A stretch of DNA of 64,000 nt, taken from assembly GCF_001194135.2 (NCBI RefSeq), contig NC_068985.1, positions 19,800,132 to 19,864,131 of the forward strand. Reading direction: 5' to 3'. The stretch is from Octopus bimaculoides (Eukaryota). The translations under genes were made by a program, and so were the position numbers. Positions 1-64,000 of this stretch are shown here, piece after piece. Under the pieces are notes generated by a model. That model was not told where the DNA came from. It ran no database searches and was given only the letters and a program-made list of their open reading frames with translations. Each line of letters starts with the position of its first letter. Within the stretch, counting starts at the first letter, position 1.

Positions 1-257
1 TTATCGATAAAACCATTTATCATCATAAATATACAGGGATTAGCATTGAGTTGCTTCTCCAACATACTGAAAATTTAGAAATAGCAGTCAAAGAACTACT
101 GATTCTAAACTACAAATTTTTCTCTAAACGGATGAGAAAAATTTGTAGTTTAGAATCAGTAGTTCTTTGACTGCTATTTCTAAATTTTCAGTATGTTGGA
201 GAAGCAACTCAATGCTAATCCCTGTATATTTATGATGATAAATGGTTTTATCGATAA
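1..257. repeat. Perfect inverted repeat: arms 1-124 and 134-257, 9-nt loop (the left arm may continue before the window)
   Basis: base-by-base reverse-complement check of the arms found no mismatch. Confidence 0.95.
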
Positions 258-378
258 AGGTTTTTTCATACTGAACTACTTGGCAAAATTGTTAATTGTT
301 AATTCTATTATTAATTGACGATTCCCTGCCCTTATTCTTGTATACTCTATAGATATATATACATATACATATCAGTTG

Positions 379-590
379 AAGGCAGTGAGCTGGCAGGAAC
401 TTTAGCACACTGGGTGAAATACGTAGCAGGATTTTGTTTGTCTTTACGTTCTGAATTCAAATTCTGCCAAGGTTGACTTTGCCTTTCATCCTTTTGAGGT
501 CGATAAATTAAGTACCATTTGCATACTGGGGTCGATCTAATTGACTGGGCCCCCTCCTCCAAAATTTTGGGCTTTGTGCCTAGAGTAGAA
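379..590 (+). mobile_element. SINE family B (about 240 bp, tRNA-like head, often with a (TTA)n tail). Other copies: 2594-2860+, 5140-5370+, 5890-6095-, 8340-8560+, 25545-25715+, 26595-26760-, 36140-36295+, 44445-44660+, 48190-48350-, 52405-52570+, 55655-55810-, 60345-60570+
   Basis: recurrent GCAGTGAGCTGGCAG...TTCTGAGTTCAAAT...CTTTGCCTTTCATCC...AAGTACCA body in many dispersed copies. Confidence 0.85.
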
Positions 591-608
591 AAAATATATA
601 TATATATA

Positions 609-991
609 GACGTAGGAGTGGCTGTGTGGTAAGTAGCTTGCTTACAAACCACATGGTTCCGGGTTCAGTCCCACTGCGTGGCACCTTGGGCAAGTGTCTT
701 CTACTATAGCCTCGGGCCGACCAAAGCCTTGTGAGTGGATTTGGTAGACGGAAACTGAAAGAAGCCCGTCGTATATATGTATATATATATGTGTATGTGT
801 GTATATGTTGTGTATCTGTGTTTGTCGCCCCCAACATCGCTTGACAACCGATGCTGGTGTGCTTAGGTCTCCGTAACTTAGCGGTTCGGCAAAAAGAGAC
901 CGATAGAATAAGTACTAGGCTTACAAAGAATAAGTCCTGGGGTCGATTTGATTCGACTAAAGGCGGTGCTCCAGCATGGCCGCAGTCAAAT
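609..991 (+). mobile_element. SINE family A (about 390-420 bp, tRNA-derived head, CORE-like segment, internal (TA)/(TG) microsatellite), truncated by a gap
   Basis: A box GTGGCTGTGTGGT, B box GGTTCAGTCCC, CCTTGGGCAAGTG core; near-identical copies elsewhere in the window. Confidence 0.9.
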
Positions 992-1112
992 NNNNNNNNN
1001 NNNNNNNNNNNNNNNNNNNNNNNNNNNNNNNNNNNNNNNNNNNNNNNNNNNNNNNNNNNNNNNNNNNNNNNNNNNNNNNNNNNNNNNNNNNNNNNNNNNN
1101 NNNNNNNNNNNN
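992..1112. other. Assembly gap (N run)
   Basis: N characters. Confidence 1.
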
Positions 1113-1155
<43 letters not shown>

Positions 1156-1499
1156 TCAATAATATAAATTAAGAACAAACATTGAATTCGGGTTAATGAA
1201 CTTTATATATCCATGCTTCTACACTTCATTACGTATAAATGATGCCATGGCTTTCAAATGTCAAAAACAACAAACACCAGGTAAAAATCATATACAAAAA
1301 AATATAAAATACACAGGACCTGCTCAGAAAACGAATATAAAAATCGACTAAAAATTATCTAAAAAAGAATATTACAGTAAGTTAATTAACTAAAAATCTA
1401 AAGAGAAAAGTATATAAAATAAAATTATATCCAACTATGAAAATTATATAAAAAAATGTAAATGTCAATATGGTTGTAGTCCATGATAATAGCAGGAGC

Positions 1500-2165
1500 A
1501 TGATATGAATTGAATCGGGTAACTAAACCACATCTTCGTGAATCATCCCAAGAGGTAATTTAACATCCAACATCTATTGCCATTTCGGGAGTTCATTGCC
1601 ATTGCCTCTGTGCATGCTATGCGCATCTTAGGCAATGACCCTCTTGTCAGGATGAACTGAGTTGCAAAGGTTTTTCCATGCTGGAGTTTACCTTTCCAGT
1701 TGTCTTTAATATTATTCATGCAAGCCTTCTTTGCTTTTTGTTTGATGTTTTTTGCAGGTTTGTCACTATTTAGATCTCTTTGGTCTTTCTGATTGTTAAT
1801 TTCTAAATCAGGAGAATCAATGATAGGTCTGTCAGTATTTGGGTGTCTGGTCATTCTTATTGTTAACTTGTAGACCAAAAGACTTTTTAAATTTCTGACT
1901 AAGCTTCATGACTGAAGCTTGCTTGGAATCTTCATGCTTCAATGTAGTTTGTAAGAGCACATCACTTGTTGTATTAAGGCACGTTTCAAAGCCCATTATT
2001 GCTGATTCGAAGGATTGTTTGAAATGTATCAGGCCTCTTCCACCTATTTTTCTTGGGAGATAATCCTGTCTACATCTGATTTTGGATAGTTAATCTGGTA
2101 CCTTGTAAAAATTTTACGGATCTTTCCATCCATATTCTGCATGTCAGTGAGACTCCACTTATTAT
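1500..2165 (-). mobile_element. Decayed non-LTR retrotransposon C-terminal fragment, Dong/R4-like
   Basis: minus-strand peptides PKSDVDR.YLPRKIGGRGL and NWKGKLQHGK, broken by frameshifts. Confidence 0.6.
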
Positions 2166-2806
2166 TACCTCTGCTTTAACGAAAGCGGAGGTATTGTTTG
2201 CAGTTGTGTTTGTTTGTTTGTTTGTCCGTGGACAAGATATATCAAGAACCGGTGGATGGATTCAGATAAAACTTTGGCCTCACGACTGGCACAAACTGAT
2301 TACATTTTGGGATCAATTGGGTACTGGACAAGGATTCTGAATTATTTTTCCAGTTTTTTTTTGCCAGTACTATGTGACTGGCCCTCGTGCCGGTGGCATG
2401 TAAAAGCACCCACTACACTCTCGGAGTGGTTGGTGTTAGGAAGGGCATCCAGCTGTAGAAACTCTGCCAGATCAAATTGGAGCCTGGTGCAGCCTTCTGG
2501 CTTGCCAGTCCTCAGTCAAATCGTCCAACCCATGCTAGCATGGAAAGCGGACGTTAAACGATGATGATGATTATTATTATTATTATTATTATTAAAGCAG
2601 TGAGCTGACAGAATCATTAGCACATCAGCAAAATGTTTAGTAGCATTTCATTCATCTTTACTTTCTGAGTTCAAATTCCACCGAGGTCAACTTTGCCTTG
2701 CATCCTATCGGGGTCGATAAAATAAGTACCAGTTGAGTAGTGGAGTTGATTTAATCAACTTATCCCCCTCTCCCAAATTCCAGGCCTCGAACCTATAGCA
2801 GAAAGG

Positions 2807-2862
<56 letters not shown>

Positions 2863-3846
2863 TAGCAAAACTTGTAAATATTTCATGGAATTAATGCTAA
2901 ACCTATTGGGTTATTTCTGAAAACTTTATCCCAAATGCCTGAAAGTGTAGCCTGTGTTGTGTCTGTATGGAAAGATAGTTGCTCATCTGATGCTCATTGA
3001 AGAACGAAAGAAACTGGAATATGATGATTACTTAATATAAACATTTTATTTACTTTATGCACAATTTTATCGACTTAATACACAGCAGTCATAAAATAAA
3101 TATTTACTCTTATTTTTCCATTTTCCCTATAAACAACTGTAAATAAGTGTAAGTGCCATGTAAGTAAGTGAAAATATTTCATGGAACTGCACTTATGCAC
3201 ATGCATTAAGTGATAAGTGATATGAAAAGCTTAGTTCAATTGAAAAGAAAATACACTTTTCACTATCCACTCACCACTGCCACCTCTACCACCACCTCTA
3301 TCTCCACTACCACCATCTCCCTCACCACCATCTCTCTCCCTCTCCCTTTTCCCCTCTCCCCCTTCTCTCCCTACCTTTCTTTGACCTCACCATCAGAACG
3401 TCACCACTCTGCTAAAATTATATTTTTAACTCTCCTCCTCAAAATTCAACTAACTTTCTAAACCACATAATAAATATTATGTTTCCCCTACCTCACATCA
3501 TAGATACTTCTCTCTCTCTCTCTCTTTTTCTCCTGCTTTCTGTCTCACTCTTCTCCTTATCTTCTTTTTCTCTCTCCTTTTTCTTTCTCCTCTCTTTCCC
3601 TTCAACTAATCCACACGAAAGTGTTACAGCTATATTCCCTCTACCTCACGTTATGGACGCTTCTCTCTCCCTCTTTTTTCTCTCCTTTTCTCTCTCCATC
3701 TTTTTCCCTAGTCATGTGAAAGTGTTACTGATGGGCTAAGTAATGCAGTGACTAGCAGAATTATTATAAGATTATTTGAAGTGACATGCTGACGCTAATA
3801 AAACTAATGAACCATTATTAACAGTTGTTTTTATTTTCATTTTTAG

Positions 3847-4028
3847 GAATTGGTATACAGTGGAGTAACCTGGCCCATGGTTCTTCTGTTGATGATGACT
3901 TTGCATTTCTTCATGTTATTCTGATGTTACTTTTAGATTCTGTCATTTATGGTATTTTGACTTGGTACATTGAGGCAGTATTTCCAGGACAATATGGTGT
4001 ACCACAGAAATGGTACTTCCCTTTCATG
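3847..4028 (+). CDS. ABCA3: ABCA exon (GIGIQWSNL...KWYFPFM)
   Basis: ttttag|GAATT acceptor and ATG|gtatat donor; encodes the ABCA-typical [21 protein letters not shown]. Confidence 0.95.
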
Positions 4029-7000
4029 GTATATTGCTCACTTTCTATTATTTATTCTTTCATTCTTTTACTTGCTTCAGTCATTTGACTGCAGCCATGC
4101 TGGAGCATCATCTTTAGTCGAACAAATCGACCCCAGGATTTATTCTTTGTAAGCCTAGTACTTATTTTATTGGTCTCTTTTGCTGAACCACCAGTGATGG
4201 TGATGTAAACACACCAACATTGTTCGTTTAAGCGATGGTGGGGGGACAAACACAGACACATATAACAAACACACACATATATACATAAACATATATATAG
4301 CAATAAGAAAATGGAGGGGAATATGTGGTACTCATCAACTTGCAGACACTGTACTATATCAATTTACTTGTTTATTTTTCAACCAAGAGAACAATAAAAA
4401 CAATATATAAACACATATGACACACTGTCATATCAGCAATTAAAAATTAAAAATGACATCTAGGGACCGAAGAAGGGACAAAGTCTTACAGCTGTTTTGA
4501 CGTAGGGGTGACATGCCTCATTCTATCTATATAACTCCAGTAAGCTGGAGTAATTATATATATATGACGGGCTTTTTTCAGTTTCTGTTTACCAAATCCA
4601 CTCACAAGGCTTTGGCCGGCCCAAGACTATAGTAGAAGACACTTGCCCAAGGTGCCATGCAGTGGGACTGATCCCAGAACCATGTGGTTGGGAAGCAAGC
4701 TTCTTACCACACAGCCACTCCTGCACCTATATTTATCTGTTAACTTTAAATAATTCTCTTGTTCCATTTTGATAATTCATTATCATCATTGTTTAATGTC
4801 CACTTCCCATGGGTTGGACAATTTGACAGGAGCTGCCTAGCCACAGAGATGTCCAGACTCCAGTTGTCTGTTTTGGCATGGTTTCTATGATTGGCTGGCC
4901 TTTGTATCGCCAACCACTTCACGCAGTGTGTTGGGTGCTTTTTATGTGACATCAGCACAGGTTTTTATACATGGAACTGGCATGTGTGTTTTATGTGTGG
5001 AATCTGCATGAGTGCACTCATATGTGGTACTGGCACAAGTGCTTTATACATGGTGTCACATAAAGTCCACAGAACAGGGACCTCTCAGCCGACAGAGGGA
5101 TGTGCCTATATTTATAGATGTCTATGCAAACTGAAAAGTGACAAGCTGGCAGAATTGTTAGCACATTGGACAAAATGCTTAGTGGCATTTCTTCTGACTC
5201 TTTACATTCGGAATTCAAATCCTGAGATCAGCTTTGCCTTTCATTCCCTTGGAGTCATTTAAATAAAGTACCAGTCAAGTATTGGTGATGGTGGTGGTGG
5301 TGGTGAGGAGGGGGGGTCAATCTAATCAACTTATCTGCTCCAAGCAAAATTGTTGGCCTTGAATCCTGACTGGTGCCTTGTTCAGGAGGAATGCTGTTAT
5401 TTTGGTCACTTATACGCCATGGAAACTGAGCAACCAGCCTTGAGTCCTAGGGTTAAAACAGAATATCTTGAAAATTGAAAGAGATACTGTTAAATTCTAT
5501 TAATGACTGAACTAAAGTATATCTTAAAACTACCTTTTATATTAACAGAAACCTGTTATTTTCATGATTTAGCTGCCCAGTTAGATAAATTATATGCATT
5601 CAATTTTTTAAAGTATAATTTGCATCTAGAAATTTTATTTTGTATCAAATGCTATAAACTTGCATTAAATCTATCTGAAAACAGGTTAAAACACATGACA
5701 ATGCAAAGTTAATTATTTTTAATAACAAGATGAATTCATACTACTAGTATCATATGTACTTAGATAGGTTTGGGCCACATTGGCCCAGGCCATAACTAAC
5801 TTAATAAAATAGCACCACCTGGAAAAGACATTTAGTAATGTAAGACTAATTTACAGTAAATTTTCAAAATAATGTTGTAACTTCTAATGGTCCTTTCTTC
5901 AATAGGCACAAGTCCTGAAATTTTGGGGAGGGGAATAGTCAATTACATTAGCCTCAGTACTCAACTGGTACTTATTGACCCCGAAAGGATGAGAGACAAA
6001 GTTGACCTCGGCAAAATTTGAACTCAAAATGTAGGGATGGATGAAATACCACTAAATATTTTACCTGGCATGCTAGCGATTCTGTCAGCTCATAAGGGTT
6101 TCAAAGACATAATTGTCTGGCGAGTGATTTATTCAGAGACTGTGTTGAAACTAAAACAGTTAGAGAATGGAAGACACATATGAGACATTAAAAAACACGC
6201 GACTGTTGACTTCGGTTAAATGCTTATTCTTTAGTGTCAAAATTTTCCACTGTGCCAATTGCTACTGGTCAATGATGTGATCCCATTTCATGTAGTTTCT
6301 GGTGAGGTTGTTGATTAGCATATATAGGTTTGAGGGTTATAAATTTTTATATAATGATAATAATGAACTTATTGTGTATAGTGCTCAGGTGTACCACAAC
6401 TCACCAGAAAAAGTTACCAAAAGTACATGAACATTACATAGAATAATGCACAGGAAGTGAACAGTGAATGAGTTGTGGTGGTGGTGGTGGGGGGCGAATT
6501 TCAGGAAGTATGGAAGTTTTGAAGGATGTAGTGTCCTGACAGCTTACAACTGATGCAGGTAGTTTATTCCATGCTTCAGCAATTCTGAACATGGAAAAAA
6601 TGTTTCGAAAAGCAGATATTTGTGTGGTTGCATGCTTCTGAACAGTTTCCAGCTGATATGCTGAGCAAGGTAGGGGTTCCAGACTGGTGATGCAAACTCT
6701 AAATATGGACGTGCTATAACCATATACAGCTTTAAACAGATTGCAGGAGAGCAGCTGACAAATGTCTTGTTGAATGATGTTAAGACTCCTTCAGCCTTCT
6801 TAACAATTTTAGGGATGTGATTTGTCCAATGCAAATTGCTATTGACAATAATGCCCAGGTCACATTCTCTAGCAGACTTCTTAAGATCGGTGTTGTAAAG
6901 GTAGTATGTAAAAGCTAGGTTTTTCCTCCCAAAATACGTGGTGGTACACTTGTCCACAGCCAGCTTGAGTTGCCAGTCAGTAATCTGTTGCTGCATTGTA

Positions 7001-8252
7001 CCCAGGTCTGGTTGCAAGAAAGGTCTATATATAGGTTGAAAAAGCTTTTATTATTTAGAAAATTGTTTTGGTAGTCAGTGGTATTATATATTTGGTAAAC
7101 ACAAAGGAGTTGACACCATGGTAGTTACAGCAGAAAATAGAGACTACAAACACTAGCTAAGTAGTTAAAGAGTATTGGTGAAGGTTAACGTATAAGGTTA
7201 CCAGGTAGCATGCTAGTGCAGAAATAAATTTTTAGATAATGAAATATGGAACATATCAACTGTTTTTAATTCTTGCATAGAAGGAACTCTTCTATTGATC
7301 CTGGGGAAAGTATTTTATAGATTCACACTTTCTTTTCTTGTGATCCAAAATTTTTATGTGTAACAAAAATGTTACATTTCTTGTGAATAACTCCCCCTGC
7401 CTCCTTATCTAGAAGATACCTTTTGAAATGCTAAGTGAAAAGAATGTAAAAGTTTTCTTTTTTTCTTCAGATGTCTTACTGGTGTGGAACTACTCAAACT
7501 AAGTGCAAAAGTGGTGCTCTGGGTCCTGCACATGAGGAACTACAGCAATATTTTGAGGCTGAACCAAACAACTTAAAACCTGGAATTCAGATAAAGAATT
7601 TGTATAAGGTTTGTTTATTTGTGGTTTCATACTATTCCAATGCAAAATACGATATTGTTTGGCACTTAAACTTGCATGATGGTGGAGGATAGCTCTTCTA
7701 CTAATTTGTTCAGTTGCAATTCTTTATAACTTGTAGGCCTGACGCATGGAGATATTTTCTTCCTAAGATGGGCTGTTTGATAAATACCCAACTCTGGAAA
7801 GAGTGGAATGTACCATTGCAATCTAGCAGAACACTTGTGAATTTTTTACAGGGCTACTATTGTGATATGTAATTAGAGTTAAGTAAATGTTTTGGCCTAG
7901 ATCACAGACACAGCACCAGCAAAGGGATGGAAACAGTTGATTGGTTGTTTCTGTTGCTGATTAGCTTTAAGTCAATCCTAATCAAGTAGGTTTATGATTA
8001 AAAGGCATTCAACCACTAAGATCTTGCCTTTTTAAGGGTATGTAGAATTACATCTAATATGTACTTTCTTCATTTAAGATGTCAAGGAGTGATTTGAGAG
8101 TGATTTGGCTGCTTTTCCTTGTAGGCTGAGGAGCTATGCAGAGGCTCTTTTACTGACTTTATTAGCTCCTTTAAAATCTGTTTTATACATAGTTACTCCT
8201 ATTTTCAAACCATCTTGTTATTTTTGTATTTAGTAGTAGTAGTAGTAGTAGT

Positions 8253-8289
<37 letters not shown>

Positions 8290-11200
8290 TTGTTTCTAGA
8301 AACTCACCATCTTTAAAATTTCTGCAGTATTGACATAAATAGCAAAGTGGAATGGTGGCAGAAAGGGTAATAGATCAGACCAAAATGCCTTACAATATTT
8401 AGTTTTCTTCTGCATTCTGGCATCAAATCACGATTAAGGTGACTTTGCCTTTCATTTCTTCTGAACAAATAAAGTAAGTACTAGTTTTCTACTGGTGTTT
8501 TGATTCAAGCCAACATAGCCCATCACCTCTAGATATTTGTGACTATGTAACACATTTAAAGTTATTGTTTTGTATGGTGTCCCTTACATCTCCATATTTA
8601 CATTTGAAATTCATTTGATGTGTACCTTGCTAGTTTTATAGATTGCGTGGTGGCACCTGTACCAGTAGATCACTAAGAGCACCATCTGAGCATGATCGTT
8701 GCCAGAGCACCAGCTGTCTGGCTTCTGTGCTGAGGGCACATAAATAGCACCATTTGAGCGTGATCGTTACCAACGTTGCCCTCCTGGCACTTGTGCCAGT
8801 GACATGTGAAAAGACATTTGAGCGAGTTCGTTGCCAGTACCGCTGGACTGGCTCCTGTGCAGGTGGCACATAAAATACACCATTTCAAGTGTGGCCGTTG
8901 CCAGTACTTCCTGACTGGCCTTCGTGCTGGTGGCACGTAAAAGCACCCACTACACTCTCGGAGTGGTTGGTGTTAGGAAGGGCATCCAGCTGTAGAAACT
9001 CTGCCAAATCAGATTGGAGCCTGGTGTAGCCATCTGGTTCACCAGTCCTCAGTCAAATCGTCCAACCCATGCTAGCATGGAAGGCAGACGTTAAACGATG
9101 ATGATGATGATGATGATTTGTATTCACATCATTGAAATCTCAAAGCCCCAAGATAATGCATGATTAATTCAAAACAATGTCAATAATTAAGCATTACACT
9201 TGATGAATTAATCAGAATGATAAAGGGTAAACATGGATGCTTTGTTAGAACACCAAATACTCCATTGTTAGCCTTGACAGATCCTCTCATACAGGTGCTT
9301 GGTGCATAAAAGGATACAAATCATAGCAAACAAAATTCATCTCAGCTCCCATGACAGACGAATTTCATCTGCTGTGATCTGTGGGTGTGCTTTTATGCAC
9401 TAGGTCCCTATGTGAGAGGATCTCGCAATGCTAATAATGGAGTATTCAGTGTTCTAACAAAGCATCCATGTCAATGTGGATATAAAGATTACCTTTTGGT
9501 ATTAATACTGTTTCTGTCTCTAATAATTAGTTTAACGAATGTTTAATTTGTACTTTTATTCATTCTTGCCTGTTTTCTTCTAGGAATTTAATGGTGGGAA
9601 AAAAGTTGCTGTTGATGATTTGAATCTGAATATGTATGAAGGCCAAATTACTGCACTACTTGGACATAACGGGGCTGGAAAGACAACAACTTTATCCATG
9701 ATTACTGGTGAGTTGACGACTAAAATTATTGCTTTGCTTTGTTTGCTTATAGGAATGTGTTGCCTCAGGACAGCTCCAATGAAGAAGACCTATTTATATA
9801 GTGAATAAGGCAATTAGATGAATCTCTAAAATATTTTCTGAATTTACATTTTGGTTAAAGTTTTTCTGTAATAGTAACTGAGAAAACTACAAGAAAGAAT
9901 CTCTCATCATTTACCACTACCACCACCACCACCACCACCACCACCACCACCACTGTTACCACAGCCGCCGCCACCACCACCACCAAAAAAAAAAAATTTT
10001 TTTTTAATGTTTCTTATCATTAATTTCCCACAGGTCTGATTCCACCCTCAAGCGGAACTGCTATTGTGAATGGCTATGACATTCGTACTGACATGAAAAG
10101 TGTACGATCCAGTTTAGGTATATGTCCACAACATGACATCTTATTTGAAATGTTAACAGTAAAAGAACATTTACAATTCTTTGCACAGGTAAAGATTATT
10201 TATTACTTTTTTACACACACACACACACATGCTTCCGAGGAACCCAACGGATCCCTAACCCCAGCCTCAGCTGTGAACTGGGAACCTAATGGATGACCAG
10301 TTGTAGCACTTACACAGTGTACCTATACATTTAGATCATTCATCATCATCATCATCGTTTAACGTCCGCTTTCCATGCTAGCATGGGTTGGACGATTTGA
10401 CTGAGGACTGGTGAAACCAGATGGCTACGCCAGGCTCCAATCTGATTTGGCAGAGTTTCAGTGAACTAAATCCCTCATATTCTGATATATATATATACAT
10501 ATATATATATATGTATGTGTGTCTGTGTGTGTGTGTGTAGGTGCAGAAGTGTGGTAAGTAGCCTCGGGCCAACCAAAGCCTTGTGAGTGGATTTGGTAAA
10601 CGGAAACTGAAAGAAGCCTGTCATATATATGTGTGTATATGTTTGTGTGTCTGTGTTTGTCACCCCTACCATCGCTTGACAACCAATGTTGATGTCTTTA
10701 CATCCCCATAACTTAGTGGTTTGGCAAAAGAAACTGATAGAATAAGTACTAGGCTTACAAAGAATAAATCCTAGGGACAATTTGTTTGACTAATAGGCAG
10801 TGCGCCAGTATGGCCGCAATCAAATGACTGAAACAAATAGAAGAAAAAAAAAATTTATATGATCAATAATACCTAGAAGAAGAAGGTACTTGTTTTCCAC
10901 TTGCAAACATAAATGGAGCTTTGGCCTGGAGGAACTGATGTCATCAGATGGCATCCAACAATCATTGGGTGTTTCTGTTCCAACCCTGAACCATCACACC
11001 CTCCTGTCAGGTCAGCAAAAGTGGTCAAATCACTGCTTTATCATCTCCTCCTGGCTTCCACCTCAACTCCTCTCTCCTGTTCCATAACCAGCAAGAAGCT
11101 CTTTCTGCTGTCTCTCCCATCTTGCACATGGCCACCCTTTGCTCTCTTCCTCTCATCCAGTGGTCATAAGCATTCTCCATACCAACTGGGCAAGGAATCC

Positions 11201-14200
11201 CCTACAGCCAGCCTTGACTAGGAAAGCCATTTCTTCTTGCAATCCTGCAGAAGGCTCTTGTACTTGACACTTCAATTTGTAGGCCTCAACACAATCTTCT
11301 TCCCATAGGACTGTAAGCTCGATCAAAATTATTTTCCATTGATAAGTTATTGTATAATATCCTGTCAATGTCATTGTATTGTATGCATGCAAAGACAACT
11401 CTTAATGACCCAGTCTTAGCTGTCAAGTAAGTCACATTGACAAGGGTTTCGTTAACGTTCAGTACTTCTCACCTTAAGTTTTCCTCTGATCAAAAATTAC
11501 AATAGTCTATCATTTTCATACAAGGTGAGTTGTCTCTTAGTTGCTTAACTCCATAAAAACTGGTATAAGCTTTAATAAACCCATATACTGAGTGAGAGAC
11601 TCTTTCCAGATACTTGAAATGTACTCAGCAATTTGCTGGGGAAGTTTTCATTGAAATTATATTCAACCAATCATTCTTCTTTATCCTTCACAACTGTTCT
11701 CCTTTGATAAATATCTGAGACTCTATTTCTATTCGGTAAATACCAAGAATATTGTAAATAAATTGTGAACTGTTTGTTTTATTTATACTTGTTGAATTTT
11801 GCTCCGAGTTTTTTTAAAAATTTTTTTATATAAAAGAGAAATTATATTTTGTCTTATAGTTGAAAGGGTTTTCTAAAAAGTTACTGAAATCTGAAGTAGA
11901 CAAGATGATCAACTCAATTAATTTGGAAGATAAAAGAAATGTTTTATCGAAAAATCTTTCTGGAGGAATGAAACGAAGATTATCTTTAGGAATTGCTCTC
12001 ATTGGAGATTCAAAGGTATTTTGGATAGTTTCTACATCATAATCTTATGACAGATGTTATGATACCCAGGTGCACCTTGTCACACTCTCATTTTGTTTTA
12101 TAATCGATTCTATAATCATATTGCAGTAGTTCCTTTATCATGAATACTCTTACAATGTTTGCATCTCTACTTGATGTTTGAGAAAGAGCTCAATACATAA
12201 ATATTGGAAATTGTTTCTTCAGAAAGAAATTAATATTTATTTCAAGCATGATAGAATTGGAACTATTTGAAATGTTTAACATTCTTTATTACAAAATCTC
12301 TATAATATATCAAGATTAAAATCTTATTATTTTATCTGACTCTATGATTCCATAAAACTATTTGCCATAACAACAACATCAACTGGATAACATGAAGCTT
12401 TTCATCAGTAACAGGAACTTATAATCTTGGTTCTTGGTTCAGAAATATTTAGCAGAAAAAAGGCAAATTATGCCCTTAATAGGATGACTATCTACCACTG
12501 ATTTGGTATCTATTCTCATTTTCTAAGTTAATTGAAACAATAAAGTTAAGAAACATTAAATGCTTGTAACAGGTTTGAATTCACAAGAATCCATACCCCT
12601 ATTTTACATGTAAAAGATGCATATATGTCACTATACCCTTGGGAAGATTGTGTGAACACATTTCACTTTTCTTTCCTAATAAATATTGATAAATTCTATG
12701 TCTCTGTCATAAATTGTTATAACAAAAAGTAAATAAATTATATCTTCATAGATTGTTATCCTTGATGAGCCTTCCTCTGGATTAGATCCTAATGCACGCC
12801 GTCAAGTTTGGTCTGTCCTCGAAAAGCACAGGATGGGTCGGACAATGCTTCTTACAACTCACTTTATGGATGAAGCAGACCATTTGGGAGATAGAATTGC
12901 TATCATTTCTGATGGTATTCTCAAATGTGCTGGTAGTTCCCTGTTTTTGAAGTCAAAATATGGTAAGTTATTATTTGCTTTCTGCACCTACACACTGATA
13001 GACACCTAAACACACAGACTCAGCCCTACACACATAAATACATGTATTCAAGTAAATTTATGCAAGGCTTGCAGCTTAGTGGTTAGGGTATTCGATTCAC
13101 AATCGTAAGATTGTGAGTTCAATTCCTGGTAGCGCATTGTGTCCTTGATCCAGACATTTTATTTCACATTGCTCCAGTCTATTCAGCTAGCAAAAATGAG
13201 AAGTACCTGTATTTCAAAGAATCAACCTTCTCACATTCTGTGTCATGTTGAATCTCCCTGAGAACTATGTTAAGGGTACACGTGTCTGTGGAGTGCTCAG
13301 CCACTTGCATGTCAAATTTATGAGCAGGTTGTTCTGTTGATCAGACTAACCGGAACCCACATTATCATAACTGATAGAGTGCCAGTCATATGCACATATA
13401 CAAACACTCATACATGAGACAAATCACAGAAAAAAAACAGATTAAAAAAAAAAAGTGAGTTTGATAATTATATTTCCTTTGATTTGATTTGTCTTTCATG
13501 ATTGTGTGAACTTAGTTGTATTGATCAAATGATTGTGTGACTTATTTTTATTGATCAAATACCCCCCATCCTTTATAGCATGGACTAGGTGCATTGTATC
13601 ATGCCCCCAGTATTAGAGAGGCTTTCTTCCAGGCCTGAAATATCCATTTAACACTGATCTCTTAGATGGGTTGTCTTCAGTGTAACTTGCAGAGTTCATG
13701 TTTTCTCCCTGAAGACTTTTCAGTTTCTTCTCTCCCAGCTGGATCATCTGCAATATGTATTTTATTCCCCACTCTATATTGCTTGGGTGTAGGGTACTCA
13801 TGGTGGGAAAGTATGATGGGGAGGGACTTGCTGTAGGCTGGTAGATTGTTAGGTTTGTTTGACTTACTAGTGGCAAGCTCCAGTATGCATGTGTTATGTG
13901 TGAGATACAAGAATACCTTGAGTGAAAGTGGCTAGCTTACAGCTGATCTTAATTAATGGCAAATATAGCCAGTTATTGGTAGGTTGGGGATAATAACAAC
14001 CAGCTGTATTTTCCAAACTCTGCCAAATTAGATTGGAGCCTGGTGTTGCCATCCGGTTTCACCAGTCCTCAGTCAAATCGTCCAACCCATGCTAGCATGG
14101 AAAGCGGACATTAAACGATGATGATGATGATGATGATGATATTATGTGAGAGTGTATAAGATAACAAAGAAATGGCCAAATACAGTAGTCTGAAAAGCAA

Positions 14201-17200
14201 CAGCTAGAAGCAATGAAATATTTGATTTTTCTTTATAGGCGCAGGAGTGGCTGTGTGGTAAGTAGCTTGCTTACCAGCCACATGGTTCCGGGTTCATTCC
14301 CACTGCGTGGCACCTTGGGCAAGTGTCTTCTACTATAGCCTCGGGCCGACCAAAACTTTGTGAGTGGATTTGGTAGACAGAAATTGAAAGAAGCCCGTCG
14401 TATATATGTATATATATATATATGTATGTATGTGTGTGTATATGTTTGTGTGTCTGTGTTTGTCCCCCCCCAACATCGCTTGACAACCAATGGTGGTGTG
14501 TTTACGTCCCTGTAACTTAGCGGTTCGGCAAAAGAGACCGATAGAATAAGTACTAGGCTTCCAAAGAATAAGTCCTGGGGTCGATTTGCTCGACTAAAAG
14601 GCAGTGCTCCAGCATGGCCGCAGTCAAATAACTTAAACAAGTAAAAGAGTAAAAGAGAGAATATTGTCATAGATGATAATAAAGATTGAGGTAGTTGTTT
14701 GCTATGTTCTTTGTAGATTATATTATTTGTTTATGTGCAGGAAAAATAGTCAATGTTACCCCTAATGTTTTTCACTGTGGATATTTGCAGAGATTTGCTT
14801 GTGTTCAGGTTTCGTCTTCTTTTGCAAAATATATGCATATCCACCAGAATAATTTTTTAAAATTTGATTTCATCTTGAAAACCTTATACATACACATTTT
14901 GTTTCTTTTGTGCACTAGTTGAAAAACATATATGCATGCACAAGCACATAGCTAAAAGGGAACAATGGTAGAAGTATTTACAAGAATAGAAATTAAATAA
15001 ATAAATGGAAAAAAAAATTGAAGTTGAATTCTCTTGCTACATTCATGTATGATTCAAAGTGTCCTCAGAATTTATCTGAAGATTTAGAGACATTGATCGA
15101 AGCAGACATAGCCATCTAGAATAGTTTCTAACCTTTTGAATCATGAAGTATTTACTTATACTTCTGGCTAGACATCACATGGTAGCTGTAAATGAATGTC
15201 ACCAACATGCAAGCGGTGTCCTTTCCTTCCCAATCTTCTGGAAAAGATATATCTGGTCTTGGGGAAATATTACCTTACTTGGGAACAGGATTTCCATGCT
15301 GGCATGGGTTGGACAATTTGACTACAGACTGGTGGACCAGGTAGCTACACCAGGCTCAAATCTGATTTGGCAGAGTTTCTAGATTGTAGCCTGGTGTAGC
15401 CACCTGGTCCACCAGTCCTCAGTCAAATTGTCCAACCCATGCCAGCATGGAAAGCGGACGTTAAACGATGATGATGATGCTGATGAGATGCTAATCCTGT
15501 TCCCAAGTATCTGGCTGTAGAAAATCTGCCTCAACAATATAACCCATGTAGGAATGGGAAAGTGCACATTAAAATGAAGATAATGATTGGGTGGTGGTGG
15601 TGGTGGTGGTGGTGACGGTGGCAGCACGGAAATGAATAATATGGCCAAGAAATTATATATTAATCTCTTAAATATAGAACTGAAGTTATATATTAAATAA
15701 AATAATTAGTGAATAGAATAAATGATAAAATGTCTAATATCAAATGATCAAATTTCAGAATCATTTAACCAGTATTAGTCAAATTGATATAAAATGATTC
15801 ATATAGGCGTAGGAGTGGCTGTGTGGTAAGTAGCTTGCTTATGAACCACATGATTCCAGGTTCAGTCCCACTACGTGGTACCTTGGGCAAGTGTCTTCTA
15901 CTATAACCTCGGGCCGACCAAAGCTTTGTGAGTGGATTTGGTAGACAGAAACTGAAAGAAGCCCGTTGTATATATGTATATATATGTATGTATGTGTGTA
16001 TATGTTTGTGTGTCTGTGTTTGTCCCCCTCCCCCCCCCCACCACCACCAACATCGCTTGACAACTGATGCTGGTGTGTTTACGTCCCTGTAACTTAGCAG
16101 TTCAGCAAAAGGGACCAATAGAATAAGTACTAGGCTTACAAAGAATAAATCCTGGGGTCGATTTGCTTGACTAAAGGCGATGCTCCAGCATGGCCACAGT
16201 CAAATGACTGAAACAAGTAAAAGAGTAAAAGACTATATCAATGTCCAATACTTAATGATTAAATGTTTCTTTCGTTTTTTTTTGTTCTTTCTAGGTGCTG
16301 GCTACCATTTGGTGATAGTGAAAACTCCTCAATGCAATGTGGCCAATGTCACACACTTACTTAAGTCTTTTGTTCCAGAAGCAACGATGGAAAGCAATGT
16401 TGGGGCTGAACTGTCATATCTTTTACCTCATGAGAGCAGCTGCTATTTTGAAAAACTTTTTAACACAATACAGAGTAAACAAGCTAATTTGGGAATATCA
16501 AATTATGGTGTTTCTGTGACGACAATGGAAGAAGTATTTCTTAAGTTAGTATATTTAAAATGGTTATGTTTTTAATAAACTCACACTCACATTTATGTAT
16601 ATATATATATGTGTGTATGTGTGTATGTATAAACCTGGGCTCAATGCCCCTCCCCTCTTCATCTGACTCCCCTCTTTTCTCCTCTCTTCATCTCACACTT
16701 ACTTCCTCTCTTCCCTCTTACTCACCTTCTCCCTTCATCGTTACCCCTCCATTCAAACCCCACCTCTACACATCTCAACCCCACCACCCCAATACATCCC
16801 AATCCTACCACCCCACCCACGTACCCCTACTCCTACCCCCACATCCTCGCCCCAAACCCACATCCCCATGCACCCCCACACCCCAACACCACCACAGCAT
16901 CATGCCACACCACACCACCATACCACACCACACTACACCACCACACCACCACAACACACAACACATCACCACACTACACCACCACACCACATCGCACCAC
17001 TCTGCACACACTAGTACTGACCACTTCTCAGCACCCACACCATCATCCACACACCTACACATGCACACATACAAGATCATGGGTTTGATTCCCAGACTGG
17101 GCGTTGTGTTGTATTTTTGAGCAAAGCACTTCATTTTACTTTGCTCTGCAATCATCTTGAGCTCTGACATGTGGCACCCGTTGCACCTGTACAGGTAATG

Positions 17201-20200
17201 TCGATCTGACGGAGGGAGTGAGCTTATGTCTACACAAACATTTGATCACTATAAACAAATCGTCTGTGTGGTTGTTTGGTAAGAAGTTATTGAACCCTCA
17301 TATGTTATCTAATGACAAGAGAGTCCATAATATATGTATATATATATAAATGGCACATAAAAGCACCTTTCGAGCATTGGGCTTCACAGAAACAAGGACC
17401 AAGACTATTTGACATTATGCTGGGCTTCGAGTGTTGGGCTTCATGGAGGCAATTTACTGAGTCCATTTGGCATTATGCTGTGCTAGAGAAGAAGACCCAT
17501 CAAGCCAAGTGAAATCACTATCATGGCAGATACAGGTGTCACGTAGATGGCACCCATGCTGGTGGCATGTAAAAACACCCATTATACACTTGGAGTGGTT
17601 GGCATTAAAAAGGGCATCCAACCATAGAAACCACTCGGTACATCTTATGGACTTGCTACCTACACCTTTTCTACAGATTGAGCAGGGCCATCTTGTTTCC
17701 ATACTTGGAACTTCTCTAGTTCAGTTAATGATTTAGCTATAAGAACAAGGTCATCAGCATAGAGGAGCTCCCAGGAGCGGCCAGTCTTGAATTCCTCTGC
17801 TATTGCCTGGAGCACTATGATGAATAAGATAGGGCTGAGTATCGTTCCTTGGTGAACCCCCTAATTGTACTCTGAATTGTTTGCTGTACTCATTGCCCAC
17901 CCTCACCTTACTGATAGCATCCCTGTACAAGGCTTGTACAGCTCTCACCAACCACTCGTCTATCCCTAGTTTCTGCTTTGACCATCAGATAAGGGATCGG
18001 GGACTCTATCAAAAGCTTTCTCCCAGTCAACAAAAGCCAAGTACAGAGGTTTATCGTTGGCTAGGTATTTCTCCTGCAGTTGCCTTAGCAGAAATATAGC
18101 ATCAGTGGTGCTTCTACCTGGCACAAACCCAAACTGCATCTCGTCTAGACTAACTCTCTCCTTGATTAGTTGGGCTATGATACTCTCCATAACTTTCATC
18201 ATCCGATCCAACAATCTGGTACCTCTATAATTATTTCTATCTAAGGCATCACCTTTACCTTTGTTGACTATGGTGCTGCTACACCAGTCATTGGGTATGA
18301 CTCCTTCACGAACCACCTGATTTAGCATATAGATGACTAGACTGTAACCCACACTGCCAGATATTTTAAGCATCTCAGTGGTGATTCCTGATGGGCTGGA
18401 GGCTTTTCCTGTCTTCATATCCCTAATTACTTATCTACAAGGGTACTGTGAATTCAGATAGCTAGTCCCTCAGTTGGGTCAACATTTGGCAGACTCTCCT
18501 CCTCTCATTCATTCTTCACGTTCAGCAGTCTTTCATAATGGCATCTCCAAGCCTCTTTCTTTGCAGACTCATTAAAAGCAAGTGCATCATCATCTATGCA
18601 GACACATTTCTCACCTGTGACATCACAATTTTCTCTCAACAGATAATTTCTCACCTCTTCACAAATTCATTTGTTTACTGAAAGAGATATTGTGTGATCA
18701 TTTTCCATGTGTTTGTGTAGAAATAAAATGAAGTTTGCCTCTGAAGAAACATTCACATAAGTTATTTTTTAGGAAGATGTAAACAGAAAATCAAACCTAG
18801 AAAACCATATTCATAATATTGCTGCTTTTTTTCTGTGTGTGAATGTGCATATTATTCAGAATGTATTCTTAATTATATGAACATTGCTAGAAATCATTGA
18901 AACAAAGCAGTTATAACAATTTTGTTGAAATTTCTGTTTAACTCTTTAAGATTCAAATTACCCCATCAAATATAATGCCTTTTTATTCACATTGTTTGAA
19001 TTAATCATGCATTATTTCACAACTTTGAGATTTTGATGATGTAATTGTTTATTTTTAGAATGATATTATAGGATAGGCGTGAGAGGCCAGATTTGGTCTT
19101 CTTGAACATAAAATGTGTAGAATATTTGGGTCAGATAGGGCCAGTTTAAATGCTAAAGAGTTAAGATGGCTACATGCTCAAAATTTAATCTGGTAAAAAA
19201 TCAAACTATTAAGTTGTCAGATAAATTCATGCTTTTTGTTTTGTTTTTATTTCCTCACCACATTTATTTTAAACCTTTCCTATATTATTTGAAATAACAC
19301 AAAAAATATTTTTATCAAACTGTTTTAATGTTTTTTTTTTCTAACTCTGCTTCTCCTTTACAACTTTTGTTTATTATTTTTGAAATGGGAATAAATTTTA
19401 CATCTTTTCAAACACATGATGACAGAATGCTAAGTAGAAAAAAGTGAAAAACTAAAACGAATGAATTTACCTGATGACCCAATATAATAATTTTCTATTC
19501 CTATTTTTAGTATTTGTCTCAGTGATATCAGACTGTCTTACATTTCTGTTGACATCTATAAGAGTCTTTTCATTTTCTTTCTTTTATTTTCTTTCATATT
19601 CAAAATAAACTAACTCCAACAGAGTAAGTGACAACCTAAACACTCAACCAGTTAATGACTCGCACACTTTCTCAAATGGATCTGTTTACCACACATTAGA
19701 AACAACTTTCAAACCCTCAAGTGAGTGTGGTCAATATCAACCTTTGTTGCAAAATATTTTGTTTCCTGTTAGTAATTTTGTATTTAGCATTGCATTTTTG
19801 AAGCATAGCAATCATGTAACTAGTTTCTTGTTTTAACCCTTTTGTTATCATATTTCTATTGAAATACACTGCCTTTATGGATGGTGGAGGAGCACTAAGC
19901 AGTGATATGTATAAATGCAATGTTATTACCAGTTCGAATATGCTAATAACACATTTGGACTTGTAAAGAAGCCATTCATTGTTTTTCCATGGAGAAAATT
20001 TCTTACTGTTGACAAATGGTGTGAGTACACCTAAATCAGCTTGCAGTGCCACCTATCCAGACTGTGAGATGCAAGCTTTTCAGAGTAATTATCTCCTCTT
20101 CAGTCACAGAAACTGGATAGGTGTATTTACACCATTTGTCAACAAATTTTCTCCATGATAAAACAATGAATGATTTGTTTACATGTCTGAACATGCTATT

Positions 20201-23200
20201 AGCATATTTGAATTGGTAATAACATTGCAATCCAGTTTATTTTGGAAATAATGGAGAATTTAGGAAAATAACTTTGTCAGTATTAAGATGGTGTTTGGAA
20301 TATAAATTAACATGAAATTTTCATGGAAGGTTTTGATTTAGATCATTTTAAATATGAATTCATTTGTTTATTGAAAGAATAGTTATAAAAATGTTAAAAC
20401 ATTACCTGCCACTTTTGAATTTATTTGTTCCTGGACCTGCTGTTATAAATATTATGTGTTGTTTAGAAAATTATTTACCTATTTATTTATATTGATATCA
20501 TGTTTTATTTTTGTTGCAGGATATAAGAAAATAACTGGATTCTTTTTAAGTCTTCAACAATTTCGTGCAATGTTTGTAAAGAAAGTGATTTACACTTGGA
20601 GAAATAAATTCTTGAGTATCAGCCAGATTCTTGTACCTTTGGTTTTCACCATTATTGCACTGATTGTTGTGAAAACATTTCCAACTCAGGATGACTTTCC
20701 TTCACTTTTACTGAGTCCTGAAAAGTATGGCAAGAATACTATACCATTCAGTATTTTATTAACTGCCACTCCAGAAGTAGCAGGTATTACCATGTCCTAC
20801 CAAGACAAATCACTGAATAAAGACATCAACTTTGTGAATATTAATAATAGCACAAAGTCCAAGAACTCACCAAATATCACAAAATATCTTGGAGTTATTA
20901 GCATTGAAGACAGAGAAAATTATAATGACCATTATATGATAGCTGCTGATTTAAGTGCAACATTTCCGGATCATTACATTGCCTATTTTAATGGTCAGTC
21001 TTTCCATAGCGGTGCTATATCTTTGGCAATGATGGTCTCTGGCTTTCTAAGATATTTTCATCAATCCACCTCAAAAATTTCTTTTGTCAATCATCCACTT
21101 CCAGTGACACAATCAGAAGCTGCAACTTCTTCTGATTCGCTGAACAATACTGCGTTTACATTATCAATTATGATCTTATTTGGTATTAGTTTCTTGTCAG
21201 CAACATTTAGTCTCTTCGTGATAAAAGAGCGATGTACAAAATCAAAGCATCTTCAATATATTAGTGGTGTATATCCATTCAACTTCTGGATATCAGTATA
21301 TATCTGGGACATGATTACTTTCTTTGTAACTTCCATATGTGTGATAATTGCTTTTGTTTGCTTTGACATTGAAGCATACATTGTGGATGGACATTCTGCA
21401 GCAATTTTGCTTTTGTTTTTCCTGTACAGTACAGCTGCACTTCCCTTCACCTATTTGTTGTCCTTCATTTTCAAAACACCAACATCAGGTTTTGTTTGGC
21501 TGGCTCTCATTAACATCGTCTCAGGTAAATACTAATTATTTTTATCAATATATTTATCTCTATGTATAAATATATGTTTTAATTTCTGATACTTCCACCT
21601 CTAAAGAAATCCTGTGTAATTTCCATAATTTTTATTTCAATTTCAGGGCTTCTAAGTGTTTTATCTGTCAACATCCTGAGTATACCCCAGCTGAATCTTT
21701 CTGACGTAGCAGACATATTGCGTTGGGTGTTTCTTGTTATTTCACCTGAGTTTTGCCTTGGCCAAGGCCTCATTGATTTTTACGCCAATTATGATTTGAT
21801 TGAAATGTGTGATAAATTTCCCTCTATGTCAAGCTGTCAGAGTAAGTTTCCATTTTACTAGAAACTATTTTAAAACTATTTTACCATAAGGAAACTCATG
21901 ATAGTTTGTTAAACTAATATTGTATTATTGGTATATATTGGTTAAACTAATAGTGTATTATTGGTATATAATTATTAACATGATCTAAATTTTTTACATT
22001 AATGAATTCTCAAGCAGCGTCTTGAGTATAGATGTCATAGTTTCTAGGGTAAGAAATACTACTGAATAACTTGTAAGTTTTTGAAGAGCAAATAATTTTC
22101 ATCTTTGATATTTGGTCGTATTCACCATCACTAACTGAAGCTTCATCGAGTGTTTGTCATTTATTATGCTGAAGTTTGCCATACATCTCAATTCTCTTTT
22201 CACCATTTGAAACTCAACCTTCCAAAGTTCAATCTACCAAAGTCTCCTCTCCCCTTCTCTCTCTCTTACAGCTACTGTTGCATAGAATCTAAGAACTGGC
22301 ACCAAACTAATAATTTTTAACTTCTTGCTATTACTTTGGAACTGGTTCCCATCAAACACTACTTATATAGAAAGCCAGACAAGGACACAATGCACATATA
22401 CAAAAATTCCATCCAACTTCAGTCATTATAAATAACCTCGAATGTGGCATGTATGCAAACATTTCCCACCTATCTTCTGACTGTATATCAGTTGAGGTTA
22501 AGCATGATGGGGTACAATGGCTGATCTTGTGATTGCACAAATTGTCAACATGTGGAATGATTCACAAGTTTCGCAGTATTAGAGAGATGTAATACTGATT
22601 TCATTATACAAGGGAGAAGATCTAAAGTCAAACTGTGGTGACTTACATGGTATTTTCTTATTTGTGAGTGTTGGTAAGATAGTCATCAGACTTTTATTGA
22701 ATCAACTGCAGATATGCACATGCTACATTGTTGCCCCCAAGTTTCAATGTGGAATTAGATCTGGTAGATGTACTACAGGTGATTTTAAGCATCAGACAGT
22801 TATAAGAGCAATGCATAGAGCAGAGACTCTCTTTTTGACAAGTTTTCATTGATCTGAAAAAAATTTGCTTTTGAAATGGTGAATTGAATCTTTGTATCTA
22901 TGAATCTTGCAGCATCACATACCTGCTACATCTATCTGAGACATAGATCTTGTATTGATGGCACATGAAAATATTTGAAAGATCTCACCAAAAGTGCCTA
23001 AGCCTTGTATTAAACATTAGTTGGAAATCTTCTACACCTGACACAGATGTACTTAAAAATGTTGGATGGCTGAGTATGGAGGTTTGACTTATCAAGTATC
23101 ACATCTGATACGCTGGTCATGTCTTCCATCTTGATGGTTTCAGGTTTCTGAAGCAATTATTTTATGGGGAATTAGTTATCAGTAAACTTCACCAGCACAA

Positions 23201-26200
23201 GCAAAAAAAGAGATTCTGTAATGTCATGAAGTTAAAAGACAGTAAGAAAGACTGGAAAATAGAAAGCGGTAGAGAACAATATCAAGTCTCTTGGAATGAA
23301 GCTGGATATCAGATTTAATTAGAGAGAGGAGAAGTAGAAACTAAATGATTTGTATATGTTATGCTGTATGAGGGTAAAACTGGCAGAGAATTGAGGTGTC
23401 TTTGGGAAGAAAAGTGTATGGAAATATAGTGGAACACTTACCCTTACTTGCCCCTAATGACATTGTAAAGAAAGAGGCATGAAAGTTTGCGTATGAGACA
23501 ATGTTGAATGAGGAGAATGCATAGAATTGTAGGGGGTCTACAGTATATAGAGAGACAAGAGAATGAAATTGTTTGGGGTATGCTTTAACCCTTTAGCATT
23601 TAAACCGGCCATATCCAGCCAAAAGTATTCTGTTTGTTTTATGTTCAAACTGGCCAAATCTGGTCTCTCACACCAACCCTACAATATGGTTTTTAAAATT
23701 AACAGCTACCTCATCAAAATCTCATAGCTACAAGATAATGCATGATTAGTTCAAAACAATGTGGATGAAAAAGCATTAATTTTGGCAGAATAATGCAAAC
23801 ACTAAAGGGTTAAAGTGCAGTTAGTTTATGAAGGCAGAAAAGGCAACTGGGCCATTGGGGATTGATCCTGAGATGTTTGAAATATCTGACAAAAGTTGGG
23901 CATGTACTAGTCACTTGCATGTTCAGTTGGGTAGTTCGAAGAAGGTTTTATACACATCGTGGAATCATGTAAGACTGCCACATAAAAGTGCCTGTGTGGT
24001 ACCACATAAAAGCACCTGTGCGGTTCCATATGAAAGTACCCAGCACACTCTGTAAAGTGGTTGGTGTTAGGAAGAGCATCCAGCCATAGAAACCATTGCC
24101 AAATCAGACTGGAGTCTGGTGAAGCTCCCCAGCTTGCTAGCTCTGGTTAAACCATCCAACCCATGCCAGCATAGACAACGGATGTTAAATGATTATGAAT
24201 GGCAGAGCAGTTTCATCATCAACTGCTACAAGAGATACAAAGTAGATACACTATAGATAGGCAACTCCAGAGGTATCAAACTGATAGACCAAGTTATGGA
24301 AGTTATGGAAAGAGTTATATCCCAATTGATTAAGTTTTGTTCCAAGAAGAGGAACTACAGATGTCACCTTTCTAATAAGACCTGTTCACCATAACAGAAT
24401 TGATACCAGTGCTGGTCACAGTATAAGTAGTGGTGCACCCAGTACACACTGTGAAGTTGTTGGTGTTAGGTAGGGCATCCAGCCATAGAAACCATGGCAG
24501 AACAGACAACAGGAGCCTGGTGCAACCCTGACCTTACTAACTCTGGTCAAACCAGCCAACCCATACCTGCATGGAAAATGGACATTTGATGATGCTGATG
24601 ACGATGACAACGAAGTAGTAGTAGTAGTACACATGCATACATATATGTACATATGTGTGTGCACACATGTACATGCATGCATATATACATAAATGTAAAG
24701 CTAAAGCTGGCATTCCTTTGACTTATTCAGCTGCTACTGGCTAGGAAACTTAAGGCCAACACCTTTTGGTTTGCTCATTTGTTTCCTCATACTTCTTCTT
24801 TGATGCTATTTTGCTTTCAAACTTGGCTTGAATATAAATTAAGGTAAAGTCTACCTTGTCTAGGAACAATTTACTGGCAGGCCTAGTGTGTTTTTTTCTG
24901 CATTCACTTCACAATTTTAAATGTAAAATGATGAACATGCTGTGATATATAGTTTACTTATTACAGTTTATTTGTTTCAGGTTCTTGCACAGAATGTTTA
25001 CCATTGAACAGAAATTATCTTGGCTGGGAGGGAAAAGGCATAGGAAAGTCGTTGGTCTTTTTATGTATTCAAAATATTTTCACCTTATTCTTGCTTATTT
25101 TGGTTGAGTCATCAGTTTTTGAAAAAATTGTCTATTCATTAAAACTGTTGTGCTCAAGAAACAAAATTCAGACTGTTAAAGATGTCAATGGTACAACTAT
25201 TGATAATGATGTGGCTGCTGAACAAGTGCGAGTAGAGAACTACTATGAACTTCATAAAGATGTAATTGTGGTAAAAGATGTTTCAAAGTTGTATGGCTCA
25301 TTTATGGCTGTAAACCATATTAGTGTTGGAATCCCTGCTGGAGAGTGTTTTGGTTTACTTGGGATCAATGGGGCTGGTAAAACATCCACTTTTAAAATGC
25401 TGACTGGTGATGAACGAATTTCCAGTGGAATGATTTATATCAATGGTGTTAGTCTGAAGACTAATATACGACAGGTAAACAATTTTTTGTTCAGTTTTCT
25501 GTAGCTTATGACTTTTATTAACTATAAATGATTTTTTTTTTATTAGTCCTGGCAGAATCATTAGCACACTTGGGTTCAAATTCTGCTGAGGTCGACTTTA
25601 TCTTTTCAAGATCAATAAAATAAATACCAGTCAAGTACTGAGGTTGATATAATTGACTTCCCCCTCCCCTCAAAAACTACTGGCTCTGTACCAGAATTTG
25701 AAACCATTAGTTATAAAAGATTTTTGACTGCACTGTCTTAAATATTTTACCATCATTTGAATATTAGATGCAGGTTGTTAGTTATTTCAAATCCTTGTCA
25801 CCCTCTTGTGTTATTTCTGAGATTTTATTGAGTGAGGTAATTGTTTAACTAAACTATAGAAGATTTTGTGGACTTGCATTGCTGAATTCAAGCCCTATCA
25901 TGAATACTGCTTGGAAAGTATTTCCTTGGTGTGATTTAGATTAACCCTTTAGCATTCAAACCAGTCATATCTGGCCAAAATATTCTACCTGTTTTATACT
26001 CAAACTAGCCAAATCTATCCCTCTCACAAACCCTACAATATCAGTCTAAAAATTAAGTTACCTCATCAAAATCTCAAAACTATGAGATAATGCAAGATTA
26101 ATTCAAAACAATGTGAATAAATAAGCATTACTTTTGATGAAATAATTTGAATGCAAAAGGGTTAATTATCTGTTGCTGGATATATGTAATTAGGAACAAC

Positions 26201-29200
26201 CAAACAATTTCTATGTACTTAATTTTTAGACAAATAAATATTGATTTTATTCATTTTTGTATTTTTTTTGCAAGGTTCAAGATGTGAACTCATGTCTTGA
26301 AACATGATCTGTTGTATCTCAGGAGAACTGTTATACCAATAATAAGCATTGTGCATATGTTAAACATATGCAAAGTGCTTATTGTTGGCATAACAGTTTA
26401 GTATAACCCTTTAGCATTCAAATTTTTCTCTCAAATGTAATGTTTGTTTATTCCCATTGTTTTGAATTAACCTGACATTATCTCATAGCTTTGAGATTTC
26501 AATGATGTAATTGTTAATTTTACAAGGACCTTGTAGGGTAGGTGTAAGAAGCTGGACATGGCCAGTTTAAACGCTAAAGGGCAACAGATTCGGGGGTGAT
26601 GTTAAGTCCCCAGTGTTCAACTGGTACTGATGTCATTGACTCCGAAAGAATGAAAGGTAAAGTCAATCTTGGTGGAATTTGAACTCAGAACATAAAGACA
26701 CACAAAATTCTGTAACCATTTTGCCCAGCATACTAATGCTTCTACAACTCACCACCTTGCGGTCCAACAAAATATTGATTGATTGAAGCATATGCAATGT
26801 TAAAACTGATTGAGTTAGGTTCTCTTGCTCAAATAGGTTTTCTATAGTGTATAGACAAATCAATGTAATAGGGAGACATTGGGTTAGTAATTATAAATTC
26901 ATACTTAAAATCATGTTTCTACTTAGAATCAAATACTAAAGTTGTGAGATTCTGATGAATATTAAAAAATTATTCTGCTTTAAGCACGCCATATAACTTT
27001 AAGCACCCCTCATAACTTTTTAATTCTTAGGAATTTTCTGAAAATTTTTGCTAAATAGTGTTCTATACATGGGAAATCATATGATTTGCCACCCCCACCC
27101 CACCAAAGACTTTTTTGATGTGTGATTTAAGGGCTATTTAGCTGTTATTTTTAGCACATCTTATGACCACCTGATACCCTCTTCATTTGTTTGTCATTCT
27201 GATGTATTGATGTTTTTCAATATCTTTCTTCCTATAAACACATTTAATAGTCTATTGCTGGGATTTAAGCAAAAAAAAAAATTGTGACTGTCTATATTTT
27301 AAACTGATTTTTTAAAAACGTTCAAAAAATTTAAAAGCAAAAAAATATTTTTCAAAATTTGAAAAAGTAAGAAAATTCTTTTTCCTTAGTCAAAAGAATT
27401 CGCATGTGTTAAATACAAATTTGTAAAAATTTTCTGATAATTCTTAAAACTAAAAAAATCACATGAATTCCACCAATTATTTCTTGATATTAATTTCCAA
27501 TTTCTCTTTTGTAGATTCAGCGTTACGTAGGCTATTGTCCTCAATTCGATGCTCTTATTGAATGCTTGACTGCTCGTGAGATTTTAAATATGTTTGCCTT
27601 AATACGAGGTGTTCCACAAAAGATAATTCCACAAACAGTTAATGATCTGATTGAAGAATTGATGCTTCAGAAATATGCTGATAAACAGGTGAAAACATAC
27701 AGGTGGGTTTTGATATATCATACTTTGTCTTATATATTGATAGCCTTCAGAATAAAAAAAATGTCTTTTCATTTAGACATTATAAACAAAGCAAAATATT
27801 TGTGAATAGTTATGCTTATATATACCTTTGAGAGTTTCTATATGTATTTATATTGCATTGCACCTAGCTGTTTATATTAATTTTTTATATATGCATTAGC
27901 AGTCTGCTAAATCATCCATAGATTTTTATGGTAAATGCATATATGCTGACAGACAGAATTGCACGATATCTGCCAAATGGAAATAGGAAAAATGAAATGT
28001 TTAGTTTAAGGAATTCTCAAATCAGCAGTGGGGCAATTATATCCCCTGTTAGCATGTGTGTATATGTGCTTTTTCTACAATATTAAGAACATTTTAGCTC
28101 TTATTTTTAGCAATGTAGGTGTCTGGATACTCCTAGTCACATTAAGTTACAATTGCATTCTTCCTTTATGGTATCACATGGCATCTAGCTGTTTATATTT
28201 TATTTTATATATATGTGTGTGTGCGTATCTAAATGAGTTTTTATATACTTTTGCCCTCCATTGGTTACAATGATGAGGGTCCCTGTCTGTTTGTGAAATT
28301 AACATGCAAGGGACTGAGCACTCGACCAACATGGGTACCCTTAATGTAACTCTCAGGGAGATTCATTGTGACACAGAATGTAACAAGGCTGGCCTTTGAA
28401 TTACAGGTACAACTCGTCTTTGCCAGCTGAGTGAACTGGAGAAATAAAGTGTCTTGTTCAAGTATACATGCTGCCAGGACTTGAACTCACAGCCTTTTGT
28501 TTGTGAGTCAAATAACCCTAACGATCATGTGTCTGAGTTTTTATATACTCTTTTACTTGTTTCAGTCATTTGACTGCGGCCATGCTGGAGCACCGCCTTT
28601 AGTCGAGCAAATTGACCCCAGCACTTATTCTTTGTAAGCCTAGTACTTATTCTATCGGTCTCTTTTGCCAAACCGCTAAGTTACGGGGGACGTAAACACA
28701 CCAGCATCGGTTGTCAAGCGATGGTGGGGGGACAGACACAGACACACAAACACACATATATACATATACATATATACGACGGGCTTCTTTCAGTTTCCGT
28801 CTACCAAATCCACTCACAAGGCTTTGGTCGGCCCAAGGCTATAGTAGAAAACACTTGCCCAAGGTGACACGCAGTGGGACTGAACCCGGAACCATGTGGT
28901 TGGTAAGCAAGCTACTTACCACACAGCCAGAGTGTTTTTATATGCATGATTTAGAGTTTTTATATTTGGCTGCTATGAATAAAAATGTTTTGAAAAATGA
29001 ACTTTCTGAGAATTTGTACAGTAGCAATGATATTGGAAGTTCTGCAACAAACACAAGGAGACACATTCTTATAAGGAATTGATCAAAGTATATATACATG
29101 CTAAATCTTATAATAATTCTGCTTGATCCTCCATTACTTGGCCTGTTCGTAACGCTTTCATATGGTTATCTGAAAGGGAAGGAGAAAGGGGAAGGGAGGG

Positions 29201-32200
29201 AGAGGTGGTGGTGAGAGAAATGTATAATTTTTTTTTTCCTCCATTACTTAGCTTATCTGCAGTGCTTTTCCATGATTAGTTGAAGGGAAAGGCAAAGAGT
29301 GAGAGAAAAAGGGGGAGAAAGGAAAAGGAGAGAGAAAAAGAGGGTAAGGTGGAGAGTGAGAGAGAAAGAGGTAGAGTGCTGTGTATCAAGTCTGTAAAAT
29401 TGTGCATAAAATATATATATATATAGGCGCAGGAGTGGCTGTGTGTTAAGTAGCTTGCTTACCAACCACGTGGTTCCGGGTTCAGTCCCACTGCATGGCA
29501 CCTTGGGCAAGTGTCTTCTACTATAGCCTCGGGCCGACCAAAGCCTTGTGAGTGGATTTGGTAGACGGAAACTGAAAGAAGCCTGTTGTATATATATGTG
29601 TGTGTGTGTTTGCGTGTCTGTGTTCGTCCCCCCACCATTGCTTGACAACCGATGGTGGTGTGTTTATGTCCCCGTAACTTAGCGGTTCGGCAAAAGAGAC
29701 CGATAGAATAAGTACTAGGCTTCCAAAGAATAAGTCCTGGGGTCGATTTGTTCAACTAAAGGCGGTACTCCAGCATGGCCGCAGTCAAATGACTGAAACA
29801 AGTAAAAGAGTAAAAGAGTATATAAAGTGCATTAAGTAATCATCATATTCCAATTTCCTTCACTTTTCAATGAGTAACAGATGAGTGACTATTTTTTGAC
29901 ACAGACACAACATACGCTACGTTTTCAGATTTTTTAAGTAAAGTTTTCAGAAATGACCCATTAAGTTTATCATTAATTCTGTGAAACATTCACAGGTCCT
30001 GCTAGGATCATTTGTGTATTGGTATTCATTTCACATCTGCCACAGAAATTATGAAAAGATAAAGGAAATAAAAGTTATGAAATAGTATAAAGAGTTATAA
30101 CAAGCTAAAGAAAGGCATGATTAAAATAAAGACTCACCTTGTCATTAGGATCTTTAATGGGAAAATATTTTCCTTTTTATTCAGGACACTTAACTTTACT
30201 TAAAGTGTATTTTTAGTCTATTCATGAGAAGTTTTAACATTTTCATAAAATACACCATTTTGAGCGTGGCCGTTGCCAGTACCGTGTGACTGGCCTACGT
30301 GTGGGTGACACGTAAAAGCACCCACTACACTCTTTGAGTGGTTGGCGTTAGGAAGGGCATCCAGCTATAGAAACCCTGCCAAATCGGATTGGAGCCTGGT
30401 GTAGCCATCTGGTTTCACCAGTCCTCAGTCAAATCGTCCAACCCATGCTAGCATGGAAAGCGGACGTTAAACGATGATGATGATTTAATTATTTCTCTTG
30501 TTTGTGGACACAGCGGTGGCAACAAGAGGAAGTTAAGTACAGCTGTGGCTCTGATTGGTGATCCCCCTGTTGTCTTATTGGATGAACCTACAACTGGCAT
30601 GGATCCAGGAACCAGACGGAATCTATGGAATACTCTTATAAAAGTGAGGGATACTGGACGAACATTGATTTTGACATCACACAGGTAATTACCGGCTCTT
30701 TTTCAAATAGCAAAAACATAAAACTGTTTGGGTAACATGTTAAATTGCTGCAATTTAATTAACTTGACAGTCACCACTGGTGACTTCATCTGTACTCTGT
30801 TTCACAATGCTATGATATTCTTTTACATTCTCCTGTCTTTCTTTTCATAATAGTCCTTCATATTATGAGGGTCTGGTGCTTTGCTGTATTCAAGAAGACT
30901 CATCCACATAAAAAACATTGATGTTGGTGCCACATTAAACGCACCTAGCAAACACTGTAATGTGGTTGGCATTAGGAAGGGCACCCAGCTATAGAAATCA
31001 TGCCAGAACAGACAATGGAGCCTGGTGCAGCCCCTGGCTTTACCAGCCCCTTGTCAAACTGTCCAACCCCTGCTAGCATGGAAAATGGATGTTAAATGAT
31101 GATGATGCTTCAGTAAAACCTCTTTTTATCCAAGTAATAGTTCATGTCTTAGAACTGTGATGATGCACAGTAATGAGACATGGGCCTTGAATGTAGAGGA
31201 CTTGAGAAAATTGAAAAGAAATGTAGGTAACATGCTGCAGTGGATGTGTAATTTAAGTGTGCAAGAAAGAAAACTGTGCATATGATATGTATGGATAAGG
31301 ACAACTTTATAAAGAAGTACTGATTCCTTAATTTGGATGGAGCTTGCAGAAGCTGGTGACCCATAGAGTCATGGGATTAAATGGTGAAAGCTGATTTCAG
31401 ACTTTGAATCTTCCAGAGGTGAGAAAGGACTGGGATCACTGGTAATATGTGGTCCTTGAGAAGTTTCACTTGCTTCAATGAAACTACGTTCTGGAAGCAC
31501 TCTGTGTGTGTGTGTGTGTGTGTATGTATATATATCCACAATTGGGCCCTTTGTTCAGTTTCTTCTTCAAAATTTTCTCACCACCCACCATTCCTCTAAC
31601 TACAGTATTCTGCTGGTGTAATTAAAGTGAATAAAACTACATGCTTCCCCAGCTTTTCCCTGATACAACTTCTTTTTACCAAAGCCATTTCACTTGTTAT
31701 CCATTTTTCATTCTTAATAGTGTCCTCTCCATCCACAGTTTACATTGATCACCCTCAATCACGTCATCTCTCTCTCTTCTGTACCATTATTACTATTCCG
31801 TTGCCTTTCACCTAACTTTTCTCCTCCACCAGCTCATGTAGCATGTCACCCCAACCTATTATCTACCATTCACTACATCCACCTCTTAACCCTACCCAAT
31901 TTTTACAGTTGTCACCTCCTCTTCCTTGCCATTCCTACTTATCACCTCTCAACATTTGTTCATTATATTCATCCCTTCATCTATCTCTCATTCTCACATA
32001 TTCTTGTAATCTCTACCCACCCACACTCCCTGTTCTTCTGTCCCTACTCACCTCCTATTTTGTGTGTCCATCTTGACACATCATCAATGCTATTTCTATT
32101 TCTTTCCAACTCCACCCTGGCCACTTCTGCTTTCTTTTCTGTAATATGAATAGCTATGTAGCTCTGCTACAGCAAGAAACCTGTTCTGCTCTGGTCCTTT

Positions 32201-34176
32201 CTATAAACCATCCACCCCATTTCCATGCATAAAGCCACATTCCTCTCTTCTATAGCCCCACTCAGTCAAAAGGGAGCTTAGTCTTACAAGCTACATGGTG
32301 CCCTTACTAGTACTGGTGCCACAAAAAAAATGAAAAAATAAAAAAAACACCCAGTATGCACTGTAAAGTGGTTGGTGTTAAGAAAGGCATCCAGCCATAG
32401 GATGCCATGTCACAGCAGACATTGGAGCATGATGCAGTCCTTGAACCCATTGGATTCTGTTAACCCATCCTGCCTGTCACAAAGACAACATGGATCCTGG
32501 ACATTAAATGTTGGTGTGTGTGTGGGTTTGTATTTGCTCACATTTTCAAGTATGTTTGCTGACAGTAAGGGACAGCCTTGTTGTTTATACAGATGGTGTC
32601 CTTTGCTTGCGATCCACCACAAAAGGGTCTGCAGGTTTCTTGACATGTTGCATAATGTTTGTTAACAAAAGGCTTATTCAAATCAGGTTGTCTATTTCCA
32701 ATTTTCAGCATTACTGTGTCTAAGTTTTCTGTTTGATAAACTATAGGATTATTGGATTTCTTGGAGATGAGGGTTGGCATATGGAAGGATATCCAGTTAC
32801 AGAATCTTTGCTCCTGCAAAATCACATCTGACCCATGCAAAGATGGAAAAGTGGACATCAAAACAATGATGATGATTGTGTGTGTGTGCATTAATTACTG
32901 TTGATTTTTTCCATCATTGGCTAATTGACTCTAGATTGAATATAATTTATAGTTAAACTAAGGTTACTTTATTTGACACAGGACCCATTAAAAAAGCTAA
33001 CTGAAATTATGTGATGGAGCAGTAATGGACTCTTTAGTCCAGTCATAGAAACTGCCATAGTGCTAGTGGCAAAAAAAAAGAAAGTTATATCAATGCTGTA
33101 AAGTAAATAATGAGAGGAAGTGCATCAAATTGTAAAAATCATGCCACGGGCAGAGTATGCACAACAACCAAGATTAGGGGTTTTCTCTGTTGTGTGTGTG
33201 CACGATATGATGAAGGACCTCAAGTTGTGAGACTCATTTAACCCATACCATCATGGAAAAAATGTAAAATGGTGCTTATTATGAAGGTTGTTACTTTTGG
33301 TGATGGTGGTGGTATCACTGGTGATAGAAAGATGAGTCAGTAAAATCGTTTATGCTTATTGTTTTCTCATTTTTTCTTGTTTTTGTTTTTTTCTGGTGCG
33401 TACAGAAGACCAATGAGGGCATGTTTCAGAATTGTTCTAATTATTAGTGTATTCATTTCTGACCATTGACAGCACATACGTCTGACACATGGCATGGGTA
33501 AACTTTTTGAGTGACAGGGATTGCATAGTAAGGAATAAGAGACTAATTTATTGGATTTCTCTTTGGAAACCAAATATCCGATGAGGCTATGACTCCCAAC
33601 TGGATTTATTAAAAAACACACACACTCACACATACCAGTGTGAATATGTAATTATAATATTAACACATGCACATCTGATAATGCAATGAAATATCTCTTC
33701 TGTAATTCTTTCCTAGAATGCTGTTGTGAACTATATATTTCTCAGTATATATTTTTGATATTTTTCTTTATTTGTCAAGCATGGATGAATGTGAAGCCCT
33801 CTGTACCAAGATAGCCATTATGGTCAATGGTCAGTTCCGATGTTATGGAAGTATTCAACACCTTAAGAGCAAATTTGGAGAAGGATACACTCTCATTGCT
33901 AAAGTGAAACACCAAGATTCCAATGGAGAACCACCAAACTTATACCCATTAATGAATTTTATTGAAAATTCTTTGCCAGGAAGTACGTTGAATGACAAGC
34001 ATGAAGGGCTTGTCTATTATCAAATTCCTAAAAATCCAGAGATTTCATGGTCTCAAATGTTTGGGACTTTGGAGCAGGCTAAATACATGTTTAATGTTGA
34101 AGCTTATTCTTTAGGTCAAACATCATTAGAGCAAGTATTTATAAACTTTGCTAGATTACAAGTAACACGAACATAA
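3847..34176 (+). CDS. ABCA3: ABCA-subfamily full transporter (ABCA3-like), 3' 14 coding exons: end of TMD1, NBD1, TMD2, NBD2; 5' exons lie upstream of the window
   Basis: 14 GT-AG exons join with matching phases (3764 nt). NBD1 has [26 protein letters not shown] and [12 protein letters not shown]2 has [26 protein letters not shown] and TSHSMDECE. The C-terminus is [15 protein letters not shown]. Subfamily is certain; ABCA3 orthology is a best guess from motif style and the short tail. Confidence 0.93.
4066..4728 (-). mobile_element. SINE family A, split by an insert of about 250 bp inside its (TA)n
   Basis: 3' half at 4066-4299 and 5' half at 4554-4728, both reverse complement of family A. 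Confidence 0.85.
6350..7100 (-). mobile_element. CR1-type LINE 3' fragment
   Basis: ORF 6544-7017: [36 protein letters not shown]. Confidence 0.8.
7471..7608 (+). CDS. ABCA3: ABCA exon (MSYWCG...FEAEP...IKNLYK)
   Basis: ttcag|ATG acceptor and AAG|gtttgt donor; 138 nt, phase 0/0. Confidence 0.93.
8232..8288. repeat. (GTA)n(GCA)n compound microsatellite. Others: (TTA)n 2808-2860, (CCA)n 9915-9985, poly-A 42105-42132, (TA)n 61607-61651
   Basis: direct inspection. Confidence 0.9.
8640..9118 (+). mobile_element. RTE LINE 3' UTR with a (GAT)n tail and about 60-bp tandem subunits. Tail copies: 2385-2570+, 4770-4940-, 10340-10460-, 14015-14140+, 23960-24195+, 24430-24610+, 30250-30484+, 30920-31105+, 35240-35330-, 37630-37830-, 48965-49440-, 54430-54695+, 57170-57350+
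   Basis: shared AGTGGTTGGCGTTAGGAAGGGCATCCAGC...CATGGAAAGCGGACGTTAAACGATGATG; at 53720-54065 the same tail follows an RTE ORF end (ALLEKTRQAK*). Confidence 0.85.
9231..9471. mobile_element. Fold-back MITE with imperfect arms of about 110 bp
   Basis: ACATGGATGCTTTGTTAGAACAC... and ...GTGTTCTAACAAAGCATCCATGT. Confidence 0.8.
9584..9707 (+). CDS. ABCA3: ABCA exon, NBD1 Walker A (GHNGAGKTT)
   Basis: ctag|GAA acceptor and G|gtgagt donor; [42 protein letters not shown]. Confidence 0.97.
10034..10188 (+). CDS. ABCA3: ABCA exon, NBD1 Q-loop (GICPQHD)
   Basis: cacag|GT acceptor and CAG|gtaaag donor; phase 1/0. Confidence 0.96.
10890..11420 (-). mobile_element. R2/NeSL-group (Hero-like) LINE C-terminal restriction-like endonuclease fragment, decayed
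   Basis: [12 protein letters not shown]...[14 protein letters not shown] resembles the ELTVPWE...VEVGCRGF motif. Confidence 0.6.
11860..12015 (+). CDS. ABCA3: ABCA exon, NBD1 signature (LSGGMKRRL)
   Basis: tatag|TTG acceptor and AAG|gtattt donor; 156 nt. Confidence 0.96.
12752..12962 (+). CDS. ABCA3: ABCA exon, NBD1 Walker B/H-loop ([13 protein letters not shown]...TTHFMDEAD...LKSKYG); not in the ORF track
   Basis: catag|ATT acceptor and G|gtaagt donor; translated by eye. Confidence 0.96.
13071..13389 (+). mobile_element. SINE family D (tRNA head plus CORE-like CACTTTATTTCAC...CTCAGCT). Related copies: 17078-17290+, 28250-28533-, 36720-36945-, 40180-40392+, 47020-47325+
   Basis: A/B boxes (GCTTAGTGGT, GAGTTCAATTCC); shared GAATCTCCCTG...GGAGTGCTCAGCCACTTG body. 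Confidence 0.75.
14238..14658 (+). mobile_element. SINE family A, full length
   Basis: complete head through the GTAAAAGA tail. Confidence 0.92.
15806..16232 (+). mobile_element. SINE family A, full length, ending about 60 nt before an ABCA acceptor
   Basis: complete head through the GTAAAAGA tail. Confidence 0.92.
16295..16544 (+). CDS. ABCA3: ABCA exon, R1 region ([10 protein letters not shown]...TTMEEVFLK)
   Basis: ctag|GT acceptor and AA|gttagt donor; phase 1/2. Confidence 0.95.
16620..17070. repeat. Low-complexity C/CA-rich tract
   Basis: CCCAC/CACCAC units. Confidence 0.85.
17633..18655 (-). mobile_element. RTE LINE fragment: RT domain to Cys-rich region, with an internal deletion
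   Basis: [56 protein letters not shown]. Confidence 0.92.
19623..19720 (+). CDS. ABCA3: ABCA linker exon ([32 protein letters not shown]); not in the ORF track
   Basis: pyrimidine tract then aacag| acceptor and |gtgagt donor; 98 nt, no stop, phases 2/1 exactly bridge the neighbouring exons. Confidence 0.7.
19916..20229. mobile_element. Fold-back element with imperfect arms of about 125 bp
   Basis: TGCAATGTTATTACCAGTTCGAATATGCTAAT... pairs with ...ATTAGCATATTTGAATTGGTAATAACATTGCA. Confidence 0.8.
20520..21524 (+). CDS. ABCA3: ABCA large exon (1005 nt): TMD2 start, extracellular domain 2, TM helices
   Basis: gcag|GA acceptor and G|gtaaat donor; [40 protein letters not shown]. Confidence 0.96.
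21647..21841 (+). CDS. ABCA3: ABCA exon ([11 protein letters not shown]...[16 protein letters not shown]...); not in the ORF track
   Basis: ttcag|GG acceptor and A|gtaagt donor; phase 1/1. Confidence 0.93.
22520..22860 (+). mobile_element. RTE-BovB-like RT fragment, decayed
   Basis: [14 protein letters not shown]...[11 protein letters not shown] resembles the RT motif-1/2 region. Confidence 0.6.
23230..24370 (+). mobile_element. Decayed RTE LINE fragment interrupted by a piggyBac-type MITE and an RTE tail
   Basis: [20 protein letters not shown] and [21 protein letters not shown] remnants. Confidence 0.65.
23589..23809 (+). mobile_element. piggyBac-type non-autonomous element (TTAA-CCCTTTAG...CTAAAGGG-TTAA). 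Copies: 25945-26161, 26407-26581, 47962-48185, 50872-51075, 18940-19165, 9120-9228 (partial), 63893-64000 (partial)
   Basis: TTAA target duplication, CCC/GGG termini, no coding capacity. Confidence 0.85.
24981..25474 (+). CDS. ABCA3: ABCA exon, end of TMD2 and NBD2 Walker A (GINGAGKTS)
   Basis: ttcag|GT acceptor and CAG|gtaaac donor. Confidence 0.96.
27515..27702 (+). CDS. ABCA3: ABCA exon, NBD2 Q-loop (GYCPQFDAL)
   Basis: tgtag|ATT acceptor and AG|gtgggt donor. Confidence 0.96.
28548..28929 (-). mobile_element. SINE family A, nearly full length
   Basis: reverse complement of family A; the first about 10 nt of the head are missing. Confidence 0.92.
29426..29817 (+). mobile_element. SINE family A, full length. 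Further partial or degenerate copies: 10539-10840+, 34562-34920+, 38223-38270+ (head only), 42450-42810+, 45748-45970+, 59300-59645+, 63640-63820-
   Basis: complete head through the GTAAAAGA tail. Confidence 0.92.
30514..30684 (+). CDS. ABCA3: ABCA exon, NBD2 signature/Walker B ([11 protein letters not shown]...[11 protein letters not shown]); not in the ORF track
   Basis: cacag|C acceptor and AG|gtaatt donor. Confidence 0.96.
31140..32510 (+). mobile_element. Old RTE LINE 3' portion with a long CT-rich 3' UTR and tail
   Basis: [22 protein letters not shown], then a pyrimidine-rich tract and the shared tail. Confidence 0.7.
33780..34176 (+). CDS. ABCA3: ABCA terminal coding exon (SMDECEALC...[15 protein letters not shown])
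   Basis: tgtcaag|C acceptor (AAG type), phase 2 matches the previous exon, TAA stop. Confidence 0.95.
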
Positions 34177-34197
34177 CTAACTAATGACATTAATTTA

Positions 34198-34203
34198 AAT
34201 AAA
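34198..34203 (+). promoter_or_regulatory. Candidate polyadenylation signal for the ABCA gene
   Basis: AATAAA about 20 nt after the stop; AT-rich context makes a chance match likely. Confidence 0.25.
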
Positions 34204-34954
34204 TATTCCACAAACATACATAAATATTAAATATCACATGTATATTTGCAGTTGTCCTTTCAGTGGTTTGTAAGATTTGTAAATAGTAAAACCGGTTAGA
34301 TACATATGTATATATAAATGTGTGTGTATTTCTTTGTTTGTGTGTGTATGTGTACTTGAATGAGCATACATATATAGTTAAAGGAAATAGATATATAATT
34401 ATTTTACAGTAATGTGTTTTGAATTAAATGCAAAGCTCATTTGAAGTTATAATGCACTTTTGCTCTAGAACTTAATTCCTCTATTGTATCAATCATTAAT
34501 TTAATAGTTTGTACTATAAAGAAATTGTGACTAACAAAATTTTTCAAATTAATTTTTTTATAGGCACAGGTGTGACTGTGTAATAAGTTTGCCTTCCAAC
34601 CACTTGGGCAAGTGTCTTCTACTATAGCCTTGGGCTGATCAGAGCCATTGTGAGTGGATTTGATAGACATAAACTGAAAGAAGCTTGTTGTATATATGTG
34701 TGTGTGTGTGTGTGTGTGTTTGTTTGTCCCCCACTACCCCACTGGTGTTGGTGTATTTACATCCAATAACTTAGTAGGTCAGCAAAAGAGACCAAAAGAA
34801 TAAGTACCAGGCTTGAAGAACAAATAAATACTGGGATCAATTGATTTGACTAAGAAACTCTTCAATGCAGTGCCCCAGCATGGCCACAGTATAATCACTG
34901 AAATAAGTAAACAGTAAAAGATTTACATTAACTTTACGTATGATTCCCTCCTCC

Positions 34955-35213
34955 TCAGTAATAATAATAATAACATCCTTAAACAATACTTATTCAAGGA
35001 CCTTTTGAGCAGGATCTGAAGAAAATTCCAACTGGGCCCCACCTGCAAGGTCATGCGTGGTTCATCTTGATATGAGATCACCATGTCGTGCACATTTGGT
35101 TGTGATGCATGGACCTGGTGTACCCTTATCAGGCGGGTAGTCATGATGGGTATACAGGGTTTCATATATTTTACCCCAGTGTCATTTTGATGGCATGCAC
35201 TGCTCTCTCATTC

Positions 35214-35240
<27 letters not shown>
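34955..35240 (+). mobile_element. LINE-like 3' end with an (AAT)n tail
   Basis: GC-richer block ending CTCTCTCATTC(AAT)n; family not assigned. Confidence 0.5.
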
Positions 35241-35245
<5 letters not shown>

Positions 35246-36263
35246 TTTGGCATGGTTTCTATGGCTGGATGCCTTTCCTTGTGCCAACAACTTTACACTG
35301 TGTACTGGATGTTTTTTGGGTTTTTTCTCAGCTAAGCAATTAAAAATGTTGGTTTCAAATTTTGGCACAAGGCCAGAAATTTCAGGGGAAGGGGTAAATT
35401 GATTATTATTAGGTGGTGGCTGTAGCAGGATGTCTAGACCTTGGGTCATCTTTAAGACTCACCCTACCCCTCTTGAATTTAGTTTCCCACTTTTGTACAG
35501 TTGATAAAGCTGGAGCATCATCCCTTTATGTAGAAACCATGTCAGCATGGATGTCTTTGGGGACTAACCCCTTTTTCTACAGACATTTGATAACCCCACA
35601 ATACCAAATTTTATCCATTTTCACAAATGTTTCTCGTACCACTTTTTCAAGTCCTCAATTCTGTATCCAATATAGGCCTATCTGGAAAGAAAGAAATACA
35701 GTTAGCATCAGTAAAGGTTGAATTTAATGCATACCAAGTTTAATTACTGTATGATAAATCCTTGAACTTTTCAGCCCACCTTTGTATGAAATTTCAGATA
35801 TAGAATACGAATAGGAGTGCTATGGTATTAGGATTGCTTTAACTTTTATACATTCAAAAGTAAAAGCATTATAGGTGTATTTGTTTCATCAAGGAATCAA
35901 AACAAATCACAAACCTGGTTTGCCATAATTATATTTCCTATTCTATGACACAAGGTACAAATTATAAACTCATTTCAAGTCTTTCTCTTAACTTACTACT
36001 AGTTTAATTTCTAATCTTAAAATGTGAGACTAACCTGTATTCTGATACTTCACTGAAAGTATATAACTGTCGTGCATGATATTTCATTATCATTTATTAT
36101 TGTCGTTGTTTTTTGCTCCCCCCCCACCTTTTTTGTTCTCAAATTCCACTGAAGTCAACCTTTGCCTTTCATCCTTTCAAGGTCAACAGAATAAGTACCA
36201 GTCGAGCACTGGGGTTGATGTAATCAACTATCCAACTCCCCATAAAACTTCAGGCCTTGTGCC

Positions 36264-36295
<32 letters not shown>

Positions 36296-38270
36296 GGTTC
36301 ATCAAACTTTCAATAGTTTCACATAATAACATTTATGATGATCTTGACTCAACTACAATTCTTAAATTAAAAAATAAAGACAAATAAAACTAAATGGAAA
36401 ATACTAAATCCCAAATGGCCAAGTGGTTAAGCTGATCACTTAAAAAGACCTTGATAGCAGGTTCAATATATTGCATGACACCTTGGGAAAGTGTCTTTCT
36501 ATCATAGCCTTAAGTTGACTAATCAGCTGTGACGGAAATTTAGGAGACAAAAACTGCGTGGAAGCCTGCCGTATGTATGTACATATTGTATGCTTATGCA
36601 TGTGTGTATATATACATATATCTATAGATATATGGTGGACCCTCCTGTTGTAAATGACAGATGAGGTTTCCACAACTTCTTGCTGAACAATCTCCACGGA
36701 TGGTTTGTTTATAATGATCAAATGTTTGTACTGTACATTAGCTCACCCAGCTCTCTCAGATCAACATTGCCTGTACAGGTGCACAGTGTGCCATGTCATA
36801 CGTGGATGTGATTGCAGAGCAATGTGAGACAAAGTAATTTTCTCAAGAAGTCAATGCACTGTTCGCTACCAGTCTGGGAATCAAACCCACAATCTTTCAA
36901 TGCAATCATGAGTGCAATACCCTACAGCTAGGCCACCGTGCCTCACCATATGTGTGTATGTGTATGTGTGTGTGTGTGTGTGTATGTGTGTGTGTGTTAA
37001 AGAGAGTGAAAAAGAGTATGTGTATCTTTCAATGGTGTACATAGGAAAGGAGGATATAAGTCTCTGTGAGCAAAAATTCATGATATTTACTTCTAATTCT
37101 TACCACCAGAAATGTCTGGTACCAGATATTGTCCTGTTAAAAACACATGTAACACTAATGTTCACCATTACAACATAAAATAAATGAATAAATAAATACC
37201 ACTGAGAGAAAATTAAATGAATCTTAACTCTGCCATATATTCTAATCAGTATTTACTACTTGTTAACAGGAAGGAATTTCAACAGCTCCTTTATAGGATC
37301 CAGTTAGCTGAAGACATCATCAGGAGGAACCACGTCTGGTTTCGGCCCCTACTCCTCTACCGTTTTGACGTGGCGGGGCCCCTCCTTTCGGAGGTGTCTT
37401 CAGCTCTGGTGTTGGGTGCATGTCTTCTTTCTTCTATTCCCTGGCCTCTTCGATGCAGCATCAACAAATGATGTTTTACCCATTCTTTTCTAAATGTGTT
37501 ATTATTGATGCTGTATTTGTTATAATAAAGAAATTGTTATTGTTGTTGTTCTGCTTGTTTGTATCTATAGAATGAGAGGAGCCAATTAAACGTTTAGGAT
37601 GAAAACAAAAATTCATCATGCCTAATCGTAATCATTATCCGTTAACGTCCATTTTTTCCATGCTGGCATGGGTTGGACAGTTTGACAGGATCTGGTAAGC
37701 CAGAGAGCAGTACTGTGCTCCATATCAGCATTGGTATGGTTTCTATGGCTGGATGCCTTTCCTTGTGCCAACAACTTTACAGTATGTACTGGGTGTTTTT
37801 TTTGGTTTTTTTCATGCCACCCCAACACTAGTGGAATTGTCAAGCAACTTGCAAAATAAGAAAGAACATAAAAAAGGGTAAGGGGAAAAGTCCTCTCAAT
37901 TAAGTAGGGGAGTATACAAAATGTATTCAGGGAAGATTCCTCAGTGTGCAGGTATGATCTCTGAATATTTAAGACTAAAAATATGTAATCCCTTCTGTGA
38001 AAATGTTAAAGTGTTTCTTGTGGGGAATTTAAGCTATTGCATCAAGCAAAATGAATGCCTTAGGAAAGCTCCCTAGATAGCAGTGCTAGATTAACGATTC
38101 AGTAAAATAAGGACATGCTTAGGGCATCAAGGGAAAGGATGCAGCAATTAAATGGAAAATGGTTTATGGTACAAAAGAAATCAATTTAAACTTGCTAAAA
38201 TAATATTCAAAGGTGTTTATATAGGCGCAGGAGTGGCTGTGTGGTAAGTAGCTTGCTTACCAACCACATG

Positions 38271-38976
38271 GATACTGGTAGAATGTGTCATATAAAACAT
38301 CTTTTTCTCTTAGCCTTCTTAACAAAAAATTGTACATCGCAAGTTATTTCATGTTAAAGTTGTCGTATTTCTGTAATTTCAACCAATCACTGACGTCTAT
38401 TCAGCTGAATACAGTTACTGCTGTTTTTGTAAACAATAATTTTTGCTGGTGTCAAGAGTGTTATTCCCTGTTTAATTATTCCCTAGTAAGGGTTTAGGGT
38501 TAGGGTTCGGGTTTTAGGGTTAGGGTTATGGTTATGAGTTATAGGGTGTTAGGGTTATGAGTGAGGTTATGGCAAAAATAATCATAACCCTAACTCTAAA
38601 ACCCGAACCCTAACCCTAAAACCCTAAAGCTAAAACCAGTACAAACGCACGAAGGATGTCATAAATAAAAGTACCACCGATAGTTGTTGACAAACTACGT
38701 CACTAATTTTATTCAAGGGAAAAGATCCCATGACACCGTTAGACCATGTTGTTTACATTCCACGGCAGTTTATTGTTTTCACCTCAATAGACGTCAGTGA
38801 TTGGTTGAAATTACCGAAATACGACAATTTTTTACATGAAATAACTTCGAATACAAACATTTTATCTGTTCTATAACACAAAATATACAAGTATACGAAG
38901 TTTGAAAGTGTTTCGGTACCAAAAACACTACATAAAACAAAAATGATAAGTGTTGCCCGTCAAATCAGAAAGATCC
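38271..38976. mobile_element. TIR element (left end lost) with about 60-bp subterminal inverted repeats and a central inverted (TTAGGG)n/(CCCTAA)n array
   Basis: IR 38341-38401 / 38786-38847; telomeric core 38489-38630; right end ...AAGATCC; homologous to 43214-43822. Confidence 0.8.
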
Positions 38977-38978
38977 TC

Positions 38979-39919
38979 NNNNNNNNNNNNNNNNNNNNNN
39001 NNNNNNNNNNNNNNNNNNNNNNNNNNNNNNNNNNNNNNNNNNNNNNNNNNNNNNNNNNNNNNNNNNNNNNNNNNNNNNNNNNNNNNNNNNNNNNNNNNNN
39101 NNNNNNNNNNNNNNNNNNNNNNNNNNNNNNNNNNNNNNNNNNNNNNNNNNNNNNNNNNNNNNNNNNNNNNNNNNNNNNNNNNNNNNNNNNNNNNNNNNNN
39201 NNNNNNNNNNNNNNNNNNNNNNNNNNNNNNNNNNNNNNNNNNNNNNNNNNNNNNNNNNNNNNNNNNNNNNNNNNNNNNNNNNNNNNNNNNNNNNNNNNNN
39301 NNNNNNNNNNNNNNNNNNNNNNNNNNNNNNNNNNNNNNNNNNNNNNNNNNNNNNNNNNNNNNNNNNNNNNNNNNNNNNNNNNNNNNNNNNNNNNNNNNNN
39401 NNNNNNNNNNNNNNNNNNNNNNNNNNNNNNNNNNNNNNNNNNNNNNNNNNNNNNNNNNNNNNNNNNNNNNNNNNNNNNNNNNNNNNNNNNNNNNNNNNNN
39501 NNNNNNNNNNNNNNNNNNNNNNNNNNNNNNNNNNNNNNNNNNNNNNNNNNNNNNNNNNNNNNNNNNNNNNNNNNNNNNNNNNNNNNNNNNNNNNNNNNNN
39601 NNNNNNNNNNNNNNNNNNNNNNNNNNNNNNNNNNNNNNNNNNNNNNNNNNNNNNNNNNNNNNNNNNNNNNNNNNNNNNNNNNNNNNNNNNNNNNNNNNNN
39701 NNNNNNNNNNNNNNNNNNNNNNNNNNNNNNNNNNNNNNNNNNNNNNNNNNNNNNNNNNNNNNNNNNNNNNNNNNNNNNNNNNNNNNNNNNNNNNNNNNNN
39801 NNNNNNNNNNNNNNNNNNNNNNNNNNNNNNNNNNNNNNNNNNNNNNNNNNNNNNNNNNNNNNNNNNNNNNNNNNNNNNNNNNNNNNNNNNNNNNNNNNNN
39901 NNNNNNNNNNNNNNNNNNN
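38979..39919. other. Assembly gap (N run)
   Basis: N characters. Confidence 1.
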
Positions 39920-39960
39920 TTTAAACACATAAACACACTATACGATCATGTAATCAGTAT

Positions 39961-40094
39961 AGGGAGGAGATACGCCACTGTGGAGGTGCGCTTCACAACG
40001 GAGGAGGAAGCAATAAAGCACTCCACCAAGGCAATAAGGACAGAGGAATGGGTGGCCAAGGTGCGAGTGAGTAAGGTGCCATCCGAACTGAAAC
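39961..40094 (+). mobile_element. GC-rich fragment, probably LINE ORF1, between 41-bp direct repeats
   Basis: stop-free GRRYATVEVRFTTEEEAIKHSTKAIRTEEWVAKVRVSKVPSELK; the family assignment is from recollection only. Confidence 0.4.
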
Positions 40095-40420
40095 TTTAAA
40101 CACATAAACACACTATACGATCATGTAATCAGTATGCGTGCGCGCAACCACCGGAAGTTGTTGCGTACAAGTACCGAAAGATCGCCGTCCTTGAACAAGA
40201 CATTATTTCACGTTGACCCAGCCACTCAGCTGGCAAAAATGAGTAGTAACAGCTTTGGCTTATTCTGTGCCATGCTGAATCTCCCTGTTAAGGGTACGTG
40301 TGTCTGTGGAGCGCTCAGCCACTTGTATGTTAATTTCACTAGCCAGCTCTCCCGTTGATCGGATCAACTGAAAACCTTGACGGAGTGCCAGCTATTTCTA
40401 ACAATAGTTGCTATATTACT

Positions 40421-41006
40421 GAATTGCAAGAAAGAGACCTGCCTCACACTTATTTATGTGGCTTTTGCAGCAAATTTACCCTGAGATTGAGTCCATAATA
40501 TCATCAGAAATTCCATATATCACAAATGAGTGAGAGCTTTATGAAATTGCAAAATCGAACATAGTTTATCATATTTGTAATTACCCCAACTCAATTGCTC
40601 CTTGCATGAAAGACAAGTGTACGAAATATTATCTCAAGAATTTCATTTATGAAACGAAAACTGGTGACGATGTATATTCATCATACAAAAAAAAGAAAAA
40701 CACAAGATGGAGATTTTGAAACAAACATTGGTCAGCTTGTAATTAGCAATCAAATGGATGGTGTCTCATTTAAACTCTTTTACTCTCCGACATTCAATGC
40801 TAACATATACGTAGAATACTGTAATTCCAAATCAATCGAGTACATTCTAACGCTGTAATGTTCAATCTCCAACAGACAATTCAAAATACAGTAACACGGT
40901 TCCAGATGGGGCGATATATTTGTAGCTATGAGGCTTTTTGGAGAATATTTAGTTTCACCTTATTCATGAACGAGATCCTCCAGTACAACATCTGGCTTTT
41001 CATTTC
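40421..41006 (+). mobile_element. Helitron Rep/helicase pseudogene fragment (Rep HUH region)
   Basis: frameshifted peptides ELQERDLPH, ISSEIP, PCMKDKCTKYY, KTGDDVYSSYKKRK, FNANIYVEYCNSKSIEYI, FQMGRYICSYEAFWRIFSF, IHERDPPVQHLAFH are collinear with Helitron RepHel motifs. Confidence 0.85.
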
Positions 41007-41600
41007 GGGAATAGATAAAGAATATCTTTAACTGTAGAAACTAGTGCTCACCAATTCTCAATTCCAAAGGAAACTACATTAATAGATCTTTTCAGACCTA
41101 GCCAAAAAGACTCTTTCACTGAAACATTGTACTAACAGTTCCAATATCCAGGGCTCACCCTGAAAGAGGACCCTCTCCCTGGACGTTTTCTACTGCTGTC
41201 TGTCTCTGGCCAGTCTATATTTGTTCTCCTTGATGGTTCTTATGATGTCGTTGACTCTCGAGTGCAATCGAATCTGGGCATTCCGAAACAGTCAGGTGAT
41301 AGGTACTTCTTTTCTTCCCCGCCCCAAGAACATTTTCCTCAACTTTGAACCGATTGTAATTGAGGTTGCTGATAAATATCTGGATAATTCTTGGTGTTTA
41401 ATAATCCATATTCTTTTTTCTTTCGGATTCCAAGTCAATTTTTCCCCACACTAATGTCTAATTTGATAATTTTCAAGTTTCAAAAAATGGGGTAAAATGA
41501 GTAATGAATTGTTCCAATAATTTCTTCTCATTGACTGCATGGTGTATAAATATATCCCGAACAGACAAGCTCCAGCAGATCATTAAGAAGCTATATAGAA

Positions 41601-41764
41601 TATTTAGTAAATTTTCAGATTAACATCCGCACGATTTTCACTAGGGGGTTAGGGTTACGGTTAGGGACGGAATTCCCTAACCGTAACCGTAACCCTAACC
41701 CTGACCCTAAAACCCTAACCGTAGTGAAAATCGTGCCGGTGTTAATCTGAAAATTTACCGAATA
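41601..41764. mobile_element. 164-bp palindromic MITE with about 43-bp TIRs and an inverted telomere-like core
   Basis: (C/T)(G/A)GTAAATTTTCAGATTAACA...TGTTAATCTGAAAATTTACCG; core of GGTTAGGGTTAC and CCCTAACC repeats. Confidence 0.85.
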
Positions 41765-42097
41765 TCTTATGTTGAGTTTTTAGATTTAGTAGAGTTTCCT
41801 TAATTTCATGTCATTTTCCCCTGATCTTCTTTCATTTGACTTAGATGTTAAATTTTTTTTCCTTTTCTGATCTTGATGTCTGGGGATGGATATTGATGTA
41901 TGAGTTTGTGTTTCGGAGAATTGAAGCGGCAAATTTACCTTATCTTAGTTCATTTTGCCCCAGCCAAATTTGTCTTGTATATGCTCAAAGAGAACGGCGA
42001 TAATTTTCAGAAATAGTGATCAGGTTATGTTATAATACTTTTAATGCATTTAAGGATGGCCATTTGCTTAGCTGACAGTTTTTGTAAGGTAGTGAAC

Positions 42098-42137
<40 letters not shown>

Positions 42138-42227
42138 TTAAAAAATACAGTAAAAGCTCCTCGTCCCCACCACCGGGTTCAAATATAAATTTCGATTCTA
42201 CACAAAAAATAGTAATAGGGTTAGTGT

Positions 42228-42365
42228 AAAGATTGGAGGTTCGGATTTACGATTAGGATTTAGGTTTTATAATAAGTTAAGGGCTAGTTTTTAGGTAAGT
42301 GCTTGGGGTTAAAATTTAAGGTTGGGATTTGTTGTTAGTACTTAAGATTAGGGTTTCGGGTTATT
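42228..42365 (+). repeat. Degenerate telomere-like (TTAGGG/TTAGG) tract
   Basis: GGGGTTAG, ATTAGG, TTTAGG, TTAAGGG, GGGGTTAA, ATTAGGG units. Confidence 0.5.
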
Positions 42366-42580
42366 GTTTCAACAAAAATTAGGGGATCGAAAAGATTTGA
42401 ATTTGTGAAATATTTTTTTGCAGGATCGAACTTGCATATGTTTAAAAGAGGAGTGGCTGTGTGGTAAGTAGTTTGCTTACCAATCACATGGTTCCGGGTT
42501 CATTCCCACTGCGTGGCAACTTTGGCACTTTGTGAGTGGATTTGGTAGACGGAAACTGAAAGAAGCCTGTCGTATATATG

Positions 42581-42627
<47 letters not shown>

Positions 42628-43213
42628 TTGTCCCCCCCTCCCATCGCTTGACAACCGATGGTGGTGTGTTTACGTCCCCGTAACTTAGCGGTTCGGCAAA
42701 AGAGACCGATAGAATAAGTACTAGGCTTCCAAAGAATAAGTCCTGGGGTCGATTTCCTCGACTAAATGCGGTGCTCTAGCATGGCCGCAGTCAAATGACT
42801 GAAACAAGAGAAAACAAAAAAGAAAAGAAAAAAACAAAACAATACGTAGTGTACTTAATCCGAAACTTGAGTGTCCCCCCCCCTACCTCCACCAAAGGTT
42901 TACGGTAAATTTGGTCCAAATTTACCGGGTTTACTTATCTAGTTATATAAGTTACATAAATTGCTTTGCGACGCTATCGTTAATTTTCCTGCAATGTCCG
43001 GTATTTCAGCTAGCATAATACAGTATGTATGAATATTAGGAGCACCATCCCATTAACTGTTTATTAAAATTGGCAAAATAAATGAAAATAGTTCTGATAT
43101 CTGGTGATTAATACCTGCAAAAAGTCCCATGTTATTGATATCTATTTTACCGGCTGTGGATGGATTGATTGATAAATTTGATTGCAGCAGAAACTGAGCT
43201 CAGAATAGAACGC

Positions 43214-43822
43214 GGATCTTGTTCAAAACGGGGGCACCAGTATTTTCTTAACGAAACACTCTGAAACTTGGGACACTGGTAGAATGTGTCATATAAAACA
43301 TCTTTTTCTCTTAGTCTTCTTAACAAAAAAAAACGTACATCGCAAGTTATTTCATGTTAAAGTTGTCGTATTTCTGTAATTTCAACCAATCACTGACGTC
43401 CATTCAGCCGAAAACATTAAGTGCTGACTACGTAAACAAACGATTCTGGCGGTGATAAAATTATTATTTCCTTGTCAAAAAATGGCTGAAGCATATTGGG
43501 TTAGGGTTAGGGTTAGGCAGTAGCTAATAAACCTTTCATACAGTTCAGGCAGATGTTAACGAAATTATAAATGGAGATTAAATACGCTTTACACCGCTTA
43601 AACTGCCAAAGGAGTAAGTATAAACAGCTGAATACTTGTCAGTGATTGGTTGAAATTATCGAAATAAGACAATTTTTTACATGAAATAAATTCGAATACA
43701 AAATTTTTTTTCTGTTCTATAACACAAAATAGATAAGTATACGAAGTTTGAAAGTCTTTCGGTACCAAAAACACTACATAAAACATTAATGAAAACTGGT
43801 GACCCCGTTTTGAACAAGATCC
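43214..43822. mobile_element. Complete 609-bp non-autonomous DNA transposon with about 35-bp TIRs (GGATCTTGTTCAAAACGGGG...), an 8-bp TSD TAGAACGC and a central (TTAGGG)3
   Basis: TSD at 43206-43213 and 43823-43830; GG...CC termini. Confidence 0.92.
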
Positions 43823-43885
43823 TAGAACGCACCAAACCTTTGGATATTGTGCAACATTTTGTCCTCTTATCTATCCACTAATTAT

Positions 43886-44256
43886 TGGCATACCTACACA
43901 AACGCGCCCCACCAACTTTGTTTCTTCATTACCCTAAAAAAAAATAATAAATAATAATATTCTACAAATACCTTTCAGTTGGTTTAGAATGCGATTATAG
44001 TGGAAATTAATGAGGGAAAAAAAATTGGTGGGCACGTATGAATACATACTAGCACACATAAAAACAGTTTTTTTCAAAAGTTTCATTCTCTGTGTATAAT
44101 TGTCAATATGTATATGTGCGCGCCCACCTAATTTCTTTTCACATTAAATCCCAATATAATTGTAATCTACACCATCTGATGGTATATGTAGAAAATTTCA
44201 TCAACAAATCTGAAACAAAGTTAATGGGGTGGGGGCATATTTGTGTAGGTATGCCT
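43886..44256. mobile_element. Composite fold-back element with nested inverted repeats around a GCGCCCACC motif
   Basis: outer IR GGCATACCTACACAAA / TTTGTGTAGGTATGCC; inner IRs at about 44020-44050 and 44105-44135. Confidence 0.6.
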
Positions 44257-44907
44257 AATCATGTTCAAATAAAGTGGCACGGTGGTAGAAATGGTAAGCT
44301 TTAAAAATGCTTTTCTACATTTAGCTTTATTCTCTTATAATTGGTGTTCAAATCCCATTTGGAATGTGATTACAAGGCATAGACAGATAAATTCAATATA
44401 ATCCCTAATAAAATTTGGACTTGTGTCAATAAAATATATCATTAAAGCGATGCTATGACAGAATCGTTAGAGCGTTGGAAAATAACTTGCCATATTTATT
44501 CTGTCTCTTTACGTTCTGGGTTCAACTCGTGCTGATGTCAACTTTGCCGTTAACTTCATAGAGGTCAATAAAATGAAATACTAATGTATTGTTGATATCT
44601 ATATAATCGACCAATCATCTCCCAGCGAAACTACTGGTCTTGGACCTATGTTAGAAAAAACTATATTTAAGTTAGATTAAATATGGGCAATGTATTTTTA
44701 TGTATCAAAAAATCTTAATTAGTTGAATGACATCGTGTAGATAAACAAAACATAACAAATAAGTAGATATTAGAAAGAAAGAAAAAAGTTTATTAAAAAA
44801 TTTATCTACTTTCTAAGCGACAACAAATAAGTGATTGTGTCACACACTCCAATCTGGTGTAAAACCTGGCTCAGTTTGGAAAGCATGCAAACTGATTTCA
44901 CATAATC

Positions 44908-44939
44908 ATGAGAAGAAGAATGGATCCCGAAATCCGCAG
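44908..44939 (+). CDS. Candidate start-codon exon of the MAP2K (MRRRMDPEIR+R)
   Basis: atcATG with an in-frame upstream TGA; CAG|gtttgt donor in phase 2, matching the phase-2 acceptor at 49559; gives a 321-aa protein. Confidence 0.45.
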
Positions 44940-45535
44940 GTTTGTATTCATAATATATATTTCCGTATTGATGTTCAGTAAAAGCCAGCAAACTAACTTT
45001 TATTGTATATAATTAAATAAATAACGCAAAATTAAAATGATCATAACTTTTAAAAGTATCTTAATTCTTTACGATCCTTTAAGAATGACATAACAAGAGC
45101 GGGATACACTCTGAATTAATCGTACATAATTTTGCTTTAATTAATTGATCGATTAGTTAATTATTCTTTTTTAGTAGAATTTATTAAAATTAAATGAAGA
45201 TCTAATACTTCCGTAAAGTACCGACATAATTATTAACGTGCAGTTAGTGCGAGCCGAGTTGATTTATTTATTTTATATTTAATCAGTGAAAAGAAACAAA
45301 GTAAGTTACATTTATTCAATATCAAATGAATTAGTTTTTAAAATGTTGCATCGTTTCTTATCTTCTCCTGTCACTTATCAAATTAATTTAAGAATTTTAT
45401 TCTTTATAAGTTCTTTACTTTTGCATGTAGTAGGATTGGTGATAACTTTCTATCCGGTTATTGCATTAACTGGTGCCTGTCCAGGATAAAACTCGTTTTA
45501 TTTTCAAGGATATAGGAAATATATATATATATATA

Positions 45536-45689
45536 NNNNNNNNNNNNNNNNNNNNNNNNNNNNNNNNNNNNNNNNNNNNNNNNNNNNNNNNNNNNNNNNN
45601 NNNNNNNNNNNNNNNNNNNNNNNNNNNNNNNNNNNNNNNNNNNNNNNNNNNNNNNNNNNNNNNNNNNNNNNNNNNNNNNNNNNNNNNNN
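45536..45689. other. Assembly gap (N run)
   Basis: N characters. Confidence 1.
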
Positions 45690-46199
45690 AAATCTTGTTT
45701 AAGTCATTGTACTGCGACCATGATGAGGAACCGCCTTGAAGGGTTTTACTCGAACGGAAACTGAAAGAAGCCCGTCGTATATATATGCATATATTTGTGT
45801 CTGTGTTTGTACCCCCCCACCCCCATCCACCATCGCTTGACAACCGATGTTGGTGTGTTTATGTCTCTGTAACTTAGCGGTTCGGCAAAGAGACCGATAG
45901 AATAAGTACTAGGTTTACAAAGGATAAGTCCAGTGGTCGATTTCTTCGACAAAATGACTGAAACAAGTAAAAGAATATATATATATATATATGAGAGGGA
46001 GAGGGAGAATGTTATGGCTGGTTCATAGTGTTACCCAGTATTTTGCGTCCATAAAGCGCTTAGATTTGCACATCTCATCAGACCCTAACGGCTGATGGCC
46101 TATAATCTTTCTTCAAAAGAAAAAACAAAGCCCTACAAACAGGCCATTACTAACTGTTCTATGCTTTTCTTTCGAATTTATGATTTACTGAGGATCTAT

Positions 46200-46550
46200 G
46201 TTTATTTCTTTATATTATGTGTGTCCGTTGAGATGTAGAAATACTCAGGTTGGTATCCGAGGGCGCAGTAAGCCTGTTGGAAGTTAGGGACCCCTGGTCT
46301 TTGTCTAGGCATTCCTCTATGAGAAGGCCAACTCGTAAATAAAATCCCCTGCTCTACTAAGCCGGACATTTTGCACTTTGCTTGTCTCTGGGCTTTTTTT
46401 TGTCATCGCGGTGTTTTTCCAAGCCATACTCAACTTAGAACCCTTACATGGCTATTACCGACGCTTGACACTTGTCCTCGATCGTCATGCTCGTCTAACG
46501 CATAGACAACCATCGTGTTGGTGCGTGTGGAATTAAAAACTGTTTTAAAG
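46200..46550 (+). promoter_or_regulatory. CpG-retaining island ending in a possible donor (AAG|gtatat); candidate promoter or non-coding first exon
   Basis: visibly many CG dinucleotides compared with the nearby introns; no ORF compatible with the MAP2K frame. Confidence 0.3.
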
Positions 46551-49500
46551 GTATATTTATATATAAGGGCAAGAAGCAAGCCTCATCCACCTTTTTTTTT
46601 TCTGTTGTCACTGCTACATTCCCCTCTCATTTGAACTTTACAACTCTAATCCAACTTAAAGCCACTTGGGACACATGTATGCCTGTGTAGGCATGTAGCT
46701 TGTGTACATACGCACGGAAACAAATGCATGCATACACACATGCATGCATGTACACACACATGCATGTATAATACAAACATACAATGCATACAAATTGTTA
46801 AACCTGTTTGTTTTCAAAACGTCCTTGACCTATTACAAACTGAAATTGATGAAACAAAATCTGAGCTAAGGGAAGTAAGTTAACATTACGAAAAGTAAAT
46901 AAATAAATAAAATAAAAATCCGTAACGCATCTCGGGCCAAAAAGTTGATGTTTAGTCATTTGTTAGAGTAGGCATTACATTTATTTTGTGTTAATTGTTA
47001 TAGTAGTTTCATATATCTCATTATTGATTGTGTAGTTCTTGTTCGATTCCTGGACCGCGCTGTATGTTCTGTTCCTGAGCAAGACACTTTATTTCACGTT
47101 GTTCCAGTTCACTCAGCTGTAGAAATGAACTGTGACATCACTGGTGTCAAGCTGTATCGGCCTTTGCCTTTTCCTTGGATTACATTGGTGGTGTGGAGAA
47201 AGGAAGTTGGTATGGGCGACTGCTGGTCTTCCATAAACAACCTTTCCCGGACTTGTGCCTTGGAGGGTAACTTTCTAGGTGCAATCTGATGGCCATTCAT
47301 GACCGAAGGGGATCTTTATCCTCTTAGTTTTTCACGGAATAGTTATTGATGTCTCATCATCATCATTTTACGTCTGCCGTCCTTGCCAGCATGCATTGGA
47401 CAGCTCAGAACAGTTTGTATCAATTCTTCTTGGAAGTCATTATATTCATTGACAGTTAGTCGTCTGTTTAATTTTAACTTATTTTCCTTGCTTACATCTT
47501 CCTTTCCCAAGCTGCTTTACAGAGTGTACAGGGTGCATTTTATTATAGTGCCAGCACTATGGAGGTTTAAACAGATGGAATATTCATAGTTAAAACTGAC
47601 AGGACTTACTGGAGTGGGGAAGTAAATTCAGTGGTGTAGCTGCCTGGGACAGTCATTGAGTTTTGCCACATCCCCGGATCTCCACAGTCCTATAAAAGCT
47701 TACATAGCAGGCCTTTAAGTTATGCACCCAAAAAGCATCACCTGGAGTGGATGTCCCCTAGCTACACTGCTGCGTAAATTCTCAAACCAGAGACCTAACC
47801 TGAATACTTGCAACAGATTGGATTCCAATAAATGTACCTAAGGTGTCAGTTTGTGGTATTAAATTACGAAACTAAATTAGTCTCCTGCCCAAGTTGGACT
47901 TGGTCTAATTTTGAACTTAGAATGCAAAAAGCCAAAACAACTACTGCAAGTTTGACCTTAACCCTTTAACATTTAAACTAGACATATTCAGCCCATATAT
48001 TCTACCAGTTTTATGTTGAAACTGGCCAGATCCAGCCTCTCACACCTCTCCTACAATGTCATTCTAAAAATAAACAATCGCATCATCAAAATCTCAAGGC
48101 TATGAGATAATACCTGATTAATTTTTAAATTAACCGTGTGGATAAATAAGCATTATAATAATAAATTAATCTGAATTCTAAAAGTTTAAAATTTCACCAG
48201 TCCACTGTCCTGGGTTGGTACTTTTATATTTACTGATCCTGAAAAGGTGGAGAGCAAACTTTAACTTGACAGGATTTGTACTCAAAATGCAGAGAGTCAG
48301 AACAAATACCACAAGGTATTTTATCTGATGCCTTTAAGACTCTGCCAATTCATTGTCTGTTGGTGGTTAATGATTTTATATAGTCTGATATGTGGCTGTT
48401 TGTTTGACACTGAATAGATGCAGGTGTGGTTAAGAAGCTTGCTTTCCAACTATGTGATGATGGGTTCAGTCTCACCTTGAGCAAGTGTCTACTACAATAG
48501 CCCTGGGCCAAATTCACTATCAAATACACTTGCAAATACACTCAATATCATGTGATGGTTGTAAACGAGCACCACCATCATACAAGTGATGTTTGTTTCT
48601 AGTCTTCTAGAAGCAGGTGAGAAGGTTGGCAACAGGAAAATCTGCCTCAAAGAATTCCATCCGACTCGTGCAAGGATGGAAGAGTAGATGTTAAACAATA
48701 ATGATTCCGACAGCATTTGTAATAAAACACAATGACAAATACAAACAGTTCCAATGTAAATAAGATTGGCTTCTAAAAGCCATGAAACCATGTTTCAACT
48801 ATTTATAGTGTTGCTCATTTGAAGAAAGTTATAGATTAGCGATACCTTTCCATTTAATAAGCATTCTACGTTTTAGTTGATGCAAGTAAAAAAAAGTGAA
48901 AATTCATTTATACTCGGTAACATTAACGTCAACTGCATCAAAATTGATATGATTATCATCATCATTATCATCATCATCGTTTAACGTCCGCTTTCCATGC
49001 TAGCATGGGTTGGACGATTTGACTGAAGACTGGTGAACCAGATGGCTACACCAGGCTCCAATCTGATTTGGCAGAGTTTCTACAGCTGGATGCCCTTCCT
49101 AACGCCAACCACTCTGAGAGTGTAGTGGGTGCTTTTACGTGCCACCGACATGAAGGCCAGTTAGGAGGTACTGGCAACGGCCACGTTCGAAATGGTGTAT
49201 TTTACGTGCCACCTGCACAGGAGCCAGTCCAGCAGTACTGGCAACGAACTCGCTCGAATGTCTTTTCACGTGCCAGGAAGGCGACGTTGGTAACGGTCGC
49301 GCTCAAATGGTGCTCTGGCAACGATCACGCTTGGACGGTGCTCTTAGTGATTTACTGGTACTGGTGCCATCACGATTTCGCTTTCGCTTGCGCCAACAGG
49401 TCTTCGCAAGCCTAGTTTAGTGTTCAATGAAGATGTTGGCATGGGTGCCAGTCTACAAATTTAGTTCGATTTCGATTTCACTTGCCTCAACAGATCTTCG

Positions 49501-49558
49501 TAAAGAAGGAATGATTAATCACTTCATATTTCTTTTGCTTTTTATACATCATCTACAG

Positions 49559-49721
49559 AAGCCTGGAAGGTTTAAGTCCTGTAACAAATATCGAATTGGA
49601 TGGAAAAGAAGTTACTTGTAGAGTTGACGAGTTGAAACAGTTATCTGTGCTTGGAAATGGAAGCTTTGGAGTTGTTTTTGAGATGCAGCATGTACCAACC
49701 CAAAAGATTATGGCTGTCAAG
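49559..49721 (+). CDS. MAP2K exon: Gly-rich loop and VAIK lysine (SLEGL...LGNGSFGVV...IMAVK)
   Basis: ctacag|A acceptor and AAG|gtaggt donor. Confidence 0.92.
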
Positions 49722-52700
49722 GTAGGTATTTAGCATGTAAAAATTGAAATACAAAGCACAAGTAGAGATAATGTATTTATTCAAATATTGCAGAAGGATT
49801 GCTTGAAATATGTTTATATATATTTTTATATAAGAAAATAAAATGACAAAAGAAAGAAATAAACGATTATCTTATGAACTTCATTAGCTTACAGTTGTTT
49901 TTGCTATAAGATGCAGTGGACTCGGTTAAGTGCTTGAGTAACATCTTATAGCTTTATCAGAGCCTTAGCACTTCATATTCGAGGCTTTGATGAAGCTATA
50001 AGGTGTTACTCAAGCACTCAACTACGAGTCCACTGCATCTTATAACTGAAACAGCTCTAAACTAATGAAATTCAAAAGATAATCATTTATTCCTTTGTCA
50101 TCTTATTTTCTTATTACTGCTCTGTACTCAACTAATGCTTTACTCTGAAGCATATGTGTATTGTGTTCTACATTAGGTTATTAGCCTCATTAAGTGAAAT
50201 ATATATGTGTGTACCTTCAGGCTTTGCCAATACTTTGAATAAATGACATACTATACTTGATGGCTCCAGCACTGATGAGGTTTGTTTTGGCATGGTTTTC
50301 ACAGCTGGATTCCCTTCCTAATGTCAACCACTTTACAGAGTGAACTGGATAAGATACTGAAAAAATTGGAAATGTCACAAGCTTTTATGCTTCTGCACAC
50401 AGCTACAGTGTTTTAAATATTATACACATTGTTATTTTAATCTAATGTTTCATGTGTGAATATTGATTCAAGTATATATCTTTTTTTATCTATGTAGCCT
50501 TTTATTTTCACAATTGGTTTTGCAGACTTTAAACAGAGCATCTTGAATCTCTACAAATGAGAATTTTTCTGTAACTTTTAACAGGAATCAAACAAGTTAT
50601 GTTTAAAAATCTGTTATATGCATGCACTTGGCAGCGAATACATGCTACTAACAAAGTCCAACAAAGCAGAAAAGCACATCTTACATTCTCACCTGCTGCT
50701 GGTTAGATGATTTTTGTCTGCTACTGAAATAGTTTGTGTTTTTAAGCATATCACATCTATAAGAGAAGCTATCTCTTGATGAATGCTGCTGGAAATTTGC
50801 TTTTTTCACAATGTATTTAGAATATGATGCACAGGAGGCCATGAGTTTTGGTTATTTTTTGCTTTATCCTAACTTTTCAGCATTCAGGTTGCTCTGTCAA
50901 ATATAATGCTTATTTATTCGCATATTTTCGAATTAATTATGCATTATCTTGTAGCATGGAGATTTCAGTGATGTGATTGTATATTTTTAGAATGGTGTTG
51001 TTGGTTAGTGTGATCGTTTGGCCAGTTTAAACATAAAGCAGGTAGAATGTTTGGGCTAAATACAGTCAGTTTAAATGTTTTAAAGAAAATTTCTGCTAAG
51101 CTAAATACTACTTTTTCTCATGATGAAGAAAATGCCATTGCTTATTTTTATGCCATGTTTTTTTATTTCAAATTCTCTATTTTGCTTGACTTGTGTCATA
51201 AACAAGCCACTTTTCACTTCCCCTTTGTATAGTTACCCTGTCTTTGTTCAATTATGACATGTATATAATATCTAAATGCATCCATTTATATTTTTATTGA
51301 AAATTTTCTAACGAAGTATTTCAAACTATTTTGTTTATTCTTTCAGAAAATAAAATTCGTTACTTCTGACAAAGATAAAATGAAACGTTTAGTACGAGAT
51401 TTGGAGATTTCAAAGAAAGTTGATAGTGAATATACTGTGAGATGTTTAGGAACACTTTTCAGTGAGGTATATTTTTTTTATTTTATTTTTGTATTTGGTT
51501 TGCTAGATTGTTGATGTGAACTCATGTGTAGAAGCAGATTTTGTTATATCTTGGTAGGGTCATCATGCCAATAATAAACATGCACACTGGTTCTAGTTCA
51601 CTTCTTTCGTAATTATTAGTCAATTAGTTAAAATTTAACCACTTAACGAATTGATTGTTTGATTAATCATTCAGTCAGTCAGTCAATCAATCAATCTTTT
51701 CCCCTGCTTGATTGGCAGATGGACATGAAGCAAACCTGGAACAGAGTGGATATGTCTTTGATGAAGTCACAAATGGTAATGAAAGGACTTTGACAAACTT
51801 AGCTGATTGATCAAACAATTAATCAAACAATCAGTTAGTTAATTGGTTAAATGATTAACCAGAATAAAAAAAAAGTGTTTTTGACTTAAGATGTTTCAGC
51901 TATGAACATTCTGTCTTTTTTCAGCTACATTTAGGCAATATGGTGTAATTTGAAAGAAACTTGGCTATTATTTCTAGTACATTGAGAGACCATGCAGAAG
52001 CTCCCTTTTCGACTCATTTCTAGTGGGTATATGTGAATATAGGTAATCTCTGCAAATGTAAATAGAAGTTTTGAGAATCTAAGCCTGACTGGTTCCATTA
52101 TATACAAAGCAAAATCTAGAGACACTTCTTGGCATGTACCTAGTCTGAGAAACATTCTGGACTCCAACACTATGTATATACAAATTTGCACACATACACA
52201 TTATGGTAATATTTATGGTAATATTTTTTATCATTATTTATTCCTTTTAATGAAGGGAGATGTCTGGATACTTATGGAAAAAAAGGATCTGTGCTTGGAG
52301 CAATTTTATCAGTATGTTATCAATTCCACTGATATTCCTGAAGCATTTTTGGCTAAAACAACTTTAATTGTAAGTATTATAAATACAATTGATATCACAA
52401 TGTCACAATTAGCATTTGGCAGAATTGTTAGCTGATCAGACAAAATACTTAGCAGTATTTTTGGCTCTACATTCTCAATTTAACTTTGAATTCTGTTGAG
52501 ATTAACTTTGCTTTTCATCCTTTCAGGGTTGATAAAATAAATACCAGTTAAGTAGTGGGGCTGATATTGATCTAGAAATTTGATAAATACAGTTTTATTA
52601 AATGTTTATTGTTCTCTTATGTTGTTAATTATACTCTTGTTCTTTTTATCTAGGTTGTAAAAGCTTTGCAATATCTGAGAAAAGAATTAAAAATAATGCA

Positions 52701-55700
52701 CAAAGATGTTAAACCATCAAACATATTACTTGAAAAGAACGGAGGAGTTTGTGTATGTGACTTTGGTGTTAGTGGACCTCTGGATGATTCATTTGCCAAG
52801 TCAATGAATGCTGGATGTAAAGCTTACATGGCTGTAGGTACCTTTTGTACAATTTTTTTTTGTACTCTCTTTGTATATTTATGTATTTCTTGTGACGATT
52901 TTTTTTGTTGTTAGTGTAATTTGAAACACTTCCGTATTGTTTTTAGTGTCATTGGCATTGTCATCATCAACTTCATCAGCTTAGCTTTCACTTTTCCATG
53001 CTTGCATGGGTCAGACGGAATTTTTTGAGGCAGATTTATTACAGTTGAATGTTCTTGTTGATGATGCTTACCAGTTTCCAAGTGAGGTAATATTTCCCAT
53101 GGAAAATTAGAGACAAACAACATTACTTGTATAATTTACAACCATCATGTGATGCCTAGATAAGAGTATACACACACACATACACATGCACACACATGTA
53201 TGTTTATATATGTATACACACACACACTGTTTAAGACTATTCTTAATATTTGAGTGTAAGTTCCATCTAGCTTGGATTCCACCAAGAAACAGTTGTAAGG
53301 AGATCTGCCTGTTTCCACAATTATAAGGGAAAGGTGCTTGCTCTTTGCTGGACTTTGCTGGTGAGCTAAAGAAGATCTAGCAAGTGACCTACGGCAATGG
53401 ATGCTAAAGCATGGCTGTACCTCAGCAAGTTGTTCAGAAACAATGTATGTAGACCAACTCACCAGAGATACTGGATGCCTCCCTGAAGACCTCCCTCAAC
53501 TGATGCAGGACTGAGATGGATGGCATGTGCAGGTTAAAAATGTCTGAGCAAGACCAACTAGACGTTATAGCAAGTTAATAAAAAAATATATATAATTTTA
53601 AAGAGAATAAGTTTTTGTAGCAGTGCATGTACATAAATTAAGGCATGTAGTTGCATAGAAAGAAAAACTAAACACATTTAATCATTTTGCTGTTTCTGTG
53701 GAAGGGGTAGACTTAGGAAGAAATGGAGCCAAATGGTGAGAAAGGGTCTTCAAATGTTGGGCCTCACAGAGCGGATGGCAGGGGACTGAGACTCCTGGCA
53801 GTTTGCTTTGCTTGAGAAGACACGTCAGGCTAAGTAAAATCATGGCTGTCCTTGCATACAAGCATGTCCCTTGCATCCCTCTCCAGCTGAGCATTCCTAA
53901 TCTTATAGGCTCGTGAGTGCTGGTGCCACATAAAAAGCACGTCTACTGGTGCCATGTAAAAGCACCCAAGCCGGTGCTGCATACAAATACCCAGTACACT
54001 CTGTAAAGTGGTTAGCATTAGAAAGGGAATCCAGCCATAGAAACCATGCCAAAACAGCCTGGGCAGATCTTCAGCATCAACACTGTCATAGAAAAATATA
54101 ACATTCTTATAGTGAGTTGAATTCTTCATTACATATCGGTTTGAGCAATAAATATAATTTATGCCATTCTGAATATAACCAGGGAAAATTGGGTAACATT
54201 TACAACACACTACATCCCCAACACTATCTATTTCTCTCTCTCATTCTGACTGTCTTTCTATCTTTCTAACTCCTTACCATCTTCCTTGTCCTACAGGGAT
54301 GGTCTAGTATCTCCTCTTGTATGACAACTATCCCTGTCCCTCTATCATACCCTAATTTCTCACCTGGCACACAGCCACTTCCCTTGGTTCCACTCCTCTA
54401 CTTGGTAACCCCATTGGTGTCTCATAAACAGCACCTATGACAGTACCACATAAAAAGTACCTATGCTGGTACCACAGCCCATGTGCCAATACCATGTAGA
54501 AAACACCCATGCTGGAGCCACATAAAAAGTCCCCAGTACACTCTGTAAAGTGGTTAGTAAAGAAAGGGCATCCAGGTGTAGAAACCATGCTAAAACAGAC
54601 AATTGAAGTCTGGCACAGCTCTCCTGCTTACCAACTCCTGTCAAACTGTCCAACCCATGTTAGCATGGAAAATGATGATGTTGATGATGATGATTTAATT
54701 GTTATGCATAATGCACATCCATAATTTATTGCTTGCTCTTTTAGCCTGAATTGATTGATCCTGATCTATCACCTGTACAAAATGATGTCCGGTCAGATGT
54801 CTGGAGTTTAGGAATAACGCTGGTAAGTAATTTTCATTAATTTTCATCTTGCTTGGTTTCACATTTTAATAAGCACATTATATATACTTGAGGAATATTT
54901 TCACCTATTTATATTTTTAAATAAAGATTTTTTTTTTATAGCTTTTACCATTTTTGTAATTTTTAAGAGCAAATCAATTCTTCTCCTTTCTAGTCTTGCA
55001 ACCAAGCAGTTGCAGCCTAATTGTCAAACAGTTAAGTGTTAATTTTCTTACTGCCAATACCACAGAATATGGTAGTTAAGTTAAATTCATGATTATTTCA
55101 ACAAAAATATTTTCTAATGTTTCAGTAGCTATTTCTCTATTCTTGCTAACATATACTTATTACAGAAAAACAAGTTCTTCACACGGAAGTTCTTCTACTC
55201 CTAATAATTCAGTAACAGTATGGTATCAACTCTTTCAAAAGAAGAGCAGCCCTAGCCTTGAAATACTATTGGTCACATATTTAAGTGTAATCTGATTAGC
55301 TTACCTTGATCAAACTGAGAAACAACATATATTGTTGTCACAACCTCATTCACTGCTACTTCATACCATTGATCTTTACATAGTTCTCCATTTTGTTGTA
55401 TAAGTGATGGTTTTTTTCCCTCCCCTATTTTCAATAAAATGCTATAACCCTTAACTACTTTTCATTCTAAATCTTTTTCTAATTGTTTAAGTTTCTTCCT
55501 TTCATGGGCCTTCAAACTTCTATGGAGTTATAGAAGCACTGCTGTGTCATATGCCATATCTTGGCATTTTAAACCTAGTGTGACTCATTCCTTCCAGGTT
55601 CTGAGAATATTTGATTTCTGCTAGAGTGACAGGAAGGGAGAGAGAGAGAGAGATGAAATTGACTCCAGTACTAAACTGGTACTTTATTTATTGATCCCCT

Positions 55701-58700
55701 AAAAGATGAAAGGCAAAGTTTATCTTGGTGGGATTTGACCTCAATGCAAAGAGCCAAAACAAATACCTGAAAGCATTTTATTTAAGGTTGTAATCATTCT
55801 GCCTATTAACAGCTGAATAACTTTCCTGTTACTAGCTTGCACTTTATCTACTTATGTTGAAATATAGTGATATTAATTCATAAAATATTTTAGCTAATAC
55901 CTATCTTAAGTTAAACATTTTATATACTCTTTTGAAATTAATTAATTTTCTTTAATTACAGATTGAAGTAGGAAATGGAAAATATCCATACACAATTACT
56001 TCAAATCCCTTTGATTTTGTGAAAGAGATTGTTGAAGGAGATCCACCGAAATTAACTCCTGGCAAATACTCAAAGAATTTTGAAATGTTTACTGCATTCT
56101 GGTATGGTTTCTTATATCTGTGAACAATTAACTTTTTCATATTTCTAGTTTGGGGAGTGATCTAATCCAAAATATGATGATGATAATGACCATCATTTAA
56201 CAATCGCTTTCCATGTTGGTGTGGATAAGACAGTTTAATAGGGGACTGGTGAGCTGCAGGGCTGCGTTGAGCTCCAATGTCATCTTTGGTGTGTTTTCTA
56301 TGGTTGGAATCCTTTTCTAATGCCAATCACTTTAGAGTGTACTGGATGCTTTTTTCTTGCCATCAACACTTGTAAGATTGCCACATAACTTGCAAGACAG
56401 CAAAGAACAGAGGAAAAGGAAAAACTCCCACTACTAAGAAGGAGTATTTGTGAGGGGAAGATGTCAGGTATTGAAAAGCTAGACTATGATAGAGGGACAA
56501 GCACATATGTCTTGTTATAAAGGAGTTATATGGCTGAAGGAGACAAGAGGAAGGTAGTGATAGTGCTAAAGCAAACTCTCAAGGAAAAAGGTGAGTATAA
56601 GTGAGGACATGGATGGTGGGTGATGGGAAGGGATAAGAGATGAGAAGGGAAGTAGAGGTTAATATAGTGAGTGATGCACAAGGATGGGGATGCAGAAGAT
56701 GGAAAACACCAGTATGTTGAGGGGTAAGGTGGAAGATAGGAGTGACTCAGGAAGGAGCATAGAAGAGAAAGTAATATGATGTGCAAAGTGTAGGAATTGT
56801 GGGAGATATTGAGATACATTAGGGGCTATAGTAGGTAGGTCATGATGATTGATATTTGAGGGCATTTAGAGGTGTTTGAATGGAGTATAGCTGAGGGGAG
56901 AAAGAGCAGTGATTGGTTGAAATTGTGTGGGCAGGGATGATGAGGAATGGAAGTAGTTCTGGAATTGGTTTGACCGTTTGAAAGAGAATGGGATATAATA
57001 TGTGCAATACTGCTCTTAAGTGAGTACAACACAGAAAAATACCAACCATTTTGGTCCTTTGTCTTCTCTGTACGGCTTAACATCTTGAGAGTAGCCTTTG
57101 ATACTTCGTCCCATGTCTCCCTGGGTTTCCCTCGTCTATGAGTTTTATCCATTTTAAGTAGTGACTCTGCTGGTGCAACATAAAAAGGATCCAGTTCACA
57201 CTGTAGGCATCTAGTAACTTCGTCAAAGCAGACAGTGGAGCCTGGTACAGTCCTATGGCTAGCCAGCTCCTGTCACACTGTCCAACCCATGCCAGTTGGC
57301 ATGATGATGATGATGATCATGGAAAATGAATGTTAAATGATGATGATGATACATACATGAGACAGACTTTATTAAATAGGGGAAATGTTATGACAAGAGC
57401 TCCTTACATCTTTTCCTGGGACTACATAAGATTTGGAAACTGATAACAATATCTAGAACTGGCCACAACTATAAAAACGATCATTTAGCATCAATAATTT
57501 GGTGTTTGGAAGGGTATCCAGCCATAGGAACCATGTCAAAACAGACAGTAAAGCTTAGTGCAATCTGCTGGCTTGCCAGCTTCTGTCATAATGTCAGCAT
57601 GAATTCAATTTATAATAATCTATATATATAAAAATGAGAATGTGTGTCTGTCTGTCTGTCTGTCTGTCTGTGTGAATCCCTAAAACTCGAGAACTACGCA
57701 ACCAATTTCATTCAAATTTTACACATGCCTTACTTAGGGTTCCAGTTGTGTTTTAGTCAAAAAAAAATTTTAACTTCTTGCAGAGTTCGAGCCCACGGCA
57801 ACATAATATCTCCTCTACTATTTAAGTATTACGTGTCAAAAGTGAAACAAAACACTCATGTCAAATACTTTCACTTTAAAAATGAAACTATTCTACTAAC
57901 TGAAACAATCACATTTCGATACTGTAATGACAGATATTTTCAGACAGAGAGAGANNNNNNNNNNNNNNNNNNNNNNNNNNNNNNNNNNNNNNNNNNNNNN
58001 NNNNNNNNNNNNNNNNNNNNNNNNNNNNNNNNNNNNNNNNNNNNNNNNNNNNNNNNNNNNNNNNNNNNNNNNNNNNNNNNNNNNNNNNNNNNNNNNNNNN
58101 NNNNNNNNNNNNNNNNNNNNNNNNNNNNNNNNNNNNNNNNNNNNNNNNNNNNNNNNNNNNNNNNNNNNNNNNNNNNNNNNNNNNNNNNNNNNNNNNNNNN
58201 NNNNNNNNNNNNNNNNNNNNNNNNNNNNNNNNNNNNNNNNNNNNNNNNNNNNNNNNNNNNNNNNNNNNNNNNNNNNNNNNNNNNNNNNNNNNNNNNNNNN
58301 NNNNNNNNNNNNNNNNNNNNNNNNNNNNNNNNNNNNNNNNNNNNNNNNNNNNNNNNNNNNNNNNNNNNNNNNNNNNNNNNNNNNNNNNNNNNNNNNNNNN
58401 NNNNNNNNNNNNNNNNNNNNNNNNNNNNNNNNNNNNNNNNNNNNNNNNNNNNNNNNNNNNNNNNNNNNNNNNNNNNNNNNNNNNNNNNNNNNNNNNNNNN
58501 NNNTACAACAGTGTAAGACTACCCTTTCAGATATACTTACATTGTGATTTCTGCAATGTGGTGCATAAATTGTCAAGTAAATGAGACGCATCTTTGCCTC
58601 CACTGATTCACTTGCAAAGTATTGAGTAAAATTATTTCGTTGCAGACCTCCTTTGGGTCTTTTTATTATCACTACGACACAGTTGGTAACATTGATTTCA

Positions 58701-59980
58701 AGGCCCTCCTAGATGAGAGACTGGCATTCCACTTAATGTCTATGTTCCATGCTGGCATGGATTGGAGAGTTATTAATGTAGAAATATGGTATCGTAGCTA
58801 CTAACAGTTGAGGGTTGCGTAGTCTAGACGGCGTTTTTAGATTTCATTATTCTCTTTAACCCGGGCAAAGCCGGGTATTTCTGCTAGTAGGTAATATAGC
58901 TACTTAAGTTATTAACTCAATTAGATGTTTTATGCTATTCAGGTTTCTCTTGATTGGGATGAGTTATATTACCATAATCATGAAGTGAATATTTAATGCA
59001 TGCTAGTATTGTGTTACTGGAAGTTTTTTTGTTTTTCTTTTACATAAATTCTTATTGGTGGCATGTTTTATATACTTTAATTGCTATTCTCCAGCTTCAC
59101 AAATAATGAGTTACTAAAATAGTTACATTGTGATACAGATGTTATCACTGTGGGTTAAATGGCTGTTATAGAATTTCGTATAGTTTACTAATTTTTTCAG
59201 TTAAAACCTTCTGCTTAAAAACTTTGGGATTTCTCAGTTGCTTGGCAGATGTGTACTAGATCATTGATATATAAAAATTATAACAAACTGGCATGGCTGT
59301 GAAGGTAAGAAACTTGTTTCCCAACCACATGGTTCCAGGTTCAGTGGGCAAGTGTCTTCTACTACAGCCTTGGGCCAACCAAAGCCTTGTGAGTGGATTT
59401 GGTTGAAAACTGAAAGCCCATCACACACACATACGTGTGTCTGTGTTTGCCCCCACCACTGCTTGCCAACTGGTGTTACTGTCTTTACATCCCTGTAGCT
59501 TAGCAGTTTGGCAAAAGAGACCAATAAAATAAGTACCAGGCTTTAAAAAAAAACAAGTAGTGGAATCAATTTGTTTGACTAAAAATTCTTCAAAACAGTG
59601 CCCCAGCATGGCCACAGTCTAATGACTAAAACAAGTAATAGGTATAAGGCAAACCAGTGAGTCCTGAAATGTCCTTGATAAGTTTCTAAATTAACGTCAT
59701 CTAGAACATTTACTAATGTGCTTTTCAGACAAACCTGTTTACTCCATATAATACTTTCAGTTACTTAGATAAATTATTGTAAATATGCTTTACTTTTGTA
59801 TCAAATCAATATTTAACTGATGTTTGTTTACTTTATTGCAGTTTGACAAAAGAAGTTGAAAAGCGACCCAAATATGAAGGTCTTCTTGATCACATATTTT
59901 TACAAAATGCTGAAAAGGACGACTTCAATATGAGTGAATATTTATCACCACTTATTGAAAAGTACCTATTGAAGACATAG
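49559..59980 (+). CDS. Dual-specificity MAP kinase kinase, stress-activated group (MKK4 / MKK3/6-like), divergent; 7 firm coding exons
   Basis: Spliced product has LGNGSFGVV, IMAVK, GDVWILME, HKDVKPSNILL, CDFGVSG, SFAKS, AGCKAYMAPE, DVRSDVWSLGITL, GDPP and CLTK..KRPKY. Intron positions (AVK|, SE|GD, |VVKAL, YMA|PE, ITL|IE, C|LTK) match my recollection of MAP2K4/MAP2K6 genes. Confidence 0.93.
49861..50088. mobile_element. Fold-back MITE with imperfect arms of about 95 bp
   Basis: TATAAGATGCAGTGGACTCG..GTGCTTGAGTAACA pairs with TGTTACTCAAGCAC..CGAGTCCACTGCATCTTATA. Confidence 0.85.
51347..51466 (+). CDS. MAP2K exon: alphaC region (KIKFVTSD...GTLFSE)
   Basis: ttcag|AAA acceptor and GAG|gtatat donor; 120 nt. 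Confidence 0.92.
52256..52369 (+). CDS. MAP2K exon (GDVWILME...KTTLI)
   Basis: tgaag|GGA acceptor and ATT|gtaagt donor; 114 nt. Confidence 0.92.
52654..52833 (+). CDS. MAP2K exon: catalytic loop HKDVKPSN, DFG, activation loop SFAKS
   Basis: ctag|GTT acceptor and GCT|gtaggt donor; 180 nt. Confidence 0.95.
53240..53570 (+). mobile_element. RTE-X-like LINE 3' end
   Basis: FAG(H)C.RAKEDLASDL..WMLKHG...MYVDQLTRDTGCLPEDLPQLMQD. Confidence 0.7.
53720..54065 (+). mobile_element. RTE LINE ORF end plus 3' UTR
   Basis: WSQMVRKGLQMLGLTE...FALLEKTRQAK*, followed by the shared UTR. Confidence 0.8.
54745..54822 (+). CDS. MAP2K exon (PELIDPD...DVRSDVWSLGITL)
   Basis: tttag|CCT acceptor and CTG|gtaagt donor; 78 nt. 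Confidence 0.93.
55962..56101 (+). CDS. MAP2K exon (IEVGNGKYPY...EGDPPKL...MFTAF)
   Basis: tacag|ATT acceptor and TG|gtatgg donor; phase 0/2. Confidence 0.93.
56190..57150 (-). mobile_element. Old RTE LINE 3' portion with a CT-rich UTR
   Basis: RGKPRETWDEV...GWYFSVL ORF end at 57040-57150 and an inverted tail at 56190-56370. Confidence 0.7.
57619..58887 (+). mobile_element. Non-autonomous Helitron (spans a gap)
   Basis: A|TC 5' end; GC hairpin CCCGGGCAAAGCCGGG at 58860-58875; CTAG|T 3' end. Confidence 0.8.
57955..58503. other. Assembly gap (N run)
   Basis: N characters. Confidence 1.
59842..59980 (+). CDS. MAP2K terminal coding exon (CLTKEVEKRPKY...KYLLKT*)
   Basis: tgcag|T acceptor in phase 2, TAG stop. 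Confidence 0.93.
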
Positions 59981-61605
59981 CATATACATCTACAGTTTTT
60001 AAGATTACTGCCAAGAGTATTATCTAGATTATCAAATGCAAACTGGTAATGTTCCTGGATATGCACTATATCCAACATTACTTGACTTGCCTCTGACTTT
60101 CTTCCACCTTAAATATTTCTGTTTGATAGACACATGATGAGAAACGACACTAATACATACTAATGATAAAAGTTCTGCTGGTTTCTCTCATTTTATACTC
60201 ATCATTTTTTACAACATTTCCATTCTGATTTCCACATGTAACCCATCTGAAGCTTCCACTGAAATAGGCTCTCACTGTTGCATTCAAATTTTTTTATCAA
60301 AGTTTCACAGTAACACTTTCATGTTTCATTATTTTCAATGTTACTTAGGCAGTGAGTGAGTTGACAGAATTGCTAGCACATGAGACAAAACTCTTTAGCA
60401 ACATTTTTTTCTGGTTTTATGTTCTGAGTTCAAATGTTATGAATCGTTTTGGCTTCCATCCTTTTGGGATTGATGAAATAAATGCCATTTGAGCATTGGG
60501 GTCAATGTAACTGACTAGCCCCCTTTCTTGAAATTTCAGGCATTGTGCCTATTGTAGAAAGGATTATTATTAATGTTACTGACAGTACAATGCTCTTCCA
60601 TGTCAGTCTAATTTGTCTTATAGTTCAAAATACTTTGAAAGCATTTCATTCATTTCCTTGACATATAACACTAAAATACCTCCTCCTCTCTGCCTGTCTT
60701 TTACCTAGCTGTACCTGACTTTTAACTTCTGGACATTGTTCCTCTGCATATTAGCTATTAGCTGAACTATTGCTTCCCTGTGTTGCTCTATTTGACCAGC
60801 CTCTGCTGTAACTATAAAATCCCATAAGAAATTTGATTGCACAAAGTATAATGTGATTATCTGAAATGATATATAATTAATCCTGGAAAGTAATAAAATG
60901 AATTAAACATTTCACAATGGGAGGTCATGATGTTGAATGTGCTACATGCTTCCCAATCATTGCTATATAAAGCTACTCATGTGACACTTTGTGTGTAGCT
61001 GTATACAGCTGAAAGGCTCTTCTCATTTTTCTCAAAAAAATTTTACTGGATAAACACTTCCCAGTTTACCTGTGTTAGATGTAATGTAATTTGAAATTGA
61101 AATTGCAGAACTTTTAGAGGCTAATCCCAATTATGCTTATTTTAGGGTGTGGAAGATGTTGTTCCTACAATAGATTTAGCTCCTTGCTACCTCCTAAAAT
61201 AGGTTAATGACTTGCAGTAAGTGATACTTAGAGAATAGTTTGCTATCCTCCATAGTACAGCAGTTCTCTGTTTCTGACTTTGTATTCAAATAAGCAATAT
61301 TTGATTGCACTGTGTGGAAGTTGACTCTCCCTGTCATATGCCTATTTTCTTGTCATAATGGTTTTCAGTCTGAACTGACTATTCTTTAACCTATGCTAGG
61401 GAACAAAAGATACACTCCTTACAATGGATAATATACATTGCGTTAATAATTGTTTGGCTATCTCTCTGATTCTTGGTTCCACCTGACTAATGACTCAGAA
61501 GATGGTTGGCTAGTTGACTGACTCCAAGTTATTACATAAACAAGACCACCAAACATTTAGCATATGACAAAATCTTATAACAGATTATGCACATGCACAC
61601 TTTAC

Positions 61606-61662
<57 letters not shown>

Positions 61663-61949
61663 TATGATGGCTGTTGACTCATAAAACAATTAAGACCATG
61701 GCTGACTAAATATAGCACTGCATAACATATTGTGAAAACGACAATGGTTCTTGAATCCTGCTAGCAACTTACAGAACTTGTTGCAGATTTGACATTCATA
61801 CAAATTCTTCTGACTTTTTAATTGTTCTGGATCATTCTGGCGATTTTTTTCAGTGCACCCTCATATGCCTGAATACTCTGAGTGATTTATATACATGTTT
61901 TCGGGAAAATAGTGCATGTGAGGTTGGCCCCAGCAAGAAAATCATTGTA

Positions 61950-62900
61950 GTTTGTTACAGGTCTTTCTCTGTGGCTTCTCTGGTGACTCACTAGGCCTGT
62001 GCAAAACAAACATATGCGGCCATAGACTTCAGACTTGATGAGGAACTGTAGGGTCAATGGAATTGTCATTTCATTCTGATCTCATTAAGCGTGCCCACTT
62101 GTTTGCATTTCACTGGAATATGCTCACTTCATCTTAGACTCTTTGCTTCCAGGTTTTCCTATCATGTGATATGTCTTCCCATACCTGTTCAGAAATCTCT
62201 CGGATTCCAAGCAATTATTTTATATTGTCCTTAAATTGCTTTCTTGGCCTATGTTGTGGTTGAGTACCTTGTGACAGTTTGCCATACATTTGCTTGAGAA
62301 TTCTACTGTCATGAAGATGCACAACATGACCAACCCAACACATATGGTGACAGTGAATGTTGGCCTCAATACTCACTGCATTGGCTAAAACCTCTGTGTC
62401 AAGGGTATGTGTCATCCAGTGGATGCCCAAGATATTTCTCAAACATTGCTGATGATAACACTCAAGTGTTTTTAGGTGTGGCAGTACACTACCCATGTTT
62501 AACACAAAAATATGCATGTGTTGTAGACTGCCAGCTTCTCTGGGACCAGACACAACTCTTCAGAGGAGCAAAGGCATCAGTGTCCCTTTTACATTCATGC
62601 AGTGATCTCATCGTCCATAGAGAAGCAACTGTTGGTAATGCTGCCCAGGTATGTAAACTTACCAACCACCTTCAGTTTGTGGCTATCAACATAGATAGCT
62701 CTATATATGGCAATCTAGGTGCAGGTTGGTACATTACTACAGTTTAGTCAAGGCTGATGGTGAAATCAAAGGTCTTGCAGGAGTGTGAAAATCTATCCAT
62801 CAAGTTTTGCATCATCTCTGCACTGTGTGGCTCAAGATACAATAATTGGCATATAAGAGGTCATGTACCAAAGACTGGAGAGTTTTTGTCACAAAATGCC
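61950..62900 (-). mobile_element. RTE-BovB-like LINE 3' coding fragment
   Basis: LECYHQQCLRNILGIHW, WVGHVVHLHDSRILKQMYGKL, RPRKQFKDNIK and a terminal GLVSHQRSH. Confidence 0.85.
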
Positions 62901-64000
62901 AAATGGGCATAATGTTCAATATTGTATGTACACACCTTCCTCACAGTCTCTGAAAGCATGCAGAACTATAGAGAAGATTGTGAATTCTGTTGGGGCATCA
63001 TTTTTAACCTTCTACTAGTGTGGTCATCTACGCTTCAGAGCAAGTTAGTCTTGTGCTACCTCCACTTGAGCACTTCTGATTCACTCATCTTTTCTCCTCT
63101 CAACCTGTACTATTCACCAATCTCAGTCCTTCATTCTCAGAATGTTGCCTCTCTGGGATTCCCACTCTGTGTGCATTTTTCCTTCAGCTCTCAACTTGCA
63201 ATTATTCATAAAGGGTGTTAACAACTTGGATTTAACTAGTTTTGAGAAGCAGGGGTGTGAGTACCTTAAGCCACTTCACTGCCCAAACCTATAAAATAAA
63301 AAGGATCATTATTTTAATCAAAACTTCAATCATCCCATGAATGAGTTCATCTCTTGAAGGACATTTCTCTAGGCAGTAAATACCACAAGGAATGTACACT
63401 GGTAGACACAAACACTTTTAAGGGACATCATTGAGATAGCTTGACTTGCTATGAGTAGCAGCCATATCACCCTCAAATCACATCCTACTAACTTGAAATA
63501 GGTGAGGATACATTGAATAATGTATTCCAAGTTGCCTCTAAAGTGGTAGGGTGAGTTGACCCTGTCTGGAATGCAGTTGATCAAAGGTCTGTTTCTTTAT
63601 CTAGACATAGACATCCATCTTTCTCTTTCACCTTATGCACACACACACACACACACATGCAGAGTTTACGTGGTTTCTGTTTGTACCAAGTTTTACTCAC
63701 ATCATATACGTCAATCTAAAGCTGTAGTAGAAGACACTTTCCAAGGTTCTGCTCATTGGGACTGAACCTAGAACCATGTAACTGTGAAGCAAACTGCTTT
63801 TCCCCATAGCCATGTCATTTGTGTCCAAATGTTTCCAAAATTTCTTAAAACATTATTATACGCTTGAGATTAAGTGATAGCAAATTACTAACTCTTTAGC
63901 ATTCAGATTACTCTGTAAAATGTAATGCTTATTTATTCATGTTGTTTTGAATTAATCATCCATTATCTCATAGCTTCACAATTTTGATAATGTGATTGTT

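Follow-up and report, generated by a model that had tools for sequence, protein, structure and literature searches.

A fixed HKD catalytic loop in an octopod MAP2K paralogue and the probable co-evolved remodelling of its phosphate-anchoring residues

Background

The arginine of the HRD catalytic loop is among the most conserved regulatory residues of kinases that are activated by phosphorylation. In the cryo-EM structure of phosphorylated MEK1, this arginine (R189) is bound to pS222, the second phosphoserine of the activation loop, and R181 is bound to pS218 (bioRxiv 10.64898/2026.03.13.710243), in agreement with a sequence-only reading of the locus studied here, which had described the HRD arginine as a ligand of the activation-loop phosphate. 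MEK1 carrying R189K, R189E or R189A, assayed in transfected cells together with PADI2, gave reduced pERK (PMC7967072), and the premise of that reading that an HKD form would be more weakly coupled to phosphorylation is reasonable given the R189K result. A positive charge at MEK1 R234 is also required for activity (PMC7967072), and R234 pairs with D217 in simulations (PMC11242638).

HKD loops occur in catalytically active kinases of groups unrelated to the MAP2Ks. The loop of human RIPK1, of the TKL/RIPK group, reads IHKDLKPEN (this kinase also has DLG for DFG), and the tomato LysM receptor kinase SlLYK4 carries HKD and autophosphorylates (PMC12124392). Src64 keeps its activity when HRD is changed to HCD (PMC3223231).

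Coleoid cephalopods, which edit heavily, provide a further point of comparison. At their restorative (harm-permitting) sites a genomic A that replaced an ancestral G is edited with a nonsynonymous effect, and the edit yields the ancestral amino acid. Under the definition of potential restorative sites by Jiang & Zhang 2019 (PMC6881472), the fraction edited at all is 0.0226 in Octopus bimaculoides (0.0344 in O. vulgaris), and the median editing level lies under 2.5%; coleoid restorative sites are enriched and edited at higher levels than synonymous sites (PMC6881472).

An intact MAP2K gene with HKD at the catalytic loop

The window, a 64,000-nucleotide stretch of O. bimaculoides contig NC_068985.1 to which all coordinates refer, holds an intact MAP2K paralogue with all eight exons, their splice sites and the catalytic residues. 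Stitched together, the exons match the 321-amino-acid NCBI protein XP_014779560.1 exactly. The coding exons, placed by this stitching unless stated otherwise, and the codons of interest are as follows.

44908..44939, + strand: coding exon 1 (MRRRMDPEIR...), start of the paralogue
49559..49721, + strand: coding exon 2, with the glycine-rich loop GNGSFG and the beta3 lysine K65 (49719-49721)
51347..51466, + strand: coding exon 3, alphaC region, KIKFVTSDKDKMKRLVRDLEISKK...
52256..52369, + strand: coding exon 4 (GDVWILMEKK...TTLI)
52654..52833, + strand: coding exon 5, codons 144-203, from exon mapping; a 180-nt exon with identical boundaries in O. sinensis, Argonauta and Sepia pharaonis
52699..52707, + strand: catalytic-loop codons H159-K160-D161, from sequence read and translation
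52703..52703, + strand: middle A of the Lys160 codon, derived by G-to-A according to cross-species codon comparison; candidate restorative A-to-I site
52783..52785, + strand: D187 codon GAT, octopod-specific Val/Ile-to-Asp change, from alignment and motif survey (PL-DD-S form in 6 octopod sequences only)
54745..54822, + strand: coding exon 6 (PELIDPDLSPVQNDVRSDVWSLGITL)
54751..54753, + strand: L206 codon TTG, the residue after APE, from alignment and motif survey
55962..56101, + strand: coding exon 7
59842..59980, + strand: coding exon 8, with the stop codon

The forward strand reads CAC AAA GAT at the catalytic loop, so that translation gives HKD where HRD is expected, as first noticed in the sequence-only reading. 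The middle A of the lysine codon is flanked by A on both sides (52702 and 52704). Exon 5 spans exactly 180 nt (ag/GTT...GCT/gtaggt), and translates as VVKALQYLRKELKIMHKDVKPSNILLEKNGGVCVCDFGVSGPLDDSFAKSMNAGCKAYMA. Within it lie R152 (the equivalent of MEK1 R181), HKD, KPSN and DFG, followed by the activation loop, which includes D187, D188, S189 and S193; the exon closes on the first codon of APE. The remaining catalytic landmarks, which had been called intact, are all found: K65 in MAVK, KPSN at 52711-52722, DFG at 52759-52767, and the activation-loop serines S189 (52789-52791) and S193 (52801-52803). D161 and APE are also present.

Two further substitutions lie close to the activation loop. 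D187 is two residues ahead of the first phospho-acceptor serine, so that L-D-D-S replaces L-V/I-D-S. The residue that follows APE, equivalent to MEK1 R234, is arginine in 356 of 365 MAP2K-like sequences, and leucine is found there exclusively in octopod copies.

An extra coleoid paralogue related to MKK3/6

Domain and PDB sequence searches confirm the initial assignment of the gene to the MAP2Ks of a coleoid cephalopod. Residues 38-295 match the Pfam protein kinase domain (PF00069, E = 3.1e-44), and the PDB matches are led by MKK4 (3aln, 7e-78), MKK6 (1e-75), MKK7 (1e-66) and MEK1 (3e-50), with STE20 kinases next, at about 1e-37; the named database matches are MAP2Ks without exception. The catalytic residues K65, D161, N166 and D179 are all present. 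Between DFG and APE, S189-F-A-K-S193 shows the S-x-x-x-S/T spacing, which every orthologue shares, the second acceptor being either Thr or Ser. The octopod copies lack the arginine in HRD by which RD kinases are recognized, and have K160 instead. Non-RD kinases are typically uncharged at this position, yet lysine is positive, which places the octopod copies nearer to the HKD kinases RIPK1 and SlLYK4 than to kinases with HCD or HGD.

The paralogue resembles MKK3 and MKK6 in its length, in a short N-terminus with a basic cluster, and in the motifs EGDVWI and GCK-x-YMAPE together with the activation-loop spacing; the less derived decapodiform orthologue best matches MKK3/6 of other phyla, at 46-50% identity. 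The N-terminal MRRRMDPEIRRSLEGL and the decapodiform KRRSSLHGL each consist of a basic cluster followed by L-x-G-L, a likeness to D-motifs by pattern only. The paralogue differs from MKK3/6 in reading SGPL for SGYL, and the octopod copies differ additionally in HKD, LDDS and APEL. A neighbour-joining tree puts it in a coleoid clade of its own (100% bootstrap), on a long branch outside MKK3/6 and MKK4, a placement that long-branch attraction may have influenced. A canonical MKK3/6 with HRD is separately present in Argonauta (P0005), and a Logan protein (P0006) groups with it; because of this separate gene, the octopod HKD gene is an extra paralogue. On the strength of the tree and the Argonauta gene, we rejected the possibility that it is the single-copy MKK3/6 orthologue. 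MKK4 is the best solved-structure match, with the catalytic core aligned over 281 residues, but the paralogue is without the long MKK4 N-terminus, and the canonical octopus MKK4 (P0048, HRD, 42% identity) is another gene, with 13 exons over about 90 kb. Judged from sequence comparison, the octopus gene is probably a divergent paralogue derived from MKK3/6. Within the databases searched, the paralogue is found only in coleoid cephalopods, and a literature search returned no published description of a coleoid-only stress-MAP2K paralogue. The NCBI name of the octopus gene, "MAP2K2", is misleading; annotators of O. vulgaris and Sepia name it MAP2K6 or MAP2K3.

Among the MAP2Ks surveyed, HKD is confined to octopods

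The collection of 381 MAP2K-like sequences comprises 372 with HRD, 6 with HKD and 3 broken gene models, so HRD, which had been taken as the MAP2K norm, is read in 372 of the 378 readable motifs. All six HKD sequences are octopod copies of this one gene, and no MAP2K with HKD was found outside them; the roughly 370 other MAP2K-like sequences surveyed all keep the HRD arginine. The HKD octopods comprise four species in two families: the codon is AAA, within CAC AAA GAT, in the genomes of O. bimaculoides, O. sinensis and Argonauta hians, and O. vulgaris is HKD at the protein level. Decapodiform orthologues have HRD, encoded by AGA in the Sepia pharaonis genome and in 24 Sepia esculenta transcripts and by CGA in another decapodiform orthologue. 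The orthologue comparison that had been proposed thus separates HKD octopods from HRD decapodiforms and from every other MAP2K surveyed, and the AGA of the cuttlefish genome marks arginine as the ancestral state as well. HKD, L-D-D-S and APE-L co-occur in exactly the six octopod sequences and in 0 of about 370 others.

An artefactual origin of the A at 52703, by sequencing or assembly error or as a rare allele, we rejected as having next to no chance of being correct. An assembly error had been named as a way in which the observation might fall, but the independent assemblies of O. sinensis and Argonauta hians show the identical CAC AAA GAT, and the O. vulgaris models read HKD. Since decapodiforms have AGA or CGA and octopods AAA, a single G-to-A transition on the octopod stem accounts for the difference. 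HKD therefore has the appearance of an old Arg-to-Lys change (AGA to AAA), fixed in the genome and dating from the octopod stem, once it had separated from squid and cuttlefish.

The octopod paralogue is under purifying selection that is somewhat relaxed: dN/dS of the O. bimaculoides gene is 0.19 against O. sinensis and 0.21 against Argonauta, compared with 0.11-0.13 among decapodiforms. Exon 5 is the most conserved exon, with pN of 0 against O. sinensis and 0.06 against Argonauta.

A candidate restorative site

By the published definition, position 52703 counts as a potential restorative site, as an A-to-G change there would be nonsynonymous and would turn AAA (K) into AGA (R), the ancestral residue. 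The codon is editable to arginine, as proposed, in that AIA would be read as Arg. Coleoid restorative sites are defined by observed editing, whereas 52703 is a candidate by sequence alone. ADARs disfavour a 5' G. The 5' neighbour of 52703 is not G, and the A/A context is neutral rather than favourable.

Folding of the exon with its flanks, which had been suggested as a check, predicts no stable or conserved double-stranded RNA around 52703, although thermodynamic folding predicts ADAR substrates poorly. For the pre-mRNA (exon 5 extended by 100 nt in both directions) the fold z-score against shuffled sequences is -0.26, and for 301 nt of mRNA it is -0.42. A helix between exons 4 and 5 is predicted in O. 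bimaculoides and is absent from O. sinensis and Argonauta. In a gene-wide search with 61 nt around the site, the best complement reaches -23.7 kcal/mol, against -28.0 +/- 2.4 for shuffled queries; here too nothing stands out, in line with the initial remark that no intronic complement was obvious. The only arms touching the site are 21-22 nt long and AT-rich, with 73-76% complementarity, and no intronic blocks conserved with Argonauta were found. The Logan-derived protein set contains no octopus transcript contigs of the gene of roughly 135 amino acids or longer, compared with more than 100 contigs of the cuttlefish orthologue, a sign that expression may be low in the octopus runs behind that set.

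Weighing the explanations

We consider it probable that the octopod changes are a fixed, co-evolved remodelling of phosphate-anchoring residues in a fast-evolving but selectively maintained coleoid MAP2K paralogue. K160 takes the place of the HRD arginine that binds the second phosphoserine in MEK1, D187 adds an acidic residue beside the first phospho-acceptor, and L206 stands in for the arginine after APE. Translation most likely yields HKD in most or all protein molecules. Lysine keeps the positive charge and could still contact pS193, and R152 may still serve pS189. As to the functional consequences, we infer from the retained residues that the octopod protein probably remains a catalytically competent, phospho-regulated MAP2K, and that the coupling of loop phosphorylation to activity is probably altered or weaker. 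K160 matches MEK1 R189K in both substitution and position, but the latter is engineered and in another MAP2K subfamily, whereas in octopods the change occurs naturally, is ancient and comes with D187 and L206. The octopod-wide HKD loop, together with two more changes among the residues that anchor the activation loop, would be a natural experiment in which a MAP2K has rewired the link between loop phosphorylation and activity.

That ADAR converts A52703 to inosine in an appreciable fraction of transcripts, giving an HRD isoform beside or instead of HKD, is highly improbable in our judgement, whether the G-to-A change was tolerated since editing masks it or the K/R ratio acts as a regulatory switch. 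The fit to the published definition (PMC6881472), the conservation of AAA from Octopus to Argonauta, the 5' A, and the enrichment and higher editing levels of coleoid restorative sites relative to synonymous ones (PMC6881472) all speak for editing. Moreover, a bare R-to-K change could be costly, because MEK1 R189K is hypomorphic in cells, and such a cost is the setting in which harm-permitting editing is expected, a point against fixed remodelling. A published O. bimaculoides site, 'MP2K4-427, restorative, 42%', is ambiguous in its gene assignment: about ten position pairs fit either gene, but 'MP2K4' belongs to a set of 3587 one-to-one orthologues and has over 400 reads, which makes the canonical MKK4 its likelier identity. 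Against editing stand the low base rate at potential restorative sites in both Octopus species, the lack of a stable, conserved or specific predicted duplex spanning 52703, and the missing octopus contigs. Nor would editing produce the canonical HRD kinase that had been envisaged, as A-to-I could revert K160 only: L206 is TTG, and D187 (GAT) would become Gly. Since editing cannot undo these two co-occurring substitutions, K160 has the look of one member of an adapted set. We give marginally less credence still to the specific proposal that HRD, lost from the genome, is recreated by editing at 52703 with an RD/HKD ratio set by tissue or temperature. Were editing real, it would directly regulate how a step of the MAPK cascade is coupled to activation-loop phosphorylation, and it would offer a clean, mechanistically interpretable restorative recoding at a catalytic-loop residue that bears on the debate over adaptive versus harm-permitting editing; in the likely event that it is not, K160 is an ordinary lineage-specific substitution of modest interest. 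Functional decay or repurposing is unlikely too, if less so than editing. The protein would then be a strongly attenuated kinase, mainly a scaffold or decoy for upstream MAP3Ks or downstream MAPKs, and the changes at the HRD and APE+1 arginines would reflect a lost need for phosphorylation-driven activation. Both positions are ones whose mutation cuts MEK1 output (R189 to K, E or A; charge loss at R234), dN/dS is roughly double the value for the decapodiform orthologues, and further near-invariant motifs have drifted (GNGSFG for GRGAYG; HIF, HTF or HDF for HPF). However, every residue needed for catalysis is intact, the acidic one of alphaC (in RDLE) among them, R152 and the two phospho-acceptor serines are kept, and the strong constraint on exon 5 is hard to square with a dead active site. 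Lysine is also the most conservative replacement possible, and HKD kinases such as RIPK1 are active.

Synonymous divergence is a further point set against fixed remodelling. Against Argonauta, pS is 0.40 in exon 5 and 0.40 in exon 7, and 0.50-0.69 in exons 2, 3, 4, 6 and 8; the somewhat low value in exon 5, on small numbers, could hint at constraint at the RNA level.

Gene structure and identity

Read directly from the plus strand of the window, 52699-52707 is CAC AAA GAT in frame, which places H-K-D in the catalytic loop of the MAP2K paralogue. The exon that carries it spans 52654-52833 (180 nt), has the edges ag/GTT and GCT/gtaggt (slashes mark the splice junctions), and translates to VVKALQYLRKELKIMHKDVKPSNILLEKNGGVCVCDFGVSGPLDDSFAKSMNAGCKAYMA. 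The other exons were located by tblastn with an approximate MAP2K4 query, followed by open-frame inspection. In a database search the spliced draft matched XP_014779560.1 (321 aa, Octopus bimaculoides) at 100%, and exact stitching to this protein gave eight coding exons.

Coding exons of the MAP2K paralogue, from exact stitching
44908-44939, +, coding exon 1
49559-49721, +, coding exon 2
51347-51466, +, coding exon 3
52256-52369, +, coding exon 4
52654-52833, +, coding exon 5 (HKD)
54745-54822, +, coding exon 6
55962-56101, +, coding exon 7
59842-59980, +, coding exon 8

The splice sites and the stitching agree in every coordinate with the sequence-only reading, which had also listed the intact motifs correctly: the beta3 lysine (K65), KPSN, DFG and the serines S189 and S193 are all present. 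NCBI also models an isoform X2 of the gene (P0121, XP_052824143.1; 269 aa) that starts at M53. Residues 43-48, which form the glycine-rich loop GNGSFG, would be missing from it, so normal ATP binding would not be possible; it is perhaps a kinase-dead isoform or else an artefact of annotation.

Pfam identifies a protein kinase domain, and the nearest solved structures by sequence are MKK4 (7e-78), MKK6 (1e-75) and MKK7 (1e-66). MEK1/2 are far more distant (3e-50 or weaker), so the automatic NCBI name "MAP2K2" is misleading. In the databases searched, true orthologues occur in coleoid cephalopods only: O. vulgaris and O. sinensis (90-93% identity to O. bimaculoides), Argonauta hians (73%), a cuttlefish cluster of Sepia/Acanthosepion pharaonis and Sepia esculenta (~54%), and one further decapodiform represented in transcriptome runs only (54%). 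After these come canonical MKK3/6 and MKK4, at no more than 48% identity. Argonauta has a separate canonical MKK3/6 and O. vulgaris a canonical MKK4, both with HRD, and we rejected identification of the paralogue as the MKK3/6 orthologue. The best matches of the less derived decapodiform orthologue in other phyla are MKK3/6. Neighbour-joining groups the six cephalopod sequences in one clade (bootstrap 100%), whose long branch falls outside both MKK3/6 and MKK4; long-branch attraction could account for this position.

Octopus, Argonauta and Sepia share the eight-exon layout, including the 180-nt HKD exon. Purifying selection acts on the gene, with dN/dS of 0.19 against O. sinensis, 0.21 against Argonauta and 0.11-0.13 among decapodiforms; constraint is strongest in exon 5. 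On these sequence comparisons, we read the paralogue as functional, fast-evolving, derived from MKK3/6 and, in the databases searched, restricted to coleoids. The protein would be expected to act as MKK3/6- or MKK4-type stress MAP2Ks do, and it shows the kinase domain, catalytic residues and spaced phospho-acceptors of the family but lacks the RD arginine. A literature search found no papers on this paralogue or on any HKD MAP2K.

Origin of the catalytic-loop lysine

Aligning the orthologues, as the sequence-only reading had proposed, separates octopods (AAA, HKD) from decapodiforms (AGA or CGA, HRD).

Catalytic-loop codons in the orthologues
O. bimaculoides, O. sinensis, Argonauta hians: CAC AAA GAT (genome assemblies)
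O. vulgaris: HKD (protein models)
Sepia pharaonis: CAC AGA GAT (genome)
Sepia esculenta: AGA (24/24 transcript contigs)
Further decapodiform: CAT CGA GAT (transcript contigs)

Three large searches gave 381 MAP2K-like sequences: HRD in 372, a broken model in three, and HKD in six, all of them octopod copies of this one gene. The most parsimonious history is that AGA became AAA once, by a G-to-A transition in the octopod stem lineage that preceded the Octopus-Argonauta split. Given this codon distribution and single-transition history, the A at 52703 is real, old and fixed, and it is almost certainly not an artefact. Were 52703 edited from A to I, the ancestral arginine would be restored; a site of this kind fits the definition of a potential restorative editing site in PMC6881472.

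Is position 52703 edited?

The proposal that A-to-I editing at 52703 switches the kinase between lysine and arginine is partly supported: the orthologue codons and the survey uphold the gene identity, HRD as the ancestral state and the AAA-to-Arg codon logic. Editing itself is unsupported; the indirect tests were all negative or neutral. In the published data, the fraction of potential restorative sites edited at all is 0.0226 in O. bimaculoides and 0.0344 in O. vulgaris, with a median editing level below 2.5% (PMC6881472), rates to be taken as orders of magnitude only owing to a later Author Correction (PMC8249491). The source data of that study list two O. bimaculoides sites under MP2K4, MP2K4-427 (restorative, 42.05% edited) and MP2K4-550 (diversifying, 18.69% edited). 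Their 123-nt spacing fits ten position pairs in canonical MKK4 and twelve in the paralogue, CDS 479/602 of isoform X1 included. The numbering appears to follow the transcript, since EF1G-1565 looks longer than the EF-1-gamma open reading frame. Canonical MKK4, which lies outside the window, is probably the owner of both sites, given how they are labelled, the more than 400 reads covering them and the one-to-one orthology to molluscs other than cephalopods.

A protein collection from public assemblies yielded over 100 transcript contigs for the cuttlefish orthologue and, among the matches listed, no octopus contig of the gene of ~135 aa or longer; expression in the octopus runs sampled by this collection is probably low. 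The 24 Sepia esculenta contigs differ at seven CDS positions (four C/T and three A/G). Two of the A/G differences are nonsynonymous, I179V (14:10, CDS 535) and K285R (10:14, CDS 854), and occur in all four combinations across the protein variants P0126-P0129; the four C/T differences are synonymous. The two replacements could be editing or polymorphism, with the synonymous C/T differences favoring the latter. Use of these variants as a proxy for mRNA editing was dropped, the mixture of C/T and A/G looking like polymorphism; the only run that could be linked to a publication sampled larvae.

RNA structure gave no encouragement either. The sequence-only reading had suggested folding the exon with its flanks, and exon 5 with 100 nt on each side folded no better than dinucleotide shuffles (z = -0.26); nor did 301 nt of spliced mRNA (z = -0.42). 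In the O. bimaculoides mRNA, ViennaRNA predicts pairing between exon 4 and the HKD codons (probability 0.76-0.90), but this helix is lost in O. sinensis and Argonauta (~0.2). Pairing of the 61 nt around 52703 with 120-nt segments of the gene gave at best a duplex of -23.7 kcal/mol, against -28.0 +/- 2.4 for shuffled queries. Apart from AT-rich 21-22-mers with 73-76% complementarity, no inverted repeat touches the site. Longer intronic inverted repeats and dispersed-element pairs are present, and none takes in exon 5; the sequence-only reading had seen no obvious intronic complement by eye. The search covered the gene outside the N runs of introns 1 and 7. Conservation with Argonauta comprises the exons and at most ~20 flanking nucleotides, with no conserved intronic complement. 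Synonymous divergence in exon 5, examined as a sign of constraint, is slightly low but not distinctive, exon 7 being equal.

The introns hold a hairpin in intron 2 (49837-50112, arms of ~130 nt, 82-90% complementary) and three long-range dispersed-repeat pairs placed around exons 2-5. An arm of one pair is found 150 nt downstream of the HKD exon; none of these repeats contains exon sequence. Runs of N (assembly gaps) lie at ~38970-39920, ~45620-45770 (intron 1) and ~57950-58500 (intron 7).

Dispersed-repeat pairs in the MAP2K introns
50283-50351 with 53988-54056
48638-48694 with 52981-53037
47968-48130 with 50924-51079

Probable remodelling of the activation segment

The octopod proteins differ from all other MAP2Ks at two further residues, D187 (L-V/I-D-S to L-D-D-S) and L206 (APE-R to APE-L), and these changes occur in exactly the six HKD sequences. 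In a cryo-EM structure of phosphorylated MEK1, the HRD arginine R189 holds pS222 and R181 holds pS218 (bioRxiv 10.64898/2026.03.13.710243); in the octopus protein these correspond to K160 with S193 and R152 with S189, R152 being kept. In MEK1, pERK fell with R189K, R189E and R189A; at R234, Lys was tolerated but Glu and Ala were not (PMC7967072). In simulations R234 pairs with D217 (PMC11242638), and the octopus counterparts of these two are L206 and D188. Three residues around the phosphate-anchoring network thus changed together in octopods. L206 is encoded by TTG, and editing GAT at D187 would give Gly, so only K160 is revertible by A-to-I editing. The joint change of three residues, one alone editable back, argues that K160 belongs to a co-evolved, remodelled activation segment and is not a lesion awaiting repair by editing.

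A loop reading HKD does not preclude catalysis. The motif is IHKDLKPEN in human RIPK1, tomato SlLYK4 autophosphorylates with HKD (PMC12124392), and Drosophila Src64 tolerates HRD to HCD (PMC3223231). Most likely the gene is translated as HKD, and the product would be an active, phospho-regulated MAP2K with altered, probably weaker, phosphate coupling.

A fixed, octopod-specific substitution within this co-evolved set is the likely explanation, and fits best. An attenuated or scaffold-like kinase with a more degenerate role is unlikely, being hard to square with catalytic residues that are all intact and with an exon 5 under strong constraint. Restorative editing at 52703 would return the ancestral arginine and not those of D187 and L206, which A-to-I cannot revert; we consider it very unlikely, as we do an editing switch at the catalytic loop, whose basis is codon arithmetic.

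Other features of the window

Upstream of the MAP2K gene lies an ABCA-family ABC transporter gene (16180-34176, +).

Exons visible in the ABCA gene
16180-16575, +, R1_ABCA1 regulatory domain
20456-21535, +, ABC2_membrane_3, a single open exon of unusual length (~1 kb)
25004-25504, +, ABC_tran with Walker A
33772-34176, +, second R1_ABCA1, probably the last coding exon

Open reading frames at 6544-7017 (-) and 62215-62553 (-), neither with a Pfam hit, look by eye like non-LTR retrotransposon remnants, and a reverse-transcriptase fragment lies at 17966-18418 (-; RVT_1, E = 5.5e-10). A dispersed SINE-like repeat with a common pseudo-ORF occurs at 14233-14670 (-), 15765-16118 (-), 28711-29082 (+), 29253-29648 (-) and 45466-45843 (-). 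Two of them, at 28.7 kb (+) and 29.3 kb (-), form a close inverted pair within the ABCA gene that would give a long dsRNA in the pre-mRNA, making this intronic pair a plausible candidate ADAR substrate.
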